DNA of 64,000 nucleotides from the NCBI GenBank assembly GCA_038884615.1, contig JAWABL010000003.1, positions 9,038 through 73,037 on the forward strand. The letters are read 5' to 3'. The DNA is from Candidatus Woesearchaeota archaeon. GTDB lineage: Archaea > Nanobdellota > Nanobdellia > Woesearchaeales > DSVV01. The notes under the pieces are model-generated. The model had not been told where the DNA came from. It worked only from the letters and a program-made list of their open reading frames with translations, and did not search any database. Shown here piece after piece: positions 1 through 64,000 of this stretch. Positions within the stretch are counted from its first letter, which is position 1. Every line of letters begins with the position of its first letter. The translations under genes were made by a program, and so were the position numbers.

Positions 1-1229
1 TCTCTGGCTTACTCCTTTTCTTCCGCCGACCCAGTTGCCTGTTGCCATGGAGCTGTATATTCTTTGTGTAAGAAGCTTGTCTCTTATAACTACCCTTATT
101 GATGGAAATTTGCCGCGTTTTACGATACGCTGAAAATTATAAAGCATGTCACCTATAAGAACCTTAAGATTTACCCTAAATAAGTCAGCAAGCAAATCGC
201 CGCTCATTTTAATTCTCTTGTTCATATAATGGTCCTTGTCGTCCACACCAATAACTCCTTTTGTGACGTTGATATATCTCTTCACAAATTTACATAGGTT
301 ATAAGCCTTAAACAGCCGGTCCTTTTTCTCTATTCCAAGATGAGGGAGGAAATATTTATCAAGAATTTCTTGCATTCTTTCTATTCTGATATCTTTTGCT
401 TGGGTAATACCTATTCTCTTTGCCATGTAGTCAAGTGCTTCTTCTTCGCTTTTTATGTCAACAAAATCAAGGAGATTTACATACACATCATCGTCATGCT
501 CACTGCCTGCGATATTTCTCATTATATCTTCATCCTTTATCATTCCAAGGGCCTTTAGGATTACCACTACAGGTATCCTTCTGACTCTCGTAAAAGAAAC
601 ATAAAAGATTCCATCCCTGTGTTTTTCAATGCTATGAGGTATTTTGAATGAGCCATAGCTAGAGAATATTTTACCTTGATATTCGCTTGGGCCGGTTTTT
701 ATCTTCTCCATTAAGAACATATTTGCCGCAAGATCCTCGATATTTATAAGAACCCTTTCTGTTCCGTTTATTATAAAATATCCGCCAAGGTCATATGGGT
801 CTTCGCCTTTAGCGATAAGCTCCTCTCTACTTAATCCATACAAATGGCAGAACTTTGAGCGAAGCATTATAGGCATGCTTCCAATTTGCGTAACAAAAGA
901 TTCTCTTTGTATTCCGTTTATGTGCGCGCTTATTTCTATGAATATAGGGACAGAATATGTGATTTTTCTGAGTCTAGCTTCAATAGGATAGATAGGTCTC
1001 TTGCTTCCGTCTGCCTCTGTTATTTCTGGCTTTGTAACCCATATCTTGTCAAGTCTGATTTTAAACTCATCAATATTATGTGGGATTATTGTCGGCTCTA
1101 TTGTTTTGTTCTCTTCAATTATAGTTTGAAGCTCTTTTTCAATAAAATAATTAAATGATTCTATATCTGAATTAACAAAACTGTGTTCCTCAAAATATTT
1201 TTTGATAAGTGCTTTTGAATATCTTTGCA
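1..1229 (-). CDS. rpoB: DNA-directed RNA polymerase subunit B'' (N-terminal Rpb2-like part). Partial: runs off the window start.
   Basis: Reverse-strand translation from the ATG at 1229 gives MQRYSKALIKKYFEEHSFVNSDIESFNYFIEKELQTIIEE...EADGSKRPIYPIEARLRKITYSVP, which matches the conserved Rpb2/RpoB'' N-terminus. It lies directly downstream of rpoH, as in archaeal RNAP operons. The ORF track does not list it because it is open to the window edge. Confidence 0.85.
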
Positions 1230-1231
1230 TC

Positions 1232-1489
1232 CTACACCACATATCTATAATATATACTCTCTCCGGCAGTCGGGCTTTGCCTTATAATTTTTATTATGTC
1301 GCCTTGTTTAGGATTAAGAGTTTGTATTGCCGGATCATTTACTGATATTTTAGGCAACTGCTTATAGTTAAGATTGTATTTTGAAAGAAGCTCGTCTTTT
1401 TCCTTCTGGTTAAGCTTAATATGCTTCGGCACTAGTACATGAAGCCTTACATCAAAATTTGGTTTTTTTCTGCTGCGTTTTTTCGCCAT
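1232..1489 (-). CDS. rpoH: DNA-directed RNA polymerase subunit H (Rpb5-like)
   Basis: 85-aa ORF. Conserved RpoH motifs are present (HVLVPKHIKL..., LPKI..DP, KQGDIIKIIRQSPTAGESIYYRYVV). Its position immediately upstream of rpoB'' fits the archaeal operon. Confidence 0.88.
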   Translation of the reverse strand: MAKKRSRKKPNFDVRLHVLVPKHIKLNQKEKDELLSKYNLNYKQLPKISVNDPAIQTLNPKQGDIIKIIRQSPTAGESIYYRYVV

Positions 1490-1573
1490 TTTTTAAACCA
1501 ACTTTAATACATATCCATTATTAAATGTTCATTATTAAATTTATAATCTTATATCGAATTTATAAGCTTATAA

Positions 1574-1661
1574 TGGGCCGGACGAGATTCGAACTCGCGA
1601 CCACCCGATGCCCGCCCTAAATGTTAAAAGTCGGGTGCTCCACCAGCTAAGCTACCGGCCC
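1574..1661 (-). tRNA. tRNA-Lys (anticodon UUU) with a ~15-nt intron at the canonical 37/38 position
   Basis: Reverse complement reads GGGCCGG-TA-GCTT-AGCTGGTG-GAGC-A-CCCGA-CTTTTAA-[CATTTAGGGCGGGCA]-TCGGG-TGGTC-GCGAG-TTCGAAT-CTCGT-CCGGCCC-A. The cloverleaf is complete with 7/7 acceptor pairs. The anticodon stem CCCGA/TCGGG only closes if the 15-nt insert is removed. Confidence 0.7.
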
Positions 1662-1674
1662 GGGTTAGTATAAA

Positions 1675-1793
1675 CGCCCTGGCCGGGACTTCCAAAAACC
1701 CCAAATAAATTTTTAGGGTGTTTTATCTTTTTTTTGAACCCGGGTCGAAGCCTCGACAGGGCTTCATGATAGGCCGGACTACACTACCAGGGC
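1675..1793 (-). tRNA. tRNA-Asp (anticodon GUC) interrupted by a ~44-nt intron in the T-loop (non-canonical position, about 58/59/60)
   Basis: 5' part (1793 down to 1733): GCCCTGG-TA-...-AAGCC-CTGTCGA-GGCTT-CGAC-CCGGG-TTCAAA. 3' part (1688 down to 1675): T-CCCGG-CCAGGGC-G. The T-stem (CCGGG/CCCGG) and the acceptor stem (GCCCTGG/CCAGGGC) are formed across a ~44-nt A/T-rich insert at 1689-1732. Confidence 0.65.
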
Positions 1794-1981
1794 ATCAGCT
1801 CAAACAACTGTTAAAAATCCTTCTAGCATCTAAATACAAATTATAAATGCTTATTTTTGACATTGGAATGCTAGAAAGATTTTTCATGAATTAATGCTAA
1901 CTTTTTTCTCTATTTATAAACCTATCGGATTTTCAGGATATTTCCAGCATAATTATTTTAAGCATAATTTCTTAAGAATAA

Positions 1982-2932
1982 TTAACAGATTCTGGGCACG
2001 ACTTCTCCTGTAGGCATTTCAAGAAATCTCTGTCCCACTGGGGTATTAATAATAAGGTCATTTTTTGTTATCTCACCAATAACCGCGGCTGTTTTGTTAA
2101 ATTGTTTTAGTTTTTTAAGTACAAGCCTCGCATTATTTTTTTTACAAACCAATATCGCTCGTCCCTCGCATGCAAGGCTAAAAGGGTCGACACCAAGCAA
2201 TTTACAGATAGCAGAAACCGGTTTTGATATAGGCACTGCTTTTTCATTTATCAAGACGCCTACTTTGTTTTTTGTAGCAAGCTCAGCAATGCACGCAGAA
2301 ATTCCGCCACGCGTTGGGTCTTTTGCTTGTTTAATAAGATGTATAACCGACATTAACTCTGGCATTATATTTTTGCAGTCGCTTTTTATTTTTGATTCAA
2401 ACTTAAACCTTTCAGCAAGCAAAGCAGCTCCATGCTCAGCAATGTTTCCTGTTACAATTATTTGGTCTCCTATCTCAAGTTTTTTTGTAAGTTGCCTTTT
2501 TATCCTCCCTATTCCTGATGTATTTATGATTAATCCGTCAAGGGTTTTTTTTGGCATTACTTTGGTGTCGCCGGTGACAACAGGGACATTTGCTTTTTCA
2601 GCTTCTTTATGTATAGAACCAATAATAAACATAAGTCTTTCTTCTGAAAAACCTTCCTCAATTACAAGGCCAAGTGAAATGCCGACAGGCTCAGCACCTG
2701 AGACAACCAGGTCGTTTATTGTGCCACAAACAGCAAGCTTGCCTATGTCTCCGCCTGGAAAAAACAATGGGCTTATAGTATAGCTGTCAGTAGTAAAAGC
2801 GATATCACCGAAAAAAGCAGAATCGCCGTCAGAATTGAACCACTTGCCTGTGCTTCCAAGCACTTTTCTTATTCTAGCAACAAGCTCGTGCATTTCTTTT
2901 CCGCCTGCGCCGTGATGTAAGCCAATGTTCAT
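1982..2932 (-). CDS. hypE: Hydrogenase maturation protein HypE
   Basis: 316-aa ORF with HypE/AIR-synthase-related fold motifs (MNIGLHHGAGGKEMHELV..., C-terminal PRIC). Confidence 0.9.
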   Translation of the reverse strand: MNIGLHHGAGGKEMHELVARIRKVLGSTGKWFNSDGDSAFFGDIAFTTDSYTISPLFFPGGDIGKLAVCGTINDLVVSGAEPVGISLGLVIEEGFSEERLMFIIGSIHKEAEKANVPVVTGDTKVMPKKTLDGLIINTSGIGRIKRQLTKKLEIGDQIIVTGNIAEHGAALLAERFKFESKIKSDCKNIMPELMSVIHLIKQAKDPTRGGISACIAELATKNKVGVLINEKAVPISKPVSAICKLLGVDPFSLACEGRAILVCKKNNARLVLKKLKQFNKTAAVIGEITKNDLIINTPVGQRFLEMPTGEVVPRIC

Positions 2933-3199
2933 TTTACAAAATCTTATAACAAAAATTTTATAATAATAATTTAAATAACACTCTAATATATGTAGACATA
3001 TCTACTAATTTTGAATTTACATTGCTACATTTATTTTGCTATACTATATTAACTATTATATATTATACTATACTGTATAATTACTGGATATATAGTATTG
3101 TTAGTGTATACATATCTATTCTAATTATTGCTAGGTATCCCAAATTTCTATAATTTCTATAATATACAAAATATACTATATACTATTATATTGCTATAT

Positions 3200-4219
3200 T
3201 TATTCTGAAAAATATTTATAGTATATGCTACATGATCCCTCAGAGCTGACCATACATGCGCCCATAGGTGTTTGAGGCTTGCATCTTGACTTGAATAAAG
3301 GGCACTCAACAGGGAATATTTTGCCTTTAATTACTTCTCCACACTTACAACCTTTCTGCTCTTTTGCCTTTGGAACTCTTTTAAAAATCTCTTTATATAT
3401 TAGTTTTGCATTTTGACTTGAATACCTCTTCTTTATTTCAAGCCCACTCCTAGGGATTGTTCCTAAACCACGCCATTCTGCATCGCATTTTTCAAAACAT
3501 TCTGCTAAAACAGCCTGTGCCTTTTTGTTGCCTGAGGGATTTACAACCCTCTTGTATTGGTTAAAGACTATATTCTTATTATTTCTTATCATCTTAAGAA
3601 GCATAAGGATTGATTCAAGCATGTCTTCGGGCTCAAACCCAGTTATTGCCTGCGGTTTTTGAATTATCTCATACGGCTTGAGACCGATAATCGCTGAGAC
3701 ATGACCTGGATTAATAAAACAGTCAATTTGTGAAGAATCGGCGACTGCCTTCATTGCCTCGGGCATGGTTTTATGGCAAGAATATACTAAAAGCCCCTTT
3801 TTAATAGCGACGGCTGTCATTGGGGCAGTTGTTTCAAAGCCAATTCCAAAAAAAACAGCATCTTTAAGTTTGAGCGCATCCATAACTGAATAAACAACAT
3901 GCACATTTGCACCATTTGTCCGTGCTTCATCAAGGCTCATTCTTGTACCTGGCACTTTAATCATATCTCCATATGTAGCTACAGCAACACCTGCATTTGC
4001 AAGTGCGATAATATTATCTATATCTTGTTGTGGAGTTACGCAAACAGGGCACCCAGGTCCTGAAATAAGCCTAACATTAGAAGGAAGAACATTCCTGAGT
4101 CCATACTTTGCAGCTGTTACAGTATGAGTACCACAAACTTCCATTATGTTTACTTGTCTTTCTATTTTTCTTGCTTCAACTCTTATTTTTTCAATAAGTG
4201 CATCAAACCTACGATTCAT
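3200..4219 (-). CDS. hypD: Hydrogenase maturation protein HypD
   Basis: Contains the signature GPGCPVC and the CGTHT motif. The listed ORF begins at 4270, but the likely start is the internal Met (MNRRFDALIEK...) at 4219, which abuts the hypC stop. Confidence 0.88.
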   Translation of the reverse strand: MNRRFDALIEKIRVEARKIERQVNIMEVCGTHTVTAAKYGLRNVLPSNVRLISGPGCPVCVTPQQDIDNIIALANAGVAVATYGDMIKVPGTRMSLDEARTNGANVHVVYSVMDALKLKDAVFFGIGFETTAPMTAVAIKKGLLVYSCHKTMPEAMKAVADSSQIDCFINPGHVSAIIGLKPYEIIQKPQAITGFEPEDMLESILMLLKMIRNNKNIVFNQYKRVVNPSGNKKAQAVLAECFEKCDAEWRGLGTIPRSGLEIKKRYSSQNAKLIYKEIFKRVPKAKEQKGCKCGEVIKGKIFPVECPLFKSRCKPQTPMGACMVSSEGSCSIYYKYFSE

Positions 4220-4424
4220 CCTCAATACTCTCCCAAAAAGTAATCTTTTCTTCTGCACTTTTTTTTTCAATTATTTGTATAGCAAATCCTGCGTGTACAA
4301 GAACAAAGTCGCCTAGTTTAGCATCAACAAAATCAAGCATTATTTCCTTTTTTACTCCACCAAAATCAACAACTGCAATATTTCCATTCTTTTCAAGCAC
4401 TTTTCCAGGTATTGCAAGGCACAT
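4209..4424 (-). CDS. hypC: Hydrogenase maturation protein HypC
   Basis: The canonical HypC N-terminus MCLAIPGKV begins at 4424. The ORF-track start at 4508 is probably an upstream extension. Confidence 0.85.
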   Translation of the reverse strand: MCLAIPGKVLEKNGNIAVVDFGGVKKEIMLDFVDAKLGDFVLVHAGFAIQIIEKKSAEEKITFWESIEDES

Positions 4425-4557
4425 ACAAAGCAAGTAAATCTGAGTAATATAAATATATAGCACAAATATATCTTTTTTGATTACTATCAAATAATAGTTC
4501 CAAAACATTTATATGCAGTAAGATATAACCGAATGTTTTAAAGTTGGGGGGTCAAGC

Positions 4558-7500
4558 GTGAATAAGAGAGTCGCTTTTAAGCGCTTAGATTATCTACTTA
4601 CAAAAAGGTTTTCCTTGTATATTCTAGTTTTATTTTTTTCGTTTTTTTCGCATAAAGCATTAGCTAGTACACAGAACTTCCCTCCTAACCAACCACAGAT
4701 TTTAACACCCGACGGTCAGGTAGAGACAGATGTGCTTTTCAAAAACATAAATTTTAATGTCACAGACAGCGATAATACAGTTCTTTCATGTAAGATGTAT
4801 GTTAACGGCACCGGCAATGTTAGCAATTCAACCACAAGGAACAATACTCAAACATGGCTAAATCTCAGCGTTGCTGCATGTGGATACTATGTATACTACA
4901 TCAACTGCAGTGATGGTGAGTTTTATAACATTTCCGCGACTCAGTGGATTCTTTTTAATTACAGTATTGATTCAACACCGCCCATAATAGGCTCTGTAGA
5001 GAATGTATCTATAACAAACTCAAGCGCCATTATAAAGTGGATAACAGACGATATAAGCAACTCAACAGTCTATTATGGCACAACACAATTATTAGGGAGC
5101 AGTTCATACAACGCAACTATGACAAACAATCATTCTGTTCTTTTAACAGATCTAAGTAACAATACTTTATATTACTACAATGTAAGCTCATGTAACAGTG
5201 CCGGCTATTGCAGTGTTTCATTGCAATACTCTTTCACAACAGAGCAGAACTTTATTCCTGGACCTGTTATATCAAATGTGTTGAACATCTCAATTACCAA
5301 CACAACAGCGGTGGTGACCTGGGAAACTGACCTTCCTACGGATTCGCTTGTAAAGTATGGTATGTCAAGCGGCATTTACTCTGAAAACATATCAAACTCC
5401 ACTTTAACCACAACGCATCTTATAGAACTCACAGGTCTTATGCCTGACACAACATACTACTATGTTGTAAACAGCACAGATGGGAACAGCAATTCAAGCG
5501 AAAGCGATGAGATGAATTTTACTACTGTTGATACGATTCCACCTTCTATAAATTCAGTGTATCTAACAAGCTACTACATCAAAAACAACACGCCTGTTAC
5601 TGTGTATGTAAATGCAACCGACAATCATCTCCTTCAAGTCACTGCCGAAGGCACTCCTCTTGTGCAGAACGGCGATGTCTGGGAGGGTACAATCCCCTTA
5701 AGTTCAAGCCCCCTTGATATTGTTGCTATTGACGAAAGAGGAAACAATGCAACAGACAGCAGCGTGAATTTTGTTGTTGATGGAACGCCCCCCACGATAC
5801 ATTCAATTACAATATCAAAAAAATATGTGAAGAACAACACCAAGGTGGAAATCATTGTAAATGCCAGTGATGCTGTTAATGTAACAGCTGAAGGCACGCC
5901 CCTTAGTAGAGAAGGGGACAGATGGAATGGAACGATAGCTCTTCTTGATACCCCTCCTTGGTTTGTGGATGTTGTTGCATATGACAATGTCAGCAACACC
6001 GCTTTTGATAATTCTCTTTCCTACATAATCGACGACATTGCGCCGATTATAAACAGTATCATCCTTTCCCAGGATTATGTAAGGAACAACACCAATGTAA
6101 CTATATATGTCAATATAACTGAATCATCAATAAGTAATGTCAGCGCAGACGATGTTCTTTTAAGCGAAATAAATGGAATATGGAGTGGAGCAATACTTCT
6201 TAAGGACATTGGGCAGCCCACCTTTGTTACTGTAGAGGTATATGATAATGCAGGCAATTTCTTACAGAACACAAACACAACATTCATTGTTGACGAACAA
6301 AACCCTCAGATAAATAGCGTCACAATTTCTGACGGATATGTTTCGACAGGACAAAAAATCCTAGTTACGGTTAACGCTACAGATACGAGAATGCAGTCTG
6401 TAACCGCCAACTCACTTGAGATGATAAACACATCGCCAAGCATCTGGTTTTTAAATCTAACAATACCCTCTTCAAGCGGAACAATAACGATACTTGCAAC
6501 CGATGCGGCTGGCAACACCAAAAGCAATAGCTCTGCCAGTTTTGTGGTTGATAACACCGCGCCTGTAATAAGCATAGCAGAACCACAAAACAATTCATTC
6601 TACTCAAAAAACAATATAACATTCAATTTTAGTGTTTATGAATCAAACCTTTCAAGCGTGAACATAACCATTGACAACAAGAGATACTACGGCAGTTCAA
6701 TAAATGGTAGTCAGACAGCAAATTTTACCGATCTTTGTGCCGGAATGCACAAAGCTGTCTTAACAGCGATAGACGAAGCGGAAAATAAAGCAACCAAAAC
6801 CATTAGATTTACTATTGCAGCGCCACTCAATGTGACACAAAAGCTTAATGAGCTTAAGAGTGAGATTGGACTATCGGCAGTAAACATAAGCCTTAAAAAA
6901 AATGAGACTGAACTTTATGGAAACGAGTCTGTAGATATAAATGGAACTCTTTCTCTTGAAATAAATCTGAATGTATCAGGTATCAATGGAAGCATACGCA
7001 TACATGGATTTAATGGTCTTAATGCAGACTGGGATACCGCTTTCTACGCAGATACAAATGCAAGCAGCGAAGAAACGATGAAAGCTACCCAACGCTCAGG
7101 CACTGAGATAGAATATTTTGTTCTCATTAAAAATACAACTGAGTTCATAGAGGATACTTACTATGACCTTGCAGTTATTGTGTTCAACACTGCGCTAAAC
7201 GGCCGCGATGTATTATTTATAGGAGATGATAATGGCGAGGATATATATAAACTACATAACTGCACATCCACCCCCTCTGTAGTCTCAAGCTTATCCGATG
7301 CGTGTTATATTGAGACAGAGCATAATGTCACATTATATCTTCCACACTTTTCAGGAGGAGCAATCGCAAACGATACACTACCCCCAATAATAAATATCAG
7401 CTCGCCGGAAAATGCTACAATAATACAGAACAGCTATTTTGATTTTGAATTTTCTGTGTACGAAGCGAATCCGAACAACTTTAGTCTCTGCAATTATTCA

Positions 7501-8805
7501 GTTTTCAACGGCACAGATATAGTTTATTATGATTATGATATTGAGTATTTAGATATGACAAATAATGGCAGCACACTCTATGAAAAAAGAATACGATTAT
7601 ATGATTTAGCAAATGGAACATATTATTTTAATTTAAGCTGCCAGGACATGAACAATCAGTCGTCTAATCTTAGTTATATCTTTTTTGTCAACGACACTAT
7701 AGAACCTGAGATAACAAGTATAGGTCCCACTGGCTTACAAACAAGCTCTACAACAAGCAAGGTTATTACTATATCAGCGATTACTGATGAAAACAGCTAT
7801 TGTAGGTATGCTACAAGCAACCTGAGCTATTTTGAGATGACAGAACCTCTCGGCTCATTCGGCACATCACATACAACCCAGATAACATACAACTCAGATG
7901 CAAGCGTAACGATGTATGTAAGATGCATTGATGTAAATGGTATTGAGTCTGTTGCAGGTGTAATCTCCTATACAGTAGATGTTGGTATTTCAAGCAGTGG
8001 AAAAAGCACCAATGTAGGAAGCAGTGGAGGAGGCATAATAGGGAATGCAACCACCATAGAGGTCTTTGCATGGTCAAAAACACTAAAGAACATAACTGCT
8101 GAGAATTCTATCTCAATCTTGGTTACCAATAAAGACCTTTCCATAACCGAATTAAAGTTTGTACCTGTTACTGAGGTTCCAAATGCATACATCTACATCA
8201 GAGAAACAAAAGAGAAACCAGAGCGGTCCGGAGAGTTTTTGCAAGGCGTAAGTGTTTATAGATATATAAAAATAGTAGATGATAGTTTTAGAAACATAAG
8301 TGGCGCGGTTATTGATTTCAGGGTTGAAAAGTCCTGGCTTGAAGCTAATCAACTAAAACAGAACAATGTCGGTCTTTACAGGCTTTCCAGCACAGAAGGA
8401 GAGGGCAAATGGGTTTTACAAAATACAAGCAAGACAAGCGAGGATGGCCAATATATTTATTACAGAGCGAATACTACCGGCCTTAGCTATTTTGCTATTG
8501 GCGGAAAGCACGCAAAAGACGAATTAAATCAAGACTCTACATCTGTTTTTAATGAGCAGATGGACGACCCCTCCAACCAAAGTAACATAAATGAAAATGC
8601 AGAAATGAATACCAAGGAAATAGAGAGTGCAAGTCAAGAAGGAAACATACAGATCTCTGCTCCTGTACCTAAAATAAAAATTGAAACAAAGAGAAAGATA
8701 AGCATTTCTTGGCTTATTGCCTTTATATTAATTATAATAGTTCTGGCTGTCGCATCAATAATATATGTAACTAAGATATATGTGAACAGAGAAGGGGGTT
8801 TCTAG
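4558..8805 (+). CDS. Giant (1415-aa) secreted surface protein. Sec signal peptide, two FN3-like domains, five or more tandem Ig-like repeats, a C-terminal TM anchor, and extremely dense N-x-S/T sequons. Probable S-layer or surface glycoprotein.
   Basis: GTG start. N-terminal hydrophobic signal (LYILVLFFSFFSHKALA). FN3-like segments (PPIIGSVENVSITNSSAIIKW...YYYNVSS). Repeated ~95-aa units (TIPPSINSVYLTSYYIKNNTPVTVYVNATD...AEGTPL...G.W.GTI). C-terminal ISWLIAFILIIIVLAVASIIYV followed by a basic tail. Confidence 0.8.
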   Translation: MNKRVAFKRLDYLLTKRFSLYILVLFFSFFSHKALASTQNFPPNQPQILTPDGQVETDVLFKNINFNVTDSDNTVLSCKMYVNGTGNVSNSTTRNNTQTWLNLSVAACGYYVYYINCSDGEFYNISATQWILFNYSIDSTPPIIGSVENVSITNSSAIIKWITDDISNSTVYYGTTQLLGSSSYNATMTNNHSVLLTDLSNNTLYYYNVSSCNSAGYCSVSLQYSFTTEQNFIPGPVISNVLNISITNTTAVVTWETDLPTDSLVKYGMSSGIYSENISNSTLTTTHLIELTGLMPDTTYYYVVNSTDGNSNSSESDEMNFTTVDTIPPSINSVYLTSYYIKNNTPVTVYVNATDNHLLQVTAEGTPLVQNGDVWEGTIPLSSSPLDIVAIDERGNNATDSSVNFVVDGTPPTIHSITISKKYVKNNTKVEIIVNASDAVNVTAEGTPLSREGDRWNGTIALLDTPPWFVDVVAYDNVSNTAFDNSLSYIIDDIAPIINSIILSQDYVRNNTNVTIYVNITESSISNVSADDVLLSEINGIWSGAILLKDIGQPTFVTVEVYDNAGNFLQNTNTTFIVDEQNPQINSVTISDGYVSTGQKILVTVNATDTRMQSVTANSLEMINTSPSIWFLNLTIPSSSGTITILATDAAGNTKSNSSASFVVDNTAPVISIAEPQNNSFYSKNNITFNFSVYESNLSSVNITIDNKRYYGSSINGSQTANFTDLCAGMHKAVLTAIDEAENKATKTIRFTIAAPLNVTQKLNELKSEIGLSAVNISLKKNETELYGNESVDINGTLSLEINLNVSGINGSIRIHGFNGLNADWDTAFYADTNASSEETMKATQRSGTEIEYFVLIKNTTEFIEDTYYDLAVIVFNTALNGRDVLFIGDDNGEDIYKLHNCTSTPSVVSSLSDACYIETEHNVTLYLPHFSGGAIANDTLPPIINISSPENATIIQNSYFDFEFSVYEANPNNFSLCNYSVFNGTDIVYYDYDIEYLDMTNNGSTLYEKRIRLYDLANGTYYFNLSCQDMNNQSSNLSYIFFVNDTIEPEITSIGPTGLQTSSTTSKVITISAITDENSYCRYATSNLSYFEMTEPLGSFGTSHTTQITYNSDASVTMYVRCIDVNGIESVAGVISYTVDVGISSSGKSTNVGSSGGGIIGNATTIEVFAWSKTLKNITAENSISILVTNKDLSITELKFVPVTEVPNAYIYIRETKEKPERSGEFLQGVSVYRYIKIVDDSFRNISGAVIDFRVEKSWLEANQLKQNNVGLYRLSSTEGEGKWVLQNTSKTSEDGQYIYYRANTTGLSYFAIGGKHAKDELNQDSTSVFNEQMDDPSNQSNINENAEMNTKEIESASQEGNIQISAPVPKIKIETKRKISISWLIAFILIIIVLAVASIIYVTKIYVNREGGF
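5510..6630 (+). repeat. Intragenic tandem array of about 5 diverged ~285-bp (95-aa) Ig-like repeat units within the surface protein
   Basis: Recurring peptide pattern D.(T/I)PP.I.S(V/I).(L/I)(S/T)..Y(V/I).NNT.V.(V/I)YVNA(T/S)D...V(T/S)AEGTPL...GD.W.GTI across successive units. Confidence 0.55.
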
Positions 8806-8958
8806 TCAGAAGCTGTTTAGGTTTAAAAAACATGCAAATGGAAAATCTAGGTATAGCAGAAGGGATACATATTGCATTAAAAAACAAGACTAAAACAGGA
8901 TTTAACATAAAGAAATAAAATATAAAAATTTTATAATACATTTAGAATGTTTTTAGAA

Positions 8959-9150
8959 TCATTTTTTCTCAATTTTAATGCAAGAAACTGGGCAGCTGTC
9001 GGCTGCTTCCTTTGCACAACCAATATTGTCTACAACATCTTTTTTTGGAACTGATTTCCCACCGACCATCTTAAACATGCTTTGGCATACTGAAACACAC
9101 GCGCCACAACCAATGCATTCGTCTTTATCTACAGTTATCTTAAATGCCAT
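8959..9150 (-). CDS. 4Fe-4S ferredoxin (two-cluster type)
   Basis: 63 aa with CIGCGACVSVC and CAKEAADSCPVSC cysteine motifs. Confidence 0.8.
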   Translation of the reverse strand: MAFKITVDKDECIGCGACVSVCQSMFKMVGGKSVPKKDVVDNIGCAKEAADSCPVSCIKIEKK

Positions 9151-9332
9151 GCTACCACCTCCTCTACCGGTTGGAATAAATCAATTAGTTTAAAAAGTTA
9201 ATTATTTCTTTAAGTTTTTTGTTTGAATAAACCTTTTTTTGTAAGCTATAATTTAGAATAGTGACTGTAGTAAGCAAAAATTAAAGAAAAGCTCTATAAA
9301 AAGTAGCAATACAAGAGTAGAAATTAAATATT

Positions 9333-9791
9333 TTATTGGTCTTTTTTAATATTATTTTTTTTGACTATTATATTCTCTCCACAACGAACTCTTCCGCCTA
9401 TTACGACCTGCGCGAATATACCTTCTTTTGGCATTATACAACTGCCAGCTAATTTTGCAATTTTGCACGGCGCATGGCACTCCTTTCCAATCTTTGATAC
9501 TCTAAGCACCACTCTACCTATCTGCAAGAGGCACCCTATTTTCAATTTATGAAGCTTGACTCCCTTTGTCGTCAGATTTTCGCCAAAGCTTCCATGCTTA
9601 AAGCAGTGCATGCTTGTTGAGCTTTTCTTGAACCTTTCATAGGATTCAACAGCAAGCAGTGAAACTTGCCTTTTTCCTGGAGAAGCGTGAACATCGCCTT
9701 TTAATCCATAGTTTTTAATAAATACAGCGGTTTTAACAGGACGCTTCCTCCCTTTCACACGGCTTATGTTTATGGACACTATTTTCGCCAA
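9333..9791 (-). CDS. MOSC (MoCo sulfurase C-terminal) domain protein
   Basis: 152 aa, MOSC-like beta-barrel signature (LKGDVHAS...ENLTT.G). Last gene of the Moco operon, overlapping the end of moeA. Confidence 0.7.
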   Translation of the reverse strand: MAKIVSINISRVKGRKRPVKTAVFIKNYGLKGDVHASPGKRQVSLLAVESYERFKKSSTSMHCFKHGSFGENLTTKGVKLHKLKIGCLLQIGRVVLRVSKIGKECHAPCKIAKLAGSCIMPKEGIFAQVVIGGRVRCGENIIVKKNNIKKDQ

Positions 9792-11722
9792 ACAACTTCA
9801 CCGATATCACAAGGCACAACAATTCCAACTGATCTCTGAAGTGTTTTTTTAAACGAGTCTGATTTAAGTATCTCAATGAACTTCCGCACTGATGGCTTTT
9901 GGAGACTCTCTGTGTTTACGCAAAAATCGTAGTTTTCGCCTCTTAGCGGAATAAAAAACAGGTCATAGTTTACCGCAACAGCTTTTATCGCTATACCCCA
10001 GTCTGCTTTTCCCTGTGAAATCTTAGCGGCAACTGCTGTGTGAGTGTTGGCTTCAACCTCATAGCCTTTTATCTTCTGTATCAATCTATCAAAATCAAGC
10101 TCTTTACGCTTGCATAAATTCTTTAGAATTATTTCAAGAAGCACTCGCGTCCCGCTGCCTTTGTTTCTATTGATCATTCTATACTTAAAGATAAAGTCTT
10201 CAAGCTTCTTTCCTTTTACACCTTTTCTAAAAACAATTCCTTGCTCTCTCACATAGCCGCGAATAATACTCAGGTTTCTGTGCCTTGCAATAAAGGGAAC
10301 ATTGTAGATGCCGGTCTTCTCATCAAGCAGGTGTACTCCTGCAACATCTGCCTCTCCGCGTGCAGTCGCTTCAATCCCTGCGGTGCTTCCAGCATGCATA
10401 ACCTTGTATGTGAACCCTGATTTCCCAAGCATAGACAAAGCCGGCTCAAGCATTACGCAGTGGCTTCCTATGAAAGTAATATCTACCGGAGATATATTTT
10501 CTGAAAAAAGTTTGACATCAATTAATGAGTCTTTAAGGATTGATTCTGTATTTGTAGGTATCTCAAAGAATCCATCTGCAAATGCAAATGTAGTTATTGA
10601 GCCACTGCTTTTTGATATAGGGTAGGCAAAGATTCCATATTTTCCCTTTACTAAGTTAACAAGAATAAATTCATGCTTCCTCTCGGAATATATTCTCTGT
10701 GCAATCCTAGCCTTGATATGTTTGTGGTCGTATGAGGAAAGCCCTGCCTTAGCAGTTATCAGTGGACTACAAAAAAGCATAAAGGCTATCGCAGCCGAAG
10801 ACGGAAACCCTGGAAGAACAATCACAGGCTTATTTTTTGCCATGCCAAGAACCACTGGCTTGCCCGGCTTCATTGCAACACCATGAACGATAACTTCACC
10901 GACATTTTCAAGCGCCCTGTAGCAAAGGTCGCCCTTCCCGGCAGACGTCCCGCCTGACAAGATTACCATGTCATGCTCAAGACCCTTCAAAATTAAGGAC
11001 TGAATTTCAAGCATATTGTCCCTTGCGATTCCCAAGAACCTAGGCTCTGCAAGATGCTCTCTACACATATCGCAGATGAGTGACGCATTAATATCATATA
11101 TCTTACCTATAGGCAGCTTTTTTCCATGTGGAGATATCTCGTTTCCTGTACTTATCACTGCGACTTTTGGCTTTCTAAATACCTTAACAGTACAAAAACC
11201 TTGCGCAGCAAATACAGCAGATTCCCGCGGACCTATTTTTCGGCCCTTTTGAACAAGCACTTCGCCCTTCATCATGTCAGAGCCAGCGTGCATAACATTC
11301 TCGCCTGGAACCACCGGCCGATATACATTAACATACTCTCCTTCAATTGAAGTATTTTCAACCATAACTATTGCATTTGCACCTGTAGGAATAACTGCGC
11401 CAGTTGAAATTTCAGAGCAGTACCCTTTTAAAATCGCCTTTTTAGGATTTGTGCCAGCGGCTATTTTTTCTCCTGAAAGTTTTATTTTGACTGGTGATTC
11501 TTCGTCAGCGAAAAAAGTGTCTTTCGCGTTTACCGCATAACCATCTCGAGAAGAGCGGTCAAACGGAGGAACATCAATTCTTGCTATCACATCTTCAGCA
11601 AGAACCCTACCAAGAGCGTCAGAAAGAGAAACCCGTTCGGTGCCTATAGGCTCAAGCCCCGCACTTTTAAAAAAGATTTTTTTTGCCTCATCAATCTGCA
11701 TTAAATTATGGAACTCCCTCAA
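9779..11722 (-). CDS. moeA: Molybdopterin molybdenumtransferase MoeA fused to a C-terminal periplasmic-binding-protein-like (ModA/TupA-like) domain
   Basis: The N-terminal ~400 aa carry MoeA motifs (DGYAV, ISTGNEI, GGTSAGKGD, PGKPV). The C-terminal ~240 aa resemble a PBP-type oxyanion-binding fold (GSHCVMLEP...AGVHLLDEKTGIYN). Confidence 0.82.
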   Translation of the reverse strand: MREFHNLMQIDEAKKIFFKSAGLEPIGTERVSLSDALGRVLAEDVIARIDVPPFDRSSRDGYAVNAKDTFFADEESPVKIKLSGEKIAAGTNPKKAILKGYCSEISTGAVIPTGANAIVMVENTSIEGEYVNVYRPVVPGENVMHAGSDMMKGEVLVQKGRKIGPRESAVFAAQGFCTVKVFRKPKVAVISTGNEISPHGKKLPIGKIYDINASLICDMCREHLAEPRFLGIARDNMLEIQSLILKGLEHDMVILSGGTSAGKGDLCYRALENVGEVIVHGVAMKPGKPVVLGMAKNKPVIVLPGFPSSAAIAFMLFCSPLITAKAGLSSYDHKHIKARIAQRIYSERKHEFILVNLVKGKYGIFAYPISKSSGSITTFAFADGFFEIPTNTESILKDSLIDVKLFSENISPVDITFIGSHCVMLEPALSMLGKSGFTYKVMHAGSTAGIEATARGEADVAGVHLLDEKTGIYNVPFIARHRNLSIIRGYVREQGIVFRKGVKGKKLEDFIFKYRMINRNKGSGTRVLLEIILKNLCKRKELDFDRLIQKIKGYEVEANTHTAVAAKISQGKADWGIAIKAVAVNYDLFFIPLRGENYDFCVNTESLQKPSVRKFIEILKSDSFKKTLQRSVGIVVPCDIGEVVWRK

Positions 11723-12969
11723 AATAGATTCACCTCTATGCTTTCGCCGGTGTTGTACCCCTCAACATTTTCTGGAACAACTACAACGCCACTTGCTTCT
11801 GCAACTGTTCTTAGCGCGCTAGCACCTCCAAGCCTGAAAGGTAAAACGCAGTTCCTCTCAATTTTAACTCTAACAAAGTCTGTTCTTCCTGCTTGTGATG
11901 CGATTTTTCCAGTCAGTTTGTATTTCGCCTTACGCAGATGATCAAACGGATTGAAGTCGCACCCTTGCATTTTATATATTGCCGGCCTTACAAAAGCCTC
12001 AAACCCAATGAATGCTCCTACTGGACTGCCAGGAAGAAGAAAGATAGGTTTTTTTTTAACAACACCAAACCCGGCTGGACTTGCAGGGCGCATTGAAACG
12101 CCGTGAAAAACAAGCTTGCCCTCATCCAAAACTACGATAGGCGCGAGATCTTTCTCCCCAACAGATGTACCACCAGTAATTAAGATTATATCTTCAATAC
12201 ATGAAAGAATCGCTTTCTTAATTTTTTCTTTGTCATCCTTTACAATAGGCTTTATAGAAGGCAAAGCTCCAGAATCCTTAGCAAGCGCAGCAAGCATTGG
12301 GCTGTTTGAGTCAATTGTTTTAAACGGCCGTCTCTTTCTGACAATCTCATTACCGGTTGCAATGATCGCCACCGTTGGTTTTTTGAAAACGCGAACTTGT
12401 GTCTTGTTGAGGTTTGCCAAAATGCCTATGTGTTCTGGCCTAATTTTTGTTTTTTTTCTTATTGCAACATCACCTTTTCTGAAATCATCTCCCGCATGGA
12501 TAACATTTTTGCCTGGGGGAACTGCAGCAAATACTTTCACAAGATGGTTTTTCTCCTCAGTGTATTCTGCCATAACAACTGCGTTGGCATTTTTCGGAAG
12601 CATAGCGCCAGTCATTATCTTTATAGTTGTGCCCTGCTTCAGAGCTAGCTTAACTTTTTTTCCAGGAAAGGCCTCACCTACAATAGGCAGCTCAATCGGA
12701 TTTAGAGGGGAAGCACCGAATGTATCCTCGGCGATTACAGCATAACCATCCATTGCAGAACGGCTGAAAAGAGGAATATCAAACCTAGCTACAACATCTT
12801 CCGCAAGTATTCTATTTGGCGCGTTTAATATGTCCACTACTTCGACTTCAAGCTCTGGCGTTGTTCTTTTTACTAGTAGCAAAGCGTCTTGAAAGCGCAT
12901 TTTTTTCAAAAACCCTTTCATCCTAACATCTGTTTTGTCATCTATAAAGTTTTTTGACATAAGACTCAT
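11719..12969 (-). CDS. moeA: Molybdopterin molybdenumtransferase MoeA (second, stand-alone copy)
   Basis: 416 aa with MoeA motifs (MDGYAV, IATGNEIV, GGTSVGEKD, LPGSPVG). Start/stop overlaps its neighbours (operon). Confidence 0.85.
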   Translation of the reverse strand: MSLMSKNFIDDKTDVRMKGFLKKMRFQDALLLVKRTTPELEVEVVDILNAPNRILAEDVVARFDIPLFSRSAMDGYAVIAEDTFGASPLNPIELPIVGEAFPGKKVKLALKQGTTIKIMTGAMLPKNANAVVMAEYTEEKNHLVKVFAAVPPGKNVIHAGDDFRKGDVAIRKKTKIRPEHIGILANLNKTQVRVFKKPTVAIIATGNEIVRKRRPFKTIDSNSPMLAALAKDSGALPSIKPIVKDDKEKIKKAILSCIEDIILITGGTSVGEKDLAPIVVLDEGKLVFHGVSMRPASPAGFGVVKKKPIFLLPGSPVGAFIGFEAFVRPAIYKMQGCDFNPFDHLRKAKYKLTGKIASQAGRTDFVRVKIERNCVLPFRLGGASALRTVAEASGVVVVPENVEGYNTGESIEVNLF

Positions 12970-12972
12970 GCC

Positions 12973-13512
12973 TCAACCGCAAACATGCCCAACAATATGC
13001 CCTGCCTCCGGAAGAATTAGTTTCTCAAGAGCAAGCCTGCAGGCTCTCGGACTTCCTGGGATGCAGAAAACAGCCTTACCCTTTGCTGTCCCTGCTGTTG
13101 CTCTTGAAAGCATAGCTGCGCTTCCTATTTTGTTATAGCTAGTGAGCGAAAAAAGCGCGCTGAAGGAAGAAAGCTCTTTTTCAAAAAACGGCCTTACCGC
13201 CTCAATGGTGACATCGCTTTTTGCAATCCCTGTACCACCGGTAAAGATAATTACATCTGAGTTTCCTTCACAAAGCCGGCGCAGCTCGTCTCTGATCGCC
13301 TTTTTATCGTCTTTTACAATGGAGTATGAAACAACATAGTGCCCTTCCCTGCTCACGAGTTCAGCAATAACCTTTCCGCTTATATCATTTTCCTTTGTTT
13401 TTGTCGTGCTAACAGTAACTAAAGCAAACTTAAGATGGCTCGGCGCAGAAGCCTTATGCTGTTTTGAAGTGTCCACATGCTCGCAGTTCTCTTTATCGCA
13501 CATTACTCCCAC
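12973..13512 (-). CDS. moaB: Molybdenum cofactor biosynthesis protein MoaB/MogA
   Basis: 179 aa with the FTGGTGIAKSDVT motif typical of the MogA/MoaB family. Confidence 0.85.
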   Translation of the reverse strand: MGVMCDKENCEHVDTSKQHKASAPSHLKFALVTVSTTKTKENDISGKVIAELVSREGHYVVSYSIVKDDKKAIRDELRRLCEGNSDVIIFTGGTGIAKSDVTIEAVRPFFEKELSSFSALFSLTSYNKIGSAAMLSRATAGTAKGKAVFCIPGSPRACRLALEKLILPEAGHIVGHVCG

Positions 13513-13946
13513 TTAACCTTTTTTTTGACTTGGACATCTGATATTTTTGCATGGTTGTACTGGCCCGTCACGTCCTTCTCAAGGTATTTTACCATGTCCC
13601 ATATTGTAAGAAGAGCAACTGACACACCGACAAGGGCTTCCATTTCAACGCCTGTTTTTGCGTCTGCACTGACCTCGCACATCGCCTTTATTCTATCCTT
13701 CCTAACTAAAAAGTTAAGAGAAACAAGATCAAGTTGTATGTTGTGACAGAGGGGGATAAGCAGTGAAGTCTGCTTGGCAGCATTTATCCCGGCAATCTCA
13801 GCTGCAACAAGAGGGTCACCTTTTTTTATTTTTCCTGCCCTTACAGCATCTATAGTGGTATCCTTAAGAAAGATTGAACCTACTGCAGTCGCGCTCCTTT
13901 TTACTGGCTTTTTTTGGCTTATGTCAGTCATCGCCATTTTAACCAT
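13503..13946 (-). CDS. moaC: Cyclic pyranopterin monophosphate synthase MoaC
   Basis: 147 aa with conserved MoaC core (LIPLCHNIQL...EMEALVGVSVALLTIWDM). Confidence 0.9.
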   Translation of the reverse strand: MVKMAMTDISQKKPVKRSATAVGSIFLKDTTIDAVRAGKIKKGDPLVAAEIAGINAAKQTSLLIPLCHNIQLDLVSLNFLVRKDRIKAMCEVSADAKTGVEMEALVGVSVALLTIWDMVKYLEKDVTGQYNHAKISDVQVKKKVKWE

Positions 13947-14054
13947 AATTAAAGCATCTATTCAATTCTCTTTGTACTCAGTTATTTCACTTAGATGTAC
14001 ACAATATATACATCTATGTATGTTAGTATTATCATCCACTGGATTATTCATGTA

Positions 14055-14906
14055 TTATTTAAGCGGTTTTCTGTTTGCTGGTCTGCTTTGCAAAACAGGT
14101 GCGAATGCACTTTGCTGGATAGGCACTGCTTCTTTCATCAAGCATTCTTTAATCCTGCCATCTGCGCTTATTCTTATCTTGTTGCATGACTCGCAAAACT
14201 GCGGTGATGGAGTCACAGTTTCAACAAACATTGTGCCAAAATGATAGCGTTTCCGCGCTTGCATTTTGCGCTTCTCTTGCCAGTCGCATTTTTCTGCGAG
14301 GTGCTTTTCGATATGCAAAAGAGGGAGGTGTAATCTTTGATAGTCTTCGTCGGTTACTCTACCAAGCTTTATAAGTTCTATAAGTTGCAGGTTGACATTA
14401 TACTGCATGCAAAAATCTAGCATCGGAAAAATCTCAGTATCGTTAACACCTTTCAAAACCACCATATTAAGTTTTACCTTGATATTTGCCTTTTTTGCAA
14501 AAAGTATCGCAGATTTGATGCGCTCTGTGTTTTTTGGAAGTGCTTCAGACAGACTGTCGCATCCGATATTGACTCTGTCAAGTCCTGCACGACTGAGTTG
14601 TTGTGCATATTTCGGTAACATGAGTCCATTTGTTACAAGCGAGACCTCCAAATAGCCGATTGAGTTTGCAATGCTCACTATCTGCACAATATCTTCCCTA
14701 AGCAATGGCTCTCCGCCTGTGAGTTTAAGAGTTGTTATTCCTGCGGCATTTGCAGCCTCAAGCAGACTCTTTATTTGAATAAGGCTCATCTCAGCTTCGT
14801 TTTCTACGCTGCCTTCTTTATGGCAGTAGAAACAGTCTAGGTTGCACTTTTCTGTGACGCTTAAGCGGAGGTGCGTCTTTTCCCTTCCTAAAGAGTCAAT
14901 TATCAT
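14055..14906 (-). CDS. moaA: GTP 3',8-cyclase MoaA (radical SAM)
   Basis: CNLDCFYCH radical-SAM cysteine triad, LKLTGGEPLLR and the MoaA C-terminal region. The ATG overlaps the stop of the upstream regulator (ATGA). Confidence 0.85.
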   Translation of the reverse strand: MIIDSLGREKTHLRLSVTEKCNLDCFYCHKEGSVENEAEMSLIQIKSLLEAANAAGITTLKLTGGEPLLREDIVQIVSIANSIGYLEVSLVTNGLMLPKYAQQLSRAGLDRVNIGCDSLSEALPKNTERIKSAILFAKKANIKVKLNMVVLKGVNDTEIFPMLDFCMQYNVNLQLIELIKLGRVTDEDYQRLHLPLLHIEKHLAEKCDWQEKRKMQARKRYHFGTMFVETVTPSPQFCESCNKIRISADGRIKECLMKEAVPIQQSAFAPVLQSRPANRKPLK

Positions 14907-15244
14907 TGTCTCTCCATTGCCTTCTCATACCTTGTTGTGAGCATTTTTCCGATATGAGTGAGCTTTGTTGAACCACCTGCATCTTTGCCTCCTTTACTAC
15001 TTTCAATAATCTTCCTGCCAAGGCGCTGCTCAATCCGCTTAATATAGTTGTATGCGGTCTTATAAGATATGCCAACCGCATCGGCGCTTTTTTTTAGAGA
15101 CTTTGTGATTTCAATCTCTTTCAGTAGTCTATATCTCCCTTCCCCAATAAGTGGGCAGCCGTTGTATTCAAGCCAGAACTTGTATTTTGTTTTAGTCCTA
15201 ATATTATCCGCCCCTCTTTTAATCAGGAAGTTTGCGATATGAAT
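14903..15244 (-). CDS. ModE N-terminal-like winged-helix (molybdate-responsive) regulator. No ATG/GTG/TTG start is present in frame.
   Basis: The open frame between the TAA at 15245-15247 and the TGA at 14903-14905 translates to ...KYKFWLEYNGCPLIGEGRYRLLKEIEITKSLKKSADAVGISYKTAYNYIKRIEQRLGRKIIESSKGGKDAGGSTKLTHIGKMLTTRYEKAMERQ. This closely parallels ModE-N (ISYKSAWDAINEMNQ...GGKGGGGAVLT..G..L). The frame is absent from the ORF track because no canonical start codon occurs in it. Confidence 0.55.
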   Translation of the reverse strand: MHIANFLIKRGADNIRTKTKYKFWLEYNGCPLIGEGRYRLLKEIEITKSLKKSADAVGISYKTAYNYIKRIEQRLGRKIIESSKGGKDAGGSTKLTHIGKMLTTRYEKAMERQ

Positions 15245-15326
15245 TTAAATACTTTTCGCTATGCATTAATCAATTGTGCATTAATTAATATTTTTCATAA
15301 TTTCAAAAAACACATAAAATTAGGAT

Positions 15327-17030
15327 TCAAAACCGTGGTGTATATTTTTTTAGCTGTTCATGTATCTTTTCTACATTTCCAACAAAATCAGAAAACAGAA
15401 TACTATCAAGCTTCTTACTATTTGTATTTATCATCCTTTCCAAATCTTTTACATAGCTATAGCTTTTAAAAAAATTTTTATCATTAAGTAATGCAGAATA
15501 AAGTTGAGGGCCCCATTGTTTAAGGTAGCTCAGATAATCATCAATTTCTTTTATCTGTTTCACTATTTTCTTTTTATCGTACTCCGTAGACCATGAGATA
15601 GAGAAACGATAGTCATTACGAGGCTTAGTAAGTTTTGGTGGTTCTGGATAAAAGAACTCAATTTTATAATTACCTTCAAAAGACCCTACTTTAAGTACCA
15701 ATTCAAGTTTGCTAATACGACCATATAAATTATTTTGGACTTTATAAGTAACCTTAACCTCATTTTTTCCTTTTATAAGAAGGCATGGAAACCTATTCTT
15801 AAATACTGCTTGGGGAATTCCATTAATATACAGTTCCTTTAGCAAATAAGTGAATGGAATGTTTGGGTGGGGAAAGGTTTTAATAGAGAAGGAGAGTTCT
15901 TCTTCTACATCTGTGTCGCTATTGTTCATGATGATGAAGGTACTCTCTATTTTCTTATCAATCCTGAATCTAAGCTTTCTATCAAGAAATAACCCTCTTG
16001 TGTCTGGTGTTAAAATCTTAATATTTGGTGTGATTTTCTGACCTTGCCTTTTTTGTTGGTGTCTTTGAGTTTGCTGTTGCAGAGCAGTAGTTGTTTGAGG
16101 TCGTCTTATACTTCTATCATTCTGTTTAAGATTATCTTTTTTTGTTTCAGCAGAACCTTCAGGTTTAATGGCTAGCTTGCCTTGCTTTTGAGACTCTTGC
16201 GGCGACGCTTTTAGATTTTGATTGTCAGGCATTATGTACGACGGAATTGCTTGTCTAGATGAAGGATAGTTCTCAGATTTGCTTCCGAATTTTGGAGCAT
16301 ATGAGTGTTTTAAGTAAGATTGAGGTGCGCTAGAAGCAGGTTGTTTATCGTTAAAGTCGCTTATTTTTTGAGTGGGCATAGGACTCCTTTGCTCTGGTGC
16401 GCCAAGAGGCGGCATAGGCCATTTAGCGACCTCGCTTGTTGTTGTGTCTGTAAACTTCTCAGTTACACAGATTATAATTATGATTATCCCTATTATTGAC
16501 AAAATAAGTCCGACTGCATAAAGAAGGCTTCCCATACCTGTTCTCTGTAGCCAGGCAAAGAACTGTGGGACCATTGCTTCTGACATAAGATAAACAAGTA
16601 TATAGGCGAACGCCACTGCGCATCTTGGTTTTGCTCCAAACCCAATAATAAGCTGATAGAACATAACACCGAAAAGAAGAAGTAATGCTACAATTGCTAT
16701 TGGCCAAAAATTCCCTATCCTAAATGTGCCGCCGCTTATATATTCAAAAAAAGCAACAGACAATGCAAGCAGAAGCCCTATGCCAGTTGATGCGGCGTTT
16801 CCAAGCCTGCTTTTTAAAGTAAATTTTGCAATTCCACCAAAAATTATTAGCCAAACAAGTAGGTCTATTATAAGGTAGTATTTATCATAATTAGGCCCAA
16901 ACTGAAGTTTTTCAAGAGCCTCAAAGACAGGCCGCAGTGCATTTTCTTGGGCGGAAACGACTGGAAGTGTGATTAAAACAGCAAAGAGAATCATAACAAA
17001 AGGAACTGTGTTTCTTTTCTGCTGTCGCAT
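15327..17030 (-). CDS. Membrane protein: N-terminal ~190-aa polytopic domain, a Pro/Gln/Ser-rich disordered linker and a C-terminal ~230-aa globular domain. Function unknown.
   Basis: 567-aa ORF. Hydrophobic helices in the first third, a low-complexity PQS-rich middle, and no recognisable catalytic motif. Confidence 0.6.
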   Translation of the reverse strand: MRQQKRNTVPFVMILFAVLITLPVVSAQENALRPVFEALEKLQFGPNYDKYYLIIDLLVWLIIFGGIAKFTLKSRLGNAASTGIGLLLALSVAFFEYISGGTFRIGNFWPIAIVALLLLFGVMFYQLIIGFGAKPRCAVAFAYILVYLMSEAMVPQFFAWLQRTGMGSLLYAVGLILSIIGIIIIIICVTEKFTDTTTSEVAKWPMPPLGAPEQRSPMPTQKISDFNDKQPASSAPQSYLKHSYAPKFGSKSENYPSSRQAIPSYIMPDNQNLKASPQESQKQGKLAIKPEGSAETKKDNLKQNDRSIRRPQTTTALQQQTQRHQQKRQGQKITPNIKILTPDTRGLFLDRKLRFRIDKKIESTFIIMNNSDTDVEEELSFSIKTFPHPNIPFTYLLKELYINGIPQAVFKNRFPCLLIKGKNEVKVTYKVQNNLYGRISKLELVLKVGSFEGNYKIEFFYPEPPKLTKPRNDYRFSISWSTEYDKKKIVKQIKEIDDYLSYLKQWGPQLYSALLNDKNFFKSYSYVKDLERMINTNSKKLDSILFSDFVGNVEKIHEQLKKYTPRF

Positions 17031-17142
17031 TCCATTATTTTATAGAAAAGGGATATATAAAGGTTTGCCTAAAGATGCATCCAAAGAATTAATTAATTAA
17101 AAGATTAAAAAATCAAAATACAAAAAAAGTGTAATAGTCTTT

Positions 17143-19881
17143 TCAATTTTCACAGTTTTTCCATTTTCTTATTGCTTGCAGAACCTCAGATGGAGTCGCA
17201 ATACCAGACTGCCAGATAGACATGTACGCAGAAAGTTCAGTTGTTGAGATAAAGGCATCATTATTTATGTTTGCTGGATGTACACATCTCCTTATTGCAG
17301 AAGAGTTTGTGCATGAAAACGCGCCTATGTCAGTGCCGCCTTCGCCATTACCGCATGCAGGGCTTGTGTTTTTTGGTCTTAAATCCCTCGCTAAATAATC
17401 AACAAACTGAGGATCCTTGCCTATTATATCATGCATGGCAGCTCGCGAGGTGTCTCCAGCATTGAAAAGAAGATTATAGTCGCCGGTTACATTACCGCCA
17501 TCAGACGCCCAGTAGTTTGAGCTCATATTATAAAAGATGTTATTTTTCACCATGTTCCCTGTTGAGCCTGACCTAAACCCAGCCCCATGATAGTATATAT
17601 CAACAAAGGTATTTCCGATAACAGATATATTGTATATATCATGAACACATATGCCCCAAGCGCCTCCGCCTGCAAAAACATTTTTTCTAAAAGTTAGGTT
17701 ATAAGAGTGTTTGTACCTACCAGATTCGCCCATAAACCCCTGGTGAAAATCGTAACAAGTGTTGTTCTCAACAAGGATGTTTCGTGCATGCTCCCCATTG
17801 TTATCAAATGTCTGGAAACAATCTACATGAGCAGAACCGATTTCGTTAAACTTCGTGCCGAAAAACAAGTTATTCCGCAGGGTATGATTGTCTCCGAAAA
17901 AACGCGTATAATCACAATCTCCCATAACACCATAATTATAAAGCCGTTCTATTACATTGCCTTCAACAACAACACCATCGCCAGCTATAACTATACCCAT
18001 TTGAGGCTTGTAAAGTTTATTTTCTTTTATAAGTCCGCCTGTGCCACTCATAGATATTCCAGTTGATCTTGTTTCGTGAAGATAGTTTCTTAATATTGTA
18101 ATACTTCTTCCTTGGGCAGATATGCCTCCTGTAAACTGTCCATTGCTTGTTATATTGAAACCATCTAATGTGATAAAATCGCCGTTTATGCTAAATCCTC
18201 TTACTACAGTGCTCCAGTTTTCTGCTTTTATAACAATCCGCCTGCTCTGTGTACCGCTTGTTGTGACACTAACTTTCTCGTTGTATGTCCCAGCAAAAAC
18301 AAAAACAGTCTGGCCTGGCTGAACCCTGTTGACAGCTGACTGTATGGTGGAGTATTCTTGCCAAGAAGCAGGCGTATCATCAACACAAAGGACATCAGAC
18401 TCAGAACAAAATGAATCAAACGAAACAATTGGCACATGATATTCAAATGCGCCTATATCTGGAGAGTAGCGTATGTTCCCAAGTATATCCTCATTAGGCA
18501 TGGGACCTTGTGCTGCATCTATTGCAGGACTGCTTTTGTTAAGCGTCGCAAACTCAAAGACAAGCCGTTCAAATTCCTGCCTTATTGTCCTGCTTCCGCT
18601 TTGAAAAAGAAAACTTGTTTCATCAAATACAGGCAGAACTAATTGATTAGGATAAGGAAGCAACGGATCTGCTATTATTTTTGTGTTGTCAAGCCCAGGG
18701 TTTACTGCGCCATCAAGAGGAAGAGGACTATTATTGTTCCAGAACAGGTTTCTTGAAAGAGTTAGCGTTGAAACATCAACATTTCCATAAACAGTTCCCA
18801 GCCGGTTCATTGTTCCCGTCGGGTCGCTGAATATATTATTTTGTATGTAAAAACCATGTACTTGAGGGTTATTTCCCTCTGTTCCTATCCTAAATCCGTA
18901 GGAGCTTCCGGGCATATTGCCTACAAAGGTATTTGCTCTTATTGTTATATTCTCGGCACCTTTTAACTGAACAGGTGCAGAAAAAAGATTGTAGCTGTTC
19001 CCAATAAAAAGGTTGTTTTCTATAACAGAGTTTGTTATCATAAACTCGTTATTCTCGTCCTCACCAAATTGTATAAACGCCTGGTCGCTTCTTCCATCCC
19101 AATTGAGAAAAATATTTTTATGTATCCTATACCTTGGGTTTCGCGCCGGCGTATAGGCACTAGATATGTTATGAGCCGGCACTTCTCTTTTCAAAGTAAT
19201 AAAAGACTGCGAATTTGGCGAATTTCTAGAAAAAAATATGTTTTCATAGATGTCAAGCTCGCCGGCCCTAACAGAATCAATCATATCAGAGCCTGGTGAG
19301 TCAGCAGGGTCGTAAAAAATGTTTCCTTTTATATGTATATTATGCGGATACATTAGTTCATTGCCTCTGTTTATTTTTAAAAGTTCATTGCACGTCCCAG
19401 GAGCATTATTTCCATAAACTATATTGTTTTCAAAAATTATATCTGATGCATCCTGAAAATGCACCACATAGTATGTTTCCCTGCTGTTACACTTATAGTT
19501 TGGGTGTGCATTTGTAATTATAAATCCAGAAACATTAATCTTTGCCGAGCCTTTTGTATAGATGTCAAATACATCTTCGCCATTTTCAAAATTGGTTAGC
19601 TTTGCCCGATAAGAATTTTCAGCCCTTATTGTCACCCAGTTGTCAAAAGTTCGAGTTATCACAGTTCTTCCTTTATATACTCCATCTTTTACAATTATAG
19701 TCCCTCCTGTGCTAGGGATTGACTCAACTGCATGTCCTATACTTTTCCACGGATTGGACTCAGAACCGTCTCCAACCAAGTCAGAGCCAACGGAAGAAAC
19801 ATAATATTTTTGTGCAGATACATGCTCAAGTAATAACGTCGTAAAAATAAGAAGCAGAATTATGAAGGTTCTTCTTTGCAT
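17143..19881 (-). CDS. Secreted right-handed parallel beta-helix repeat protein (pectate-lyase-fold, adhesin-like)
   Basis: 912 aa. Signal peptide (ILLLIFTTLLLEHVSA). Many degenerate beta-helix coil repeats (NNIFYN, GNTFVDIYYHGAGF, N.F..N style rungs). Confidence 0.75.
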   Translation of the reverse strand: MQRRTFIILLLIFTTLLLEHVSAQKYYVSSVGSDLVGDGSESNPWKSIGHAVESIPSTGGTIIVKDGVYKGRTVITRTFDNWVTIRAENSYRAKLTNFENGEDVFDIYTKGSAKINVSGFIITNAHPNYKCNSRETYYVVHFQDASDIIFENNIVYGNNAPGTCNELLKINRGNELMYPHNIHIKGNIFYDPADSPGSDMIDSVRAGELDIYENIFFSRNSPNSQSFITLKREVPAHNISSAYTPARNPRYRIHKNIFLNWDGRSDQAFIQFGEDENNEFMITNSVIENNLFIGNSYNLFSAPVQLKGAENITIRANTFVGNMPGSSYGFRIGTEGNNPQVHGFYIQNNIFSDPTGTMNRLGTVYGNVDVSTLTLSRNLFWNNNSPLPLDGAVNPGLDNTKIIADPLLPYPNQLVLPVFDETSFLFQSGSRTIRQEFERLVFEFATLNKSSPAIDAAQGPMPNEDILGNIRYSPDIGAFEYHVPIVSFDSFCSESDVLCVDDTPASWQEYSTIQSAVNRVQPGQTVFVFAGTYNEKVSVTTSGTQSRRIVIKAENWSTVVRGFSINGDFITLDGFNITSNGQFTGGISAQGRSITILRNYLHETRSTGISMSGTGGLIKENKLYKPQMGIVIAGDGVVVEGNVIERLYNYGVMGDCDYTRFFGDNHTLRNNLFFGTKFNEIGSAHVDCFQTFDNNGEHARNILVENNTCYDFHQGFMGESGRYKHSYNLTFRKNVFAGGGAWGICVHDIYNISVIGNTFVDIYYHGAGFRSGSTGNMVKNNIFYNMSSNYWASDGGNVTGDYNLLFNAGDTSRAAMHDIIGKDPQFVDYLARDLRPKNTSPACGNGEGGTDIGAFSCTNSSAIRRCVHPANINNDAFISTTELSAYMSIWQSGIATPSEVLQAIRKWKNCEN

Positions 19882-19889
19882 TAAGACCT

Positions 19890-20569
19890 ATCTACATAAA
19901 GTGGTATAAAAATTTATCTACATGTTTTCCATCTTTTTATATAAGAAATAAACTCATTGCTAGGCAAATGCCCGCTTAGCCAGTCAAAAATGAGCTGGTT
20001 AATTTGCTCCCGTAAAAGACAATCGTGCTGAATATCTTGTCTTGGGCCAATATAGGATGTGCTTACAACAAAATCATCTATATAATAATAAACTTCTGGA
20101 TATTGAACATTCCAACCAGAAATGATAAACTTATAACTATTCTGTATTTCTCCTCCACTGGCTGTAAATTATATAGGGTAATCATTAACTTGTTGTACTC
20201 CATTAATCCATAAAGAAGTTTTATCTAACCCTGGCAAAAGCTCTATTTTCCATTCAACTAAAACCCACCCACGCCATGCTGGTCCCAAAAAAAGTAAGTT
20301 CTATTACCACCTTCTTGGATAGAAGGCCCAATATTATTTGCAATCCACTCTTCATCATTACAACCATAAGAGTGTATCGCTAAAAGGCTATGACCTCCAT
20401 CATAACAGTCTAAATATCTTAATCCATTTGGATCTCTCTGTGGGCATCTCTTTTCTCCGCAATCCCTAAAATCAAGACTTGCTACAGCTGCACTAGCTGT
20501 ATTGGCAAATAAAAAATGTGCTGAGGCACTTGACAAGTGAGAGGCATGCTCTGGTGGTACATATAAATA
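19890..20569 (-). pseudogene. Decayed gene with a LamG/concanavalin-A-like jelly-roll C-terminal region. Broken by frameshifts and stops, and truncated upstream by a MITE insertion.
   Basis: Three reading-frame segments on the minus strand give contiguous peptide pieces (...GNRTYFFWDQHGVGGF* / LVEWKIELLPGLDKTSLWINGVQQVNDYPI* / FTASGGEIQNSYKFIISGWNVQYPEVYYYIDDFVVSTSYIGP...). The last piece resembles the LamG-domain C-terminus (G...YIDD.R(I/V)). Confidence 0.45.
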
Positions 20570-20735
20570 GGCACCGTTCAAAAAGTGTGTTAGCATCCAC
20601 CGCGTATGCACATTCAGGAACAATATATGGGTTTGAAGTTGAGTTGTTCCATACGGAGAACCAGATATTTCCATTTGAACGGAAAAGTGCCAACATGATG
20701 GTAAGCCGACCGAAAACGAGATTTTGAACGGTGCC
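20570..20735 (+). mobile_element. MITE copy A (166 bp). 14-bp TIRs GGCACCGTTCAAAA/TTTTGAACGGTGCC, flanked by a 9-bp TSD ATATAAATA.
   Basis: A perfect terminal inverted repeat, and direct duplication of atataaata at 20561-20569 and 20736-20744. Confidence 0.85.
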
Positions 20736-20819
20736 ATATAAATATAGGTGGTAAAAAAGACGTATTATAAAGATTACTTTCAATATTATAATAGAGGCTT
20801 ATAATTATAAATATTACGA

Positions 20820-21092
20820 TTACAGGCCAAAACTTTTGGTAAACTCGTTTATCTTTTGGAACTCTGCTAAAAAAGTGTATCCCTTGTCTGTAAGAACATA
20901 GAACTTGCCAGTCTCGTCAAAGTCTTTTGCCACAAGCCCTTTCTTAATAAGCTCATCAAGATAAAGATTCATCCGCTGGTATGAAAGGTTTGACTTGTAA
21001 AGAAGGTGGGTTGGTTTTATTTTGCCACCTCTTTTTTGAATAGACGCGAGTATATCATGAATAATTTGCATTCTGTCTCGCTTTTCGCTCAT
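20820..21092 (-). CDS. Winged helix-turn-helix transcriptional regulator (HTH_45-like)
   Basis: 90 aa. The ...SNLSYQRMNLYLDELIKKGLV...YVLTDKGYTFL pattern is typical of small archaeal wHTH regulators. The stop overlaps the upstream membrane-protein gene. Confidence 0.7.
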   Translation of the reverse strand: MSEKRDRMQIIHDILASIQKRGGKIKPTHLLYKSNLSYQRMNLYLDELIKKGLVAKDFDETGKFYVLTDKGYTFLAEFQKINEFTKSFGL

Positions 21093-21763
21093 CTTCCCAG
21101 CACCAGTATCATATTTATTAGAAGAAAAACGTATCCGGATATCTGCAACCCATGACCTAAAACAAAAAATAACTTACTCTGCTGAGCGAATATAAAAAAC
21201 ATCTGAGACAATGCAAGAAGAATTACTGCAACAAGAACAAGCATTGCAGTACAGGTTCCTTTTGTGCAGTAATTTTTAAACTGATAAAATGCAATTGTGC
21301 TTAAAATAATAAAAAGGATTATATTGGTTGTAAGAAAGATATTTTTGCTCATAAGCGTAACTGCCATAAGGACTGCGAGCATTGCAACAAGTATCTTAGG
21401 GTTATGGATTCGCAGAAAGATTGCTGCGAGTATCAAAAATCCTGATAGAATAAGAAAGGAATACATCACTAACGCCGCATGGTGAAGCGCCTGCGTTTTA
21501 ACAACTGTTGACACTGCTGCTGTGAGGTTAGGGACATTTGGGAGGTAATTTTTGTATATAATCCAGTCAAGTGCTCCTCCAATTAGAAAAGCAGCTGAAA
21601 TTGCCAGAAAAGCAAGCGTAAAATAGATGTACTTGCGTTCCTTTGCCAGATAGTATATTCTAAAACTGTATATAACTATAAAAAGCGCTATAAGCATAAC
21701 ACAGAATTCAAAAACCCAGTCAAGCCCAAAAAACCATCTAGGTCCGCTCAGACTTGTAAACAT
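21089..21763 (-). CDS. Polytopic membrane protein (about 6 TM), function unknown. Co-transcribed with the wHTH regulator.
   Basis: 224 aa, almost entirely hydrophobic helices. Confidence 0.6.
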   Translation of the reverse strand: MFTSLSGPRWFFGLDWVFEFCVMLIALFIVIYSFRIYYLAKERKYIYFTLAFLAISAAFLIGGALDWIIYKNYLPNVPNLTAAVSTVVKTQALHHAALVMYSFLILSGFLILAAIFLRIHNPKILVAMLAVLMAVTLMSKNIFLTTNIILFIILSTIAFYQFKNYCTKGTCTAMLVLVAVILLALSQMFFIFAQQSKLFFVLGHGLQISGYVFLLINMILVLGR

Positions 21764-21943
21764 AATAGAGTGGTAAGGGAGTCAATTTTTAAATTTTATG
21801 GATTGCCGTTCAGTATCTGCACTTAATAAAGGATATATAAAAAGACCTTCTAAGTTTATATTATAATTATTATCGTTAATGAGCATCATAGAGTATTAAA
21901 TGACTGAAGAAAAGTTTGTGATAAGCTAAAAAAAGGTGATAAA

Positions 21944-22078
21944 ATGCAGTGGAAAAACAAGCCGAGAAAAAATGTCATGCGAAGGCAGATAAAAGAAAAG
22001 TATGAGATGCTTTTTTCCATAGATGATTTAAAAGAGGTGCTTAAGACGCCATTAAGCACTATCACACCAACTCCATGA
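21944..22078 (+). CDS. Small basic protein (44 aa), hypothetical
   Basis: ATG preceded by GGTGA at -7. Translates to MQWKNKPRKNVMRRQIKEKYEMLFSIDDLKEVLKTPLSTITPTP. A GC-rich hairpin follows. Confidence 0.3.
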   Translation: MQWKNKPRKNVMRRQIKEKYEMLFSIDDLKEVLKTPLSTITPTP

Positions 22079-22085
22079 TAATATA

Positions 22086-22145
22086 GGGCGGCAGGTTTTC
22101 ACAGACCTCTTTTCCTGCCGCCCACCCCAATTTTTGTTTTGGTGT
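22086..22145 (+). terminator. GC-rich 10-bp perfect hairpin (GGGCGGCAGG...CCTGCCGCCC) followed by a T-rich tract. Terminator-like.
   Basis: Stem at 22086-22095 and 22114-22123 with an 18-nt loop, then TTTTTGTTTTGGTGTTTTT. It is unusually GC-rich for this AT-rich region. Confidence 0.4.
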
Positions 22146-22305
22146 TTTTAAGGATAATATGAGTTTAACTACAATATAAGCTTTTCATTTTTACTAACTT
22201 CATCTAAAATTAAAAACTGATTATTTTAAGTAAGGTTATTTATAGTGTCGTAAGACTAGAACAATAAGATCAAAACCATATAAGCTATAATTGTAATAAC
22301 AAACC

Positions 22306-22470
22306 GGCTGCGTTCAAAAAGTGTGTTAGCATCCACCGCGTATGCACATTCAGGAACAATATATGGGTTTGAAGTGAGTTGTTCCATACGGAGAACCAGA
22401 TATTTTGATTTGAATGGAAAATGCCAACATGATGTTAAACCGACCGAAAACGAGATTTTGAACGCAGCCC
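22306..22470 (+). mobile_element. MITE copy B (~165 bp). Variant TIRs GGCTGCGTTCAAAA/TTTTGAACGCAGCC, with TSD TAACAAACC.
   Basis: Same internal sequence as copy A (about 93% identical). Both TIR halves carry the complementary CTGC/GCAG variant. Direct repeat taacaaacc at 22297-22305 and 22471-22479. Confidence 0.85.
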
Positions 22471-22516
22471 TAACAAACCATAAACAATAAATACTAGTCA
22501 CATCAAAACAGATTTT

Positions 22517-23182
22517 GTGGTAAAAAGAGCGAAAATAAAAAGAGATGACGACAACGGAAGTTGGCTACTTAAGAAGCAACCTAAAATATCCGTGTCTTCT
22601 TCTAAGCAGAATTCCTCAGCGAGTCAAAAAAATAAGTTTGAATATACCTATGAAAAGGAAAAAGAGATAAAAAAGGAGCAGAAAGTATTTAAGACAGGAA
22701 ACGAACAAGAGATACAAAACGCAGAGAAAAACGGTGCTGTTACGGAGAAGAAGAGTGCTAACGAAGGCGAAGAAACGACCCTGCAAAAAGCATCAAATCA
22801 GGAAGAAAAGGAAGGAAATAAAAAGATTGAGATTAGCGAAAGAGAGCAAGTAAAGTTTAACTACAAGTTGTTTTTCAAGCCAACAATCCTTAAGTTTGCC
22901 CTTGCACTTCTTATGTTTGGTGTCGTATCACTGTATTTTCTGACACCTATTCTTTCACGAGCAATTATAATACCTTGTAAGGTAATTGAAGGGGAAGATT
23001 TTTACTCTAAATGCCCCATAAATCCTGCAGCAAACAGCGTTTCAACAGTATACTTTAGTAGTATTTTCTTGGATTATGTCTATCAGATAGCATACTTTCT
23101 GGGAGTTTTTATAGCATTGCCGTATGGACTTGCCTGTGCTCTTTCATTTGCATACAGAAAAATTATTTCAAGAATGTCATAA
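22517..23182 (+). CDS. Hypothetical protein with a Lys/Glu-rich disordered N-terminal half and a two-TM C-terminal half
   Basis: 221-aa ORF starting about 47 bp downstream of MITE copy B. No recognisable domain. Confidence 0.5.
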   Translation: MVKRAKIKRDDDNGSWLLKKQPKISVSSSKQNSSASQKNKFEYTYEKEKEIKKEQKVFKTGNEQEIQNAEKNGAVTEKKSANEGEETTLQKASNQEEKEGNKKIEISEREQVKFNYKLFFKPTILKFALALLMFGVVSLYFLTPILSRAIIIPCKVIEGEDFYSKCPINPAANSVSTVYFSSIFLDYVYQIAYFLGVFIALPYGLACALSFAYRKIISRMS

Positions 23183-23304
23183 TCAACAAACTCTTGGAAC
23201 AATCAAGTGTGCAACCATGCCCCCATTGATTTTTGGTTGCCTATCATTTTTCTTGCCCGAGACATCCAATAAATTTTTATAGTAATCTTCTTACCATTTA
23301 AGCG

Positions 23305-24591
23305 ATGTATAAAACAGGCGATAAGGTAAGAATAGTCACTGAAAAAGATGAGGTAACAGGCATTTTTATGCCACGTCCTGAAATTCTTGATAATGATTTT
23401 GTTGTTGTGAAGCTTGAAAACGGCTACAACATTGGCATAAAAAAGGAAAGGATAAGAGAGATTCTGCTTGTAGAAAAGTACATCCCTACTGAAACTACAA
23501 CTGTAAAAATAAAGTACAACCCTAACCTTCCTACCATTTCTGTGCTTTCAACAGGAGGAACAATATCTTCTCGCATTGACTACCGAACAGGAGGCGTACA
23601 CGCAGACTACACCGCGGAGGATTTTGTTCAGATGTTGCCTCATCTTGCAAGCATTGCAAATATAAAGGCAAAGAAGGTAGCGTCTATAATGAGCGAGGAC
23701 ATGTGTCCGTCTGACTGGAGGATGATGGCACGGGCGATTCGGAAGGAGTTTGAGGAAGGCGCAGACGGAGTCGTAATAACTCATGGCACAGACACTCTGC
23801 ACTTCTCAACAGCAGCTGTTTCTTTTATGCTTAAGAATCTTACAAAACCGGTTGTGTTTACAGCTTCGCAGCGTAGCATTGACCGCGGCTCAAGCGACGC
23901 GTTCATAAATCTCGGATGCGCAATAATAGCAGCCGCCTCAGACATCGCAGAGGTTATGACCTGCCTACACGGAACAATTGACGATGAATATTGCCTGCTT
24001 GTGCGTGGAACAAAGGTCAGAAAAATGCACAGTTCAAGAAGAGATGCCTTCAGGCCTATAAATGAGAATCCCATAGCAAAGGTATTCCCAAGTGGAAAAA
24101 TCGAAACTATAAATCAATGTTTTAGAAAGCGCTCAGATGGGATGCCTGAGCTTGATGACGCGTTTGAGCCAAAGGTTGCTCTTGTGCTTGCCTATCCAGG
24201 CATGGAACCTGAAATAATTGACTTTTATATTGCGAAGGGTTACAAAGGGATAGTGATATCTGCGAGCGCGCTTGGGCATGTGCCTACAAACAACCCCGAG
24301 TATTCCATACTGCCTAGCATTGAGCGGGCCACTGGAAAAAACATTCCTGTTGTCATAGCAAGTCAAACGATATATGGGAGGGTACATCCATATGTGTACA
24401 CAAACCTAAGAAAGCTTTCAATGCAACTCGGTTGCATTTATGCTGAGGACATGCTTCCTGAAGTTGCCTATGTAAAGCTTGGCTGGGTTCTTGGTCACAC
24501 ACAAGATAAAAAAAAGATAAAGGACATGATGCTAAGCAACATTGCTGGAGAGATAAGCGAACGAAGCAACGCACAATGCTTTCTCTTTTAA
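23305..24591 (+). CDS. gatD: Glutamyl-tRNA(Gln) amidotransferase subunit D
   Basis: 428 aa: N-terminal GatD-specific domain plus an asparaginase-like domain (STGGTISS, HGTDT). Confidence 0.9.
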   Translation: MYKTGDKVRIVTEKDEVTGIFMPRPEILDNDFVVVKLENGYNIGIKKERIREILLVEKYIPTETTTVKIKYNPNLPTISVLSTGGTISSRIDYRTGGVHADYTAEDFVQMLPHLASIANIKAKKVASIMSEDMCPSDWRMMARAIRKEFEEGADGVVITHGTDTLHFSTAAVSFMLKNLTKPVVFTASQRSIDRGSSDAFINLGCAIIAAASDIAEVMTCLHGTIDDEYCLLVRGTKVRKMHSSRRDAFRPINENPIAKVFPSGKIETINQCFRKRSDGMPELDDAFEPKVALVLAYPGMEPEIIDFYIAKGYKGIVISASALGHVPTNNPEYSILPSIERATGKNIPVVIASQTIYGRVHPYVYTNLRKLSMQLGCIYAEDMLPEVAYVKLGWVLGHTQDKKKIKDMMLSNIAGEISERSNAQCFLF

Positions 24592-24788
24592 AAAGATTAT
24601 AAATTTTGAGAGGTTATATTAAAAGTTATTATTAAGTGTATGTTATTAGTAAGTAATTGTAAGAATAAGTAATTTTAAAAATAAGCAATCGTAAGAATAT
24701 GGCCTTGAAGATGCTAACGAAGAAATAAGTCAATAGAGAACATAAAAATAGCAAAAAGTATATAAAGAAACCCACTCACCATTTAACA

Positions 24789-25397
24789 ATGCCCCAACCC
24801 AGCCTTCTTAAGTTTGGGAAGACTCGGCCTGTAAAAACCGAGCCGGACAAGAATGCAGTAGAGTTCTTAAAATCACAAAAAAAAGGAAGGTTGCTTGACA
24901 TAGGGTGTGGAGAGGGGCTTGAGTCGGCCTATGCTGCTTCCTTAGGATTTGATGTTACAGCAATAGATTCAGATTACGAATCAATAAAAATAGCAAAGGA
25001 AGCAAGAAGAGGCGCTAAGTTTAGGTACATTGACTTTTTCGCATTTGCAAAAACAGCAGCAAAAGACCAGTTTGATGTCGTCATAGACAACTGCTTTTCA
25101 CACTGCTTGCAAAAATCAAGGCTTGAAAAATACTATCTTGAGCTCAGCAAGATTTTAAAATATAGAGGAATGCTCTATATAAAGGCGTATTCTGATAAAG
25201 GAAACTATGCAAAAACTCACTGCCCAAATCGCAGATGGACCAAAATTGATGGAAAATATTATTACTTTTTCAGCAAAGAAGAGATTGAAGACAGGCTTAA
25301 AAAGAGGGGATTTGAAATTACAAACTACGAGCATGTTTATGAAGGAGACTTCGCTTTTAATGTGATTCACGCAAGGCTAAGGCTAACAAAACTGTAG
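24789..25397 (+). CDS. Class I SAM-dependent methyltransferase
   Basis: Motif I LLDIGCGEG plus an acidic motif II and the following Rossmann elements. 202 aa. Confidence 0.75.
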   Translation: MPQPSLLKFGKTRPVKTEPDKNAVEFLKSQKKGRLLDIGCGEGLESAYAASLGFDVTAIDSDYESIKIAKEARRGAKFRYIDFFAFAKTAAKDQFDVVIDNCFSHCLQKSRLEKYYLELSKILKYRGMLYIKAYSDKGNYAKTHCPNRRWTKIDGKYYYFFSKEEIEDRLKKRGFEITNYEHVYEGDFAFNVIHARLRLTKL

Positions 25398-25447
25398 CCA
25401 CTACAAGGAAGAAAATATATATACACCTAAATGGCTTCTCCTTTGTT

Positions 25448-26425
25448 ATGAATATGTACAGAAGAGAGTTTATTAGAGAGGCTATAAAGGGGCTTGCTGT
25501 CTGTTCTTTTCTTGCAAGCAAAGATATTTTTCTCGGCTTTAATGTGTGTTCTGCTCAATATTCGCAAAAACCAAATTACCAGATGCAGAATTCAAGAGGG
25601 TATTCTTTAAGAACGCCTCAGAAATCTAAACCTGGCACTGCTCCTATTATAGACTATTATGGCGTTTTTCCAATTACTCTTCCATGGCAACGCGACGAAA
25701 AATACACCACCTCATTAATTGAAGAAAGACACAAGGAGCATCGCTATAATCTTCTACTTATAAACTCAAGCTACAGCCTTGAACAAATGCAGAGTATATT
25801 AGAGCAAGGAAGGATTATCATAAATAAGATAAGAGAAACAGAGAAGAAAAAAAGCGACATGGTTATAGCGGCCAATTATGCAGAAAGCTCCTTTGAACAG
25901 TTTAAACAGTACCTGGCTGCCGCCGAGTGGGCAAAAAAAAATAGCCTGGATGTTGTATGTTTTGGAGAGAGGAGCAAAGATATTAAAAAGATTGATATGA
26001 GCGAAAACGAGCTTATATACGATCTAAAGGATCTGGCGTTCGCATTAAGGAGATGCCAAGAAAGAACCTTCAACAGCGAAATGCTTCATATTGAATCACA
26101 CTATCTTCATCTCTCGCTCCTTCTTGAGATGGATGTAAAGGCATACCAACAGAGCATTGGAGGCACACTTAAGGACGCATTTTTCGGAGACGCTATACTA
26201 TGTACAAAAGAAGAAAAAGAGAATGATGCTAAATACATTAAAAGAAAGATAGAGGATTATAAAGCCATGTCAACAGTATTTTTTGGTCCTGCACATAAAC
26301 TAGTTAATACGATAAGGAGTAAAGGCATTCCAGATATTTTAGGATACAAGCACGAGATAATATTTCTTCCCGCGCGCAAAAACAACGCAACCACTAGGCC
26401 CTGTAACATTGGATTTTTCTGTTGA
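25448..26425 (+). CDS. Hypothetical protein with a Tat-like N-terminal signal (RREFIREAIKGLAV)
   Basis: 325-aa ORF. Twin-arginine-like motif followed by a hydrophobic stretch. No catalytic motifs recognised. Confidence 0.5.
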   Translation: MNMYRREFIREAIKGLAVCSFLASKDIFLGFNVCSAQYSQKPNYQMQNSRGYSLRTPQKSKPGTAPIIDYYGVFPITLPWQRDEKYTTSLIEERHKEHRYNLLLINSSYSLEQMQSILEQGRIIINKIRETEKKKSDMVIAANYAESSFEQFKQYLAAAEWAKKNSLDVVCFGERSKDIKKIDMSENELIYDLKDLAFALRRCQERTFNSEMLHIESHYLHLSLLLEMDVKAYQQSIGGTLKDAFFGDAILCTKEEKENDAKYIKRKIEDYKAMSTVFFGPAHKLVNTIRSKGIPDILGYKHEIIFLPARKNNATTRPCNIGFFC

Positions 26426-26478
26426 ATAGCGTGCGTATAGCAAAGCATAAATACTAAGTCTTATACAACAACATAAAA

Positions 26479-28275
26479 ATGGATTTTAAGAAAATAGGAC
26501 TTAAGTGTGGAATTGAAATTCACCAGCAGCTTGCCGGCAAGAAGTTGTTTTGCAACTGCCCTACAAAAATAATGGACACTGCGCCTGACCAAGTGGTAAG
26601 ACGACGGCTTAAAGCGGTCACAGGCGAGACAGGAAGGGTTGACGAAGCAGCCGCTCATGAAGAATCGAAGGAAAAAGAATTCATATATCATTTTTATTCT
26701 GACTGCAACTGCCTTGTGGAACTTGATGAGGAGCCTCCACAGCCAATGAACAAAGAGGCTCTTGAAACTGCGCTTTTAATAGCAAAGATGCTGAACGCAG
26801 AACCTGTTGATGAGATTCAAGTCATGCGCAAAACAGTAATTGACGGTTCAAACACGACCGGTTTTCAACGCACCGCGCTTGTTGCAAGGAACGGGTTCAT
26901 AGAAATCTCTGAAGGAAGGATAAGGATACCGACAATATGCATTGAGGAGGAAGCTGCAAAGATAGTGGAAAGAGAGGGGGAATGTGATGTTTATAATCTT
27001 TCAAGGCTAGGAATTCCTCTTATAGAGATTGGGACTAATGCGGACATAAGGTCGCCTGATGGCGCGCGTGAGGCCGCCGAGAAGATTGGTATGATTTTAA
27101 GATCAACTAACAGAATAATGCGCGGCCTTGGGACTATAAGGCAGGATGTGAACATAAGCATTGCCGGCGGAAACAGAGTTGAGATTAAAGGAGCACAGGA
27201 CCTAAGAATAATTTCAAAGCTTGTCGAGTACGAAGCAATAAGGCAGGAGAACCTCATAAAGATTGCTAACGAGCTGAAAAAAAAACAATTAAATCCAGAC
27301 ATAATAGATGTGACTGCTGTTTTTTCTGAAACAGAGTGCGCGGTTATAAAAAAGTCAGGAAGAGTTCTTGGCATTAAGCTTGAAGGTTTTGCTGGTTTTC
27401 TTGGTAGAGAGATTATGCCTGGCAGAAGGCTTGGAACTGAGTTGTCAGATTACGCGAAGACGGCAGGAGTGGGAGGCATTTTCCATTCAGACGAACTTCC
27501 GAACTATGGAATAAGTAGCGCAGAAGTTGAAAAATTAAGGTCTGTATTAAGGTGCAGGGCAGATGATGCGTTTGTTCTTGTCGCAGACAAAAAAAGAGCT
27601 GAAATGGCGCTTGTTTTTGCGACGAAGAGGGCCAAGCTTTGCTTTGAGGGCGTCCCGAAAGAAGTCAGAAAAGCAAACCCAGATGGAACAACCTCGTTTC
27701 TCAGGCCCATGCCCGGAGAAGCAAGAATGTATCCCGAAACTGATGTTCTCCCAATAACACCGCACAGCAAAATGCTAGTTGTGCCTGAGCTTGTAGAGAA
27801 CAGGGCGACAAGATACGTAGCAGAATATAATTTAAGCAGGGACATGGCGATTATCATTGCAAAATCGGAAAGATTTGAGATGTTCGAGCTTTTCGCAGCC
27901 GAGTTCACTAAACTTAAGCCGGCTTATATCGCAGAGCTGTTGTTCTCCCTGCCGCAGAACATAAAAAGAAAGCAAAAAATTGATGTAAAACTAACACAGG
28001 ACCAGTATGAAAATCTTCTTAATCTAATAAACAAAGGGATGCTTGCGAAAGAAAGCGTTGTAGACGCAATGATTGAAATTTCGCAGGGAAGATTTAACCT
28101 AGAAAAATATATGCAGATACAGGATGAAAAGCTAAAAGAGGGCCTTAAGGAAATAGTAGAGAGACACAAAGGAGCCAGTTTTTCTGCGATTATGGGCGAA
28201 GCAATGAAAGTATACAGGGGAAAGGTTGATGGAAAGAGGATAAGCGAGATTCTAAGGGAGATTTACGATTTCTAA
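26479..28275 (+). CDS. gatE: Glutamyl-tRNA(Gln) amidotransferase subunit E
   Basis: 598 aa. GatB/E catalytic-core motifs (GLKCGIEIHQQL, KLFCNCPT) and the archaeal GatE-specific insertion and tail. Confidence 0.9.
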   Translation: MDFKKIGLKCGIEIHQQLAGKKLFCNCPTKIMDTAPDQVVRRRLKAVTGETGRVDEAAAHEESKEKEFIYHFYSDCNCLVELDEEPPQPMNKEALETALLIAKMLNAEPVDEIQVMRKTVIDGSNTTGFQRTALVARNGFIEISEGRIRIPTICIEEEAAKIVEREGECDVYNLSRLGIPLIEIGTNADIRSPDGAREAAEKIGMILRSTNRIMRGLGTIRQDVNISIAGGNRVEIKGAQDLRIISKLVEYEAIRQENLIKIANELKKKQLNPDIIDVTAVFSETECAVIKKSGRVLGIKLEGFAGFLGREIMPGRRLGTELSDYAKTAGVGGIFHSDELPNYGISSAEVEKLRSVLRCRADDAFVLVADKKRAEMALVFATKRAKLCFEGVPKEVRKANPDGTTSFLRPMPGEARMYPETDVLPITPHSKMLVVPELVENRATRYVAEYNLSRDMAIIIAKSERFEMFELFAAEFTKLKPAYIAELLFSLPQNIKRKQKIDVKLTQDQYENLLNLINKGMLAKESVVDAMIEISQGRFNLEKYMQIQDEKLKEGLKEIVERHKGASFSAIMGEAMKVYRGKVDGKRISEILREIYDF

Positions 28276-28349
28276 CTATAAGCGAAATTACAGGAGAAAA
28301 CACTTCTGCATCTTTAAATAACTCTTTAATATAAAATATACTTTTTGAA

Positions 28350-28930
28350 TATAAAAGTGACCTCCTTCCCGCATTAAAGTGCGGGGCTTCCGGTGAAGTG
28401 GCTTAGGAGCTTTTGGTGTACATCCATTTGCTTCCGGATGTAGTTGTCAACGGTTTCTACAGTGTTATACCCCACACTGCTCACGAACGCACAGGGACTG
28501 AAGAAAGGTCCTCGATGATAACGTAACCGAAACTTTGGCTGCCGTCTGAACAGCTGATAGCTCAAGTTTCCTTTCAGCAACTGCAACACCTTTCTGACTC
28601 ATACTCGGTGAGCTTCAACACTCATGTGTATGTGCTCTGGCATCACGAATAGCTCCCTTATTGTGATGTGATACCTGTCTGCTGTCTCTCTCAAAATTTC
28701 CTCGCAAAGATTTTTATACTTGTCCTGCTCAAACATCTTGTACAAGTACTTTGTGCGCATATTGTTTCAGTTCCATCTTGCTCGCCTTGGGCGAGCAAAA
28801 GCTCACGCTAACTTGAATTGGATGGTGCGTGGCGCGAAAATCCGCTCGCCACGCTTTTTTATTTTTGTACTAGAAAAAGCTTTTGAGCCATTCATCTCAC
28901 GCACTAAAGTGCGGAGATTTCTGGTTCATA
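28350..28930 (-). mobile_element. Decayed IS200/IS605-family element (~580 bp): subterminal hairpins at both ends and a tnpA disrupted by an in-frame TGA
   Basis: Similar hairpins CCCGCA-TTAAAG-TGCGGG (28367-28384) and CGCAC-TAAA-GTGCG (28900-28913) bracket a Y1 HuH transposase gene. A 9-bp perfect hairpin TTGCTCGCC-TTG-GGCGAGCAA (28778-28798) lies just upstream of the tnpA ATG. GC content is clearly higher than the surroundings. Confidence 0.6.
28374..28760 (-). pseudogene. tnpA: IS200-like tnpA (HuH Y1 transposase) with an in-frame TGA at 28599-28601
   Basis: Translation from the ATG at 28760 gives MRTKYLYKMFEQDKYKNLCEEILRETADRYHITIRELFVMPEHIHMSVEAHRV, then TGA, then VRKVLQLLKGNLSYQLFRRQPKFRLRYHRGPFFSPCAFVSSVGYNTVETVDNYIRKQ. 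This matches the IS200 TnpA HuH motif, the LKGKSS motif, and the W..GYFV.TVG...E.I..YI.NQ motif containing the catalytic Tyr. Confidence 0.65.
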
Positions 28931-29031
28931 TTTGTTAATATAAAATAGATATAAAATAAAAATATTTATATAAACAAAATAAAGGATGTAAATGTAAAAA
29001 AGAGTATAATTGAAAAATAGATAATCAAAAA

Positions 29032-30303
29032 ATGCATAAAAATGGACAGGTAACTATATTTATTATTATAGGAATTATTATTTTAAGTTTGCTTGCACTC
29101 ATTCTAACTGAGATTAGACCTGGTGTAGAGAAAGAAGAGATTATATCAAGCAATTTGCAGTTTATAGAGAGAGTGAAAACCCACATAGGAGAGTGTTCTC
29201 AGAAAACTCTTGAGCATGCTGTATATTTCACAGGAATGCAGGGAGGATATACACATCCGCCAAATGAGCCAACACCAATGGAGTTTGATGGATACATAGT
29301 TCCATTTTATCTGTTCAACAATGAAACATACATCCCAGATAATGAATTATTAGAGAAAGAGATGGAGTCATATGTAATTGAGCATATAGATGAATGTGTG
29401 AAAGGACAACACACTTTAAATTACTCAGGGTACAAATACAAAACAGGAGCAGTAAAAGCAGAGATAGTTATAACTCAAAACAAAATAAAGATGAGAATGG
29501 AGTATCCGATGGAGTTTTTTACCAACAAAACAAGCTTCAAAATAAGCGACAGTTACTTTTCAGAATTAAGATTTGATTATGCCAAAAAAATAAATCTATT
29601 CCAAGAGATTGTTGAACAGTTAAAAAAAGAGCAGAAAACAATTCCGCTTGGGATACTGGGTGATTTATCAGAAAAAGAAAATTTCAAGTTTGGCATAGTG
29701 GATATAGGGCTTGGAAATAATATCATATACTTTGTATTCAATGAGTCTATAAGCCCAGGAAAACCGTACCTGCATATATTTGCATTTACAAGAGAAGCAA
29801 TTTATGAGAATTTAGCACCCCATGTATTTGTTGAGAAAAAAGCGGTTGTTGGTTACCCCTTTCATATGCAAATCAACATAAGTCCGCCATTTTCTGACAC
29901 TACAGACCTTTTTGAGATAAATACAACAACAGGAGAGATTGATTTTACCCCTAAGGAGGAAGATGTAGGCGAACATTTTGTATATCTGGAAGGGAGAAAT
30001 AAAGAGAGCATTACTCTTAAATTGAGCATATTGCCTGCGAAAAGTGAGCTGGCAATAAAGGATATTGGAACAAAAGAATGCAGTGTAGGTGCCGAATGTA
30101 TGATTAACATTTCAGTAGAAAGCAACGAAACGCATAAAGTATTTTTCATTGTTAACAGCACTCTTGATATGGGTGACACAACTAATGGCATAATCAGCTT
30201 TGTTCCTGATAAGTCTCAAAAAGGCATACATCGTGTAAGGGTCGATGCGTACAGTAGTGCAGGGTCGCACGATTTTGAATTTTTCAATATAATAATAGAG
30301 TAG
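29032..30303 (+). CDS. Secreted or membrane-anchored protein (423 aa) with a pilin-like N-terminal hydrophobic segment and C-terminal Ig-like beta domains. Its N-terminal ~250-aa module is paralogous to that of the 57309-61094 protein.
   Basis: N-terminus MHKNGQVTIFIIIGIIILSLLALIL. Conserved blocks shared with the 57309 protein (I(G/E)(E/S)C, G(M/A)(Q/T)GG(Y/V)(T/Y)(H/N)P, VKAEIVI/VTAKISK). Confidence 0.6.
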   Translation: MHKNGQVTIFIIIGIIILSLLALILTEIRPGVEKEEIISSNLQFIERVKTHIGECSQKTLEHAVYFTGMQGGYTHPPNEPTPMEFDGYIVPFYLFNNETYIPDNELLEKEMESYVIEHIDECVKGQHTLNYSGYKYKTGAVKAEIVITQNKIKMRMEYPMEFFTNKTSFKISDSYFSELRFDYAKKINLFQEIVEQLKKEQKTIPLGILGDLSEKENFKFGIVDIGLGNNIIYFVFNESISPGKPYLHIFAFTREAIYENLAPHVFVEKKAVVGYPFHMQINISPPFSDTTDLFEINTTTGEIDFTPKEEDVGEHFVYLEGRNKESITLKLSILPAKSELAIKDIGTKECSVGAECMINISVESNETHKVFFIVNSTLDMGDTTNGIISFVPDKSQKGIHRVRVDAYSSAGSHDFEFFNIIIE

Positions 30304-30382
30304 TGGTATAATAAGAAGGAATAATGAGCAGAAAAAGTAAGCATGACAACAAAAAAGTGATAATCCTAACAAAAGAAGCACA

Positions 30383-33300
30383 ATGAAAATGAAAAAAAAG
30401 AAACTAAACATTATAGCTTGGTCTTTGCTGTTTATAATAACCTTGCTAATAACAAACGCACAGGAAAGTAATTTAGAAGAGAATACAAAAGCGGAGTATA
30501 ATGGGCTTATCTTTGGTACTGCACAGCAAGAGATAGTTACAAACCCAAGTGGAGATATTGTGTTAAGCGGAGGAGTACAAGTGGAGGTCTTGCCTACTTT
30601 CTCAGGAACTTTAATTGGTGGCTTTGGCGGCTGCATAATAAAAGCCGAAGGCACTACACTGATTCTTATAGAAAGATCAGTTGTGAAGATTAAAAATGGA
30701 AAAATAACCGAGATAATAAACGCGGATGTGAATGAGGAAGCGGTTTTAGCAGGCCACAAAGTTATTGGCAAAAGTATAAGTTTGATTTCGGATACGATTA
30801 GGTGTGGAGTGTCATGCACAATCGACGGTGTTCATATTAAAAATTTAAATCCAGAACAGCCACTCAAAATCTCTTTTTCTGAACAAGGTTTCTTGCTTGA
30901 ACCTGCATCCGTCAGCACAACTGCTGAAATTAATGGAGCGCGCATAAGACTCCATTATGGAAGTAGTATTAGCATAAATGATGGAAAGATTGCAGGATTC
31001 AAACTTGTCGACATACTTGACTCCGTGAACATTAATGGTTTTGATATCAAAGGGAATAAGCTAAGCTACAGCAAAGGTGAAATAAGTTTTTATAGGATTT
31101 CTATAAATCGCCTTAATTTTCAGTCTGGGTACTCCATTGAAGAAAATGTTAAAAATGTAATAACCTTATATGGCAATGGAGAGTTTGCTATCAAGAACGC
31201 AAACATGATTTATCAAACAAACAGAGAAGGAGAGGTTATAAGGCTTTATGAAGCAGGAGATTATCTTTTCTCAGGAGATAGTGAGGTAGAGTTTACCGCA
31301 CAAAACGCTAATTTTAGTGTTTATAATATAGCTGATAGCGTTATAAGGGTTACTGGAGTAACAGAATCAACAAAATTTTTTATTGGCGAATCACCCGAAA
31401 AAAATAGCTGCGGACAAGAAAAAAACTGCGTTGAGTTTACAAGCGCCCAAACATTATATTCCTCGCTTGAAAAGAAGAATAAAATAGAAATAAGTGGATA
31501 CTCAGACAGTTTCCCATTTAGGCTCGTAGACTCGCGAATCTCTGAAGATGCAGAGTTTTCTGTTGGTTCACAGAAGTTTTTATTTACGCAGAGAAATATG
31601 CAAGAGAGCATATCGGATACCGTGCTTCCAAAAGATTTAAATGCAATTATAATAAGGGATGAAAATGGCGGAAGGGTTATTGACTCTACAAGCTATACTG
31701 GCGTTTATGAAGAAATGAATGGAGAGAAGATTGCTTCATTCTCTGCCGAAGTAATGTCAAAAGTTTTAAGGGAACATGAAGAGAGACTGGGATTTTCTAT
31801 AGATAAGTTTCTAGTTGCTCAAGAGAACATAGATTCATTGCAGAAACAGGGCGTAGAAAAAGAGATAATAGATTTCGTACTTGAGTTATATAGGAATCCG
31901 GTATATCTGCTCAGCAAAGATGATATCTCATTCTTGGGGACTTACCTTAACAGGATAAATAAGGAGCACTCTTTTGCGTATGATGTTGTTAGGGAGTATA
32001 TTTTGAGAGAGAGAGAGTACAACGCCAATATCATTGATGAGCTTATCAACCTATACAAGGAAATGCCTAATAGCAGATTCTCAAGGGAGTTAATAACACA
32101 AATGAAACCAAGAGAGTTTTTAAGCCTTGATGCATTAAAGGACCTTGTTGATTTTTCAAAGGAAGAAGATGTCACAAAAATAAGTGACCTCTATTTTGAA
32201 ACAGGAGGAATTCGTGCAATGTCAGACCTTGCTTACCTGGCTAAAACTCATGAGGTAGGTGTCCATAGCTCGGATGACTTTTTTCATTTTATATATACAA
32301 TAATTGACTCCGGCTATGACAAACCGCCTGATTTAGCTTACCCTCCTGAAAAAATGAGGGATATGTACAGATTTTATCTGTACACAGCAAAAGACATGGA
32401 GAGGCTCGCTGTAAGAAAAGAGGGAGATCTTGCACCTGTTACCACATTTTTAGCACTTGAGTTATACATGAAACCGCTGGAAAAAGGGGATGAAAACACC
32501 CTCAATGCATTAAATGAGTTCAGCAACGGACAAGTAGAGTTTGATAGCATGTTATTTAAAAGTAAACCATCCTTTAAAGTGCTTCCTACAGGCCTTCTTG
32601 AGTATAAAGGAGAACCAATTGAGTATAAGAATTTAGACCCCTTAAAGAGGGTGGTTAGTTATATGGACTCTGTTGCTCTTGATGAATCAGTGTCTATTGA
32701 AGAGAGGGAAACACTGTCAGACTATCTTATGTATAAGTCACAGTCACTCTATTTGTATTTGAACGGCTTGCATAACAATAAAAATTTGCGAGAGGAGTTT
32801 GTTAAAAAAATCCCACCTGAATTGTTATTTTACATGATTGCATCATCAGAAAACAATTTTGGAACAATAAGTTATCCAAGCGGACCGCCACAGGTGTATC
32901 CAAGCAGTGAAGAGGTTGTATTGAATTACTATAAAAGCAAAGTAAATCCTCTTCAAGATGCTCTAAAGTATGAAGGACTTCCTGCCTATTCTAATTTTGT
33001 ATACACTCTATCTGACAGAAAACAGATAGACGGATTACTGATAGAAGCGTCACCAGAGGTACAAAGGCATTACACAGAATTTCTTCTTGAAGAGGTTACT
33101 AATCCTAAAGAGAGCGAAGAAGATTATTACAGCAGGACAAAAGTCGCGACTTTAACAATCGGAAGGATTCTGAAGAATGATAAGCAGGAAACCGCAGAGA
33201 CAAGAGAGATGCTTAAAGATGAGATTATCAGTGCGTTAACATCTGATGATTCAAACCTATATTTGCAGTATCTCGTTTTAGACAATAAGAATATTTTTTC

Positions 33301-34084
33301 AGAAGAGGAACTTGATTTATTAGGCTACGACAAAGAGAAGGAAGATTTTCCTAGCTTTGCTCAAAATGTAAAGGATGCTTTTGCATCCAAAAATATTGAT
33401 ATCAAGAGGCTAATTCGAAAGGAAAATGATGGGAGCTATATTTTGCCTTCTGCTATATTCTTCGGCTCACTTCATGAAAAGCAGGAGCAGTACCATTATG
33501 ATAACCTAATTAAAACACTGAAAGAAGATGGCTTTAAGGAGGTGTATCTTAAAGATGTAGAGGAATATTCAGGAAAAAAAATTTCATATGTGCAATTTGA
33601 AAAGATAGTGCCTGTTACATATGAAGATTCTGACGGGGGTCATATTTTAAATGTTAAGATTAAAGTTAATCTGTATCCTAGGATAGCAAGTGAATCGGAC
33701 GAAGTCCCAACAATTGTTTCAACCCGCGGACATGTAGGGACTTCAGCGGCCACATTAGAAAGTTTTCAAGATAAGACGGCACCCGAATTAGTCATCTTTG
33801 GAGGATGCTATGAGTACAGAGACGCTTTTAAGTTTTTCAGCGAATATTCTAATATGCAAATGGCATACGCAACAACTGGAACAGGTAGAGGAGAGATAAA
33901 TAACTACATATTAACAGGTGTCTTTGAAGCTATACAAAAAGGCATTACAGATAGGGAGAAAATGGCGCAGTTTATTGATTCATATGTTCAGACAAAAATA
34001 AAAATGCGCAGTGATCTTAGATTGGCTTTTGAAAGCTACTCACAAGTACCGCAACTGGCAAAAATAAGATATAGTGAAGAATAG
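30383..34084 (+). CDS. Large secreted protein (1233 aa): Sec signal peptide, N-terminal beta-rich ~400 aa, then a long alpha-helical Tyr/Glu/Lys/Leu-rich region. Function unknown.
   Basis: Signal peptide MKMKKKKLNIIAWSLLFIITLLITNAQ. No TM anchor and no recognisable catalytic motifs. Confidence 0.65.
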   Translation: MKMKKKKLNIIAWSLLFIITLLITNAQESNLEENTKAEYNGLIFGTAQQEIVTNPSGDIVLSGGVQVEVLPTFSGTLIGGFGGCIIKAEGTTLILIERSVVKIKNGKITEIINADVNEEAVLAGHKVIGKSISLISDTIRCGVSCTIDGVHIKNLNPEQPLKISFSEQGFLLEPASVSTTAEINGARIRLHYGSSISINDGKIAGFKLVDILDSVNINGFDIKGNKLSYSKGEISFYRISINRLNFQSGYSIEENVKNVITLYGNGEFAIKNANMIYQTNREGEVIRLYEAGDYLFSGDSEVEFTAQNANFSVYNIADSVIRVTGVTESTKFFIGESPEKNSCGQEKNCVEFTSAQTLYSSLEKKNKIEISGYSDSFPFRLVDSRISEDAEFSVGSQKFLFTQRNMQESISDTVLPKDLNAIIIRDENGGRVIDSTSYTGVYEEMNGEKIASFSAEVMSKVLREHEERLGFSIDKFLVAQENIDSLQKQGVEKEIIDFVLELYRNPVYLLSKDDISFLGTYLNRINKEHSFAYDVVREYILREREYNANIIDELINLYKEMPNSRFSRELITQMKPREFLSLDALKDLVDFSKEEDVTKISDLYFETGGIRAMSDLAYLAKTHEVGVHSSDDFFHFIYTIIDSGYDKPPDLAYPPEKMRDMYRFYLYTAKDMERLAVRKEGDLAPVTTFLALELYMKPLEKGDENTLNALNEFSNGQVEFDSMLFKSKPSFKVLPTGLLEYKGEPIEYKNLDPLKRVVSYMDSVALDESVSIEERETLSDYLMYKSQSLYLYLNGLHNNKNLREEFVKKIPPELLFYMIASSENNFGTISYPSGPPQVYPSSEEVVLNYYKSKVNPLQDALKYEGLPAYSNFVYTLSDRKQIDGLLIEASPEVQRHYTEFLLEEVTNPKESEEDYYSRTKVATLTIGRILKNDKQETAETREMLKDEIISALTSDDSNLYLQYLVLDNKNIFSEEELDLLGYDKEKEDFPSFAQNVKDAFASKNIDIKRLIRKENDGSYILPSAIFFGSLHEKQEQYHYDNLIKTLKEDGFKEVYLKDVEEYSGKKISYVQFEKIVPVTYEDSDGGHILNVKIKVNLYPRIASESDEVPTIVSTRGHVGTSAATLESFQDKTAPELVIFGGCYEYRDAFKFFSEYSNMQMAYATTGTGRGEINNYILTGVFEAIQKGITDREKMAQFIDSYVQTKIKMRSDLRLAFESYSQVPQLAKIRYSEE

Positions 34085-34251
34085 GATGAACAAGTTTTCT
34101 TTTGTATTTTACTATCTTTGTATTTTCTGTATATTATTAAGTATGTATAAATACTCAATAGGTGTATATAACAAAGTAGTAGATAACAAATTAAGAAAGG
34201 ATATAATAAAAAATATAATAAATGTTTATAGTAAGTGTTTATAAAAAGAAT

Positions 34252-35178
34252 TTATTTTCTTATCATATCGTCTGACAAAAATACTGAAAGCCAGTTTCTA
34301 TCTACACTGTTTGCCTTAAATTCTTCCCTTAGTCCTGTTCCATACCTAACTACAGTAACGGTTGTGCCCACATCAACTAAAGAAAACAAATCATCTATAT
34401 CCTCGTTTGAAAGTGCAAAACATCCGTGTGTCCAGTTGCTTCCGCCATAATTTCCGGGTTTGCCGCTTCCCCCTCCGTGAATTTCAATTTGCCCTCCAAT
34501 AGAAGTATTTTTTGCGATGACTCCTCTTTTTCTTAAATCGGCAAACCGTTCAAGGTTGGATTTATTTGGATAGTTAATAAGGAGTGCTTTATAAAAAACA
34601 GTTTGGCCCTTATCTTTCTTAGCTAAAATTGAGTATTTTCCTTCTGGAGACCTATAATCGCCTTCCTGTTGCTTATCAAATATTGGGTCATAGCCAAGTT
34701 CCAAAGGATACTGCCTTATTACCTGCCCATCCTTTAAAAGAGAGAGTGTATATTCCGACTTATCAATGATTATTGCACTTTGCTTAGTTCTTAATGAATA
34801 CCCCATTGCTTCATTAATCCATGACAAGTATTTCGTCAAATCTGAGTTATTAAATTCATATATGATGGCCATGTTCCTAGCATAACTTCTCCATTCATTA
34901 TCAATTATTCTTTTTTTTAAATCCTCAAACAACTCTCCAGACAGGTTTACCTTGTCTGAAAGTTCTTTTTCCGTTATATTTTTTAAAGTAGATTGTGGCT
35001 TACCACCAGAATTTGGAAAAAAGGTATTTGACTCTTTTAAATCAGGTTTATTAGTGCCAATAAAGTTAATACTATATTTATTAAGTGTAGACATACCTAA
35101 ATAAAGTAGTCCGGCAATGCAGCCAGCACTTATTGCAGCCCCTAAACCATTAGTGATATAATCTTTCATATTTTTCAT
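34252..35178 (-). CDS. L,D-transpeptidase (YkuD) domain protein with an N-terminal membrane anchor
   Basis: Catalytic motif IHGGGSGKPGNYGGSNWTHGCFALSNEDIDDL (His...Cys of the YkuD fold). N-terminal TM GLGAAISAGCIAGLLYLGM. Confidence 0.75.
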   Translation of the reverse strand: MKNMKDYITNGLGAAISAGCIAGLLYLGMSTLNKYSINFIGTNKPDLKESNTFFPNSGGKPQSTLKNITEKELSDKVNLSGELFEDLKKRIIDNEWRSYARNMAIIYEFNNSDLTKYLSWINEAMGYSLRTKQSAIIIDKSEYTLSLLKDGQVIRQYPLELGYDPIFDKQQEGDYRSPEGKYSILAKKDKGQTVFYKALLINYPNKSNLERFADLRKRGVIAKNTSIGGQIEIHGGGSGKPGNYGGSNWTHGCFALSNEDIDDLFSLVDVGTTVTVVRYGTGLREEFKANSVDRNWLSVFLSDDMIRK

Positions 35179-35550
35179 ATTATAACTAATAAATACACTA
35201 CTTATTTATAAATTTTTTGTTACTTTAAGGTGGTAATTTATATAGAAAGAGAGAATTAAAAAGGGATTGACAGGTATTTTTAAGTGGCGTTGCGTATGAA
35301 TTAGAAAAGTTATTTTTATTGATGTAATTTTTGAACGATGTAAGTGCAGTGTGACACAATGATACGGTATAATTCAGGTATTAAAAGGTCCAATATAAAA
35401 ATAAGAAAGCTAACAAAACTTTTATAAACACTTCAGAAATCCAACAAATGCCTTTAAAATTAAGAATATGATGATACAATGGGAGCCTGTTGTATATCAT
35501 TTTATATCACTTTGTTATTATAAGTTAATATCATAAGTCAATGGTTTTAA

Positions 35551-35877
35551 GTGGTGATTAGGATGGACAAGAAGATAAAAGAGATTCTCAAAAGCGAGGA
35601 CGATGCTGAAAAGATTCTTGAAAAAGCCAAATATGAAGCTGAGAAGATAATTGCGTCTGCAAAAAAGGAAGCATTGACTAAAGCAGAAGAGAGAGAAAGA
35701 AAGCTTGTTTCGCAGAGGGATGCAGAGATTAAAAAAGCCAAGGAAGAGGCAAAAAAAGAGAGGGATACAATCATAATAAAGACAAAAGAAGAGATAAAGG
35801 CTATTGAAAAAAGAAGCCTTGCAAACCAAAAGAAGGCCGCAGACTATCTTATTCAGAGTATTATAAAAGAAAAATAA
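35551..35877 (+). CDS. atpH: A-type ATP synthase subunit H
   Basis: 108-aa charged coiled-coil protein (KEEAKKERD...). First gene of the A1Ao operon. Confidence 0.75.
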   Translation: MVIRMDKKIKEILKSEDDAEKILEKAKYEAEKIIASAKKEALTKAEERERKLVSQRDAEIKKAKEEAKKERDTIIIKTKEEIKAIEKRSLANQKKAADYLIQSIIKEK

Positions 35878-35888
35878 AAACAAGGAAA

Positions 35889-37763
35889 ATGCTTAAGCCT
35901 GAACGAATGGCTAAGGTGCGGATTGTCTGCACCAAAGAGCACCTGAGAAGGATTGTAAAAGAACTGCACAATATGAAAGTTTTGCATATTGTAGAGCATA
36001 GAAAAGATGATGCTCTTGATATTGGAACACCTCTAGAAGAGGCACAGCGTCTTTCAGAAATAATTATAAAGATTCGCAGCATAATAAGCTACTTAGACTT
36101 AGCAAATTTCAAGCCAAGTGAAGAAGACTATGAGGAATTTGTCGCCAAAAAAGGAACCTGCGATTTGAAGAGTATAGGCAATGCCGCAAAAGAGGTTCAT
36201 GAGCAGATAGTAGAGAGACTTAACAGAGAAAAGGAGTTAAACGCGGAAATTCAAAGGCTTACAAGGTTAGCAGAAGATATGGAGATGCTCTCGGCTTTAA
36301 ATCTTGAACCGACAACATTTAGGGACTCCAAGGTTATATCCTCTTTTTTCGGCACAATTGGAAGCTTAGTTGGTTTTGAAAAAGAAATAAAACAAAATAT
36401 AAAAAAGTTCTCGCTACATACTGCAGAGGTTAAAGGCAAGCAGGCAGTTGCTCTTTTTGTTAAAAACGAAGACAAACAAAAGGCACTACAGTTTCTTGGA
36501 AGCAGAAACTTCACAGAGATAAAGATAGATGCAACACTTAAAGGTTCTCCTGAAGAGCTTGCAAAAAAATTTCAAAAAAATATTGTAACAATTGAAGCTG
36601 AGAGAAAGGAAATCCTAAAAGAGATTAATAGTCTCCGAAGCGAATGGGCTAATTTTTTCGTGGTAAACGAAAAAAGGCTAAGCAAAGAGATTGAAAAAGC
36701 AGAAGCGCCATTGAAATTTGCAGAGTCAAGAAAAACAGCAATAATAACAGGATGGATTCCGGAGGAATCATATCAGGAAGTATTTGAAAAACTTAACGAG
36801 GTTACACAGACAAAGGTGTTCATAGAGTGCCTTAATTCGGATGGCGAACATGAGGTACCTATAAAGCTTAAACATAGCCAACCTGTAAAGAGCTTTGAAT
36901 GGTTTATGGACTTATACAGCCTGCCAAATTACGCTGAGATAGATCCGACACTATTTATGTTTGTAACATTTCCGATTTTTTTTGGTTTTATGCTCGGCGA
37001 TATTGGATATGGGCTTGTAACGCTAGCACTTTTTATTTTCCTTAGGAGTAAGATTCCTGAGGGAAGATTCCTATTAAATGCAATGATTTTAAGCTCGCTA
37101 TTTACAATTGCATTTGGCCTTGCTTATGGAGAGTTTTTCGGACTTGAAGAGATAGGCCATTTTGAACTGCCCCATCTTTTAAGCAGGACACATGAAATAA
37201 ACACTCTTCTTATTATAGCTGTTAGCATAGGCGCGTTTCATGTAACTTTTGGCCTTGTAATGGGGTTCATAAATGAGTTGCATCATGGCTTCAAGCGTGC
37301 ACTTCTAGAGAAGGGTTCGTGGCTAATTATGGAGGCTGGCATTGCTGTTCTTGCATTAAGCCTTGCAAAGATATTGCCGCTGCACTGGGCTACTGGAGCA
37401 ATTATTGCGGGACTTGGCGCAGTGATGCTGTTCTTTGGCGAGGGTATTAAAGGGGTCATTGAGCTTCCAACACTTTTTAGCCATATGCTTTCATACGCCA
37501 GGCTCATGGCTGTAGGGCTTGCATCTGTATTTCTCGCTGTCGTTGTAAACGAGTATAGTCTTGAATTCATCCATCAAGGAGGCGCAATGATTGTTGTAGG
37601 AATACTTATTATGATAATAGGGCACATCATTAATATAGCATTGGGCATAATAGGTCCTTTTTTGCACTCATTAAGGCTGCACTATGTGGAATTTTTTACT
37701 AAGTTCTACAAAGGCGGCGGAAAAAAATACGCGCCGTTTGGCGCACAAAATCAGGAGGTATGA
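35889..37763 (+). CDS. atpI: A-type ATP synthase subunit I (stator a-subunit)
   Basis: 624 aa: hydrophilic N-terminal half plus a polytopic C-terminal half, with the conserved C-terminal region (LRLHYVEFF..KFY.G.G..Y.PF). Confidence 0.9.
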   Translation: MLKPERMAKVRIVCTKEHLRRIVKELHNMKVLHIVEHRKDDALDIGTPLEEAQRLSEIIIKIRSIISYLDLANFKPSEEDYEEFVAKKGTCDLKSIGNAAKEVHEQIVERLNREKELNAEIQRLTRLAEDMEMLSALNLEPTTFRDSKVISSFFGTIGSLVGFEKEIKQNIKKFSLHTAEVKGKQAVALFVKNEDKQKALQFLGSRNFTEIKIDATLKGSPEELAKKFQKNIVTIEAERKEILKEINSLRSEWANFFVVNEKRLSKEIEKAEAPLKFAESRKTAIITGWIPEESYQEVFEKLNEVTQTKVFIECLNSDGEHEVPIKLKHSQPVKSFEWFMDLYSLPNYAEIDPTLFMFVTFPIFFGFMLGDIGYGLVTLALFIFLRSKIPEGRFLLNAMILSSLFTIAFGLAYGEFFGLEEIGHFELPHLLSRTHEINTLLIIAVSIGAFHVTFGLVMGFINELHHGFKRALLEKGSWLIMEAGIAVLALSLAKILPLHWATGAIIAGLGAVMLFFGEGIKGVIELPTLFSHMLSYARLMAVGLASVFLAVVVNEYSLEFIHQGGAMIVVGILIMIIGHIINIALGIIGPFLHSLRLHYVEFFTKFYKGGGKKYAPFGAQNQEV

Positions 37764-37996
37764 AAATGGCAGATATTGGAACTGGCTTGATTGCTGTAGG
37801 AGCTGGCCTTGCGGTCGGTTTAAGCGCGATTGCGGCTGGAGTTGCAGAACAGCAGATAGGTGCTGCAGCAGTGGGCGCTACCGCTGAGGATGAAAAGATG
37901 TTTGGTAAGGGGCTTATATTCACAGTAATACCTGAAACGCTTGTCATCTTCGGACTGGTTATAGCTATAATGCTGATAGGACTTATAGGCAAGTAG
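37760..37996 (+). CDS. atpK: A-type ATP synthase subunit K (proteolipid c)
   Basis: 78-aa two-helix proteolipid with GLAVGLSAIAAGVAEQQIG and an ion-binding Glu (IPETLVIFGLVIA). Confidence 0.9.
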   Translation: MKMADIGTGLIAVGAGLAVGLSAIAAGVAEQQIGAAAVGATAEDEKMFGKGLIFTVIPETLVIFGLVIAIMLIGLIGK

Positions 37997-38005
37997 GTGT
38001 AGCAA

Positions 38006-38551
38006 ATGACGCTAAACGGCGTTAAAGAAGAGATAATTAGCAGTGCGAAAGCAAAGGCAAAACAGATCATTGAAGCTGCAAAAAAAGAAGCCCATGAGAT
38101 AGAGCGTAAGGCAGAGGAAGACTTTGAGAAAAGAGAAAGTGCATTTAGGGAAGAGACAAAAAACCTCATATCTGCATTAAGGATGAGGGAAAGGTCCTCT
38201 GCGAACCTTGAGGCAAAGAAACTGGTTTTCGAAGCTAAAAAAAAGCAGATTGACGATGTGTTTACTCTTGCAAAAAAAGAGATATCAAAGCTTTCTTCAA
38301 AGGAGCGCGAAAAAATTATGAAATCATTCATCAAGAAAGCGAAAGAAGAGATGGATATTGCAAGAGTATACTGCAATAAACAGGACATGAAATATATTGA
38401 AGGTGTTGAGGTAAAAAGCGCAGAAATCTCAGGTGGGCTCATAGCCGAGAACAAAGATGGCTCAATTAGGATAGATTATAGCCTAGACACACTGCTAAAC
38501 GAGGCTCGCGAAAAGGAGCTTCAGGCTGTTGTTGGTGTACTTTTCAAATAG
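38006..38551 (+). CDS. atpE: A-type ATP synthase subunit E
   Basis: 181 aa: charged helical N-terminus plus a globular C-terminus typical of the A/V-type peripheral stalk subunit E. Confidence 0.85.
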   Translation: MTLNGVKEEIISSAKAKAKQIIEAAKKEAHEIERKAEEDFEKRESAFREETKNLISALRMRERSSANLEAKKLVFEAKKKQIDDVFTLAKKEISKLSSKEREKIMKSFIKKAKEEMDIARVYCNKQDMKYIEGVEVKSAEISGGLIAENKDGSIRIDYSLDTLLNEAREKELQAVVGVLFK

Positions 38552-38602
38552 ATTGGGCTAAGAGTAGAGTTTGTAGAAAGATAATATAGAAGGACGAGGA
38601 TA

Positions 38603-39655
38603 ATGAAACTAAACACAAAAATTAAACTTAGGTCAAAAGGATATCCGTACACTTATGCGCGGATAAGCGTGATGCGAAGAAATCTTCTTCCAAGAAATGA
38701 GTACCATAAGCTCATGAAAATGAAAGTTGAGAGCATCGCCCGCTATCTTGAAGAGTCAAGCTACAAGTCTGCGATAGACAAGGAGGGTCTGCGCTATAGG
38801 GGGGCTGATCTTATTGAACACTCCCTAAATGTTGACCTTGTGAACACTTTCATAAAGTTGCGCCGGATAAGCCCTCCTGAGGTGCGCATACTCATAGATA
38901 CCTATGCTGGAAGATGGGACATGTATAATATAAAAACAGTCATAAGAGGTATATATAGCAAAGCAGATAAGAACTATATTAAGTCACTTCTTATACCGGC
39001 TGGCTTGCTTGACGAGATGGTTCTTGATGAGCTCCTAAAAAAAGAAAGTGTAGAGAACATTATAAGAAGTACAAGGATATTAAAGCTTGAAAAAGTCAAG
39101 GACGCCCTCCGAACACTGTCTGAAACAAGGAAGCTTGTTGAGATAGAAAACAAGCTTGACCAGATATATTACGAGAATTGCCTTCTTGTAGCAAAGCGGC
39201 TTGGTCATGAGGGGAAACTTTTTAGAAAATTTCTTATGATGGAGATAGACATTATAAATATAAGAAACATATTAAGAATGAAGAGAGAGAAATTTGACAA
39301 AAAGGAGTGCATGAGTTACATTATTTTCTCAGGAGAGAAACTTAAGAAAGGTATGCTTGAAAAGCTTGCAGCGCTTGAAAGCGTTGAGTCAGTGGTTGAA
39401 GAGCTAAAAAAAACAAACTACGGAGAACTGCTCAAAAACACACAATCCTCGCTCATAGATGCTGAGCTTGAACTGGACAGATATCTTATAAAACGTTCAT
39501 TCCTATATACACATCAGTATCCAATGAGCGTTATGTCTATTCTTGCATTCATGCTAGGAAAGATTATGGAAGTGAAAAATTTAAAGACCATTGCCAAAGC
39601 AAAACAGCTTGGAATTGAAGAAAGCATTATAGAAGAAAAACTGGTGGTAGTCTGA
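38603..39655 (+). CDS. atpC: A-type ATP synthase subunit C (V-type d)
   Basis: 350-aa all-helical protein in the conserved operon position. Confidence 0.85.
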   Translation: MKLNTKIKLRSKGYPYTYARISVMRRNLLPRNEYHKLMKMKVESIARYLEESSYKSAIDKEGLRYRGADLIEHSLNVDLVNTFIKLRRISPPEVRILIDTYAGRWDMYNIKTVIRGIYSKADKNYIKSLLIPAGLLDEMVLDELLKKESVENIIRSTRILKLEKVKDALRTLSETRKLVEIENKLDQIYYENCLLVAKRLGHEGKLFRKFLMMEIDIINIRNILRMKREKFDKKECMSYIIFSGEKLKKGMLEKLAALESVESVVEELKKTNYGELLKNTQSSLIDAELELDRYLIKRSFLYTHQYPMSVMSILAFMLGKIMEVKNLKTIAKAKQLGIEESIIEEKLVVV

Positions 39656-39960
39656 TGTCAGAGATTGTTGCACTAGGCTCAAACGAATTTGTAGTTGGGT
39701 TTCAGCTTGCAGGTGTTAGAGCTATGGAAACCGAGCCAAATAGAGTCAACGAATCCGCTGAAAAACTTATTGAAGACTCAACAGTAGGCATAGTTATACT
39801 CGGTCAAGAGACATATCAGTTATTAAGCCAAAACATGAAGGAGCGCGTACTTCAGTCCATTAAACCAGTATTTGTAGTTTTATCCGAACAGGAGTCCAGC
39901 GAAGAACTCAGAATGCTTATAAAAAAATCAATAGGTGTTGATTTATGGAATAAGGAGTGA
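39655..39960 (+). CDS. atpF: A-type ATP synthase subunit F
   Basis: 101 aa ([20 protein letters not shown]...). Typical AtpF. Confidence 0.85.
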
Positions 39961-39964
39961 TATC

Positions 39965-41707
39965 ATGGAGAAGGTTACAAAAAAAGGCGTACTTTACAGG
40001 ATTGCAGGACCTGTTGTTGTCGCAAAAAACATCAGTGCACGGATGTACGATGTTGTAAGAGTTGGAAACGAACGGCTTATGGGTGAAGTAATTCAAATAA
40101 ATGAAGACGAAACAGTTATTCAAGTCTATGAGGACACATCTGGCTTAAAGCCAGGAGAACCTGTAGAAAACACCGGACTCCCTCTTTCAGTAGAGCTTGG
40201 ACCGGGTATGCTTACAAGTATATATGATGGGATACAACGACCGCTTCCTGCCCTAAAACAAAAGATGGGGGATTTCATAAGGAGAGGAGTTGATGCTCCA
40301 GGACTAAGCCATACGAAAAAGTGGGATTTTAAAGCAATAGCAAAAAAAGGAGAGGTTGTAACACCTGGAATGGTTATTGGAGAGGTTGAGGAAACAGAAG
40401 GTCTTATGCATAGGATTATGGTTCCGCATGGTGTTCAAGGTAAAATAAAGGAGATAAAAAGCGGAAAATTTACTGTGACAGAGACTATATGCATACTGGA
40501 AGATGGAAGTGAAATTAAGATGATGCAAAAGTGGCCAGTTAGGGTTCCAAGACCTGTAAAAAACAAGCTTGCACCTGAGATTCCGCTTATCACAGGACAA
40601 AGAATATTTGACATTCTCTTTCCGCTCGCAAAAGGTGGAGTTGCTGCAATCCCGGGTCCATTTGGTGCAGGAAAAACAGTTTCGCAGCAGCAGCTAGCGA
40701 AATGGGCTGATGCAGATATTATAGTTTATGTGGGCTGCGGTGAACGCGGAAACGAGATGACAGAAGTTCTTACAGAGTTTCCTCATCTAATAGACCCAAG
40801 GACAAAGAGGCCTTTGATGAACCGAACGGTGCTTATTGCAAACACCTCAAACATGCCAGTTGCAGCAAGAGAAGCAAGCATATATACCGGAGTAACAATC
40901 GCAGAGTATTACAGGGATATGGGGTATAATGTAGCGCTTATGGCAGATTCTACATCAAGATGGGCAGAAGCTATGAGAGAGATATCATCAAGACTTGAAG
41001 AAATGCCTGGCGAGGAAGGTTATCCTGCGTATCTTTCAACAAGGCTTGCAGAGTTTTACGAACGAAGCGGCAGAGTTATTCCTATGGGCGTTGAAAAGGA
41101 AGGCAGCGTGACTATAATAGGCGCAGTAAGCCCACCAGGAGGAGACTTTTCAGAGCCAGTCACACAGTCCACGCTAAGAGTTACAAAAACATTCTGGGCT
41201 CTTGACGCAAAGCTTGCGCAGAGAAGGCATTTTCCTTCAATAAACTGGCTTACTTCATACTCGCTTTATCTAAGCACACTAGAGCCATGGTTTGCGCAGA
41301 ACATCGCAGGAGACTGGAGAAACTGCGTTGACCAGATAATGACAATACTCCAAGAAGAAGAAAAGCTTATGGAGATTGTGCAGCTTGTAGGAAGTGACGC
41401 ACTGCCTGAGAAAGAGCAGCTGACGCTTGAGGTTGCAAGGCTTATCAGAGAGTTCGTACTTCAGCAGAACGCCTATCATGAAATTGACACTTACTGCGAC
41501 CTGAAAAAAAGCTATAAGCTTATGAAGACTGTTCTTTATTTCAATGAGATCGCAAACGGATCGCTTGCCGCAGGAACAGGAATAAAACGAATTCTTGCAA
41601 CAAAATCAAAAACAAAGATTGGAAATGCTAAATTCGAAAAAGACTATGAGAAGCTGCTTGATGGTGTCAAGAAAGAGATTGAGCAGGAATTCAAATCATT
41701 AGGGTGA
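39965..41707 (+). CDS. atpA: A-type ATP synthase catalytic subunit A
   Basis: P-loop [12 protein letters not shown] motifs and the non-homologous region characteristic of the A subunit. The likely start is [18 protein letters not shown] at 39965 rather than the track's 39935, which overlaps atpF. Confidence 0.9.
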
Positions 41708-43077
41708 TTGCGATGAAAGAGTATAAAACCATTACACGAGTTGCGGGTCCGCTCATTTTTGTAGAAAAAACAGACCCCATTGGATATAATGACCTTGTCT
41801 CCATAAAACTTCCGGATGGAAGAATAAAACAAGGCCAGGTGCTTGATACATCAGAAAATATTGTTGTTGTTCAGGTTTTTGAAGGAACATCTGGCATTGA
41901 TAGGGAAACGAGGGTTAAGTTTCTTGGAGAAACCATAAAGCTTTCAGTGTCTAGGGACATGCTTGGAAGAATCCTTAATGGAGCTGGAAAACCTATTGAT
42001 GGAGGACCGGAGATAATACCGGAAAAAAGGATGGACATAACAGGAGCAGCAATAAATCCATATTCAAGAGCGAGTCCAGCTGATTTTATTCAGACGGGAA
42101 TAAGCACAATTGACGCCATGAACACGCTTGTACGTGGTCAAAAGCTTCCTATATTTTCAGGCTCTGGACTGCCGCATAACGAGATTGCGCTTCAGATAGC
42201 AAGACAGGCGAAGGTAAGAACTGAGGGTACAAGCTTCGCGATAATTTTTGCGGCGATGGGCATTACAAACGAAGAGGCCCAATATTTTATGAAGGACCTT
42301 GAAGAAACTGGCGCGCTTGAAAGAGCAGTAGTTTTTTTGAATCTTGCAGATGACCCTGCCGTTGAAAGGCTTATTACCCCAAGGATGGCGCTTACAGCAG
42401 CTGAGTATTTTGCTTACGAGCATGATATGCATGTGCTTGTCATATTGACAGACATGACCAACTATTGTGAAAGCCTAAGAGAGATTGGCGCTGCGCGTGA
42501 GGAGATTCCTGGAAGAAGGGGCTATCCAGGCTACATGTACACAGACCTAGCTAGCATATATGAAAGGGCAGGAATGATACATGGGAGAAAAGGTTCTATT
42601 ACACAGTTCCCTATACTAACGATGGTCGGAGACGACATAACACACCCAATTCCCGACCTAAGTGGGTATATAACGGAAGGACAGATTGTTCTTTCAAGAG
42701 AGCTACATAGAAAAAATGTTTATCCGCCTATTGATGTCCTGCCTTCTCTCTCAAGGCTAATGAATCTAGGCATTGGAAAGTCAAAAACAAGGGATGACCA
42801 TAAGCAAGTTAGTGATCAGCTTTATGCTTTCTATGCAGAGGGAAGAGATCTTCGCGGACTAGTTGCGATAGTTGGCGAAGAAAGCTTAAGCGAGCGCGAC
42901 AAGAGGCTGCTTAAGTTCGCGAAAGAGTTTGAGGATAAATTTGTTCGCCAGGGAAGGACTGAGGACAGATCAATTGAGACCACGCTTAAGATTGGCTGGG
43001 ACCTCCTAAAGATGATACCAAAAGAGGACCTCACAAGAATAAGCCCTGAGCTGAAAGAAAAGTATTATGGAAAATAA
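41704..43077 (+). CDS. atpB: A-type ATP synthase subunit B
   Basis: 457-aa non-catalytic subunit ([12 protein letters not shown]..., [15 protein letters not shown]). Confidence 0.9.
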
Positions 43078-43115
43078 GAGGTAGAAAATAGATAGAGATA
43101 GAACGAGCACTAACA

Positions 43116-44045
43116 ATGATAAGAACAATAAGGTGGGCAAAAATGAAAAAAATAGAGATTGGTGATATTGAAGACCCTGACACTAGAAAATTTTTGAGGG
43201 ACTTAAGTGAGATTCAAGGAACTCCTGAGATTGATGTATATACATGCTCAGATGCAAGGATGAGCGCCGTTCGGCAGATTTTGAGCCAAATGGGGAATGT
43301 TAATATAATATCAACAGCTGGCAACATAGTTGAATCGCCAAATCCAAGGCTATCGATAATTATAGGCCACGGAATCTCGTCGCTTGATAAGGGTTGCGGC
43401 GCGGTTGACTACAAAAAAAGCCTTGAAAAAGAACTTGGCAGGGGGGCTACGCATGGAAATTCTGACGGATTTCCAGGACTCAAAAAAAATGTTTTACCTG
43501 GAATTAAAGACAATGCACATGCCCAGCTTGAGCGGGTTCCTGAAAAGTTCAGGGCTGGAGTATTTTATTTTGAGCAGGACACTGGAAGAATAAGAAGCGA
43601 GCCTTCAAATAGCAAGTATGCAATGTACAAGGAGGGCACGGCGCTTTTTGAAAGGGTTGAGCGCTCACTAAAGGGGTATTTTTCAAATGACGAACTTGAG
43701 GCTATGAAAAGGGGACAGGACCCAAAGATTATTATGGTTACCAATTTCAATGTTGCACAGACAGCCGAGCCTGTTTTCCGTGTGAACGTGCAAAGCGAAA
43801 TAACACAGGTGGTTATGGACTCTTTACATTACGCAGTAAGCCACGCACTTGGAGAAGGAAGTTTCAGAAGCAGCAGAAGTACAATCATTGCGTTAAAAGG
43901 TGGGTTGCCTGAAAGACTCGAAGAGTTTCTCTCAGGATCAAAAATACTCAAAGAGTATGTCCATGGAAACAACGGAAGAGAAAAGGGAAGTCTATACCTC
44001 GTTGAGCTAAGAGGTAATGAGAAGACTGTTTACAAGGCAGTTTAA
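43116..44045 (+). CDS. Uncharacterised 309-aa protein inserted between atpB and atpD. The N-terminal ~100 aa are beta-carbonic-anhydrase-like (CSDAR ... GNVNIISTAGNIV ... IIIGHGISSLDKGCGA). The C-terminal ~170 aa are unknown.
   Basis: C-x-D-x-R and (N/T)AGN(I/V)V-like blocks and a GH...CG segment recur in the beta-CA order, but with shortened spacing (H-x9-C rather than H-x2-C). Confidence 0.6.
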   Translation: MIRTIRWAKMKKIEIGDIEDPDTRKFLRDLSEIQGTPEIDVYTCSDARMSAVRQILSQMGNVNIISTAGNIVESPNPRLSIIIGHGISSLDKGCGAVDYKKSLEKELGRGATHGNSDGFPGLKKNVLPGIKDNAHAQLERVPEKFRAGVFYFEQDTGRIRSEPSNSKYAMYKEGTALFERVERSLKGYFSNDELEAMKRGQDPKIIMVTNFNVAQTAEPVFRVNVQSEITQVVMDSLHYAVSHALGEGSFRSSRSTIIALKGGLPERLEEFLSGSKILKEYVHGNNGREKGSLYLVELRGNEKTVYKAV

Positions 44046-44076
44046 ACCATTTTAAACCGATTCGTGCAGATTAAAA

Positions 44077-44709
44077 ATGTCGCAAAATATAAAGCCAACA
44101 AGGAGTGAACTGATTAATCTCAAGAGAAAGATAAAGCTAGCACAAAGCGGATACAACCTTCTTAAGAAAAAGAGAGATGGACTTATAATGGAGTTCTTTG
44201 AAATTTTGAAAGAAACAAAGACATTAAGGCACGAGCTTGTTGAAGAGTATAGGAATGCGGTTTATAAGATGAACATTGCACGGGCTGCAGAGTCTGACTT
44301 GCATATAAAGTCAACTGCCCTTGCAATCGCACAAAAGCCTGAAATAATGGTGGAAACAAGAAATCTCATGGGAGTCGTTGTCCCGAAGATATCAAGAGAC
44401 TCAGATATAAAGAAGCAGTTTGCACATAGGGGGTATGGAATTATATCAGGAAGTTCAAGAATTGATGAGGCTGCGCACAGCTTTGAGATTGTAGTTGAGA
44501 AAGCAATCAAGGTGGCTGAAGCTGAGATTTCAATGAAAAAGCTACTGATAGAAATTGAGAAAACAAAAAGGCGCGTCAATGGGCTTGAATTCGAAATAAT
44601 TCCAAGGATGACAAGGCTAAAAAATTTCATCACCTTAAGGCTTGAAGAGATGGAGAGAGAGAATACATTCAGAATGAAGAGAATAAAAGGAAAAGAGGAC
44701 AGAGAATAA
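44077..44709 (+). CDS. atpD: A-type ATP synthase subunit D (central stalk)
   Basis: 210 aa (TRSELINLKRKIKLAQSGYNLLKKKRD...). Typical AtpD. Confidence 0.9.
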   Translation: MSQNIKPTRSELINLKRKIKLAQSGYNLLKKKRDGLIMEFFEILKETKTLRHELVEEYRNAVYKMNIARAAESDLHIKSTALAIAQKPEIMVETRNLMGVVVPKISRDSDIKKQFAHRGYGIISGSSRIDEAAHSFEIVVEKAIKVAEAEISMKKLLIEIEKTKRRVNGLEFEIIPRMTRLKNFITLRLEEMERENTFRMKRIKGKEDRE

Positions 44710-44764
44710 TTCATCATTATAATGTTACTAAGATTTCCATAAAAAAAGAGTCAGAAGTTACCTT

Positions 44765-45613
44765 CTAAAGAACCATTGCTGCATACTCGCACATCGACAT
44801 AAGCTTTATTTTATGTAGATTAGCTTTAATAAACTCAACAACTGTATCCCAATACGCTTTTCCTCCATTATAGAACTTCTGAGAGTGCATTGAGATAATT
44901 ACTGCTTTTTTTATTTCAATCTCCTTTTTTAGCATTCTTTCAAGCTCGCTGTTTGAAATGCCAGCAAGATGCCAATTATAGTCCATACCAAGAAGTTTAC
45001 ATTTATTGTCTCTTATATATTGTGGAACGCCTATCACTTTTATTCCAAAATGCATCCTAAGAAAATCGCCTGCATGAGACGTATCGTACTGATAGCCGAG
45101 CTCTCGAAGCGCTTCATACATCGCGTCATTATAGCTTAAATACGGCGCACGGAATCCAACAGCCTTATATGGTCTGCCATTTTTAAAAAATAGTTTCTCA
45201 ATATGCCCATCAAACTCAGAAAGCTCATCAACCCACTGCTGCTTGCTCCAATTTTTTCCATTTTTTCCTCCATCATAATGCCTTACTGTATGCGAACCGA
45301 TCTCATGCCCCTCTTCTATTGCCTTGCTCATCAGCTCCAGTCTTTTAGATATGTCCTGCTTTGAAGAACATCCTAAAGTTGACCCACCTTTTATGGTTTC
45401 AAAAAGGCTCACAGTGTTTATAAAATAGGTAAACTTTGTTTGACATCCTGAGAGTTCAGACAACTCCCTTGAGAGGCGCAAGGACTCATTAATAGTATCA
45501 GTGTAACTAATTCCATCTATACATAAGATTAGCGGTTTTCTTTCTCCTAAAACAGCATCAATGCCTACACCAACAAGCCCTTTAATAAACTGCCTTCTGT
45601 TGATAGTATTCAT
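44765..45613 (-). CDS. NodB-type polysaccharide deacetylase (CE4) with a Tat signal
   Basis: N-terminal NRRQFIKGLVGVG twin-arginine motif. CE4 His motif GSHTVRH and Asp-containing motif 1. Confidence 0.78.
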   Translation of the reverse strand: MNTINRRQFIKGLVGVGIDAVLGERKPLILCIDGISYTDTINESLRLSRELSELSGCQTKFTYFINTVSLFETIKGGSTLGCSSKQDISKRLELMSKAIEEGHEIGSHTVRHYDGGKNGKNWSKQQWVDELSEFDGHIEKLFFKNGRPYKAVGFRAPYLSYNDAMYEALRELGYQYDTSHAGDFLRMHFGIKVIGVPQYIRDNKCKLLGMDYNWHLAGISNSELERMLKKEIEIKKAVIISMHSQKFYNGGKAYWDTVVEFIKANLHKIKLMSMCEYAAMVL

Positions 45614-45667
45614 TAGTGCTCACCTAAAGCATATTGCTAACTCTACATTTTGTAAGGAGGAACCAAA

Positions 45668-46282
45668 TTATTTTAGTATTTTTTTTATATCCTCAAATAT
45701 CAAGGCAATATGTCTTTCACCATCAATCCTTTGGTGTACGCCTCTTTTTTTATAGAAATCAATTACCGGAGCTGTCTCCTTATGGTATAATTCAAGCCTT
45801 TTTTTAACAGCATCAGGCTTATCATCGTCACGCACCTTAAGTTTTCCACCACACTTTAAGCATTTCTTAGCATTGTCTAAATAGCCGTAGATGGCACCGC
45901 AGTTTTCGCAGTTTTTCCTGCCTGAAATCCTTCTGACTGCCTCTTTGTCGCTTATATAAATCTCAAGTGCAAGGTCTATCCTCGCGACTTTTTCAAGCGC
46001 CTCTGCCTGATTTATTGTACGCGGATATCCATCAAGAACAAATCCCTTTTTGCAGTCTTTTTTTGCAATCCTGTCTGCAACTATAGCGTTTGTAACATCA
46101 TCCGGTACAAGCATTCCCTTAGCTATATAACTTTCCGCAATCTTTCCAAGCTCAGTTTTACTCTTGATATTTTCCCTAAAGATATCTCCTGTGGAGATAT
46201 GCGGCCAAGCAAATTCTTGAGAGATAAGCTTAGCCTGTGTTCCCTTGCCAGAGCCTTGGAGTCCAAGCATAACAACGTTCAT
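45668..46282 (-). CDS. adk: Adenylate kinase (short bacterial/eukaryotic type with Zn-lid)
   Basis: P-loop GLQGSGKGTQA, the STGDIFR motif, and lid cysteines C-x2-C...C-x2-C. Confidence 0.85.
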   Translation of the reverse strand: MNVVMLGLQGSGKGTQAKLISQEFAWPHISTGDIFRENIKSKTELGKIAESYIAKGMLVPDDVTNAIVADRIAKKDCKKGFVLDGYPRTINQAEALEKVARIDLALEIYISDKEAVRRISGRKNCENCGAIYGYLDNAKKCLKCGGKLKVRDDDKPDAVKKRLELYHKETAPVIDFYKKRGVHQRIDGERHIALIFEDIKKILK

Positions 46283-46422
46283 ATTTTTCAGAAGATAAAA
46301 CTAATATTTATACTTAACCGAATATTCATACTCACACTTACAATACATCAATGATAAGAAATTGGAAGCCTGAATAATATAATATATATAATTAAGAAGG
46401 AGAGTATAATTTTTTATATTAG

Positions 46423-47745
46423 ATGCTTAAAATAATGTCTAAAATGCGCATTGCAATATTCACTGACACATTTCACCCAGAAGTTAACGGGGTGGTCTTC
46501 TCAATCTTGAACTTTTCAAAAATTCTTGCAGAAAGGGGCCATGTAATAAAGATATTTGCACCTAGACACAAACACGATATACCGCTAAAACTGCCAAAAA
46601 ACATATCAATTGAAAGACACTATTCAGTTCCACTAGCAACATACAAAGATGTAAGCATCGTATTTCCAAACATTTTTAGGATAGTCCGCCGAATAAAAAG
46701 GTTTGCTCCTGACATGATTCATATTCATAGTCCATCAACCATGGGGCTCGCCGGGCTTTTTGCAAGCAAGACGCTGAAGATTCCTACAGTAGGAACTTTC
46801 CATACATTATTAACTGAGCAAACAACATATGTTTCACTTGCACGAATAACCAGATTTGACAAAGTAAAAGAAAAAGCGATTGACAAGCTTATGAGCAGTT
46901 TCCTAAATAAAGTTATGAAAAATGCTAATAAGAGTAAAATAAAAAGGAAAATAGAAAGACACCTTATAAGAAAGGTCAGACTAAAAAAAATCAAGAAGAA
47001 GGGAGACAGTAGGGTTATATGGTTCTTGCTTGCAAAGTTTTATAACTGCTGTGATGTTGTAACAACACCTACAAAAATAATTAGGAAGGTGCTTATCGCC
47101 AATCACATAAAAGCAAAAAAAATAAGGGTATTGTCAAACGGAATTAACATGGGAAGATGGCGCAGAAAAAAATGCTATAAGAGAAGCAACATAGTCATAC
47201 ATGTAGGAAGGATTGGTTTTGAAAAAAATATTGATGTGCTCATACATGCTATAAAGATTGTTACAGAAAAAAACCCAAAGATAAAACTTTATATTGTGGG
47301 CATGGGACCTGCTGAGGCAAGTATTAAAAGTCTTGTAAATCGTCTTGGCATTGAAAAAAATGTTAAATTTATTGGCAAAGTAGCGCATGAAAAGCTCTCT
47401 AGATACTATACAAAAGCGGATGTTTTCGCCACTGCAAGCACGATGGAAACCCAAGGTCTCGTAATTCTTGAAGCAATGGCATGCGGACTTCCAATTGTAG
47501 GAGTAAATAAGTATGCCATCCCTGAAATAGTCAAGCATGAAAGGAACGGATTTATTGTCCGGCCTTTTGACCCAAGTTCTATGGCTGAATGCATAAAACT
47601 CTTAATTGAAGATTATTCCCTTCGTAAAAGGATGGGCAAGCAAAACATAGATGATATAAAAGCACATAACCTCGGTGTGGTTGTTACCTTACTTGAAAAG
47701 ATATACAAAGACTGCATTCAGCATTATAGAAATAAAGAGAGGTAA
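46423..47745 (+). CDS. GT4-family glycosyltransferase (GT-B fold) with a ~90-aa basic insertion
   Basis: N-terminal FHPEVNGV..., C-terminal E..G(L/I)V.LEAMACGLP(I/V)VG motif. The insertion lies around residues 150-240 (KKIKKKGDSR...). Confidence 0.8.
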   Translation: MLKIMSKMRIAIFTDTFHPEVNGVVFSILNFSKILAERGHVIKIFAPRHKHDIPLKLPKNISIERHYSVPLATYKDVSIVFPNIFRIVRRIKRFAPDMIHIHSPSTMGLAGLFASKTLKIPTVGTFHTLLTEQTTYVSLARITRFDKVKEKAIDKLMSSFLNKVMKNANKSKIKRKIERHLIRKVRLKKIKKKGDSRVIWFLLAKFYNCCDVVTTPTKIIRKVLIANHIKAKKIRVLSNGINMGRWRRKKCYKRSNIVIHVGRIGFEKNIDVLIHAIKIVTEKNPKIKLYIVGMGPAEASIKSLVNRLGIEKNVKFIGKVAHEKLSRYYTKADVFATASTMETQGLVILEAMACGLPIVGVNKYAIPEIVKHERNGFIVRPFDPSSMAECIKLLIEDYSLRKRMGKQNIDDIKAHNLGVVVTLLEKIYKDCIQHYRNKER

Positions 47746-47840
47746 GCACTGTAGAAAGTTAGATTAAAGATATTTAATATATTAAGGATAGATTAAAATT
47801 ACATAACAAGAAGAAAATATATAAAATATTATATAAGTGG

Positions 47841-48668
47841 TTATGCTCTTTTTAGTCCTATTGCAAACAAGAAGGCTTTTCTAAGTAAAACCTTTTTTTT
47901 GTTAAGCTGTGCCGTTTTATAGCCGAAGTTATCAACAACCCTAAGCGGTTTGAGCCAACCTGCGTTATGAACCACAGGAATAACCTCACCAGATTTCAGG
48001 TAAAATATTCCTTTTTTGATGAAGAAAGGTTCTCTTGCAACAGAGGGTATGAAATTATATTTCTCGGACAATTCAACAAAGCCATGCTCATAGAGATAGA
48101 AGTTTATAAATAACTGGTCGGCTCCAAACATCTTTTTATCTATTTTAGAGAGAGTTTCCTTACAGAGTGTTTTTAAAAGCCTGCAATTCCCTATAATAAG
48201 TCCTGTGTTTATCATTTTTTTGCCTTGTATATAATTTAGAAGGTTTAAAAACTCGTGTTTTGTACCTGTCTTAAAAATAAGCAAAGATAGCTTAATAAAG
48301 CGGGATTGAATAAGATTTTCGCAAACGACCCTAAAACTTTTTTTATTTTCTTCGAAGAGGTGGCTTATATCCTTTTGAAATATGATATCACCACCATCAC
48401 AGAACATAATCTGGTCGTATTTTTTGTGCGTAAGGAAAGTAGCTGCATCCCTAAAGCGATTGATGACAATTGGACCATCATTTACACACCTGTAAAGTAT
48501 GGCTCCATGCTCCTTGAGTACGCTTCTTTGCTTTTCCGACATACCATAGTCAAGCACAACAACATCAATATCCTTTAGATTCACATTTGTGCGAAGCGAA
48601 AAAAACCAGTGATTTACAAGAAAATCGCCGCATTTTTCATCAGAACAGGTAATGATTGCATTTTTCAC
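47841..48668 (-). CDS. Putative GT-A-fold nucleotide-sugar transferase-like protein
   Basis: 275 aa. Rossmann-like N-terminal region with an Asp-rich segment (FCDGGDIIF). Weak. Confidence 0.4.
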   Translation of the reverse strand: MKNAIITCSDEKCGDFLVNHWFFSLRTNVNLKDIDVVVLDYGMSEKQRSVLKEHGAILYRCVNDGPIVINRFRDAATFLTHKKYDQIMFCDGGDIIFQKDISHLFEENKKSFRVVCENLIQSRFIKLSLLIFKTGTKHEFLNLLNYIQGKKMINTGLIIGNCRLLKTLCKETLSKIDKKMFGADQLFINFYLYEHGFVELSEKYNFIPSVAREPFFIKKGIFYLKSGEVIPVVHNAGWLKPLRVVDNFGYKTAQLNKKKVLLRKAFLFAIGLKRA

Positions 48669-48714
48669 GCTACTTCACACCGTTATTTGTTATAAATAGT
48701 TTTCTTTTTCCTAT

Positions 48715-48877
48715 GGCTGCGTTCAAAATCTCGTTTTCGGTCGGCTTACCATCATTGGCACTTTTCCGTTCAAATGAAAATATCTGGTTCTCCGTATGGA
48801 ACAACTCACCTCAAACCCATATATGATTCCTGAATGTGCATACGCGGTGGATGCTAACACACTTTTTGAACGGTGCC
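48715..48877 (-). mobile_element. MITE copy C (~163 bp), inverted relative to copies A and B. Hybrid termini (GGCTGCG... at one end, ...CGGTGCC at the other). TSD TTTTTCCTAT.
   Basis: Internal sequence is the reverse complement of copy A. Direct repeat tttttcctat at 48705-48714 and 48878-48887. Confidence 0.85.
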
Positions 48878-48945
48878 TTTTTCCTATAAATCTTTTTTTC
48901 TATAACAAAATAGAAGCATAAAGTAGCAAAAGGAAGAAGGAGCTC

Positions 48946-49620
48946 TCATCTAACTGGGTTATATTCATAATTTTTCCTTAGAAAAAAGCCTTTGCACACC
49001 TTAAAAGTTGTTCTCAGAATTCCTTCCTTTTGCCAGCGTCTTGAAGAGGTTTTTATGAAGCTTTCAGTGATGTAAGCAAGCTTTCCTTTTTTTTTCAAGG
49101 CAAGCAGAAAGTAAGTGTCCTCACCTATCCTAAGCGAAACATCAAAGCCAGGAAAAACATCCCTGCGACAGAACATAATTCCTGATGCCGTCAAAAAAAA
49201 TTGTTTTGAGATGTTGCCTATCCACCAAGCGACTTTGGGAGCAACGGCGTTCTCAATTGAGGTTGTCTTTGTGGTTCCGCCTACATAGCCCAAGGAAACA
49301 TAATAGGAGATTCTTTCAAGGAGATTTTTTGCGATAATTGAGTCTGCATCAAGAAAAACAAGTATTTCGCCTCTGGCCTTCTCAGCACCGGTATTTCTAG
49401 CAAGAGAGACATTTGCAGGTTTAATTTTGATTGCCCTTACCCTACCGTCATTTATGGCTCGAACAACCTGATAGGTCCTGTCTGTGCAGCCATTACAGAT
49501 AACTATAATTTCAAAGTTTTGATAGGATTGATGAATTACAGAGTCTATACACCTGACTATTAGTTTTTCTTCGTTGTATGCTGGAATAATTACCGAAATG
49601 GAAGGAGAGGTTCTCGTTAT
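48946..49620 (-). CDS. GT2-family glycosyltransferase. Intact reading frame with no canonical start codon; a candidate ATA start overlaps the upstream gene's stop as ATAA.
   Basis: Continuous frame ...ISVIIPAYNEEKLIVRCIDSVIHQSYQNFEIIVICNGCTDRT...ILVFLDADSII...GYVGGTTK...RIGEDTYF (the GT2 DXD and ED motifs). The ORF track lists only the 3' 115 codons, starting from an internal TTG. Confidence 0.65.
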   Translation of the reverse strand: MTRTSPSISVIIPAYNEEKLIVRCIDSVIHQSYQNFEIIVICNGCTDRTYQVVRAINDGRVRAIKIKPANVSLARNTGAEKARGEILVFLDADSIIAKNLLERISYYVSLGYVGGTTKTTSIENAVAPKVAWWIGNISKQFFLTASGIMFCRRDVFPGFDVSLRIGEDTYFLLALKKKGKLAYITESFIKTSSRRWQKEGILRTTFKVCKGFFLRKNYEYNPVR

Positions 49621-50480
49621 ATCACCATAAGAAAATCATTAATTATCTTAGAAAGCTCATGGGGTTTTCGTATGGGATTAAGATGGTCAGTACGCCTCAT
49701 GATAACAAGCTTTGCCTTTTCGCCGATTATTTTTTTTATATCACAAACGGCCTTTCTAGAAAGTGCCATATCCATATCTCCACTAATTAGCAAAACTGGC
49801 TTATTGATATTTTTAAGATGAAACCTTATATCAAAGTTAAACATCTCGGCGGCTATTGAAAAATAGGCGTCTGCGGGCGTGCATCTTAGGTCATGAAACA
49901 ATACAGTGAATGCGTTGCAACTACCAAGCCTGCTATAATCTATATAGGGGTAACTTTTTCTCTTTATTTTCCCCGTAAGCCATGCAAGTCCCTTTGCGCC
50001 AGCAACAAAAATTGGCGTTACTTTATCAAGATAAGGAATTATTTGATATTTAAGCGGATTTACTGCAGGAGTTGCAATAAGGACAAACGCCTTTGCTTTG
50101 CCAGGATAGAGTTTGTCGTATTCAAGCGCGACCATCCCTCCGAGCGAATGTCCGATAAGCACAAAATTTTTTATCTTTTCAGACTCAATAATTGAATCAA
50201 TATCCATTGCAAAATTTGTTATTGTATATCTTTTATTATGGTTCTGCTTGTGTGACTTACCATGCCCGCATAAGTCTATTGCAACTGAAGGATAGTTGCC
50301 TTTGAAAAAATCTATTTGATGATTCCAGACGGTGCAGTTCCCACTTATACCGTGCAAGAATATAAGATAAGTATTCTTTTTTCCTTTCTCAATCCTATAA
50401 AATATTTTTATACCGTCAAAGCTATCAATAAATTTTTCCATAAAAGTAAAAATTATGCATCGTATTTTAAAGTTTATCAT
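49617..50480 (-). CDS. Alpha/beta hydrolase fold protein
   Basis: Nucleophile elbow GHSLGG, an HG oxyanion region (IFLHGISGN), and an Asp and His in the C-terminal part. Confidence 0.75.
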   Translation of the reverse strand: MINFKIRCIIFTFMEKFIDSFDGIKIFYRIEKGKKNTYLIFLHGISGNCTVWNHQIDFFKGNYPSVAIDLCGHGKSHKQNHNKRYTITNFAMDIDSIIESEKIKNFVLIGHSLGGMVALEYDKLYPGKAKAFVLIATPAVNPLKYQIIPYLDKVTPIFVAGAKGLAWLTGKIKRKSYPYIDYSRLGSCNAFTVLFHDLRCTPADAYFSIAAEMFNFDIRFHLKNINKPVLLISGDMDMALSRKAVCDIKKIIGEKAKLVIMRRTDHLNPIRKPHELSKIINDFLMVI

Positions 50481-51570
50481 TTAAATACAGGAATTTTGCA
50501 GCCCATATCATACCCTCGTCAGCATGATAAAATAATGATTTGTAAGGAGTGCAATCCTGATTTAAGACCTCAAGAAAGTTATGGTTCTTTTCTATTATTC
50601 TAGCGATAGACTCTAAATGAATTTTAAGTTTGGCTTTGTCGTATAAAAGAAGTAAATCCAAATAACATAGCCCAATGTTTAACCAGATGGTGTTGCCCTC
50701 ATAATTAGGAGCGAACAGGTATGCAATACTGCTTTTCCGCCCCCCTGCCCTTGATTTTGTATATTTTAAAGGAATCGGCTTGTCAAGCTCCTGTTCTTCA
50801 ATTGCTTTTATGGACTTCATGACCATTCCTACATCAGAAAACACTCTGCACCAATAGGGAAATACATTTGCATCGCCGCTTACCACATTGCTATAAAGCT
50901 CATCGTCAAAATGCGTGCCGTGCCAAAAGTTTAGTTTTATTAGCTGCTGATAGTCGTATTTTGCAAGAGGATTTTTAATCCTAAGACTAGCAAGTTCCTG
51001 CTTGATCATCGCGGCCATGCAGTTGTCATAGCAACTACTACGCCTACTGCTGTGGTCCTTCATAGAGCTATAGCTCTTCAGATTGATAAGCCCTGTTTCA
51101 CGATGTATAACTTCACTAGCAAACTTCTCTGCCTCTGCCTCAAGAAAAGGCTTGTATACCTCTACCAAGTCATTTGCTTTTGAAATCCGGAGGCTGTAGA
51201 GTAAAAATGCAAGGCTGTCGGGTGCATATTTAAATACATCTAGAGGCTTTCCACTTGAAGTAATCGTTGTGCAGATTTTTTTGTTTGTAGAAAACACATG
51301 CAAAACATACTCAAGTGTTTTATGTACCTCTTCCTCATAACCTAAATGCAAAAGTGCCTCAATAGAGATACCAAGATCTCTCAAGTAGAATTCATTAAAA
51401 TGTCCAAGGCTTGTTTGAAAATATTTGCCGTTCCAACAGTCTTTAACAATTTGCTGGCAAATTTCTGTTGCACTTCCAGGATATTTCTTCCAGCCATGTC
51501 TTCTGACATTTATGCTTCTTTTAAAAATCCGCCACCCCTCTTTAAGATGCGAGTACCCAATCATAAACAA
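50467..51570 (-). CDS. Hypothetical protein, possibly an (alpha/alpha)6-barrel glycoside-hydrolase-like fold
   Basis: 367 aa, helix-rich with acidic or aromatic residues at regular spacing. No firm motif. Confidence 0.4.
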   Translation of the reverse strand: MFMIGYSHLKEGWRIFKRSINVRRHGWKKYPGSATEICQQIVKDCWNGKYFQTSLGHFNEFYLRDLGISIEALLHLGYEEEVHKTLEYVLHVFSTNKKICTTITSSGKPLDVFKYAPDSLAFLLYSLRISKANDLVEVYKPFLEAEAEKFASEVIHRETGLINLKSYSSMKDHSSRRSSCYDNCMAAMIKQELASLRIKNPLAKYDYQQLIKLNFWHGTHFDDELYSNVVSGDANVFPYWCRVFSDVGMVMKSIKAIEEQELDKPIPLKYTKSRAGGRKSSIAYLFAPNYEGNTIWLNIGLCYLDLLLLYDKAKLKIHLESIARIIEKNHNFLEVLNQDCTPYKSLFYHADEGMIWAAKFLYLNDKL

Positions 51571-51724
51571 AATAAAAAAAATATATTATAAAAATATTGT
51601 CTTCCGAAAAGATGGAATTTAGCATCCAAAAGCCGATATTTTATTTTTAATAATGCTAAATGAGCAAAATGAAATTGCCAACTGGGATTTAATAGAAATT
51701 TAATAGCAAAATTTATTAAACACA

Positions 51725-52450
51725 TTGAGGGTTCATAATGGAATGCCAAAGAAGTCAAAAGAGATATGGAAAGTATACAAGAATGTTTTTGATAATTTCA
51801 CAATTAAGAATCTATTCAAGCTTATAACACAGGGCCTTTTTGAAGGACTTGCTAGCCCTATAAAGATAGGCAAGGAAGCCAATATATTTTCTGCGAAAAG
51901 GAAAGACGGTTCTCTTGTAATTGTTAAGATTTATCGTTTGCATTCGTGCAATTTCAACAAGATGTACAATTACATACGGCTTGACCCAAGATTTCAGAAC
52001 CTCAAAAAAAAGCGCAGGGAAGTTATTTTTGCGTGGGTTCAGAGGGAGTATAGAAACCTTATAAAAGCGCGCGCGGGTGGCGTAAGAGTGCCAACCCCAT
52101 ACTCATGTGTGTATAATGTAATTGTAATGGAATACATAGGTGATGATGCTCCGGCGCTGCAACTCAAAGACCATCCGCCAAAAGACAAGAAACTTTTCTT
52201 TAGGCTTGTTTTGAAAAACATAAAGAAGTTGTACGATGCAGGGCTTGTACATGGAGACCTTTCTGAATTCAATATCTTAAACTACAAAGAAACACCAATA
52301 TTCATTGACTTTTCACAATCTACAACAACAGAAAGCCAAAATTCAAAAGAGCTTTTAGAGAGGGATGTCCATAACGTCTGTCGTTATTTCAGAAAGATAG
52401 GCCTAAAGGTAGATGAGGCTGTTGTCTTAAAAAACTGCAAAATGAGATAG
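51725..52450 (+). CDS. rio1: RIO-type serine/threonine protein kinase (Rio1)
   Basis: Catalytic-loop LVHGDLSEFNIL, ATP-binding Lys region and metal-binding IDFSQS. Confidence 0.85.
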   Translation: MRVHNGMPKKSKEIWKVYKNVFDNFTIKNLFKLITQGLFEGLASPIKIGKEANIFSAKRKDGSLVIVKIYRLHSCNFNKMYNYIRLDPRFQNLKKKRREVIFAWVQREYRNLIKARAGGVRVPTPYSCVYNVIVMEYIGDDAPALQLKDHPPKDKKLFFRLVLKNIKKLYDAGLVHGDLSEFNILNYKETPIFIDFSQSTTTESQNSKELLERDVHNVCRYFRKIGLKVDEAVVLKNCKMR

Positions 52451-52480
52451 CAAAGATTTAAAAACAAAAGTTTTTTCTTT

Positions 52481-53011
52481 TTGCCTATGGAATATTCGTA
52501 TGAGCTAAAGCTTCCTAAGGACAGGATTGCAGTTTTAATAGGCAAGAAGGGCGAGGTAAAAAAGTCTATAGAGGAGGCTACGGAAACAAAAATAACTATT
52601 GATTCAAAAGAAGGCGATGTTGTTATCTCGGGCTGTGACGCAATTAAGCTTTATTCTGCAAAAGAGCTTGTAAGGGCGATAGGGAGGGGGTTTAACCCTG
52701 AAGTTGCACAGCTTTTGCTGAAACAGGACTACTGCTTTGAATCTATAAAGATTGACGACTTCTCAAACAGCAAGACACAGCTACCTCGGCTTAAAGGGAG
52801 GGTGATTGGTAAGGATGGAAAAGCCCGCCGCAATATTGAGGAGCTTACTGATACGAACATCTGCGTTTATGGAAAAACAGTCGGAATAATTGGTACCGCT
52901 GAAAACTGCAGCACTGCAAGGCGTGCAATTGAATCGCTACTTGGCGGAAGCATGCATGCCACAGTTTATAAATGGCTTGCAAAGAAAAAAAGGGAAGAAA
53001 GGTTGCAATAA
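52481..53011 (+). CDS. KH-domain RNA-binding protein (Dim2/Pno1-like), the usual neighbour of rio1
   Basis: Two KH-like segments with GxxG-type loops ([18 protein letters not shown]). Confidence 0.78.
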
Positions 53012-53012
53012 G

Positions 53013-54668
53013 ATGAGTGAAACGATTGCGCTTGAGCTTGCAAAAAAACAGAAGGAGATAGGTGTTGCTGAATTTTTCAGCCGAAACAGGCACCTGCTTG
53101 GCTTTGACAACAAAAAAAAGGCGCTTCTCACCACAATAAAAGAAGCCGTTGACAACTCCCTTGATGCTTGTGAAGAGGCAAGGATTCTTCCAGAAGTAAG
53201 CGTTGAGATAATTGATATGCAAAACGATCGCTATAGGGTTATTGTTGAGGACAATGGCCCAGGCATTGTAAAGCAGCAGATACCAAAGATTTTTGCCAAG
53301 CTTCTCTACGGCTCAAAGTTTCACACACTTAGGATGTCAAGAGGTCAGCAGGGGATAGGAATCTCGGCTAGCGTTATGTATGGTCAGCTCACCACTGGAA
53401 GGCCCGCAAAAATTCTTTCAAAAATTGGTCCTGCTGAACCGGCACATTATTATGAGCTTTTGATTGACACCAAAAAAAATGCGCCGGTCATTGTAAAAGA
53501 GGAGACAAAAGCATGGGCAAAAGAACATGGCACAAGGGTAGAGATTGACATAGAAGCAAGCTATCAGGGTGGAAGTCAAAGCGTTGATCAATATTTAAAA
53601 GAGACAGCAATTATCAATCCGCATGTCACAATTATTTATACAAATCCAAAGGCACAACAGATTATATTTCCAAGGGCAACAAGCGAGCTTCCAAAACTCC
53701 CACAAGCAGTAAAGCCACATCCATACGGTGTTGAGCTTGGTGTGCTTATAAGAATGCTTCAAGAAACCGAGTCAAGAACATTACAGAGCTTTCTCACAAC
53801 AGAGTTTTCGAGAGTTGGCAGCGGCACTGCAAAGGAGATATGTGCGACGGCTGCATTGCTCCCAAACACAGCTCCGAAGAGTATAAGTGTTCAGCAAGCC
53901 GAGAAGTTTTATAATGCAATTCAAAAGACAAAGATAATAGCTCCGAGTGCAGACAGCATAACGCCTATTGGAACCGAGCTTATTGAAAAAGGGCTAAAAA
54001 AGGAAATAAATGCCGAGTTTTATTGCAGTGTTTCGCGTCCGCCTGCGGTCTATCGTGGCAACCCATTTGTCATTGAGGCGGGAATCGCATACGGAGGAGA
54101 ACAAGACAAGGAGGGAAGCGTTAATCTACTAAGGTTTGCAAATAGGGTTCCATTACTTTACCAGCAGGGCGCGTGCGCATTTTATAAGTCGGTCGTAACA
54201 ACCAACTGGAAAGCATATGGCCTTCAGCAAAGCAATGGCAATCTCCCAATAGGACCATGTACAATTATGATACATATAGGTTCTGTATGGGTTCCATTTA
54301 CATCGGAGAGCAAGGAAGCAATTGCACATTATCCTGAGATAATAAAAGAAACAAAACTTGCGCTTCAGGAATGCGGAAGGTTGCTAGGAGGCTATGTAAG
54401 AAAAAAGGCACGCGTAGGAGAGGAACTTAAAAAAAGAAGCTATATTGAAAAATATATACCCCATGTAAGCATAGCACTATGTGAGATAATGGGTCTTTCA
54501 GAGCGAGAAGGCGAAAAAATAAATCTGGCACTTAAGGAGATACTTGAAAAGTCCAGAGGAAAACTTGATGATGTAGAGTTTGACCCTGAAAAAAATGTAG
54601 AATATGATGAAGAGTTTGCAAAGATAGGCAAAGAAGAAGAAAGTGAAGAAGAGGGAAACAATGACTAA
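53013..54668 (+). CDS. top6B: DNA topoisomerase VI subunit B
   Basis: GHKL ATPase (Bergerat) motifs ([34 protein letters not shown]) and a transducer domain. The likely start is [15 protein letters not shown] at 53013 (the track ORF begins at 52890 inside the KH gene). Confidence 0.9.
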
Positions 54669-55743
54669 AGTTGCTACAGAGATAAAAAGAATTGCAGACA
54701 ACATATACAAGAGTATAATGGAGAAGAAAAACCCACAGCTTACTGTTCCTATAAGGTCTTTGCAGAATGTTCGCTACGACCAAAATTTAGGTTTTTTTGA
54801 GCTTGATGGAAAAGTTAAGGAGAGGACATTGACAGCGTCGACGGTAAAAACATTTGCCCAGAGCCTCCGAATGATGTCCTTGTCAAAGCAGCTTGTAGAA
54901 ACGAACGATATGGCGACCAAAAGAGAAACATACTATGTTAGCAAGAATTGGGGAGACGCAAGATTCAATGAGCAGGATGAATCGGACATGGTTATGGATG
55001 ATATAGAAGCAATGATGATGGTTAACCGCGAACAGCTAGGATTTATCCCTGAAGAAAAAGGCGGTGAAATTGCTGGACAGCTTATTGTAATAGACAAGGA
55101 TCAAGAAACAGGAAAGGAGATTAGGATTGACTGCACCAAATTCGGCTCCGGAGCATACAGCGTACCAAGCAGCGTAGAAGATTTAAAGTTTGAAACAAGG
55201 GCTGAATTCATTTTGGCAATAGAAACAGCAGGTATGTTTCAGAGGCTTGTGAAGCACAACTATTGGAAAAAAGCTAACTGTATTCTTATATCCATGGGCG
55301 GTGTGCCAACAAGAAGCTGCAGGAGATTCATAAGGAGGCTTTCTGACGAAATGAAGATTCCGGTTTATGCATTTACCGATGGAGATCCTTATGGTTACCT
55401 AAACATTTACAGAACACTTAAAGTTGGCAGCGGCAACGCCGCGCATATAAACAAGTTTTTTTGCGTTCCGAACGCCAAATTCATAGGAATAACCCCACAA
55501 GACATAATTGACTATAAGCTTCCCACCCACCCATTAAAAGATGTTGATATAAAAAGAATAAAGGACGGCATAAAAAATGACCCCTTCGTAGAGGCACATA
55601 AGGAATGGAAAAAAGCTCTTGACTTGATGACCACGATGAAAAAAAGGGCTGAACAGCAGGCACTTGCGCAGTGGGGGCTTAACTATGTAATAAGCGACTA
55701 TCTACCACAAAAACTTAAGAATCAAAAAACATGGTTACCTTAG
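54643..55743 (+). CDS. top6A: DNA topoisomerase VI subunit A (Spo11 homologue)
   Basis: Winged-helix region with the catalytic Tyr, and a Toprim domain with E...DxD (AFTDGDPYG). An alternative start at 54661 would overlap the top6B stop. Confidence 0.9.
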
Positions 55744-55852
55744 TTATTATTTAGTTGTTAATTAGTTATTAATTACTACCTCATTAATATAGAAAAGAAG
55801 TATCAAGAAGTAGTAAGTAAAATTTATAAATGCTACAAAAGGCGTTTTTATC

Positions 55853-56809
55853 ATGGTTCTTGCTCATATATTCTGGTTTCTTTTGGCTTGTCTAGGGCTT
55901 ATTTTAAGTAGTATTGGGCTTTTAAGAAGCATTGAAAAGATATCTTTTTTTCTTAAGATAAAACTATTTATAATAAGCTTCTTTATTCTCGGCATAGGAA
56001 CAAGCCTGCCTGAACTTTTTGTGGGCATAAACTCTGCTTTATTAAATAAATCATCAATATCCTTCGGAAATATAGTTGGTGCAAATATTATTGACATAAC
56101 TTTAATTGTAGGCATACCAATACTCATACTAAGAAGCATAAGGATTGAATCAAAATCTGAGCGTAAGGATATTTTGTATATGTTTATTCTGGTGCTTCTG
56201 CCGATTGCGATGCTGTTTTTTGATAACAAGATATCAAGAATTGAAGGATGCATATTGATAGCTACATTTCTCCTATATAACTACAATCTTCTAAGGGAAG
56301 AAAAAGAGTTCGAAAAGAAAGCCAAAGAAGGTATAAAAAGAACCAGCATTTTTTTATATTTCATAACAGCATTTCTATGTATAATCTCTCTTTATTATTC
56401 GGCAAAATACGCTATAGATTATGCGGTATTTATAGCACAGGACTTGAACCTCTCACATATTTTTATAGGTCTTTTTATACTATCAGTAGGTACAACGCTG
56501 CCTGAGATGGTGGTAAGCATACAAAGTCTAATGCAAGGCAAAAGAGACCTTATGGTTGGAAATGTGGTTGGAAGCCTTGTAACAAACTCCACCCTAATAA
56601 TAGGTGTTGTCGCAGTAATCAACCCAATATATGTTTCTTTCTATTTCATGACCATACCATTTATATTCCTTATTTTTTCGGTGCTGCTTTTTATCGCATT
56701 CGCAGAGCACGGCAGAACAATAGGTGTCAGTCAGGGTACTGTCATGGTTTTCCTGTATATACTCTTTCTTATTGTTGAGCTTACATTAAAGAGTGCAAAG
56801 ATAGCCTAA
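55853..56809 (+). CDS. Ca2+/cation antiporter (CaCA/YrbG family)
   Basis: Two alpha-repeat signatures, GTSLPELFVG and GTTLPEMVVS, in a 318-aa polytopic protein. Confidence 0.82.
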   Translation: MVLAHIFWFLLACLGLILSSIGLLRSIEKISFFLKIKLFIISFFILGIGTSLPELFVGINSALLNKSSISFGNIVGANIIDITLIVGIPILILRSIRIESKSERKDILYMFILVLLPIAMLFFDNKISRIEGCILIATFLLYNYNLLREEKEFEKKAKEGIKRTSIFLYFITAFLCIISLYYSAKYAIDYAVFIAQDLNLSHIFIGLFILSVGTTLPEMVVSIQSLMQGKRDLMVGNVVGSLVTNSTLIIGVVAVINPIYVSFYFMTIPFIFLIFSVLLFIAFAEHGRTIGVSQGTVMVFLYILFLIVELTLKSAKIA

Positions 56810-57203
56810 TTTTTTTCTGTAGCTAGCATAGCATAAAAACAGATGCAACCTAAAAAAGGAAGAAAAACCGCCGCGAGAGGGACACTCACCAGATGCACGA
56901 ACATAAGATTCTAACCGACGACATATAGTTATTATTATGTATAATGCATTCCGAATTTGAACCCTCAATGCCTTGCGGCACAGGATCTTTGTCCGGTAAA
57001 GTAGGCATCATACCCACAATGACCAAAATGTTTAGCTGGGCATTCGCAAATGAAACCAAATCAAACATTTTGAACTCATTTATTCACGCTTGTTCATCTG
57101 CGAAAAAAGCATGTGGATAGCAATCCTGCGCTCTACCAGGTTAAGCGATCGCGGCTTGGTTTTTGAGGTAATTGGGCTGCTTTATAAATATTTTGAAGCA
57201 ATC

Positions 57204-57211
57204 TTTATAAA
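57204..57211 (+). promoter_or_regulatory. TATA-box-like element (TTTATAAA) about 26 bp upstream of the initiator tRNA
   Basis: Position and spacing are typical of archaeal tRNA promoters. Confidence 0.4.
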
Positions 57212-57236
57212 GAACCACCAGTTTCAAGCATAGTAC

Positions 57237-57311
57237 AGCGGGATAGGGCAGTCAGGAGTGCCCGATGGGCTCATAACCCATAGGTCGATGGTTCAAATCC
57301 ATCTCCCGCTA
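57237..57311 (+). tRNA. Initiator tRNA-Met (anticodon CAU)
   Basis: AGCGGGA-TA-GGGC-AGTCAGGAGT-GCCC-G-ATGGG-CTCATAA-CCCAT-AGGTC-GATGG-TTCAAAT-CCATC-TCCCGCT-A. The A1:U72 pair and three G-C pairs at the base of the anticodon stem are hallmarks of the archaeal initiator. Confidence 0.8.
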
Positions 57312-60300
57312 TTCAACAACATAAAAGACTATATCCTGAGTTGCTGTGTTTCCGTATTCGTCGTTACACCCAACAATATAAGTTTTCTTTCCCTTTGAAA
57401 GTCCTTTAAGATGCGACTCGAAAGTTGTGTTATCCATTTTCAGCATAGGCATCTTTTCAAGCGTAAGTCCTTGTGTATAACCACACATAATATTTTTACT
57501 CTGTGAAGTTTTCACAAAAAGTACAGTCTTTGTGCCTGATTCATCTCTAGGTCCATAGTCTATTATACGCAGGGGAGGAGATTTTTTAAAAACAAGAAGC
57601 GTACTTTGTGCATTGACATTATGCCTTGAAGGCCTGTCTTCTATGCAGTTTATAGGGAGGGTGGTTGCACTATAAGATCCGCTTATTCCTATATTGGTGC
57701 ACATGAACAAGTAGGAGTTATTAGTTTCAAGTTCTGCTATACACGCGTTTTCGTTGCAAATGGTCGCATTACAACGCCATCCTGATTCAAGGAGCAGAAT
57801 TGCTTTTATAGTTTCATTTGCGCCTATTGTAAGCACTGGTGTGTTTTTCGGCCATAGTTCAAGCACTTTATTGGAAAAATTCACGCCAAGGGGCAGAATA
57901 AGCTCCTCACTTGTGTTTATAAGAGTGATATTAAAGGTGAAAAAATCGAAATTTGGCTCTATAAGGTTAACCGAGACAGTGCATGCATAAAGCCCTGCAT
58001 CTAGGTCATTTACAGGGAGGCATTTTTCAAATGGAATTGTCGCATTTGCATAGTCAAGCGTACACACCATTGGCTCTTCCATATTAAGCTGAATCTTTAT
58101 GCTTGTGGCGTTCATCCTAAAAAGGATATCACTACTTAGCATATTGATTGACGCATTTATTATGTTTGCTTCTGCAATAGACAGGTATTTTGAAGGTTCT
58201 GTACCGACTATGGAGTTTATTTCTGAACTCTCCAGTTTAATCTCGCCTTTGATTGACTTTAATGGATTATCCATGCATCTCACATAAATTTTAGTTTCCT
58301 GCTTTGCATTTAGTCTTGCTGTGCACTCATAGCTTCCACCAAAATAGTAGCTCATTGTATAAGGCGAGGAAGGGCATATAAGCTGATGCTCCATCTCTTC
58401 AAAAGCTTTGTCCTCTGTACTGTATCTACAGACTGCATGTTCATCTGTATATACCCTAATGTTTAATTCATCTTGAGAGTTTGCAAGCAAACTTTGGTTT
58501 TCGGGAAGCGTACCAAGAATAATAGGCGCGAGTGTATCATTCAGCTCAGCATCAATGGAAAACTCAATGAAGAATTCTTCTATATTTTCATTCCCAGATT
58601 TATCAGTACAGGTAACAAATAAGTAAAGTCCGCCGTCATCAAGTTTTTTAAGAAGGGTGTTCACAAGCTCTTTGTAAAACGGCTTTTGAGCTGACAGCTC
58701 GTCAATAAAAGAGATGATTTGCCAAATGAATGGGTCTATAACTTTGGTTATATCTTTTCCTGTAACCATTTTATATGCGGCAATGGGTCCTGAAAACTTT
58801 ACTTTGTACTCAAGCAAAAATTCCTTTGGCTCTTCAAGAAGTCTTATAATTTCGCTTAGTTTGGTTATATTGAGCGCGTCAAATAGTTTTTGAGGTATTT
58901 CTGCCCTTGGCGGAACTCTAACCATGATTGTGTGTTTTTTTGAGTAGCCAAGATCACCGAAAAAAAAGTTTGGCATTTGAAACTTGAGCCTCGGAAGGTA
59001 GCTTAGCCTACAGATAGCATCCTCATCTGTTTCAAGTCCTATTGTGAAAACTTTGTGCGGTTTTAAGTCGGGTGTTATTTCATAGCCACCATATGTTTTG
59101 TCTGAGATTCGCAACTCTTTTTTAGTTGCTGAATACCCTTTAGTCAGCGAGTTGTAGTCAAGCCACACTTTCGGTGGAGTCTTGTCCTTTTTTGAGGGCA
59201 TGCAGTGTGGCACGCCTTGGTCCTCTGAATATATGCAGCCGGTACCAAGGCTTCTGCACTTATACTCTGTACAGGGCTTAAGCCGTTCGGCTTCACAAAG
59301 CTCACAGTCGGCGCTTCCTTCTGGAGGCAACCAAACACTACAAATCGCTACATCCATTATTCTTATCTGTGGGCGGGGTTTGAAAGGGTTAAGAAAATCC
59401 ATTATAGATAATGACGAAATCTCGTTTAGGTAGCTATATGCTGACGCGATAAGCATCGCAAAATTGTTTTGCGCTTCAACCACCCTGGTTGATTCTTGTG
59501 GCAACTGCGCTCTTTTGTCAGGGAGTCTTATAACATATTTATGGCCATTTTTTATTTCCCCATTTTTATGGAAGATGTAATCCCGCGGTGAATACCTTAT
59601 ATCTGTGTTAAAATATCCGTAATATGTGATTTTATCAGCAATGTTCCTATAATTTCCGCAATCACCTTGCATGTAGCAGTAAACCGCAGAGTCATCAATC
59701 CAAATGGCAGGGCACGAGAAGCTCGTTCCATAGCACTCCTTTATTTCTGTTGCCGCCGAACAAACTTCAAATCCGTTACCCTCCCAGAACCTAAACCCAG
59801 GAGGAACATAAGGAACACATTTTGATTTTGTAGTTAGCCATTCTTTCCAACTGCAGTCACGCCAGTCTGTATTTTCGCAGCATTCTTTTGTGTCACACTT
59901 ATAGCAGTCATGCCATCTGTTAGGTCTGCATGCAGACTTCGTAAGTCCAGCCCCCTCAGATTCAACACATATTTCTTCGCGAAAGTCCCTACACTCCTCT
60001 ACATATTCAACGCCGTCAATGCAATAATGCCTGTAATGCCTTGAACCGACATAGTCGTAGCCAAGCCCTGCTTTTGCATCATACACACACCAAGATTCGC
60101 CGCTCTGCTTAACTGGCCCTGAAAAAGATTTTTTTGTGTAATCATAGCTTCTACAACTTTTCTGTTCAACATTCTTTTTCTCTGGAAGTTTTGATGTTTG
60201 ACATGTACACTCAGGATTGTCTTCGTAAACACCACCCCTCATAATACAAATCTGACTTGGAGTACTCTTATAGCAGTTCCCATCATACTTATTCACACAA

Positions 60301-61094
60301 CAGCCATTATCATGCTTAACTTGCCTCAAATAACCTACCTGCATAACAGTGTTCTCTCCTTCGATTGCAAAATTAAAGTTTGTTCCTTCTTTGCGAATAA
60401 GATAGACTATATCAGGATAAGGCCTGTGCTTCTCAATCACTATATCCGGATGTGCTTTCATATACTCCACCTGGTCAAAATAGCCGTTAGTAAGTTCGGA
60501 GTTTACTATTTCAATGGCAAGGTCGTAAAGCTCGCCAATCGGGGAGCTAATCTCTGCGGAGAACTCAGAAGCAAAGAAAACTGCATCCCCTCTTTTTAAA
60601 GTAAGTGGATAGTTTACATCTATTATAACACGACCTTTTGATATTTTTGCAGTTACATTTATATCTCCCTTCTCAATATCAAATTTCTGCTTCTCAAAAA
60701 GGCCTAGGTCAATGCATTTCTGCAACTGCCTTTTAACCTCAAGCGCAAGTTCCGCCTCTATATCCTGCCTTGTAAGATAGGAGTTGGTCTTCTGCGCCTG
60801 CTGACTATAGGAAAGATAATTAAGCCTTGATTTATTATAGTACCTAAAAAAAACAGGATTATACACTCCGCCTGTTGCTCCAATGCGTTGCACTTGTTCT
60901 GGCGTAACTTGAACAATACATGACTCTATATATCTTTTAAGAGGGGAGATATCATCTTTTATGATATACTGCTCTAAAAGCTCATTTTCAACCTGCCCTT
61001 GTTGAACAGACCTTATAGAATATATTAACATTCCAGTGACAAGAAGCAAAGCCAATCCAAGAATTATAAACAGGCTTACCTGGCTATGCTTCAT
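57309..61094 (-). CDS. Giant (1261-aa) secreted protein: pilin-like N-terminal hydrophobic segment, the N-terminal module paralogous to the 29032 protein, an extremely Cys-rich central region, and C-terminal beta (Ig/PKD-like) domains
   Basis: N-terminus MKHSQVSLFIILGLALLLVTGML. About 45 Cys between residues 250 and 500 (CCVNKYDGNCYK..., CYKCDTKECCENTDWRDCSWKEW...). The stop codon overlaps the 3' end of the tRNA-iMet on the opposite strand. Confidence 0.7.
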   Translation of the reverse strand: MKHSQVSLFIILGLALLLVTGMLIYSIRSVQQGQVENELLEQYIIKDDISPLKRYIESCIVQVTPEQVQRIGATGGVYNPVFFRYYNKSRLNYLSYSQQAQKTNSYLTRQDIEAELALEVKRQLQKCIDLGLFEKQKFDIEKGDINVTAKISKGRVIIDVNYPLTLKRGDAVFFASEFSAEISSPIGELYDLAIEIVNSELTNGYFDQVEYMKAHPDIVIEKHRPYPDIVYLIRKEGTNFNFAIEGENTVMQVGYLRQVKHDNGCCVNKYDGNCYKSTPSQICIMRGGVYEDNPECTCQTSKLPEKKNVEQKSCRSYDYTKKSFSGPVKQSGESWCVYDAKAGLGYDYVGSRHYRHYCIDGVEYVEECRDFREEICVESEGAGLTKSACRPNRWHDCYKCDTKECCENTDWRDCSWKEWLTTKSKCVPYVPPGFRFWEGNGFEVCSAATEIKECYGTSFSCPAIWIDDSAVYCYMQGDCGNYRNIADKITYYGYFNTDIRYSPRDYIFHKNGEIKNGHKYVIRLPDKRAQLPQESTRVVEAQNNFAMLIASAYSYLNEISSLSIMDFLNPFKPRPQIRIMDVAICSVWLPPEGSADCELCEAERLKPCTEYKCRSLGTGCIYSEDQGVPHCMPSKKDKTPPKVWLDYNSLTKGYSATKKELRISDKTYGGYEITPDLKPHKVFTIGLETDEDAICRLSYLPRLKFQMPNFFFGDLGYSKKHTIMVRVPPRAEIPQKLFDALNITKLSEIIRLLEEPKEFLLEYKVKFSGPIAAYKMVTGKDITKVIDPFIWQIISFIDELSAQKPFYKELVNTLLKKLDDGGLYLFVTCTDKSGNENIEEFFIEFSIDAELNDTLAPIILGTLPENQSLLANSQDELNIRVYTDEHAVCRYSTEDKAFEEMEHQLICPSSPYTMSYYFGGSYECTARLNAKQETKIYVRCMDNPLKSIKGEIKLESSEINSIVGTEPSKYLSIAEANIINASINMLSSDILFRMNATSIKIQLNMEEPMVCTLDYANATIPFEKCLPVNDLDAGLYACTVSVNLIEPNFDFFTFNITLINTSEELILPLGVNFSNKVLELWPKNTPVLTIGANETIKAILLLESGWRCNATICNENACIAELETNNSYLFMCTNIGISGSYSATTLPINCIEDRPSRHNVNAQSTLLVFKKSPPLRIIDYGPRDESGTKTVLFVKTSQSKNIMCGYTQGLTLEKMPMLKMDNTTFESHLKGLSKGKKTYIVGCNDEYGNTATQDIVFYVVE

Positions 61095-61259
61095 TTCTAA
61101 CCTCTTTTTATTTTTCTTTTTATTTTAAGATATTCAAACATATATTTTTAATTTAGATTTAAATATTTAATTGAATATCTGCTTTTTCCCTACTTTCCTT
61201 GCTATGTTAAAATTTAAAAGCTAAACTGTGGATAATCAAGCTATCTACCAAAGACAATC

Positions 61260-61425
61260 GGCACCGTTCAAAATCTCGTTTTCGGTCGGCTTACCATCAT
61301 GTTGGCACTTTTCCGTTCAAATGAAAATATCTGGTTCTCCGTATGGAACAACTCAACTTCAAACCCATATATGGTTCCTGAATGTGCATACGCGGTAGAT
61401 GCTAACACACTTTTTGAACGGTGCC
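61260..61425 (-). mobile_element. MITE copy D (166 bp), same orientation as copy C. TIRs GGCACCG.../...CGGTGCC. TSD (C)AAAGACAATC.
   Basis: Direct repeat caaagacaatc at 61249-61259 and 61426-61436. Confidence 0.85.
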
Positions 61426-61475
61426 CAAAGACAATCGAAAAATATAAATATGCTCTTGATGAGAAATTTTAAAGG

Positions 61476-61667
61476 ATGAACCTAAAAGACCCAAAAATAC
61501 TTGGATTTTTCATGGCAGTAACTATGGTTCTTGTTGTTTTTTTTGTATACTTGAGTGTTTCAAAGTATAGAAATGGGGCACTGCTATGGGGTCTTTTTAT
61601 TCCAATCGGCATAGTTCTGCTGTTAATATTTCTAATTGTAAAACTGAGGTTTAGATTCAATAGGTAA
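61476..61667 (+). CDS. Small two-TM membrane protein (63 aa), hypothetical
   Basis: ORF about 50 bp downstream of MITE copy D. Two hydrophobic helices. Confidence 0.35.
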   Translation: MNLKDPKILGFFMAVTMVLVVFFVYLSVSKYRNGALLWGLFIPIGIVLLLIFLIVKLRFRFNR

Positions 61668-61838
61668 TATAACATCAAACATATATATAAACCACCTAAA
61701 TAAAAAAGATATCAGAAATAAATAAAACTATTGAGTATTAAAGATACAGGATATCAATAAGAATATAAGAATCAATACAAGAAATAAAGATAAATAAATA
61801 TAATAATACAAATAAATATAAAAAGCAGGTTCTGCCCC

Positions 61839-63341
61839 TTGTTGCTAATGGATAAGCGGCTAGTCTATTGGATACTTGGTCTTTCTTTTGTGATAACATT
61901 TGGAATAAGGCTTTACTTTGCATTTCAGTCTGAATATTTCAACACTGATTTCGCTTATTTTACCTTAAGACAGGTGGAGCATATAAGAAACATCGGATTG
62001 CCTCTCTACGAAGATCCGCTGAGCTTTTCCGGTCGGAGTTATATCTTTCTGCCTCTGTTCCACTACACTCTTGCCTTTTTTAGCTTGTTTATGCCTGTGG
62101 CGCTTGTATGCAAGATAGTACCAAATATACTTGCCTCTGCGATAATATTCATAGTTTATATGGTAGTCTTAAATATGACAAAAAATGAAGAGAGTTCGGT
62201 TGTCGCCGCGATTTTAAGCGGGCTGGTTCCCATCTATTTTGTCCAGACCCTAAACAGCATATCTATTTATTCGCTGTCTATACCACTAACAATAATAGCC
62301 CTGCATTTTTTCAGCCAGATAAATATTAAAAAAAACCCACTGCGCTTCATAGTTGTTCTTTGCCTTCTTCTTCTTCTGCACCCAAGCATATATATAATGA
62401 TATTGGCGCTTGTTATTTATCTTATACTGCTTGCTGCTGAGAACATTGAAATTGGCAAGGGCGAAGTTGAGATAACACTCTTTAGCATTTTTGTAACATT
62501 TTGGTTTCACCTCCTGGTCTTCAAACAATATCTTGCACTGCATGGATACAGAGTAATTTGGCAGAACATACCTGAAGAGATTTTATCAGCCTACTTCTCA
62601 AAAGTTAGCCTACTTGAAATCATAGGAGATATTGGGTTTATAACCCTTGTAGGCTCTATGGTGGTTTTGCTTTTTTATATTTTTAGAAGAAAGAAAAAGG
62701 GAGTCTATCTATTTGCAGCGCTTGGTTTCTCTGCTTCACTACTCCTTTATTTTAATATCATTGAAGTAACGGTTGGGTTGATTTTTATCGGCATTTCCGC
62801 AAGCGTCTTATTCGGAGAATTCCTAGTGATATTCAAGGAGTATACTGAGAAAAGTATCATCTCAGGAATAAGGAAGCAGGTCTTCGCTATTTTGATAGTA
62901 CTTATAATTGCAACGAGCCTTGTTACGGCAGTAAACTATGCTAGCAAAGAGATTAGGAGAACAATAACAGACATGGAAGTTGTTGGGATGATTGCATTAA
63001 AATCCATGACAAACTCAACATCAATAGTTGCGTCTACTCCTGAGGATGGACATTATATAACATACTTTACAAATAGAAAAGTAGTTATGGACACTAACTT
63101 CCTTCTTATGGAGGATGCACCTCTGCGATTTAATGATATAGGGCTGCTCTTTAAGTCTGCTATTATTAGACCTGACATACTAGATAAGTACAATATTAAT
63201 TATATATACTTTTCACCAAATGCAAAAAAGCGTTATAACATAACAGGCATATTATACGCCGGTAGCTGCCTGCAAAAAAGATACGACAACGGCGCTGTTA
63301 TAATATATGAGAACAGATGCAAGAGAGAAAATGAGGATTGA
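61839..63341 (+). CDS. Polytopic membrane protein of GT-C-like (ArnT/PMT/AglB-like) architecture. First of a tandem paralogue pair.
   Basis: 500 aa, more than 10 TM helices. Conserved block EDPLSFSGRSYIFLPLFHY in the first extracytoplasmic loop, shared with the next gene (NDPLSFQGREYIFDPYDY). Confidence 0.55.
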   Translation: MLLMDKRLVYWILGLSFVITFGIRLYFAFQSEYFNTDFAYFTLRQVEHIRNIGLPLYEDPLSFSGRSYIFLPLFHYTLAFFSLFMPVALVCKIVPNILASAIIFIVYMVVLNMTKNEESSVVAAILSGLVPIYFVQTLNSISIYSLSIPLTIIALHFFSQINIKKNPLRFIVVLCLLLLLHPSIYIMILALVIYLILLAAENIEIGKGEVEITLFSIFVTFWFHLLVFKQYLALHGYRVIWQNIPEEILSAYFSKVSLLEIIGDIGFITLVGSMVVLLFYIFRRKKKGVYLFAALGFSASLLLYFNIIEVTVGLIFIGISASVLFGEFLVIFKEYTEKSIISGIRKQVFAILIVLIIATSLVTAVNYASKEIRRTITDMEVVGMIALKSMTNSTSIVASTPEDGHYITYFTNRKVVMDTNFLLMEDAPLRFNDIGLLFKSAIIRPDILDKYNINYIYFSPNAKKRYNITGILYAGSCLQKRYDNGAVIIYENRCKRENED

Positions 63342-64000
63342 AAAGATTTTGAACGAGAAGAGCGCATTATCTTATACAATTGCGCTTACAATTGTGGTTC
63401 TTATAATCCCTATACTCGTAAGAGTTTTCTTTTTTGACGGACTTGTTATAGGGGAGGAACCATACCACCATATTAGGATGGCTAAACTTGTGCTAAAAGG
63501 GGCTGAAAATGACCCCCTAAGCTTTCAAGGGAGGGAGTATATTTTTGATCCTTATGATTATATACTTGCGTTTTTTAGCATTATATTCACGATGCAGATT
63601 GCATCAATGCTCCTTCCGTTTATGTGCGGGATTGCGTCCACAATAATATTTTACTTTATTCTAAGGGACTTCAAGATTGATGGAACGATGAGGTTTTTAA
63701 TGATAGGCTTTTTTGTAACCACCCCAGTATTTATCTTCATTTACAGCTCACCAAATAGGCTTGGTTTTTTGCTTATGTTGGATATGCTTGGGTTCTATCT
63801 TTTCTCGCGCAAAGAGAAGATAGCTTTCATATTCGGAACATTGATTCTGTGTATAGTACCACTTTTTGGGCTATTCCACGCGTATATAAGCATACTTTTT
63901 ATATTATCGTATGCGATATACAGAAAGCAAACAAAAAAGTTTTTTTTATTCTTAATTCCTTTTTCTGCCGTCGCCCTTTTTTTTGGTATATCCTTTTACC
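63331..64000 (+). CDS. Paralogue of the preceding GT-C-like membrane protein. Partial: runs off the window end.
   Basis: The ATG at 63331 overlaps the upstream stop. Same N-terminal motif arrangement as the first gene. Confidence 0.5.
   Translation, partial: MRIEKILNEKSALSYTIALTIVVLIIPILVRVFFFDGLVIGEEPYHHIRMAKLVLKGAENDPLSFQGREYIFDPYDYILAFFSIIFTMQIASMLLPFMCGIASTIIFYFILRDFKIDGTMRFLMIGFFVTTPVFIFIYSSPNRLGFLLMLDMLGFYLFSRKEKIAFIFGTLILCIVPLFGLFHAYISILFILSYAIYRKQTKKFFLFLIPFSAVALFFGISFY

Follow-up and report, generated by a model that had tools for sequence, protein, structure and literature searches.

The window, by which we mean the whole 64-kb stretch of DNA that was analysed, contains a complete pre-tRNA-Asp(GUC) gene on its minus strand (1675–1793), recognised from the sequence and from the ARAGORN call on its spliced product, and including the discriminator G at 1675. 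Read from 1793 to 1675, the minus-strand RNA is GCCCUGG UA GUGU AGUCCGGCCU AUCAU G AAGCC CUGUCGA GGCUU CGAC CCGGG UUCAAAAAAAAGAUAAAACACCCUAAAAAUUUAUUUGGGGUUUUUGGAAGU CCCGG CCAGGGC G. The 5′ exon (1733–1793, minus strand), delimited from the call on the spliced product, corresponds to tRNA positions 1 to 59 and comprises the 5′ strand of the acceptor stem, the D arm, the anticodon arm with GUC, a variable region of 4 nt, the T-stem strand CCGGG, and U54 U55 C56 A57 A58 A59. The 3′ exon (1675–1688, minus strand) consists of U60, the T-stem strand CCCGG (1687–1683), the acceptor strand CCAGGGC (1682–1676) and the discriminator G. Between positions 59 and 60 lies an intron of 44 nt (1689–1732, minus strand; coordinates derived from the splice and from folds) with the sequence AAAAAGAUAAAACACCCUAAAAAUUUAUUUGGGGUUUUUGGAAG, within which folding places an inner hairpin, ACCCUAAA/UUUGGGGU. 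The acceptor stem pairs as GCCCUGG/CCAGGGC, the D arm carries G18 G19, and the anticodon arm is AAGCC-CUGUCGA-GGCUU. The two halves of the T stem, CCGGG (1743–1739) and CCCGG, are 51 nt apart in the gene, as compared with 7 nt in a normal tRNA.

Excision of 1689–1732 generates the T loop UUCAAAU and a product of 75 nt that ARAGORN calls as tRNA-Asp(gtc), and that contains all the universal tRNA nucleotides (U8, G18 G19, U54 U55 C56, the G53-C61 pair and the discriminator G73). Removal of this segment, then, restores the cloverleaf, as is expected for an EndA-dependent (BHB) tRNA intron. These data agree with the original prediction, which had proposed a tRNA-Asp(GUC) with these limits and exon parts and with an intron of 44 nt at around T-loop position 58 to 60; the site can now be fixed at 59/60. 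The unspliced gene received no ARAGORN call on the genomic sequence and no Rfam match, either at the gathering threshold or at E ≤ 1, so that standard finders, at least these two, do miss the gene as had been anticipated. The precursor folds with −43.8 kcal/mol (z = −3.0), and none of 200 shuffled sequences folded as well. A split or permuted tRNA gene was considered and rejected, since the exons are contiguous, collinear and on one strand.

Neighbouring genes and host lineage

A gene for tRNA-Lys(UUU), found by ARAGORN and Rfam, is situated 13 nt downstream of tRNA-Asp (1574–1661, minus strand) and contains an intron of 15 nt at 37/38 (1610–1624). The coordinates of this gene and the length of its intron coincide with those first proposed; its description as a canonical intron holds for the position alone, its BHB being degenerate. 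Shifting the intron to produce another anticodon (e.g. Pro) was rejected, because such a reading puts C at position 37 and because every syntenic orthologue is Lys(UUU). Among relatives, tRNA-Lys has from zero to three introns, at the D loop, 37/38 and 59/60. The tRNA-Lys gene belongs to a conserved Asp-Lys-rpoH cluster: adjoining the tRNA genes there is an ORF of 85 aa (1232–1489, minus strand) that corresponds to RNA polymerase subunit H (RpoH).

The structural scan of the window also revealed a tRNA-Ser(GCU) gene (57155 to 56869, minus strand) with two introns, one of 131 nt at 37/38 and another of 73 nt at 59/60; once spliced, this tRNA-Ser(GCU) has 83 nt and is accepted by ARAGORN. Of the window's five tRNA genes, at least two were missed by the generic finders (ARAGORN, Rfam).

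The window RpoH is 100% identical to a protein encoded on a 75-kb contig of a Candidatus Woesearchaeota archaeon MAG (P0001), and the next-best matches are 62–66% identical. Two of the better matches, P0011 and P0030, are labelled Nanoarchaeia and Woesearchaeota, respectively; the GC content is around 38%. Because of this full identity, the host is, as judged from RpoH, a member of the Woesearchaeota and hence a DPANN archaeon, and its gene set is not euryarchaeal. The surprise that the original prediction had seen in finding the intron beside a euryarchaeal-type gene set was, with this host, overrated.

Structure of the splice sites

The end of the intron pairs with the beginning of the T loop. 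U54 U55 C56 A57 (1735–1738, minus strand) form the 5′ strand of a central helix, H, and its 3′ strand, UGGA (1694–1691, minus strand), is made of the intron nucleotides directly before the 3′ bulge; the register was taken from 23 genes. Folds and orthologues agree on a bulge A-G/U at the 3′ splice site (1688–1690, minus strand), where the cut would fall after G1689, with U1688 becoming U60; this position was deduced because of the EndA cleavage rule and the need for a T loop of 7 nt. The 5′ splice site would lie within A58 A59/A (1732–1734, minus strand), with the predicted cut between 1733 and 1732.

The interiors of the introns were too divergent to be aligned, and we therefore used per-sequence folds together with a fixed-register alignment of a 24-nt core. 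All 23 intron-bearing orthologues among the matches listed contain a 3-nt bulge, A[G/A/C]U, ending in U60 and next to the 3′ strand of the T stem. In each of them the intron tetranucleotide preceding this bulge is paired with U54 U55 C56 R57, H having four pairs in 19 of the genes and three pairs in the other four. In the fixed-register alignment of orthologues, 96.9% of the H cells were paired; for the T stem and H together the figure was 98.6%, which none of 500 shuffles matched, and sliding the partner register gave pairing of at most 69%. Additionally, the pair between position 57 and its partner covaries, from A-U to G-C, in three distinct sequences. A 3′ site, consisting of a 3-nt bulge between the exon helix h and the 4-bp H, was thus found in the window fold and in 23 of 23 orthologues.

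The 5′ site is less strict. In only 5 of the 23 genes, the window gene among them, can it be drawn as a clean 3-nt bulge running straight into helix h′, and per-sequence folds of the remaining ones place an asymmetric internal loop there, with 3–5 nt opposite 1–2 nt. For the window, the strict conformer (bulge A58 A59 A, h′ AAAA/UUUU) has −13.1 kcal/mol versus −18.7 kcal/mol for the minimum, i.e. 5.6 kcal/mol above it. In the MFE fold, pairing between the A and U runs lengthens H to 7 bp, at pair probabilities around 0.8, and the 5′ site is bulged solely in the alternative conformer, by slippage of the A run. When ten T arms with their introns were aligned with MAFFT, the RNAalifold consensus contained no more than the T stem, an extended H and the 3′ bulge. 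Since the 5′ bulge is clean in so few genes and the strict conformer of the window is unfavourable, the tRNA-Asp motif is, on these modelled folds, most suitably regarded as relaxed (hBH-like), its 3′ half being canonical, and it fits the relaxed class (hBH/BHL) and not the strict 3-4-3 arrangement. The BHB originally expected at the junctions stands, then, as a BHB-type structure whose 3′ half is canonical throughout and whose 5′ end can be drawn as a strict motif in a minority of genes.

This arrangement has the layout of a canonical BHB intron at 37/38, moved to the T arm, with the intron between the sixth and seventh loop nucleotides. In both cases H joins loop nucleotides one to four with the 3′ end of the intron, and the 3′ bulge lies directly against the exon stem. 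Unlike with the canonical intron, the T-arm location means that splicing has to precede formation of the T loop and the elbow, and the 5′ bulge is degenerate.

Distribution and conservation of the intron

We scanned one genome per GTDB species with the 20-nt anticodon arm as a query, obtaining at least 119 loci, whose frequencies are not population estimates. At least 94 of the tRNA-Asp genes are intron-less, mostly from Methanomassiliicoccales, other Thermoplasmatota and Methanosarcinales, and at least 23 loci (the window and at least 22 other genomes) have an insert of 18–54 nt at 59/60, a count that takes in the window, L001, L003 and the partly parsed L051 and L116. At least five tRNA-Asp genes have a D-loop intron, and L051 combines a D-loop intron with one at 59/60.

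The gene order tRNA-Asp, tRNA-Lys, rpoH was found in about 40 related loci among the matches listed. It is shared with the window by every intron-bearing locus whose fetched sequence extends that far, which is the case for all but L043. Likewise, the contigs encoding the RpoH homologues P0002 and P0007 have the order tRNA-Asp, tRNA-Lys, rpoH, rpoB, and contain inserts at the same site of the T loop with unrelated sequences. Each intron-bearing locus bears one of two labels, Woesearchaeota/Nanoarchaeota or 'uncultured Methanosarcinales (binchicken)'. The second of these is probably mistaken, since the RpoH and RpoB′ of these loci are 43–78% identical to those of the window and the synteny is the same.

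Exon identity was about 95% over the 21 complete intron-bearing orthologues, a value inflated by the fact that 20 of the 75 exon bases are fixed by the search pattern, although the other 55 bases still show about 93%. The intron interiors of the window subclade, in contrast, were 0.50 identical versus 0.47 for shuffled introns. The comparison of these sequences indicates that the exons are under purifying selection and that the intron is constrained at its splice-site-forming ends only. Exon conservation beside randomised intron interiors therefore argues for a functional gene and not an assembly artefact.

In a neighbour-joining tree of RpoB′ (first ~410 residues, drawn without support values), the intron was present in all ten members of the window subclade; the wider group was mostly intron-bearing, and the outer Woesearchaeota-like lineages lacked the intron. 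The simplest reading of this distribution is that the tRNA-Asp intron is old and common to a Woesearchaeales subclade, with one early gain that would have been followed by some losses.

Proposed splicing and candidate endonucleases

Taken together, these results make it very likely that the locus is a functional Woesearchaeota tRNA-Asp(GUC) gene, split at 59/60 by a protein-spliced, BHB-type intron of 44 nt. In the precursor, the 3′ end of the intron, UGGA, pairs with U54-A57, leaving the 3-nt bulge AG/U beside the T stem in the geometry of a canonical 3′ site, with the 5′ site, A59/A, located four base pairs across from it. The tRNA-splicing endonuclease EndA would then cut at both sites and the exons would be joined by the RtcB ligase, generating the predicted junction ...GGGUUCAAA/UCCCGG.... 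The CCA would be added after ligation, because none is encoded at the 3′ end of tRNA-Asp. Counting against this proposal is a run of five U residues inside the intron, a possible weak terminator of the archaeal oligo-U type.

The original prediction held that such an intron needs an endonuclease of relaxed specificity. This is plausible in view of the loose 5′ site in the modelled folds; the position alone would not require one. A tblastn search with the M. jannaschii EndA, a query sequence validated against PDB 1a79, covered the 64-kb window and some 0.9 Mb of fetched loci and found no EndA gene. We retrieved from the database one EndA homologue labelled Woesearchaeota (P0216, 211 aa) and four labelled Nanoarchaeota (P0164, P0168, P0172 and P0215, 170–206 aa), all of them with both EndA Pfam domains and with the catalytic Tyr115, His125 and Lys156 conserved. 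These homologues are single-unit, alpha-type proteins, several with a Lys-rich N-terminal extension; in the few that were aligned, comparison with the M. jannaschii EndA showed no C-terminal 'L3' insertion. They are tied to the window genome by lineage only.

Alternative explanations

A decaying pseudogene would look similar at first sight, namely a tRNA-Asp killed by the insertion of 44 nt in its T loop, with a functional tRNA-Asp elsewhere. The locus is, after all, uncalled by generic tRNA finders, and the MFE fold of the window lacks a clean 5′ bulge. Nevertheless, a search for a second tRNA-Asp (ARAGORN and structural scan) found none in the 64-kb window, the exons have been preserved across the 21 complete orthologues while the intron interiors became randomised, and the insert occupies the same nucleotide in at least 23 loci, keeping a covarying helix and the 3-nt 3′ bulge; furthermore, none of the intron-bearing assemblies occurs twice among the matches listed. 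We thus consider decay to be very unlikely. Even less room is left for an artefact of assembly or a chimera, with the 44 nt absent from the real genome. A search of the metagenome contig collection with the 29-nt core of the window intron found no matches, leaving the exact sequence without a second, independent assembly. However, at least 22 other genomes, assembled independently in different projects, contain inserts at this very site with different sequences and the same junction structure, and the tRNA-Ser of the same window has a similar T-loop insert, leaving the artefact a negligible probability.

The insert might instead be another kind of element, removed or used by means other than EndA, such as a group I or group II self-splicing intron, a miniature transposable element or a C/D box guide RNA. 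There is precedent for the last of these, the tRNA-Trp intron of Haloferax being known to encode a C/D box RNA. Group I introns, moreover, occur in archaeal rRNA and tRNA genes, including those of DPANN (PMC6125680). Yet the 44 nt of the window intron, and the 18–54 nt of its relatives, are far below the size of a group I or group II core, typically above 200 nt, and no Rfam family matched at E ≤ 1. Inspection by eye showed neither a C box (UGAUGA) nor a D box (CUGA) in the intron, which also lacks terminal inverted repeats and a target duplication, and conservation is confined to the ends that form the junction. An element of this sort is, accordingly, extremely improbable, and a functional tRNA-Asp gene with a protein-spliced intron continues to be the preferred reading.

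Relation to known tRNA introns

Position 59/60 is a recognised major site, the commonest among non-canonical introns, and it is textbook knowledge that archaeal BHB motifs also lie in acceptor stems and in D and T loops (PMC6379350). The site has already been published for DPANN, so that a tRNA-Asp case was to be expected in this lineage. The original statement that introns of the 59/60 type come mainly from Thermoproteales and a few deep-branching lineages consequently needs correction (PMC3239211; PMC5829648). In the DPANN archaeon ARMAN-2, pre-tRNA-Cys has a 13-nt intron at 59/60 with a relaxed hBH motif, which is cleaved in vitro by its own EndA, and pre-tRNA-Pro has introns at 53/54 and 59/60 (PMC3239211). 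ARMAN-2 thus shares with our case the superphylum, the 59/60 site and the 3′ bulge beside the T stem, and its tRNA-Cys has an hBH motif like that of most Woesearchaeota tRNA-Asp introns. The differences are that the gene described here is a tRNA-Asp and that its intron is longer, with 44 nt and an inner hairpin. Additionally, the ARMAN-2 EndA is a three-unit, epsilon2 enzyme, whereas the homologues labelled Woesearchaeota/Nanoarchaeota are single-unit proteins of 170–211 aa.

Many disrupted tRNA genes have been described for DPANN, Ca. Woesearchaeota archaeon RBG_13_36_6 included, and that study links non-canonical and multiple tRNA introns in these archaea to an alpha4-type EndA bearing the L3 loop (Kaneta et al. 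2018, PMC5829648). The window belongs to the same phylum-level group, and its gene provides one concrete example; the text available from Kaneta et al. gives genome-level proportions, without this gene or its conservation. The single-unit, alpha-type homologues found here agree with that study; the L3 loop was not visible in those aligned.

Among Thermoproteales and other Crenarchaeota, non-canonical BHB introns are cut by an (alpha-beta)2 EndA (Marck and Grosjean 2003; Sugahara et al. 2008). Their introns lie in the D loop, the anticodon loop and the T loop, a single gene having as many as three, with relaxed hBH/HBh′ motifs and 59/60 as a major site, all of which resembles our case. The differences are that these organisms, thermophiles of another superphylum, have GC-rich tRNAs and introns that are mostly shorter, and possess a heterotetrameric EndA with a crenarchaeal-specific loop. 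A tRNA gene from a red alga contains three BHB-type introns, at D, anticodon and T positions, as does tRNA-Lys in L003, L082 and L096, although in a eukaryote and with another endonuclease composition.

Considered alone, the window gene has little weight, as it adds one more non-canonical, protein-spliced archaeal tRNA intron in a superphylum known for its disrupted tRNA genes. A broader and rather doubtful proposal is that Woesearchaeales possess a single-subunit (alpha4-like) EndA and yet routinely splice relaxed hBH introns, both those at 59/60 or 37/38 and those of the D loop. If this were true, the tRNA-Asp intron at 59/60 would be ancient and clade-inherited, kept through tens of species-level lineages, and the breadth of substrates would originate from outside the known CSL/ASL loops, with the Lys-rich N-terminal extension of EndA as a candidate. 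It would also extend a hint by Kaneta et al. 2018 (PMC5829648), according to which specificity does not depend on the type of subunit. The 23 orthologous introns, with their invariant 3′ site and loose 5′ site, constitute a substrate panel for the recognition of relaxed motifs by DPANN single-unit EndAs.

Without intron-aware archaeal models, tRNA counts for Woesearchaeota MAGs will come out too low, which bears on the 'missing' tRNAs reported in Nanobdellota genomes (bioRxiv 10.64898/2026.05.13.725050).

Upstream region of the tRNA cluster

A BRE/TATA-like element, AGGTTTATAAA, is located 130 nt upstream of the 5′ end of tRNA-Asp (1913–1923, minus strand) and was identified by motif conservation. 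The sequence AAnnTTT[A/T]TAAA occurs at −107 to −142 of tRNA-Asp in 27 of 37 related loci among the matches listed. This element could be the promoter of the tRNA cluster. RNAalifold predicted no structure on the upstream leader; a helix picked by eye and then tested directly showed that the leader, of around 100 nt, contains a conserved long-range helix with covariation.

Introns in the tRNA-Lys and tRNA-Asp genes

The number and position of introns vary among the loci related to the window (designated by L-numbers), in both tRNA-Lys and tRNA-Asp. Across 38 Woesearchaeota-like loci among the matches listed, tRNA-Lys contains from zero to three introns, in every combination. In L003 (positions 2941-3105), L082 and L096, the tRNA-Lys(UUU) gene next to tRNA-Asp has three introns: one following G18 G19 in the D loop, one at 37/38 and one at 59/60. 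The T-loop introns of tRNA-Lys in these relatives end in the motif xGAA-A(G/A)U, the same as the tRNA-Asp introns. Additionally, tRNA-Asp of L026, L034, L051, L072 and L113 carries a D-loop intron of roughly 23-42 nt, inserted between G18 G19 and (C)UAUCAU; this intron coexists with a T-loop intron in L051, and replaces it in the other four loci.

The tRNA-Lys gene of the window (1574-1661, minus strand) contains a single 15-nt intron (1610-1624) that is canonical in its position (37/38) but not in its structure. If GC|A is taken as the 3' bulge, C-G, U-G, U x C and U-G would make up the central helix of the bulge-helix-bulge (BHB) splice motif, and the 5' site lands in the terminal loop; RNAfold predicts a different, non-BHB fold. 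In the tRNA-Lys orthologues of L058 and L117 the intron measures 14 nt and has a proper CUUU/GAAG helix.

Besides tRNA-Asp, the window includes a second hidden disrupted tRNA gene (56869-57155, minus strand), divergent relative to a tRNA-Met at 57237-57311; it encodes a tRNA-Ser(GCU) whose variable arm is long. Its first intron (56987-57117, 131 nt) is located at 37/38, and the second (56883-56955, 73 nt) at 59/60, in the T loop, where the central helix is UUCA/UGAG and the 3' bulge is UGU. ARAGORN called the 83-nt spliced product as tRNA-Ser(gct); the unspliced genomic sequence in the window yielded no call with either ARAGORN or Rfam.

Several single-unit homologues of the tRNA-splicing endonuclease EndA (database proteins P0216, labelled Woesearchaeota; P0215, labelled Nanoarchaeota; P0184, P0186 and P0219) display a Lys-rich N-terminal extension of 20-40 residues, which is absent from the EndA of M. 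jannaschii and might constitute an extra RNA-binding surface.

A conserved leader upstream of tRNA-Asp

The BRE/TATA-like element AGGTTTATAAA occurs upstream of tRNA-Asp in the window (1913-1923, minus strand), and the conserved form AAnnTTT[A/T]TAAA was found in 27 of the 37 related loci among the matches listed, at about -107 to -142 from the gene. The spacing between this element and the tRNA-Asp 5' end is almost the same throughout, at about 130 nt, which implies a leader that is unusually long (~100 nt) and conserved in length. Within the leader, AAUCUUUCUAGCAU and AUGCUAGAAGGAUU form a long-range helix (1868-1881 with 1816-1829, minus strand) enclosing about 38 nt. Its core, AAUCYUUCUA / UAGAAGGAUU, is kept in 14 related loci, with 85.7% of the cells paired, both sides changed in five of the ten pairs, and a covariation score matched by none of 500 shuffles. 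The helix could correspond to a processing stem or to a small RNA.

Taxonomic labels of related MAGs

Thirteen GTDB representative MAGs (L010, L018, L020, L030, L040, L044, L058, L078, L102, L103, L109, L119 and L122) are titled 'uncultured Methanosarcinales archaeon (binchicken...)'. All of them contain the tRNA-Asp, tRNA-Lys, rpoH synteny, and most also contain the non-canonical introns. Compared with the Woesearchaeota window, their RpoH products are 43-62% identical, and RpoB' reaches up to 78% identity; moreover, the tRNA-Asp of L058 is nearly identical to that of L117, the Woesearchaeota chromosome OY970338.1. Judging from these comparisons, the Methanosarcinales label is probably wrong.

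Possible mobile-element traces and other genes

The last 15-30 nt of tRNA-Lys are directly repeated 75-130 nt downstream of the gene in L001 (about 570-770, e.g. AUCCCCCUG(G/A)GCCCAUCGUUAAAAAC), L026 and L113. This repeat looks like an att-site scar, putatively left by an element formerly integrated at the tRNA 3' end. In L003, a close relative, the tRNA-Asp/Lys cluster is preceded, at a distance of about 1 kb, by an ORF for a LAGLIDADG-type homing endonuclease (PF14528; 1127-1867).

Judged by their translations, the genes upstream of the tRNA cluster of the window (1982-4508, minus strand) resemble the hydrogenase maturation genes hypE, hypD and hypC; they are followed by a 1415-aa Asn/Ser/Thr-rich product with a C-terminal transmembrane segment (4558-8805, plus strand), probably a surface protein. 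Two MoeA-like ORFs and one MOSC-like ORF, tentatively recognized in the same way, occupy positions 9333-12969.

Follow-up and report, generated by a model that had tools for sequence, protein, structure and literature searches.

A ModE-like regulator gene without a canonical start codon at the head of a Woesearchaeota molybdenum cofactor operon, with probable initiation at an isoleucine codon

We analyzed a 64-kb stretch of DNA (the window) from a Woesearchaeota archaeon, in which a molybdenum cofactor (Moco) operon on the minus strand is headed by an open frame for a small regulator (Table 1). The composition of this operon, given in the initial annotation as moaA-moaC-moaB-moeA-moeA(PBP)-MOSC, is confirmed by Pfam and NCBIfam matches. 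On the minus strand, ATT-CAT-ATC comes right after a TAA at 15247-15245 and begins a 113-codon open frame (15244 to 14906) that ends at TGA 14905-14903, exactly the bounds that had been described for it. The first 100 codons contain no ATG, GTG, or TTG; the earliest such codon is number 101, which is why the frame goes unreported in the list of open reading frames. The conserved residues from K22 and W24 onward precede it. The TGA overlaps the ATG of moaA (14906-14904) as ATGA, so that the coupling of the two genes noted at the outset is seen in the sequence, and moaA has in addition a Shine-Dalgarno (SD)-like GGAGAG of its own (-6.4 kcal/mol).

Table 1. Features of the regulator locus and its operon (positions within the window)
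Feature	Position	Strand	Remarks
Dyad-symmetric promoter/operator element (candidate operator)	15235..15258	-	CGAAAAG-TATTTAAAT-TCATATCG (gene sense); conserved
TATA box TATTTAAATT	15242..15251	-	Includes stop TAA 15247-15245 and NCBI start ATT 15244-15242
Predicted transcription start zone	15215..15221	-	From the 22- to 26-nt spacing, with TATA ends at 15244 or 15242
Open codons 1-14, probably untranslated	15203..15244	-	N-terminal extension of the NCBI 113-aa model
Shine-Dalgarno GAGGGG	15211..15216	-	8 nt upstream of ATT 15202
Proposed initiation codon ATT (codon 15)	15200..15202	-	Aligns with ATC in L010, ATA in L025, and ATG in L017
Regulator CDS as proposed	14903..15202	-	99 codons plus TGA; stand-alone ModE-N-type winged helix
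moaA	14055..14906	-	Radical_SAM and Mob_synth_C; NF001199, 257 bits, above cutoff
moaC	13946-13503	-	Pfam/NCBIfam
moaB	13512-12973	-	Pfam/NCBIfam
moeA	12969-11719	-	Pfam/NCBIfam
moeA-PBP_like	11722-9779	-	Pfam/NCBIfam
MOSC	9791-9333	-	Pfam/NCBIfam

The protein is unified with the ModE family through its winged helix-turn-helix (wHTH). It matches the ModE repressor domain model TIGR00637 over residues 33 to 109 (E = 4e-18), with a score of 65.3 bits that lies under the curated cutoff of 98.5, and a profile of its family recovers the solved ModE N-domains 2ijl (6.9e-11) and 1b9m (E. coli ModE; 9.4e-10), the former being also the best PDB sequence match (E = 7e-11, residues 24 to 103). An AlphaFold2 model (mean pLDDT, 81) has the three-helix-plus-wing topology; a confidently modeled strand at residues 20 to 27 (YKFWLEYN), 80 codons ahead of the earliest canonical start codon, belongs to the fold, and residues 5 to 18 fall below a pLDDT of 50. 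No Pfam or NCBIfam match to a Mop/TOBE molybdate-binding domain was recovered; the TGA lies right behind the wHTH, with moaA next, and the full-length ModE model NF007957 reaches 40 bits where its cutoff is 369. The label "ModE-like" used in the initial annotation is thus appropriate for the DNA-binding domain but does not extend beyond it, and any molybdate response of the regulator is one that we infer. The NCBI entry names the protein LysR type, and its HTH_1 score of 26.3 bits is just below the cutoff of 26.6; we rejected this identity, as there is no substrate-binding domain and the length is ~99 aa against about 300 aa for LysR-type proteins.

That entry (MEM4267421.1; 113 aa) consists of M followed by the remainder of the open frame, which places the NCBI start at ATT 15244. 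The earlier statement that the gene is invisible to standard ORF callers therefore holds for callers restricted to ATG, GTG, and TTG, which miss or shorten the regulator (the L010 orthologue described below is absent from the protein search, and that of L025 is called at 83 aa), but not for the NCBI annotation. One consequence of such calls is that reconstructions of Mo/W-cofactor regulation in DPANN genomes would take the regulator, in error, for missing or damaged.

The upstream region contains a 24-bp dyad-symmetric element in which a BRE-like CGAAAAG precedes the TATA box and a CATATCG arm follows it, and every related locus with upstream DNA has this element ahead of its orthologue. The pattern CGAWAWGWATTTAAATWCWTWTCG occurs once in the window at 0 mismatches and in none of 100 shuffles even at 3 mismatches. 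About nine other genes of the window are preceded by a BRE and TATA box of the same type, with the ATG 22 to 26 nt downstream of the TATA 8-mer; applied to TATA ends at 15244 or 15242, this spacing predicts a 5' end at about 15221 to 15215. With a 5' end at the downstream limit of this zone, the SD would form the extreme 5' end of the mRNA, a point against the start proposed below. A scan for sigma-70 promoters and terminators, which has little bearing on an archaeon, yielded no signal beyond that of shuffled sequence. An Rfam search of the window recovered two tRNAs only, and neither an RNA element at the locus nor a 16S rRNA.

Homologs of the regulator form a small sample of 16 distinct loci with DNA and two further gene calls (107 and 99 aa), as scans of genome and metagenome contigs yielded 6 and 8 loci, respectively. 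A protein search with the regulator recovered only the source metagenome-assembled genome (MAG) and five proteins at 63 to 67% identity, and the collections searched contained no close relative of the organism (MoaA identity, 57% at best). In each of the longer related loci, the regulator orthologue precedes a moaA-moaC-moaB-moeA-MOSC operon; the gene order behind it is identical in L001, L004, and L025, and the first operon genes are present in L006 and L008.

The comparison with orthologous loci that had been proposed as a check showed that the frame is conserved and that three of the 16 loci, from independent assemblies, have no canonical start: the window itself, L010 (GTDB MAG CAZPXC010000075.1), and L025 (Logan SRR28093593). 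L010 reads TAA TCC CTG ATA AAA GGG GTT GGT AAT ATC AGG..., with the in-frame TAA in the stretch aligned to codons 1 to 14, immediately after the conserved promoter element; the earliest canonical codon of this frame, TTG 27, falls within the conserved PLLG. L025 reads GTG TGA CAG ATA GAA..., with an in-frame TGA two codons ahead of an ATA that is the only near-cognate codon before YKIW. The Ile codons ATT (window), ATC (L010), and ATA (L025) are mutually aligned, six residues before the YKxW strand, and L017 has an ATG at this very position. Each of the three is preceded at 6 to 8 nt by a strong SD (-9.5 kcal/mol for the window ATT, -9.1 for the L010 ATC, and -8.2 for the L025 ATA); the orthologues with an ATG or GTG 18 to 23 nt past the TATA box have no such SD (-1.1 to -4.4 kcal/mol). 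In a phylogenetic tree, the start-less loci are polyphyletic: L010 falls in a clade with 98% support together with L011, L013, and L024, all with canonical starts, and the window and L025 are placed outside it. Orthologues that have a canonical start can also carry the aligned Ile as an internal residue (MGIR in L011 and L001), so that its presence could reflect ancestry rather than selection as a start.

We interpret the regulator as a functional gene, the first cistron of the Moco operon, which is probably started at AUU 15202-15200 behind the SD to give a product of ~99 aa. The energy of -9.5 kcal/mol is for the duplex of the SD with the 16S 3' tail GAUCACCUCCU, which is assumed to be the universal sequence as the window contains no 16S gene. 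An SD of this strength precedes 1.6% of the 8,935 ATH triplets in the window, and 2 of 42 gene starts have a stronger one. Among the in-frame near-cognate codons tested in the window, ATT 15202 alone has an SD. The three loci with an aligned Ile codon behind a strong SD lend comparative support to the idea, raised in the initial annotation, of initiation at a rare ATT, ATC, or ATA. The triplets ATT-CAT-ATC that directly follow the stop, which had been pointed to there, are probably not the start: they lie within the TATA box and dyad, and in L010 an in-frame TAA follows right after the element.

An alternative that we consider unlikely is initiation farther upstream in the same frame, where codons 1 to 14 offer four near-cognates: ATT 15244, which would yield the 113-aa protein; ATC 15238; and CTG 15226 and ATT 15223, from which translation would be leaderless or nearly so. 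ATT 15223 lies 18 nt past the TATA 8-mer, the same spacing as that of the GTG of L004; L010 retains CTG-ATA at the aligned place, apart from a 3-nt indel and synonymous Ile changes; and ATT 15244 was the choice of NCBI. None of these codons, however, has an SD (-0.1 to -1.1 kcal/mol), and ATT 15244 and ATC 15238 sit in the TATA box/dyad element, so that the NCBI start is unlikely and that model probably begins 14 codons too early, within the promoter. Leaderless initiation depends strongly on a 5'-terminal AUG. With the leaderless ATGs of this genome 22 to 26 nt past the TATA box, transcription probably begins downstream of 15223 and 15226, ATT 15223 lying about 4 nt short of the shortest such spacing. 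The in-frame TAA of L010 and TGA of L025 rule out equivalent starts there, L025 has neither the CTG nor a second Ile codon upstream, and the residues that an upstream start would add include the poorly modeled stretch from 5 to 18.

Quite improbable in our view is a recent loss of the start codon with decay to a pseudogene, the second option of the initial annotation, which would leave the frame untranslated and the operon expressed without its regulator. The frame lacks a canonical start, one G-to-T substitution at 15200 would have sufficed if the ancestral codon was ATG (as the aligned codon of L017 is), and a very recent loss would leave no further scars. The frame nonetheless shows no frameshift or stop, keeps all 40 family-invariant residues as well as the ATGA coupling to moaA, and has dN/dS values of 0.09 to 0.27 against orthologues, which are of limited use as dS is saturated in most pairs. 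Furthermore, the Ile codon with a strong SD recurs in two diverged lineages placed apart from the window in the tree, and three independent recent losses, each preserving a correctly spaced SD, are improbable.

That an error of assembly or base calling, or a minority allele in the MAG consensus, masks a true ATG or GTG appears very improbable. One base change would restore an ATG, the sequence comes from a single MAG contig, and no second assembly of the same species was found; but ORFs of 912 to 1,415 aa are intact at a coding density of 83%, which disfavors a high error rate, assemblies made independently in other projects have the feature at this codon too, and a second start-less gene in the window (see below) would require a second error exactly on a start codon. 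Sequencing error, named earlier as one finding that could overturn the claim, is judged unlikely on these grounds. Hardly credible, finally, is a protein made by recoding, through a frameshift out of an upstream ORF or through termination-reinitiation behind a 15-codon uORF (ATG 15266 to TAA 15219) whose TAA 15221-15219 overlaps ATT 15223 and lies 17 nt ahead of ATT 15202. The uORF opens before the conserved TATA box, so that this promoter probably does not transcribe it; L010 and L025 lack an equivalent; and there is neither a slippery site nor an out-of-frame canonical start that would lead into the gene.

Under initiation at ATT 15202, we envisage the following course of expression. The conserved BRE/TATA promoter would drive transcription of the operon from a 5' end presumably near 15219, giving a leader of ~15 to 18 nt that carries GAGGGG. 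Initiation would take place 8 nt past the SD at the AUU, presumably by initiator Met-tRNA, and the 99-aa product is predicted to begin with (M)RTKTKYKFWLEYNGCPLIGEGR. The combination of a weak codon with a strong SD may hold the regulator at a lower level than the enzymes that share its mRNA, with moaA translated via its own SD and the ATGA overlap with the regulator stop. The regulator would probably bind as a dimer to the dyad at 15258-15235 and autoregulate the operon by occlusion of TBP/TFB. The archaeal initiation factor aIF1 (Sulfolobus) rejects AUU in vitro (reviewed in PMC4705826), which weakens the case for its use here. If the AUU start is real, it would constitute a natural and evolutionarily recurrent instance of Ile-codon initiation in archaea, where very few such genes are documented.

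The dyad centered on the TATA box is a candidate auto-operator; its sequence likeness to ModE operators is good for one arm only. The ModE motif of M. acetivorans is RTTATGT-N8-RCATAAY (PMC12327845). The 3' arm of the dyad, (T/A)CATAT, lies 8 bp from the 5' arm and is similar to the RCATAAY half-site, with TCATAT fitting RCATAA except for the pyrimidine at the R position and the last base; the 5' arm, AAAAGT, agrees with TTATGT in 3 of its 6 bases. The element would thus provide a concrete candidate operator for a minimal regulator that consists of the ModE N-domain only and has no ligand domain of its own.

The window contains a second such gene, for a GT2 glycosyltransferase (49635 to 48946), which is intact and has no canonical start ahead of its Pfam domain, bringing the start-less genes to 2 of ~49. 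A scan of ~70 kb of related loci for conserved start-less frames recovered, besides the ModE-like genes, shadow frames only. A further open frame in the window (19914-20168; 84 codons, no Pfam match) has its first canonical start at codon 68. A broader reading, which we regard as possible but doubtful, is that start selection is relaxed in Woesearchaeota, or in a subset to which this organism belongs, with AUU, AUC, and AUA as the sole starts of intact genes at the percent level and the ATG of the ModE-like gene replaced independently several times. Were this so, the weak codon with a strong SD could be a selected setting of regulator dosage, and altered discrimination by aIF1 or the initiator tRNA might be suspected in these reduced archaea. 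The second start-less gene makes a genome-wide survey of start codons in Woesearchaeota worthwhile.

Among known regulators, ModE of E. coli (1b9m) and that of M. acetivorans share with the Woesearchaeota protein a homologous N-terminal winged helix, a genomic association with molybdenum metabolism, and a palindrome close by whose arms, one of them of the RCATA type, are 8 bp apart. They differ in that the Woesearchaeota protein is without the Mop/TOBE domain and stops after the wHTH at ~99 aa, and in that its candidate operator falls on the BRE/TATA of the operon that the gene heads, with a 5' arm that is a poor match to the half-site. The protein in 2ijl, described as a "molybdenum-binding transcriptional repressor," is likewise short, stand-alone, and mostly wHTH, but it comes from another organism, is 135 aa long rather than ~99 aa, and has no known tie to a noncanonical start.

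Starts other than ATG, GTG, and TTG are a known phenomenon, as in infC and Deinococcus dnaA, and are rarely documented in archaea. Ribosome profiling of Haloferax volcanii found ~30% of putative alternative initiation sites to be near-cognate (PMC7261190), indicating that archaeal ribosomes can occupy such codons; those are, however, alternative or internal sites, set aside by the authors as possible false positives, and not the sole start of a conserved gene. In bacteria, E. coli infC (encoding IF3) and pcnB start at AUU, and Deinococcus dnaA and rpsL were shown by N-terminal proteomics to start at ATC and CTG, respectively (PMC2830850). These bacterial cases are experimentally proven, whereas ours concerns a transcription regulator of DPANN archaea known from sequence alone; moreover, nearly all infC genes have the AUU, which IF3 itself senses, in contrast to a start-less state that is sporadic and polyphyletic here. 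What the Woesearchaeota regulator has in common with all of them is an intact, conserved gene without ATG, GTG, or TTG that has an Ile or Leu near-cognate codon behind an SD, a noncanonical start common to several related genomes, and a proposed role in a low or regulated level of the protein.

Read on the minus strand, the frame of the ModE-like regulator that heads the Moco operon starts directly behind a TAA stop with ATT CAT ATC and runs for 113 codons. Its earliest in-frame ATG, GTG, or TTG is codon 101, which bears out the initial annotation's description of a frame bounded by TAA and TGA that lacks a canonical start and explains its absence from the mechanical ORF list. The gene had been called invisible to standard ORF callers; this is true of that list but not of NCBI, which has it as MEM4267421.1 (113 aa, "LysR family transcriptional regulator"), and because that entry equals M plus the remainder of the open frame, its start is ATT 15244. 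The proposed ModE N-terminal wHTH was recovered in searches with TIGR00637 (ModE repressor domain; residues 33 to 109; E = 4e-18), and a profile of the regulator family matches the solved ModE N-domains 2ijl (7e-11) and 1b9m (9e-10); the Pfam HTH_1 match is slightly below threshold. No Mop/TOBE domain was found in the protein, so its likeness to ModE is confined to DNA binding. Gene order downstream (moaA, moaC, moaB, moeA, moeA-PBP_like, and MOSC) and the overlap of the frame's TGA with the moaA start as ATGA likewise agree with the operon and coupling originally described. The source contig is a 75-kb piece of a Candidatus Woesearchaeota MAG, and the collections searched contained no close relatives of the organism (best regulator homologue, 67% identity; best MoaA, 57%).

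A set of 16 distinct loci with DNA was assembled from protein look-ups, scans of genomes and metagenomes, and the neighbours of MoaA (L-numbered handles below denote such regulator-moaA loci). The regulator lies directly upstream of moaA in all 16, with the same Moco genes next in the longer loci, which speaks against a frame that is not conserved among orthologues. Every locus with upstream DNA carries CGAAAAG-N-AYTTAAAT-N-C-N-TATCG ahead of the regulator, a BRE-like motif plus TATA box that doubles as an imperfect 24-bp palindrome with TTTAAA at its centre; it occurs once in the window, with 0 matches in 100 shuffles. Both the TAA described as the upstream stop and the ATT from which NCBI starts the gene therefore fall within that TATA box.

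Features of the window discussed in the text
Feature	Position	Strand	Remarks
BRE/TATA dyad element	15258-15235	minus	imperfect palindrome CGAWAWGWATTTAAATWCWTWTCG; embeds Moco-operon BRE/TATA
TAA ahead of regulator frame	15247-15245	minus	
GAGGGG (SD)	15216-15211	minus	
ATT, likely regulator start	15202-15200	minus	
moaA ATG	14906-14904	minus	
TGA of regulator frame	14905-14903	minus	
Frame between 912-aa beta-helix protein gene and repeat-containing ORF	19914-20168	minus	84 codons
Hypothetical ORF, 159 aa	20258-20737		no Pfam match
Repeat copies	20548-20735, 22284-22493, 48691-48887, 61260-61425	both	
Stand-alone GT2 glycosyltransferase	49635..48946	minus	Pfam domain from residue 14 of open frame
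GT2 candidate start ATA	49620-49618	minus	
GT2 candidate start ATT	49599-49597	minus	
Alpha/beta-hydrolase gene upstream of GT2	49617-50480		

Canonical starts are present in 13 of the 16 loci. In L001, L003, L004, L006, L026, and L027, which are of leaderless type, the TATA box precedes ATG, GTG, or TTG by 18 to 24 nt and no Shine-Dalgarno (SD) sequence is present; in L008, L011, L013, L014, L017, and L018, the distance is ~27 to 30 nt, and GGGAG or GGGGGA often precedes the start. In L024, the canonical start is an in-frame TTG, whose spacing is not measurable because the contig starts within the promoter. Besides the window, a usable canonical start is missing in L010 and L025. L010 reads ...TATCGC TAA TCC CTG ATA AAA GGG GTT GGT AAT ATC AGG ATA GGC TAC AGG TAT AAG GTA TGG, and its earliest canonical codon is TTG 27, within the conserved PLLG; L025 reads ...AAAAAGGGTG TGA CAG ATA GAA CTC AGC TAC AAC TAC AAG ATA TGG, where ATA is the sole near-cognate codon ahead of the conserved strand. 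In a codon alignment, ATT 15202 of the window corresponds to ATC in L010, ATA in L025, and ATG in L017; all lie six residues ahead of the invariant YKxW.

Public assemblies carry regulator calls that are too short in L025 (1253-1504, 83 aa, from TTG 19), L026 (359-586, 75 aa), and L027 (959-1204, 81 aa), truncated because the caller chose an internal ATG or TTG, and L027 and L028, identical over the compared stretch (gene plus upstream region), are called at 81 and 100 aa, respectively. Predicted start sites in this family cannot be relied on. The GTDB MAG records of L010 (CAZPXC010000075.1), L013 (CAYXZQ010000044.1), and L014 (CAYGAC010000063.1) bear the titles "uncultured Methanosarcinales" or "Thermoplasmatales" archaeon, and the regulator and MoaA genes of these loci form tight clusters with those of Woesearchaeota MAGs (L013 versus L011: regulator, 91% identity; MoaA, 79%); the taxonomy in these titles is probably mislabelled.

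SD energies were obtained by folding the 20 nt upstream against the 16S tail GAUCACCUCCU, which was assumed because the window has no rRNA. ATT 15202 scores -9.5 kcal/mol (spacer, 8 nt), a value equalled or bettered by 1.6% of the 8935 ATH triplets in the window and exceeded at only 2 of its 42 gene starts; ATT 15244, ATC 15238, CTG 15226, and ATT 15223 score -0.1 to -1.1. The ATC of L010 (-9.1) and ATA of L025 (-8.2) are similarly placed on the scale, and leaderless-type orthologues with a canonical start score -1.1 to -4.4; thus, all three start-less genes combine a weak codon with a strong SD. In ~9 genes of the window, the BRE/TATA 8-mer ends 22 to 26 nt ahead of the ATG, a leaderless-mRNA signature; with this spacing as a gauge of how far the 5' end lies from the TATA box in this genome, the 5' end of the regulator transcript is predicted at about 15221-15215. 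This is probably downstream of ATT 15223 and CTG 15226 and 13 to 19 nt upstream of ATT 15202, with GAGGGG probably mostly or wholly within the leader. These ~9 genes also suggest that this Woesearchaeota genome produces mainly leaderless mRNAs. An SD at least as strong as -6 kcal/mol is seen at only ~19% of the 42 gene starts, and several of the strongest belong to operon-internal genes.

Sequence and context thus point to ATT 15202, rather than the ATT right after the stop, as the likely start; of the rare-start alternative first proposed, an Ile-codon start is supported by the aligned ATT/ATC/ATA codons and their strong SDs, but not its placement directly behind the TAA. The competing proposal, that the gene has lost its start and is being pseudogenised, is disfavoured: the protein keeps 40 of 40 family-invariant residues, dN/dS against orthologues is 0.09 to 0.27 where dS is unsaturated, and the start-less state recurs in L010 and L025. 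It is improbable that three recent, independent decays would each have kept an SD suitably spaced from an Ile codon; a very recent loss confined to the window's lineage is a less likely alternative. A neighbour-joining tree built on regulator plus MoaA groups L010 at 98% support with L011, L013, and L024, all of which start canonically, and places the window and L025 outside this clade; loss, or regain, of the canonical start has therefore happened more than once. In an AlphaFold2 model, YKFWLEYN (residues 20 to 27) forms a strand of the fold (mean pLDDT of block 21 to 30, 78), and residues 5 to 18 of the 113-aa frame are below pLDDT 50. Start codons erased by base-call errors are unlikely because such an error rate would break long ORFs, and those of 912, 1233, 1261, and 1415 aa are unbroken, ORFs of at least 100 codons cover 83% of the window, and three independent assemblies share the feature.

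With ATT 15202 as the start, the regulator mRNA would carry a short leader with an SD, and initiation at AUU 15202 would yield a 99-aa product beginning (M)RTKTKYKFWLEY. Judging from bacterial systems, a near-cognate start would make the first cistron, here the regulator, yield less protein than the enzyme genes that share its mRNA. Besides the ATGA overlap, moaA is preceded by a GGAGAG of its own (-6.4 kcal/mol). The dyad over the core promoter is a candidate operator of this ModE-N-only regulator, which may repress its own operon by occluding the promoter there. Its arms are 8 bp apart, as in RTTATGT-N8-RCATAAY, the Methanosarcina ModE site defined by experiment (PMC12327845). The arm on the downstream side, (T/A)CATAT, resembles RCATAAY, whereas the upstream arm, which is also the BRE, matches the ModE half-site poorly.

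A second intact but start-less frame encodes the GT2 glycosyltransferase, with no ATG, GTG, or TTG in its first 114 codons. Closer homologues are 210 to 231 aa long, and the seven read begin M(x0-4)(I/L)S(V/I)(I/V)IPA. Of its candidate starts, the ATA is that chosen by NCBI (MEM4267455.1), overlaps the upstream hydrolase TAA as ATAA, and is immediately preceded by GGTGAT; the ATT would give M-SVIIPAYNEE, like the homologues. These two forced non-canonical starts among ~49 genes raise the possibility of a general tolerance of Ile-codon starts in the lineage; in ~70 kb of related loci that were scanned, no further cases besides regulator genes emerged.

The window also contains four copies of a ~130- to 200-nt repeat (82 to 98% identity), located between genes or in weakly coding sequence; one overlaps the 159-aa ORF. 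Rfam returned nothing at the gathering threshold, and the repeat may represent a MITE-like mobile element or a family of small RNAs. The 84-codon frame, with its earliest canonical start at codon 68 and no Pfam match, may be either a fragment of a gene or non-coding sequence.

Bacterial genes established to start solely at AUU, AUC, AUA, or CUG are few, namely, infC, pcnB, and Deinococcus dnaA and rpsL (PMC2830850). Archaeal starts, per genomics, are AUG, GUG, and UUG; in vitro, aIF1 keeps AUU out of 30S complexes of Sulfolobus (PMC4705826), and Haloferax ribosome profiling placed near-cognate codons at ~30% of putative alternative sites, which were set aside (PMC7261190). Unlike the bacterial cases, the regulator described here is archaeal (DPANN), and it is unusual in that the condition recurs within one gene family alongside compensating SDs.

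Follow-up and report, generated by a model that had tools for sequence, protein, structure and literature searches.

Probable non-autonomous transposons with GG-initiated termini in a Woesearchaeal genome and its relatives

Prokaryotic MITEs, which are small non-autonomous DNA transposons, have been reviewed with examples that include SM1-SM4 of Sulfolobus and elements of Haloquadratum and Halobacterium (PMC10969869). A 2024 census of these elements in 8,220 archaeal genomes found the highest densities in the DPANN archaea, with one Woesearchaeal genome harboring 105 MITEs per Mb (PMC11602168). Two families of insertion sequences provide the closest points of reference for the elements described here. 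The ends of the IS6/IS26 family follow a 14-bp consensus, GGTTCTGTTGCAAA, in which G1, G2 and G7 are conserved and the variation falls mainly at positions 3-4; G10 is absent from the archaeal IS6-like members, and the duplications generated by the family are 8 bp in length, rarely 9 (PMC6807381). The end of IS26 itself reads GGCACTGTTGCAAA and that of the archaeal ISH17, which has an 8-bp duplication, reads GGCACTGTCTAGTT. Harmer and Hall have pointed out that G2 and G7 are also found in the ends of other IS families, and ISfinder holds two IS6-family MITEs, MITEBth2 and MITEHarch3 (PMC6807381). The IS4 family, in turn, is associated with duplications of 9-13 bp, and its ends start with CA, CAT or CT (PMC2266710, Table 1).

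The window, by which we mean the whole 64,000-nucleotide stretch of DNA that was analysed, contains four copies of a short repeat. We consider, with a probability of roughly 0.85, that these are copies of a non-autonomous DNA transposon, or MITE, that is mobilised in trans by a DDE-type transposase. The repeats are 163-166 bp in length and non-coding, are bounded by terminal inverted repeats, are flanked by duplications specific to each copy, and are dispersed along the DNA.

The four copies and their genomic setting

The window forms part of a 75,197-bp contig of a Candidatus Woesearchaeota MAG with QXK37 locus tags. The product of its archaeal GatD gene (23305-24591) is 100% identical to an entry from this MAG, with the next relatives at no more than 68%, and seven further window proteins have exact counterparts in NCBI, tagged QXK37_01180 to QXK37_01395. 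Searching 40 window ORFs against Pfam reveals ordinary archaeal genes, which include GatD/GatE, A-type ATP synthase, topoisomerase VI, RIO kinase, HypD/HypE, molybdenum-cofactor synthesis, glycosyltransferase and large secreted proteins. The HypE-like and HypD hydrogenase-maturation genes are followed by a full molybdenum-cofactor set across 1982-14906, and a gene for a large secreted protein (4558-8805, plus) lies on the opposite strand between the two groups. The cofactor set comprises MoaA, MoaC, MogA/MoaB, two MoeA proteins (one of them fused to a PBP-like domain) and a MOSC protein, and together with the Hyp genes represents a notable repertoire for a DPANN genome. Two minus-strand ORFs, one with a YkuD L,D-transpeptidase domain (34252-35178) and one with a polysaccharide deacetylase domain (44765-45613), encode enzymes of the bacterial cell-wall type within this archaeal host. 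At 1574-1661 on the minus strand there is an 88-nt tRNA (59.7 bits in Rfam), for which ARAGORN leaves the anticodon unassigned, with a four-base "ttaa", and which is probably an intron-containing archaeal tRNA.

Copy A (20570-20735, plus strand, 166 bp) has the sequence GGCACCGTTCAAAA at both termini and is framed by the 9-bp target-site duplication ATATAAATA at 20561-20569 and 20736-20744. It follows the stop of a wHTH gene (20820-21092, minus) at a distance of 84 bp and precedes the start of a gene for a beta-helix protein (17143-19881, minus) by 688 bp. Copy B (22306-22469, plus strand, 164 bp) carries the variant GGCTGCGTTCAAAA at both termini, and its 9-bp duplication TAACAAACC is found at 22297-22305 and 22471-22479 with an additional C at 22470, an arrangement equally compatible with a 10-bp duplication that has one mismatch. 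This copy sits between divergent genes: 47 bp separate it from the downstream GTG start of an ORF at 22517-23182 (plus), and 542 bp from the start of a membrane-protein gene (21089-21763, minus).

The remaining two copies are inverted. Copy C (48715-48877, minus strand, 163 bp) has hybrid ends, GGCTGCG at 48715 and, reading inward, GGCACCG at 48877, and is flanked by the 10-bp duplication TTTTTCCTAT at 48705-48714 and 48878-48887; it precedes the start of a GT8-like gene (47841-48668, minus) by 46 bp and follows the stop of an ORF at 48946-49293 (minus) after 68 bp. Copy D (61260-61425, minus strand, 166 bp) again has GGCACCGTTCAAAA at both termini, and its 11-bp duplication CAAAGACAATC is found at 61249-61259 and 61426-61436. 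The surrounding intergenic region is divergent, with the start of a 1261-aa gene (57309-61094, minus) at a distance of 165 bp and an ORF at 61839-63341 (plus) at 413 bp. Three of the four copies (B, C and D) may influence promoters, as each precedes a gene start by 46-165 bp. The sequences duplicated at the target sites are AT-rich, with several reminiscent of TATA boxes.

The 14-bp terminus GGCACCGTTCAAAA is exact at five of the eight ends, and GGCTGCGTTCAAAA, with two mismatches to it, accounts for the other three (both ends of B and one of C); the inverted termini are perfect in A, B and D and differ at two positions in C. A scan of the window with GGCACCGTTCAAAA, allowing up to 3 mismatches, returned 16 matches against 5.6 expected, a number attained in none of 100 shuffles. 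Aligned in pairs, the copies are 92.7-98.2% identical, A and D being the closest, and a 1-nt deletion is common to B and C. Their similarity ends exactly at the termini, and outside the duplications the flanks have nothing in common. The chance probability of a flush direct repeat of at least 9 nt is about 4e-6 per element, and such a repeat is present at all four copies. A covariance-model search of the window found no copy besides these four.

These results bear out the initial annotation in all essentials of the observation, which had reported four intergenic copies of about 165 bp with 14-bp TIRs, about 93% identity, a hybrid copy C and a different duplication of 9-11 bp at each site. Site reading, alignment and the positions of the neighbouring genes all agree with it, and careful realignment, which it had proposed as a check on the duplications, finds them present at 9, 9 (or 10), 10 and 11 bp, flush and at unrelated sites. 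Its coordinates are right for A, C and D, and the end of B needs to be moved from 22470 to 22469. The recent activity that it had suggested is in keeping with the intact duplications and the identity of 93-98%, which show that the window subfamily has expanded recently within its lineage. The density of insertions is indeed high, as had been stated, at 62 copies per Mb, but it is not unprecedented when set against the 105 per Mb of the census genome (PMC11602168).

Several further features are observed around copies A and B. The cumulative GC skew reaches a minimum at about 20000-22500, and gene orientation flips from minus to plus at 21763/22517, with the two copies flanking the switch; no orc1/cdc6 gene was seen among the scanned window ORFs. 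The long ORF-free spacer that adjoins copy A contains a sub-threshold Rfam match to the archaeal C/D-box sRNA sR20 (20322-20362, minus; 20.3 bits, E 0.1). We also considered whether A and B form the ends of a composite transposon around 20736-22305 and rejected the idea, as each copy has its own intact duplication and the enclosed genes encode a wHTH protein and a multi-pass membrane protein.

In the alignment, frames that are open in copy A meet stops or frameshifts in the other copies, and all six frames are broken or unconserved. The ORF that spans copy A (20258-20737) has no Pfam match, and a six-frame query against a database of 5.8 billion proteins recovered neither this ORF nor the second read-through ORF at 22256-22501, in agreement with the earlier view that both are artefacts. 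The sole match of this first query (P0121) was QXK37_00330 (MEM4267259.1), a 372-aa hypothetical protein whose first 32 residues (MEQLTSDLYTSDLYIVPECAYAVDANTLFERC) are translated from a fifth copy of the MITE, located on a 122,117-bp contig of the same QXK37 MAG and containing a 15-bp internal tandem duplication (TSDLYTSDLY). The true start of QXK37_00330 is probably the internal MVGKMGMFDF, and its N-terminus is either an artefact of annotation or a start supplied by the MITE. A translated query of 1,867 aa compiled from nine relatives gave no match at E values up to 1. In terms of RNA families, Rfam at the gathering threshold identifies two tRNAs in the window, neither of them on the element, and searches of copy A and one relative (L025) at E values up to 10 gave chance-level matches only.

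A wider family and its conserved fold

Scans with exact 25-mers and 23-mers from the left end found no match in the GTDB species genomes, the JGI metagenomes or IMG/VR, so that within these collections the window subfamily is confined to the QXK37 MAG. A pattern of terminus, gap and terminus, GGCACCGTTCAAAA-N(115-145)-TTTTGAACG, matched 6 genome and 20 metagenome stretches, with about 0.5 chance matches expected in the genome set, and approximately 24 of these 26 stretches are bona fide elements of 143-167 bp. The relatives occur in the Woesearchaeota MAGs HyVt-71 and NC_groundwater_265, which to judge by their isolate names come from a hydrothermal vent and from groundwater, and on many metagenome contigs; the JGI samples Ga0209541, Ga0209542 and Ga0315274 are rich in copies. 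In viral contigs the same pattern had no match; the bare 14-mer gave single chance matches only, among the matches listed, and an 18-mer right-end pattern gave eight matches, none with a partner end. The search of other genomes for the TIR that the initial annotation had recommended yielded these related elements, but not the parent with a transposase that it had suggested looking for.

At least four subfamilies can be distinguished by their differing interiors, and the interior of the window copies is 37-49% identical to that of the nearest relatives. The ends of the family fit GG-NNN-CGTTCAAAA, and the relatives have in common a subterminal CGAGATTTTGAACG near one terminus and blocks resembling GGTTAGCA near the opposite one. 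The duplications of the relatives are 8-12 bp long, mostly 9-11, and ten of them are perfect and flush. The window subfamily belongs to a broader Woesearchaeal family that has the termini in common and a layout rich in hairpins. Positions 6-14 of the terminus were fixed by the search itself and hence do not vary among its matches; at the end that it left unconstrained, G1 and G2 are retained in 25 of 26 elements and positions 3-5 vary. Two states of positions 4-5, AC and TG, recur in every subfamily and are mixed between an element's own ends in 13 of the 26, with non-identical ends in 17 of the 26 overall. Given that these states flip across the whole family, both the "complementary" copy B and the "hybrid" copy C are draws from a family-wide polymorphism at positions where change is tolerated. 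Copy B does carry the variant at both ends, as had been noted, but this is no evidence of selection for pairing between its TIRs.

Some individual relatives deserve comment. Two contigs with copies, CAYRRQ010000056.1 (L004) and CAYRRQ010000020.1 (L006), are binned as "uncultured Methanosarcinales archaeon", and the ends of their subfamily read GGCACCG and GGGTGCG; either the family crosses phyla or these short contigs have been mis-binned. The element at 2409-2552 of L004 is near-identical to an S2-type element at 1016-1160 of another contig, L007. The two share the left flank and differ in the right, and L004 has an 11-bp duplication with one mismatch while L007 has none, which suggests that copies have recombined or that the assembly is chimeric at the repeat. 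A covariance model also detected a second, truncated copy (1-73, minus) at the extreme end of a 1.7-kb metagenome contig, L017, which fits breakage of the assembly at the repeat.

The whole element folds stably, at -52 kcal/mol, with z scores of -3.8 on one strand and -5.0 on the other. Once the termini are removed, the interiors of the four window copies are no more stable than shuffled sequence (z -0.6 to +1.3); the folding check proposed in the initial annotation is positive for the element as a whole and negative for these interiors. The interiors of the relatives, treated in the same way, reach z scores of -1.1 to -10.5 on both strands and lie beyond their shuffles. In a structure-blind MAFFT alignment there is a second long-range helix of 10 bp, P2, with compensatory changes that give the pairs GGTTAGCATC/GATGCTAACC, GGTTAGCAGC/GCTGCTAACC and GGTTGCCATC/GATGGCAACC. 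Sixteen S4-type elements were then realigned with a covariance model built from one relative. Because this alignment is fitted to the structure its effect is somewhat inflated, but it has 91.8% paired cells against 33-44% in slid controls, double changes in 22 of 42 pairs against 4-10, and a covariation score of 0.359 against 0.067 or less. The relatives also contain small GNRA-like hairpins, for example GCGAAAGC and GCGTAAGC.

The pairs are almost purely Watson-Crick, and G.U and A.C combinations are of similar frequency (23 and 16, or 10 and 8 outside the window), which argues against a single transcribed strand as the functional form. The pattern favours a constraint at the level of DNA or of both strands, or alternatively homogenisation of quasi-palindromes by template switching. 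The window copies have largely lost the hairpin architecture that their relatives have in common. They have the most broken pairs and yet have perfect duplications, and as they moved recently without an interior fold, this fold is not necessary for insertion. In 8 of 12 relatives a conserved, unpaired S4-type junction, G[TC]GAG ... CGA[AG]CC (columns ~33-46 and 160-166 of alignment A6), flanks a third helix and could form tandem G.A pairs; in the window copies the junction is altered to GTATG ... CCAAC. A reading of the GUGA/CGAA junction as a K-turn was dropped, as the geometry corresponds to tandem G.A mismatches within a helix rather than to a K-turn with a 3-nt bulge.

Mobilisation and the alternative explanations

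In the mechanism that we favour, a transposase encoded elsewhere, most likely of the DDE type, would bind the GG-NNN-CGTTCAAAA termini and either excise or copy the element. The 3' ends would then be joined to target phosphates that are presumably staggered by around one helical turn (about 10 bp), with a preference for AT-rich intergenic DNA near promoters, and repair of the gaps would produce the duplications of 9-12 bp. The compensatory changes in the local hairpins of the relatives count against this DDE reading, in that a simple model of double-strand binding does not predict them. The recurrence of the termini across Woesearchaeota MAGs points to a conserved transposase. None is present in the window, as the initial annotation had stated and as Pfam searches of its 40 ORFs agree, and no autonomous element bounded by these ends turned up in the window, in the 26 related loci (170 kb), which were also scanned for inverted repeats, or in the viral collection. 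Searches with tblastn using the Tnp26, ISH17 and ISH15 transposases gave E values above 0.4 throughout the window and the related loci; a weak Tnp26 match in L012/L016 was discarded as it falls within a 1,768-aa surface protein. When 96 flanking ORFs were compared with PHROG and Pfam, no partner transposase was seen among the best 25 of 182 Pfam families, and the CGTTCAAAA core is absent from 34 IS6-like loci of viral contigs.

The MITE interpretation has to be weighed against several others. That the copies stem from segmental duplication, recombination or mis-assembly has next to no probability. Nothing in the window speaks for it, and the flank shared by L004 and L007 indicates that recombination or chimeric assembly can occur at such repeats. 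Each window copy has unrelated sequence immediately outside it and its own flush duplication of 9-11 bp, and the copies differ by 2-7%, which is at odds with collapsed or duplicated reads; segmental duplication had been deemed unlikely from the outset, and the junction sequences effectively refute it. The strong whole-element fold, together with the covariation and GNRA-like hairpins of the relatives, could instead signify a family of structured small-RNA genes, with the terminal repeats as a closing stem and the copies dispersed as retroposed or mobile RNA genes. We hold this to be very improbable, as there is no Rfam match, no excess of G.U over A.C to mark a transcribed strand and no interior structure in the window copies, which moreover occur in both orientations relative to neighbouring genes; the combination of terminal inverted repeats with duplications of 8-12 bp (for the most part 9-11) is the hallmark of DNA transposition. 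The same fold raises the idea that the element moves or persists in the form of a folded single strand, whose architecture of terminal stem, second long-range helix and central hairpin would be recognised by the mobilising enzyme or the replication machinery, with compensation arising from selection or from correction by template switching. The covariation above slid controls, the recovery of P2 in a structure-blind alignment, the folding of the relatives' interiors on both strands and the Watson-Crick character of the pairs are all consistent with such a constraint. On the other side, the structure itself guided the alignment of the 16 elements, half of the family's elements have mismatches at terminal positions 4-5, and the window copies moved recently with unstructured interiors and more broken pairs. 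To our knowledge, the known single-strand (HUH) transposons leave no target duplications. A folded-strand role is thus possible for the family and unsupported for the window copies, and as an account of the elements it seems to us rather improbable.

A further proposal is a narrower form of the reading that we favour. The family could be derived from, and mobilised by, an archaeal IS6-like (IS26-type) DDE transposase that acts by replicative copy-in, with formation and resolution of a cointegrate. The 14-bp terminus with its GG start, G7, hypervariable positions 3-5 and lack of G10, the bases held in common with IS26, ISH17 and ISH15, and the precedent of MITEBth2 and MITEHarch3 all lend some weight to this proposal (PMC6807381). 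We nevertheless regard it as doubtful, given duplications of 9-12 bp in place of 8 bp (rarely 9), the tblastn results above, and the fact that G2 and G7 are not specific to IS6 (PMC6807381). A more speculative and, in our estimation, unlikely proposal is that the GG-NNN-CGTTCAAAA elements mark an uncharacterised DPANN transposition system that combines IS6-like ends with a stagger of about 10 bp and a fold under selection. The folded form might here be, for example, a single-stranded intermediate of transposition or replication, and the window copies would represent a decayed but mobile offshoot.

Trans-mobilised MITEs, the reading that we prefer, have several practical consequences. The elements show that mobile DNA has recently been active in a DPANN archaeon. 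The genomes of this group are small, and their mobile elements have received very little study. Their copies are useful as strain or lineage markers, are likely break points in the assembly of MAGs, and give rise to annotation artefacts in the form of spurious ORFs and of the N-terminal extension of QXK37_00330. The GG-NNN-CGTTCAAAA termini also offer a simple sequence handle with which to find the partner transposase.

Comparison with described elements

The terminus of the MITE resembles those of IS6/IS26 in its length of 14 bp, in the presence of G1, G2 and G7, in the variability of positions 3-4 (and 5) and in the lack of G10. It matches ISH17 at 8 of 14 positions, including GGCAC at 1-5 and G7-T8, and has GGCACYGT in common with both IS26 and ISH17 and GTTCA at positions 7-11 in common with ISH15. 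This resemblance extends to about 8-11 of 14 bases, however, and similar bases occur in other IS families. The duplications, at 9-11 bp in the window and 8-12 bp in the family, differ from the 8 bp of IS6/IS26, and no IS6-type transposase was detected near the copies that were searched. The duplications of 9-12 bp, around one helical turn, are instead like those of the IS4 family (the IS231, ISH8 and IS4 subgroups), but the MITE termini begin with GGC and not with CA, CAT or CT, and no IS4-type transposase was seen. With GG ends that are IS6-like and a duplication of about 10 bp that is IS4-like, the family therefore fits neither cleanly.

As a kind of element the MITE is well known, and as in other prokaryotic MITEs its transcript is predicted to fold stably. 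The literature that we searched contains no description of the terminus string, and Rfam has no corresponding family; we have accordingly not found a family with these termini and this covarying hairpin layout described before. The elements also recall Correia, ERIC, RUP/BOX and the Coxiella QMITE, with which they share a stem-loop closed by terminal repeats and insertion near genes or promoters. In those hairpin-rich bacterial MITEs the fold mostly reflects long inverted repeats, whereas the relatives in the present family retain several separate helices through compensatory changes despite their divergence.

Follow-up and report, generated by a model that had tools for sequence, protein, structure and literature searches.

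A decayed tnpA-only element of the IS200/IS605 family downstream of gatE in Candidatus Woesearchaeota

When the reading frame of a transposase gene appears to be broken by a single stop codon, is the gene one mutation away from function, or is the stop the visible sign of wider decay? The question is raised by a short island of DNA downstream of gatE in Candidatus Woesearchaeota, within a stretch of 64,000 nucleotides that we refer to throughout as 'the window'. The original prediction held that this island is a relic IS200/IS605-like element whose transposase gene, tnpA, is full-length and carries one in-frame TGA. We conclude, with high confidence, that window positions 28357–28934 (minus strand; 578 bp) hold one decayed copy of a tnpA-only element of the IS200/IS605 family (IS200 group). 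The relic is an ordinary decayed IS. The prediction was right in kind, and in the key detail, the state of the gene, it was wrong.

The gene belongs to the Y1 HUH transposases. Read on the minus strand from 28760 to 28374, the island contains a 128-codon frame with an internal, in-frame TGA at 28599–28601. This frame matches the Pfam profile PF01797 (Y1_Tnp; E = 5.7e-20; 72 bits, cut-off 23), which each half of the frame also passes separately, and the NCBIfam profile transpos_IS200 (NF033573; 67.2 bits, cut-off 55). Both profile matches uphold the Y1 assignment, and the frame retains two motifs on which that assignment had drawn, HIH as the HUH motif and DNYIRKQ with the catalytic Tyr. The closest solved structure found by PDB search is the TnpA of ISDra2 (2XM3, E = 2e-10), followed by that of IS608 (2A6M). 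A protein search returned 168 homologs, up to 78% identical and nearly all 149–151 aa long; in the genome contigs searched, the best tnpA match is 76% identical. The relatives of the IS occur in Woesearchaeota and Nanoarchaeota MAGs, and when intact they are ~620 bp long with tnpA as their only gene. In all copies of the family the right-end hairpin overlaps the tnpA stop codon, and the elements end directly after tnpA. A search for further copies and for a tnpB/omega-RNA partner covered the window: none of the 23 window ORFs that were scanned with Pfam contains an OrfB/TnpB domain, and neither another copy of the element nor a solo hairpin occurs within the 64 kb.

The island was described at the outset as GC-richer, and it is. 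Its G+C content is 45.9%, compared with 38.3% for the window and 16.8% for the neighbouring intergenic DNA. Taken together with the profile matches, the HUH motif and catalytic Tyr, and hairpins (discussed below) that fold better than shuffled sequences, this contrast marks the relic as a real observation rather than a chance pattern. The neighbouring gene is indeed gatE (26479–28275, plus strand), and its product matches, at 100% identity, a protein from a Candidatus Woesearchaeota MAG. The relic begins 81 nt past the gatE stop codon and ends 97 nt short of the next ORF (29032), and it interrupts no gene. Other neighbours include gatD, a methyltransferase gene, and genes for A-type ATPase subunits and topoisomerase VI. 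A scan for promoters and terminators found no intrinsic terminator; its simple sigma-70 model is uninformative for an archaeon.

Several features of these surroundings can be recorded in their own right. The genes gatD (23305–24591, plus strand) and gatE are not adjacent: between them lie an ORF for a SAM-methyltransferase (24789–25397) and an unannotated 325-aa ORF (25448–26425, plus strand). The latter has no Pfam match, nor do four other long ORFs: 29032–30303 (plus strand; 423 aa) and 30383–34084 (plus strand; 1233 aa), both directly downstream of the relic; 15327–17030 (minus strand; 567 aa); and 61848–63341 (plus strand; 497 aa). The 308-aa product of 34252–35178 (minus strand) has the catalytic domain of a YkuD L,D-transpeptidase (E = 3.6e-21), here in the genome of an archaeon (Woesearchaeota). 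Also on the minus strand, 1982–2932 and 3200–4219 are an AIR-synthase-related (HypE-like) gene and a HypD hydrogenase-maturation gene, respectively, on this DPANN genome fragment.

The limits of the element emerge from comparison with related loci. The right-end boundary, ...GGAGGTCAC (right end ...CCCCGCACTTTAGTGCGGGGAGGAGGTCAC), is common to 13 of these, and the sequences beyond it are unrelated. Of 17 distinct left flanks, 15 have TTAA immediately 5' of the left-end boundary. Conserved motifs at both ends, sharply bounded, are present in at least 14 loci. TTAA precedes the window element and also those at L001–L003, L005–L007 and L025; the relative at L010, which is not preceded by TTAA, is an exception. 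One identical element, P0012, was recovered from ten places, which between them have eight different left flanks; seven of these end exactly in TTAA, and the eighth has TTAA one base further out. From the shared right end and the TTAA-adjacent left ends it follows that the window element comprises 28357–28934 and is inserted 3' of the TTAA at 28935–28938 (Table 1). The location originally given (28350–28930) therefore stands, and its limits are refined. There is no target-site duplication, the left flank not being repeated after the right end, and there are no terminal inverted repeats; similar subterminal hairpins occur at the two ends instead, in the same orientation. The family is mobile, as the presence of the identical P0012 element at no fewer than eight distinct sites attests. 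An empty site was sought through relatives of GatE in metagenome contigs, among which there is no close relative; in the protein collection, the GatE that ranks next is only 62% identical, and at this distance the intergenic DNA cannot be aligned for an empty-site comparison.

Table 1. Features of the relic element (window coordinates)
Feature	Position	Strand	Remarks
Whole IS200-type element, 578 bp	28357..28934	(-)	Left end 28934, right end 28357
Target and left cleavage tetranucleotide TTAA (C_L)	28935..28938	(-)	Outside the element; from flanks of P0012 and other relatives
Putative left guide tetranucleotide G_L (AAAT)	28917..28920	(-)	Directly 5' of left-end hairpin foot; invariant in family; by analogy with IS608
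Left subterminal hairpin IP_L (ATCTCCGCAC-TTTA-GTGCG-T-GAGAT)	28894..28918	(-)	10 bp, one bulged T; -8.2 kcal/mol, z = -4.95
Second left-end hairpin (GCGTGGCG...CGCCACGC)	28827..28854	(-)	DNA fold -11.5 kcal/mol, z = -3.2
Third left-end hairpin, perfect 9 bp (TTGCTCGCC-CAA-GGCGAGCAA)	28778..28798	(-)	-10.6 kcal/mol, z = -4.4
tnpA pseudogene (Y1 HUH transposase)	28374..28776	(-)	True start ATG 28776; stop TAA 28374-28376; Pfam, NCBIfam and PDB matches
Junction of 38-nt deletion	28749..28756	(-)	Between short repeats GCGCACAA and GTGCACAAA; alignment A2 columns 216-253
Out-of-frame patch, 17 nt	28593..28609	(-)	Holds TGA 28599-28601; alignment A2 columns 394 and 414-415
Putative right guide tetranucleotide G_R (GAAG)	28387..28390	(-)	5' of right-end hairpin; conserved in family
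Right subterminal hairpin IP_R	28367..28386	(-)	6 bp here (28368-28385), 8 bp in family consensus
Right cleavage tetranucleotide C_R (TCAC)	28357..28360	(-)	Cleavage 10 nt 3' of right-end hairpin foot

The two similar subterminal hairpins on which the prediction was partly based are present and are conserved in the relatives. They lie within a 23-nt direct repeat (28367–28389 and 28897–28919; 83% identical), and folded as DNA they are more stable than their shuffled counterparts (z = -4.95 and -2.68 for left and right). The left hairpin, IP_L, shows compensatory changes at four stem pairs among 9 relatives. The right hairpin, IP_R, reads CCCCGCACTTTAATGCGGGA in the window and CCCCGCACTTTAGTGCGGGG in the family consensus, two substitutions having shortened its stem from 8 to 6 bp. 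IP_R also encodes the C-terminus of TnpA, ...SPAL, together with the stop codon. If the guide G_R is included (28367–28390, minus strand), the coding stretch comprises the conserved C-terminus GSPAL, with the TAA in the hairpin loop; constraints on the protein and on the structure of the DNA therefore overlap there. Two further hairpins occupy the left end. The second follows just downstream of an A-rich tract on the tnpA strand, and is kept in 9 of 9 relatives, with one compensatory pair. The third, likewise kept in the nine relatives, has compensatory changes at four pairs, and its loop is GGAG in most relatives. This is the perfect 9-bp hairpin that had been placed just 5' of the ATG; it exists, but the ATG at 28760 is not the one that it adjoins. 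It stops 2 nt before the true ATG, at 28776.

Known members of the family suggest how such hairpins might be used. IS608 reads its cleavage sites through guides of 4 nt that lie 5' of the hairpin feet: at the left, G_L (AAAG) with C_L (TTAC), 19 nt 5' of the left-end hairpin, and at the right, G_R (GAAT) with C_R (TCAA), 10 nt 3' of the right-end hairpin (PMC3201880, PMC5934647). The base triplets also involve two nucleotides 3' of the hairpin (PMC3201880, PMC5934647), and a second left-end hairpin has been described for IS608, ISDra2 and IS605 (PMC5934647). In the family of the window element, the 4 nt 5' of the left stem are AAAT, if the foot is taken at CTC, with TTAA 18 nt upstream, and the two nucleotides 3' of the left stem are AT, as in IS608. 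The putative left-end guide AAAT and the target TTAA are invariant in the IS family. At the right end, all relatives finish in GTCAC or GTCAT, and their flanks diverge immediately beyond. The relatives at L012 and L025 have a putative guide of GAAA together with TCAT, a compensatory pair. Relative to IS608, the last guide position and the last cleavage position change together at both ends: from G:C to T:A at the left, and from T:A to G:C at the right. Comparison of the 4-nt sequences beside the hairpins, proposed as a check on the prediction, thus yields pairs (AAAT with TTAA; GAAG with TCAC; and the variant GAAA with TCAT) that fit the IS608 scheme. By this analogy, the guide and cleavage logic points to a probable IS608-like mechanism for the IS family.

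On the model of IS608 and ISDra2, the intact relatives most likely move by 'peel and paste' transposition of a single strand. TnpA would bind both subterminal hairpins, left and right, of the top strand (the minus strand of the window). Base interactions with the tetranucleotides would specify where the ends are cut: TTAA through AAAT on the left, TCAC through GAAG on the right. The element would be excised as a single-stranded circle, to be re-inserted 3' of another TTAA. The copy in the window was inserted 3' of TTAA and then lost 38 nt, which shifted the frame; losses of 1 nt and 2 nt further along the gene produced an out-of-frame patch containing the TGA.

These losses were read from a DNA alignment (A2) of the window copy with related loci taken from genome assemblies, the intact relatives of ~620 bp. 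Compared with the latter, the window copy has three deletions, of 38, 1 and 2 nt. The largest probably arose by slippage between GCACAAA repeats. It removes the stretch GVNVHHLEWC and shifts the reading frame, and the residues lost are 95–100% conserved in 110 homologs. This stretch forms the first beta-strand of the TnpA fold; its equivalent in ISDra2 TnpA, according to the alignment of the PDB match, is YHLIWCVKYR. Upstream of the deletion, the true start of the gene is in a different frame from the rest, where it encodes an N-terminal peptide, MELKQYAHKV, that matches the N-terminus of the family (homolog consensus MxLExKHxAHKVGVNVHHLEWCTKYRY). An exact search of JGI metagenomes for the deletion junction gave 0 matches, so the same 38-nt deletion was found in no other copy there.

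The two smaller deletions, GCTC[C]ACCG (1 nt) and CAGA[GC]AAG (2 nt), lie 17 nt apart and form the edges of the out-of-frame patch. Between them, the ancestral codons CCA CCG AGT ATG AGT CAG are now read CAC CGA GTA TGA GTC AGA. It follows from the shift imposed by the bracketing deletions that the TGA is the Met-Ser pair ATG-AGT read out of frame, and not, as originally proposed, a nonsense mutation of a conserved Ser codon. When the patch is restored to its ancestral frame, the repaired translation gives PSMSQ, which aligns with PPSMSQS in the family consensus; the homologs read ...SVExPPSMSQSKALQLLKG... at this point, and the window ...SVEA-HRV(stop)VRKVLQLLKG. Nor are the lesions confined to deletions. 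Five residues that are each 95–100% conserved in the 110 full-length homologs are substituted in the window copy: R to L in the KYR motif, H to Y, H to P, G to C and A to V. Such a copy cannot make an active transposase.

Other copies also show signs of damage or of recent movement. The copy at L025:661-1265 (P0078, 129 aa) is decayed by a 1-nt frameshift at its W-C-T codons, a spot that corresponds to one edge of the 38-nt deletion in the window; gene callers report it as a 129-aa 'protein' that starts MVTKYRY. P0080 and P0081, two further entries of 129 aa, may likewise be decayed. Within tnpA, L013 and L014, two loci of one MAG, break off at an identical point. In metagenome contigs, the P0012 element occurs with the same left flank and different right flanks at L018 and L019, and again at L020 and L022; these mismatches are likely to be assembly chimeras or the result of recombination across a multi-copy IS. 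And nearly identical elements are found at L001:3783-4401, L002:3783-4401 and L003:3783-~4400, in MAGs labelled Nanoarchaeota, Woesearchaeota and 'Methanosarcinales', which indicates either recent horizontal spread or mis-binned contigs.

If the relic encodes no working transposase, could it still be more than inert DNA? The most to be expected is that an intact copy elsewhere might move it in trans; otherwise it is inert. It keeps the full left end, both putative guide tetranucleotides, both cleavage sites and a right-end hairpin that is predicted to be usable, so mobilization of this kind is possible. That the relic actually serves as a non-autonomous element, mobilized in trans by an intact TnpA of the family, or that a small RNA affecting neighbouring genes is transcribed from its right end, which resembles HgcC, or from its structured left end, seems to us improbable.

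Very unlikely is the suggestion that the lesions are artefacts of sequencing or of MAG assembly, arising from the collapse of several IS copies, for example, and that the real locus is intact. The source is a MAG, and for the 1-nt and 2-nt deletions an assembly error is formally possible; copies of the IS do break or chimerize the assemblies of relatives, as at L013/L014, L018/L019 and L020/L022. As an overall explanation, however, assembly error is unlikely because of the 38-nt deletion and the five substitutions. Three indels, five substitutions at invariant residues and two substitutions in the right-end stem form a pattern of neutral decay rather than of consensus error; direct repeats flank the 38-nt deletion, the arrangement to be expected of real slippage; and decayed copies occur in relatives as well (e.g. 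L025).

Even less likely is the reading with which we began, namely that tnpA is full-length and disabled only by a nonsense TGA at a Ser codon, and hence a very young pseudogene, one step from function. In its favor, the frame of 128 codons is continuous apart from the TGA, and the HUH motif and catalytic Tyr are kept. But the profile alignments begin only at position 11 of 121 in Pfam and at 19 of 126 in NCBIfam, and the TnpA proteins of intact relatives, 149–150 aa long, have 22 more N-terminal residues. The TGA, moreover, is accompanied by the three deletions and the five changes at near-invariant residues, and the codons around it are out of frame, HRV(stop)VR standing where the family has PPSMSQS. 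The DNA alignment, the repaired translation and residue conservation each refute the single-nonsense claim. From the deletions and substitutions it follows that the gene is much more decayed than was first proposed, and that reads confirming the TGA would not by themselves save the proposal.

We give almost no credence to a functional gene in which the TGA is recoded (as selenocysteine, by reassignment to Trp or Gly, or by readthrough) or is bypassed by programmed frameshifting. Some candidate lineages do reassign TGA, and the two small deletions sum to 3 nt, which restores the frame downstream. Against this, the residues that flank the TGA mismatch the family whereas those of the +1 frame match; the GVNVHHLEWC stretch is missing and the true start is in another frame; and 0 relatives have a TGA or a frameshift at the same site. 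TGA was also correctly identified at the outset as a true stop elsewhere in the window, where it terminates 9 of the 35 long ORFs, and recoding is therefore neither needed nor supported. There is equally little to commend a REP-associated tyrosine transposase (RAYT), or another domesticated Y1 gene with REP hairpins, in place of a mobile IS: RAYTs too are Y1 HUH proteins flanked by hairpin repeats, and the NCBIfam RAYT model (NF047646) gives a weak match, but this reaches 27 bits where 80 are required, whereas the transpos_IS200 match is above its own threshold, the hairpins occur at the two element ends only, with no other copy in 64 kb, an identical relative occupies at least eight genomic sites with sharp IS boundaries, and the gene in the window is destroyed.

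A decayed IS200-type copy, then, is how the island should be annotated: as one element (28357–28934) with one pseudogene, and neither as two short ORFs nor as a gene with a recoded TGA. The wider lesson is that two frameshifts that compensate each other can pass for a 'single in-frame stop', a point relevant to scans for candidates for stop-codon recoding. The analysis also adds to the record an IS200 lineage that is active in DPANN archaea, compact (~620 bp), tnpA-only and targeted to TTAA; its guide and cleavage tetranucleotides, as predicted here, follow IS608 rules and co-vary in one case.

How does this lineage compare with systems already known? One resemblance is to an RNA. The Rfam model of HgcC (RF00062) matches every copy tested, at 21–39 bits (21.4 in the window; 39 in the best relative), and none of these copies reaches the Rfam gathering score of 50. 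The matching right ends are those at 28347–28473 (minus strand) in the window, L005:4298-4414, L001, L002, L006, L007, L008 and L010. The right-end hairpin of the IS family, together with its GAGGAGGUCA spacer, is nearly the same sequence as the 3' half of the model (CCccCGcccUUuAgggCGggGAGGAGGUCA), which makes HgcC RNAs look like right-end-derived RNAs of related IS200/IS605 elements. A link between HgcC and the IS200/IS605 right-end motif has already been published (Gomes-Filho et al. 2015, PMC4615843). Right-end-derived RNAs (sotRNA or omega RNA) serve IS1341-type tnpB elements, whereas the window element is without tnpB. Sub-threshold Rfam matches to L20_leader, OxyS and nuoG were rejected as noise.

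The closest parallel in organization is IS200 of Salmonella and E. coli. It, too, is a minimal element of ~0.6–0.7 kb, the sole gene of which encodes a Y1 HUH TnpA of ~150 aa. It lacks terminal inverted repeats, has subterminal hairpins, and has further left-end hairpins between its end and the start codon, one of them abutting the ATG. In IS200, the hairpin that abuts the ATG has a regulatory role. The family described here differs in being archaeal (DPANN) and ~620 bp long, in its TTAA target, and in a TnpA that is only distantly related, at the level of profiles; the copy in the window differs, in addition, in being a pseudogene. With IS608 and ISDra2, the family shares the TnpA fold family, their structures being the best PDB matches (2XM3 and 2A6M), a left-end hairpin with a bulged T followed by a second left-end hairpin, and left cleavage outside the element, ~18–19 nt 5' of the left-end hairpin, with right cleavage 10 nt 3' of its counterpart. 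The spacings are 18 nt (left) and 10 nt (right) in the window family, versus 19 and 10 nt in IS608, and AAAT/TTAA and GAAG/TCAC parallel the AAAG/TTAC and GAAT/TCAA of IS608. Unlike IS608 and ISDra2, the window family has no tnpB, its target is TTAA rather than TTAC or TTGAT, and its TnpA has low sequence identity to theirs (E about 1e-10). Set against the IS200/IS605 family as a whole, the element departs from what is known in its TTAA target and its lineage, and in nothing else.
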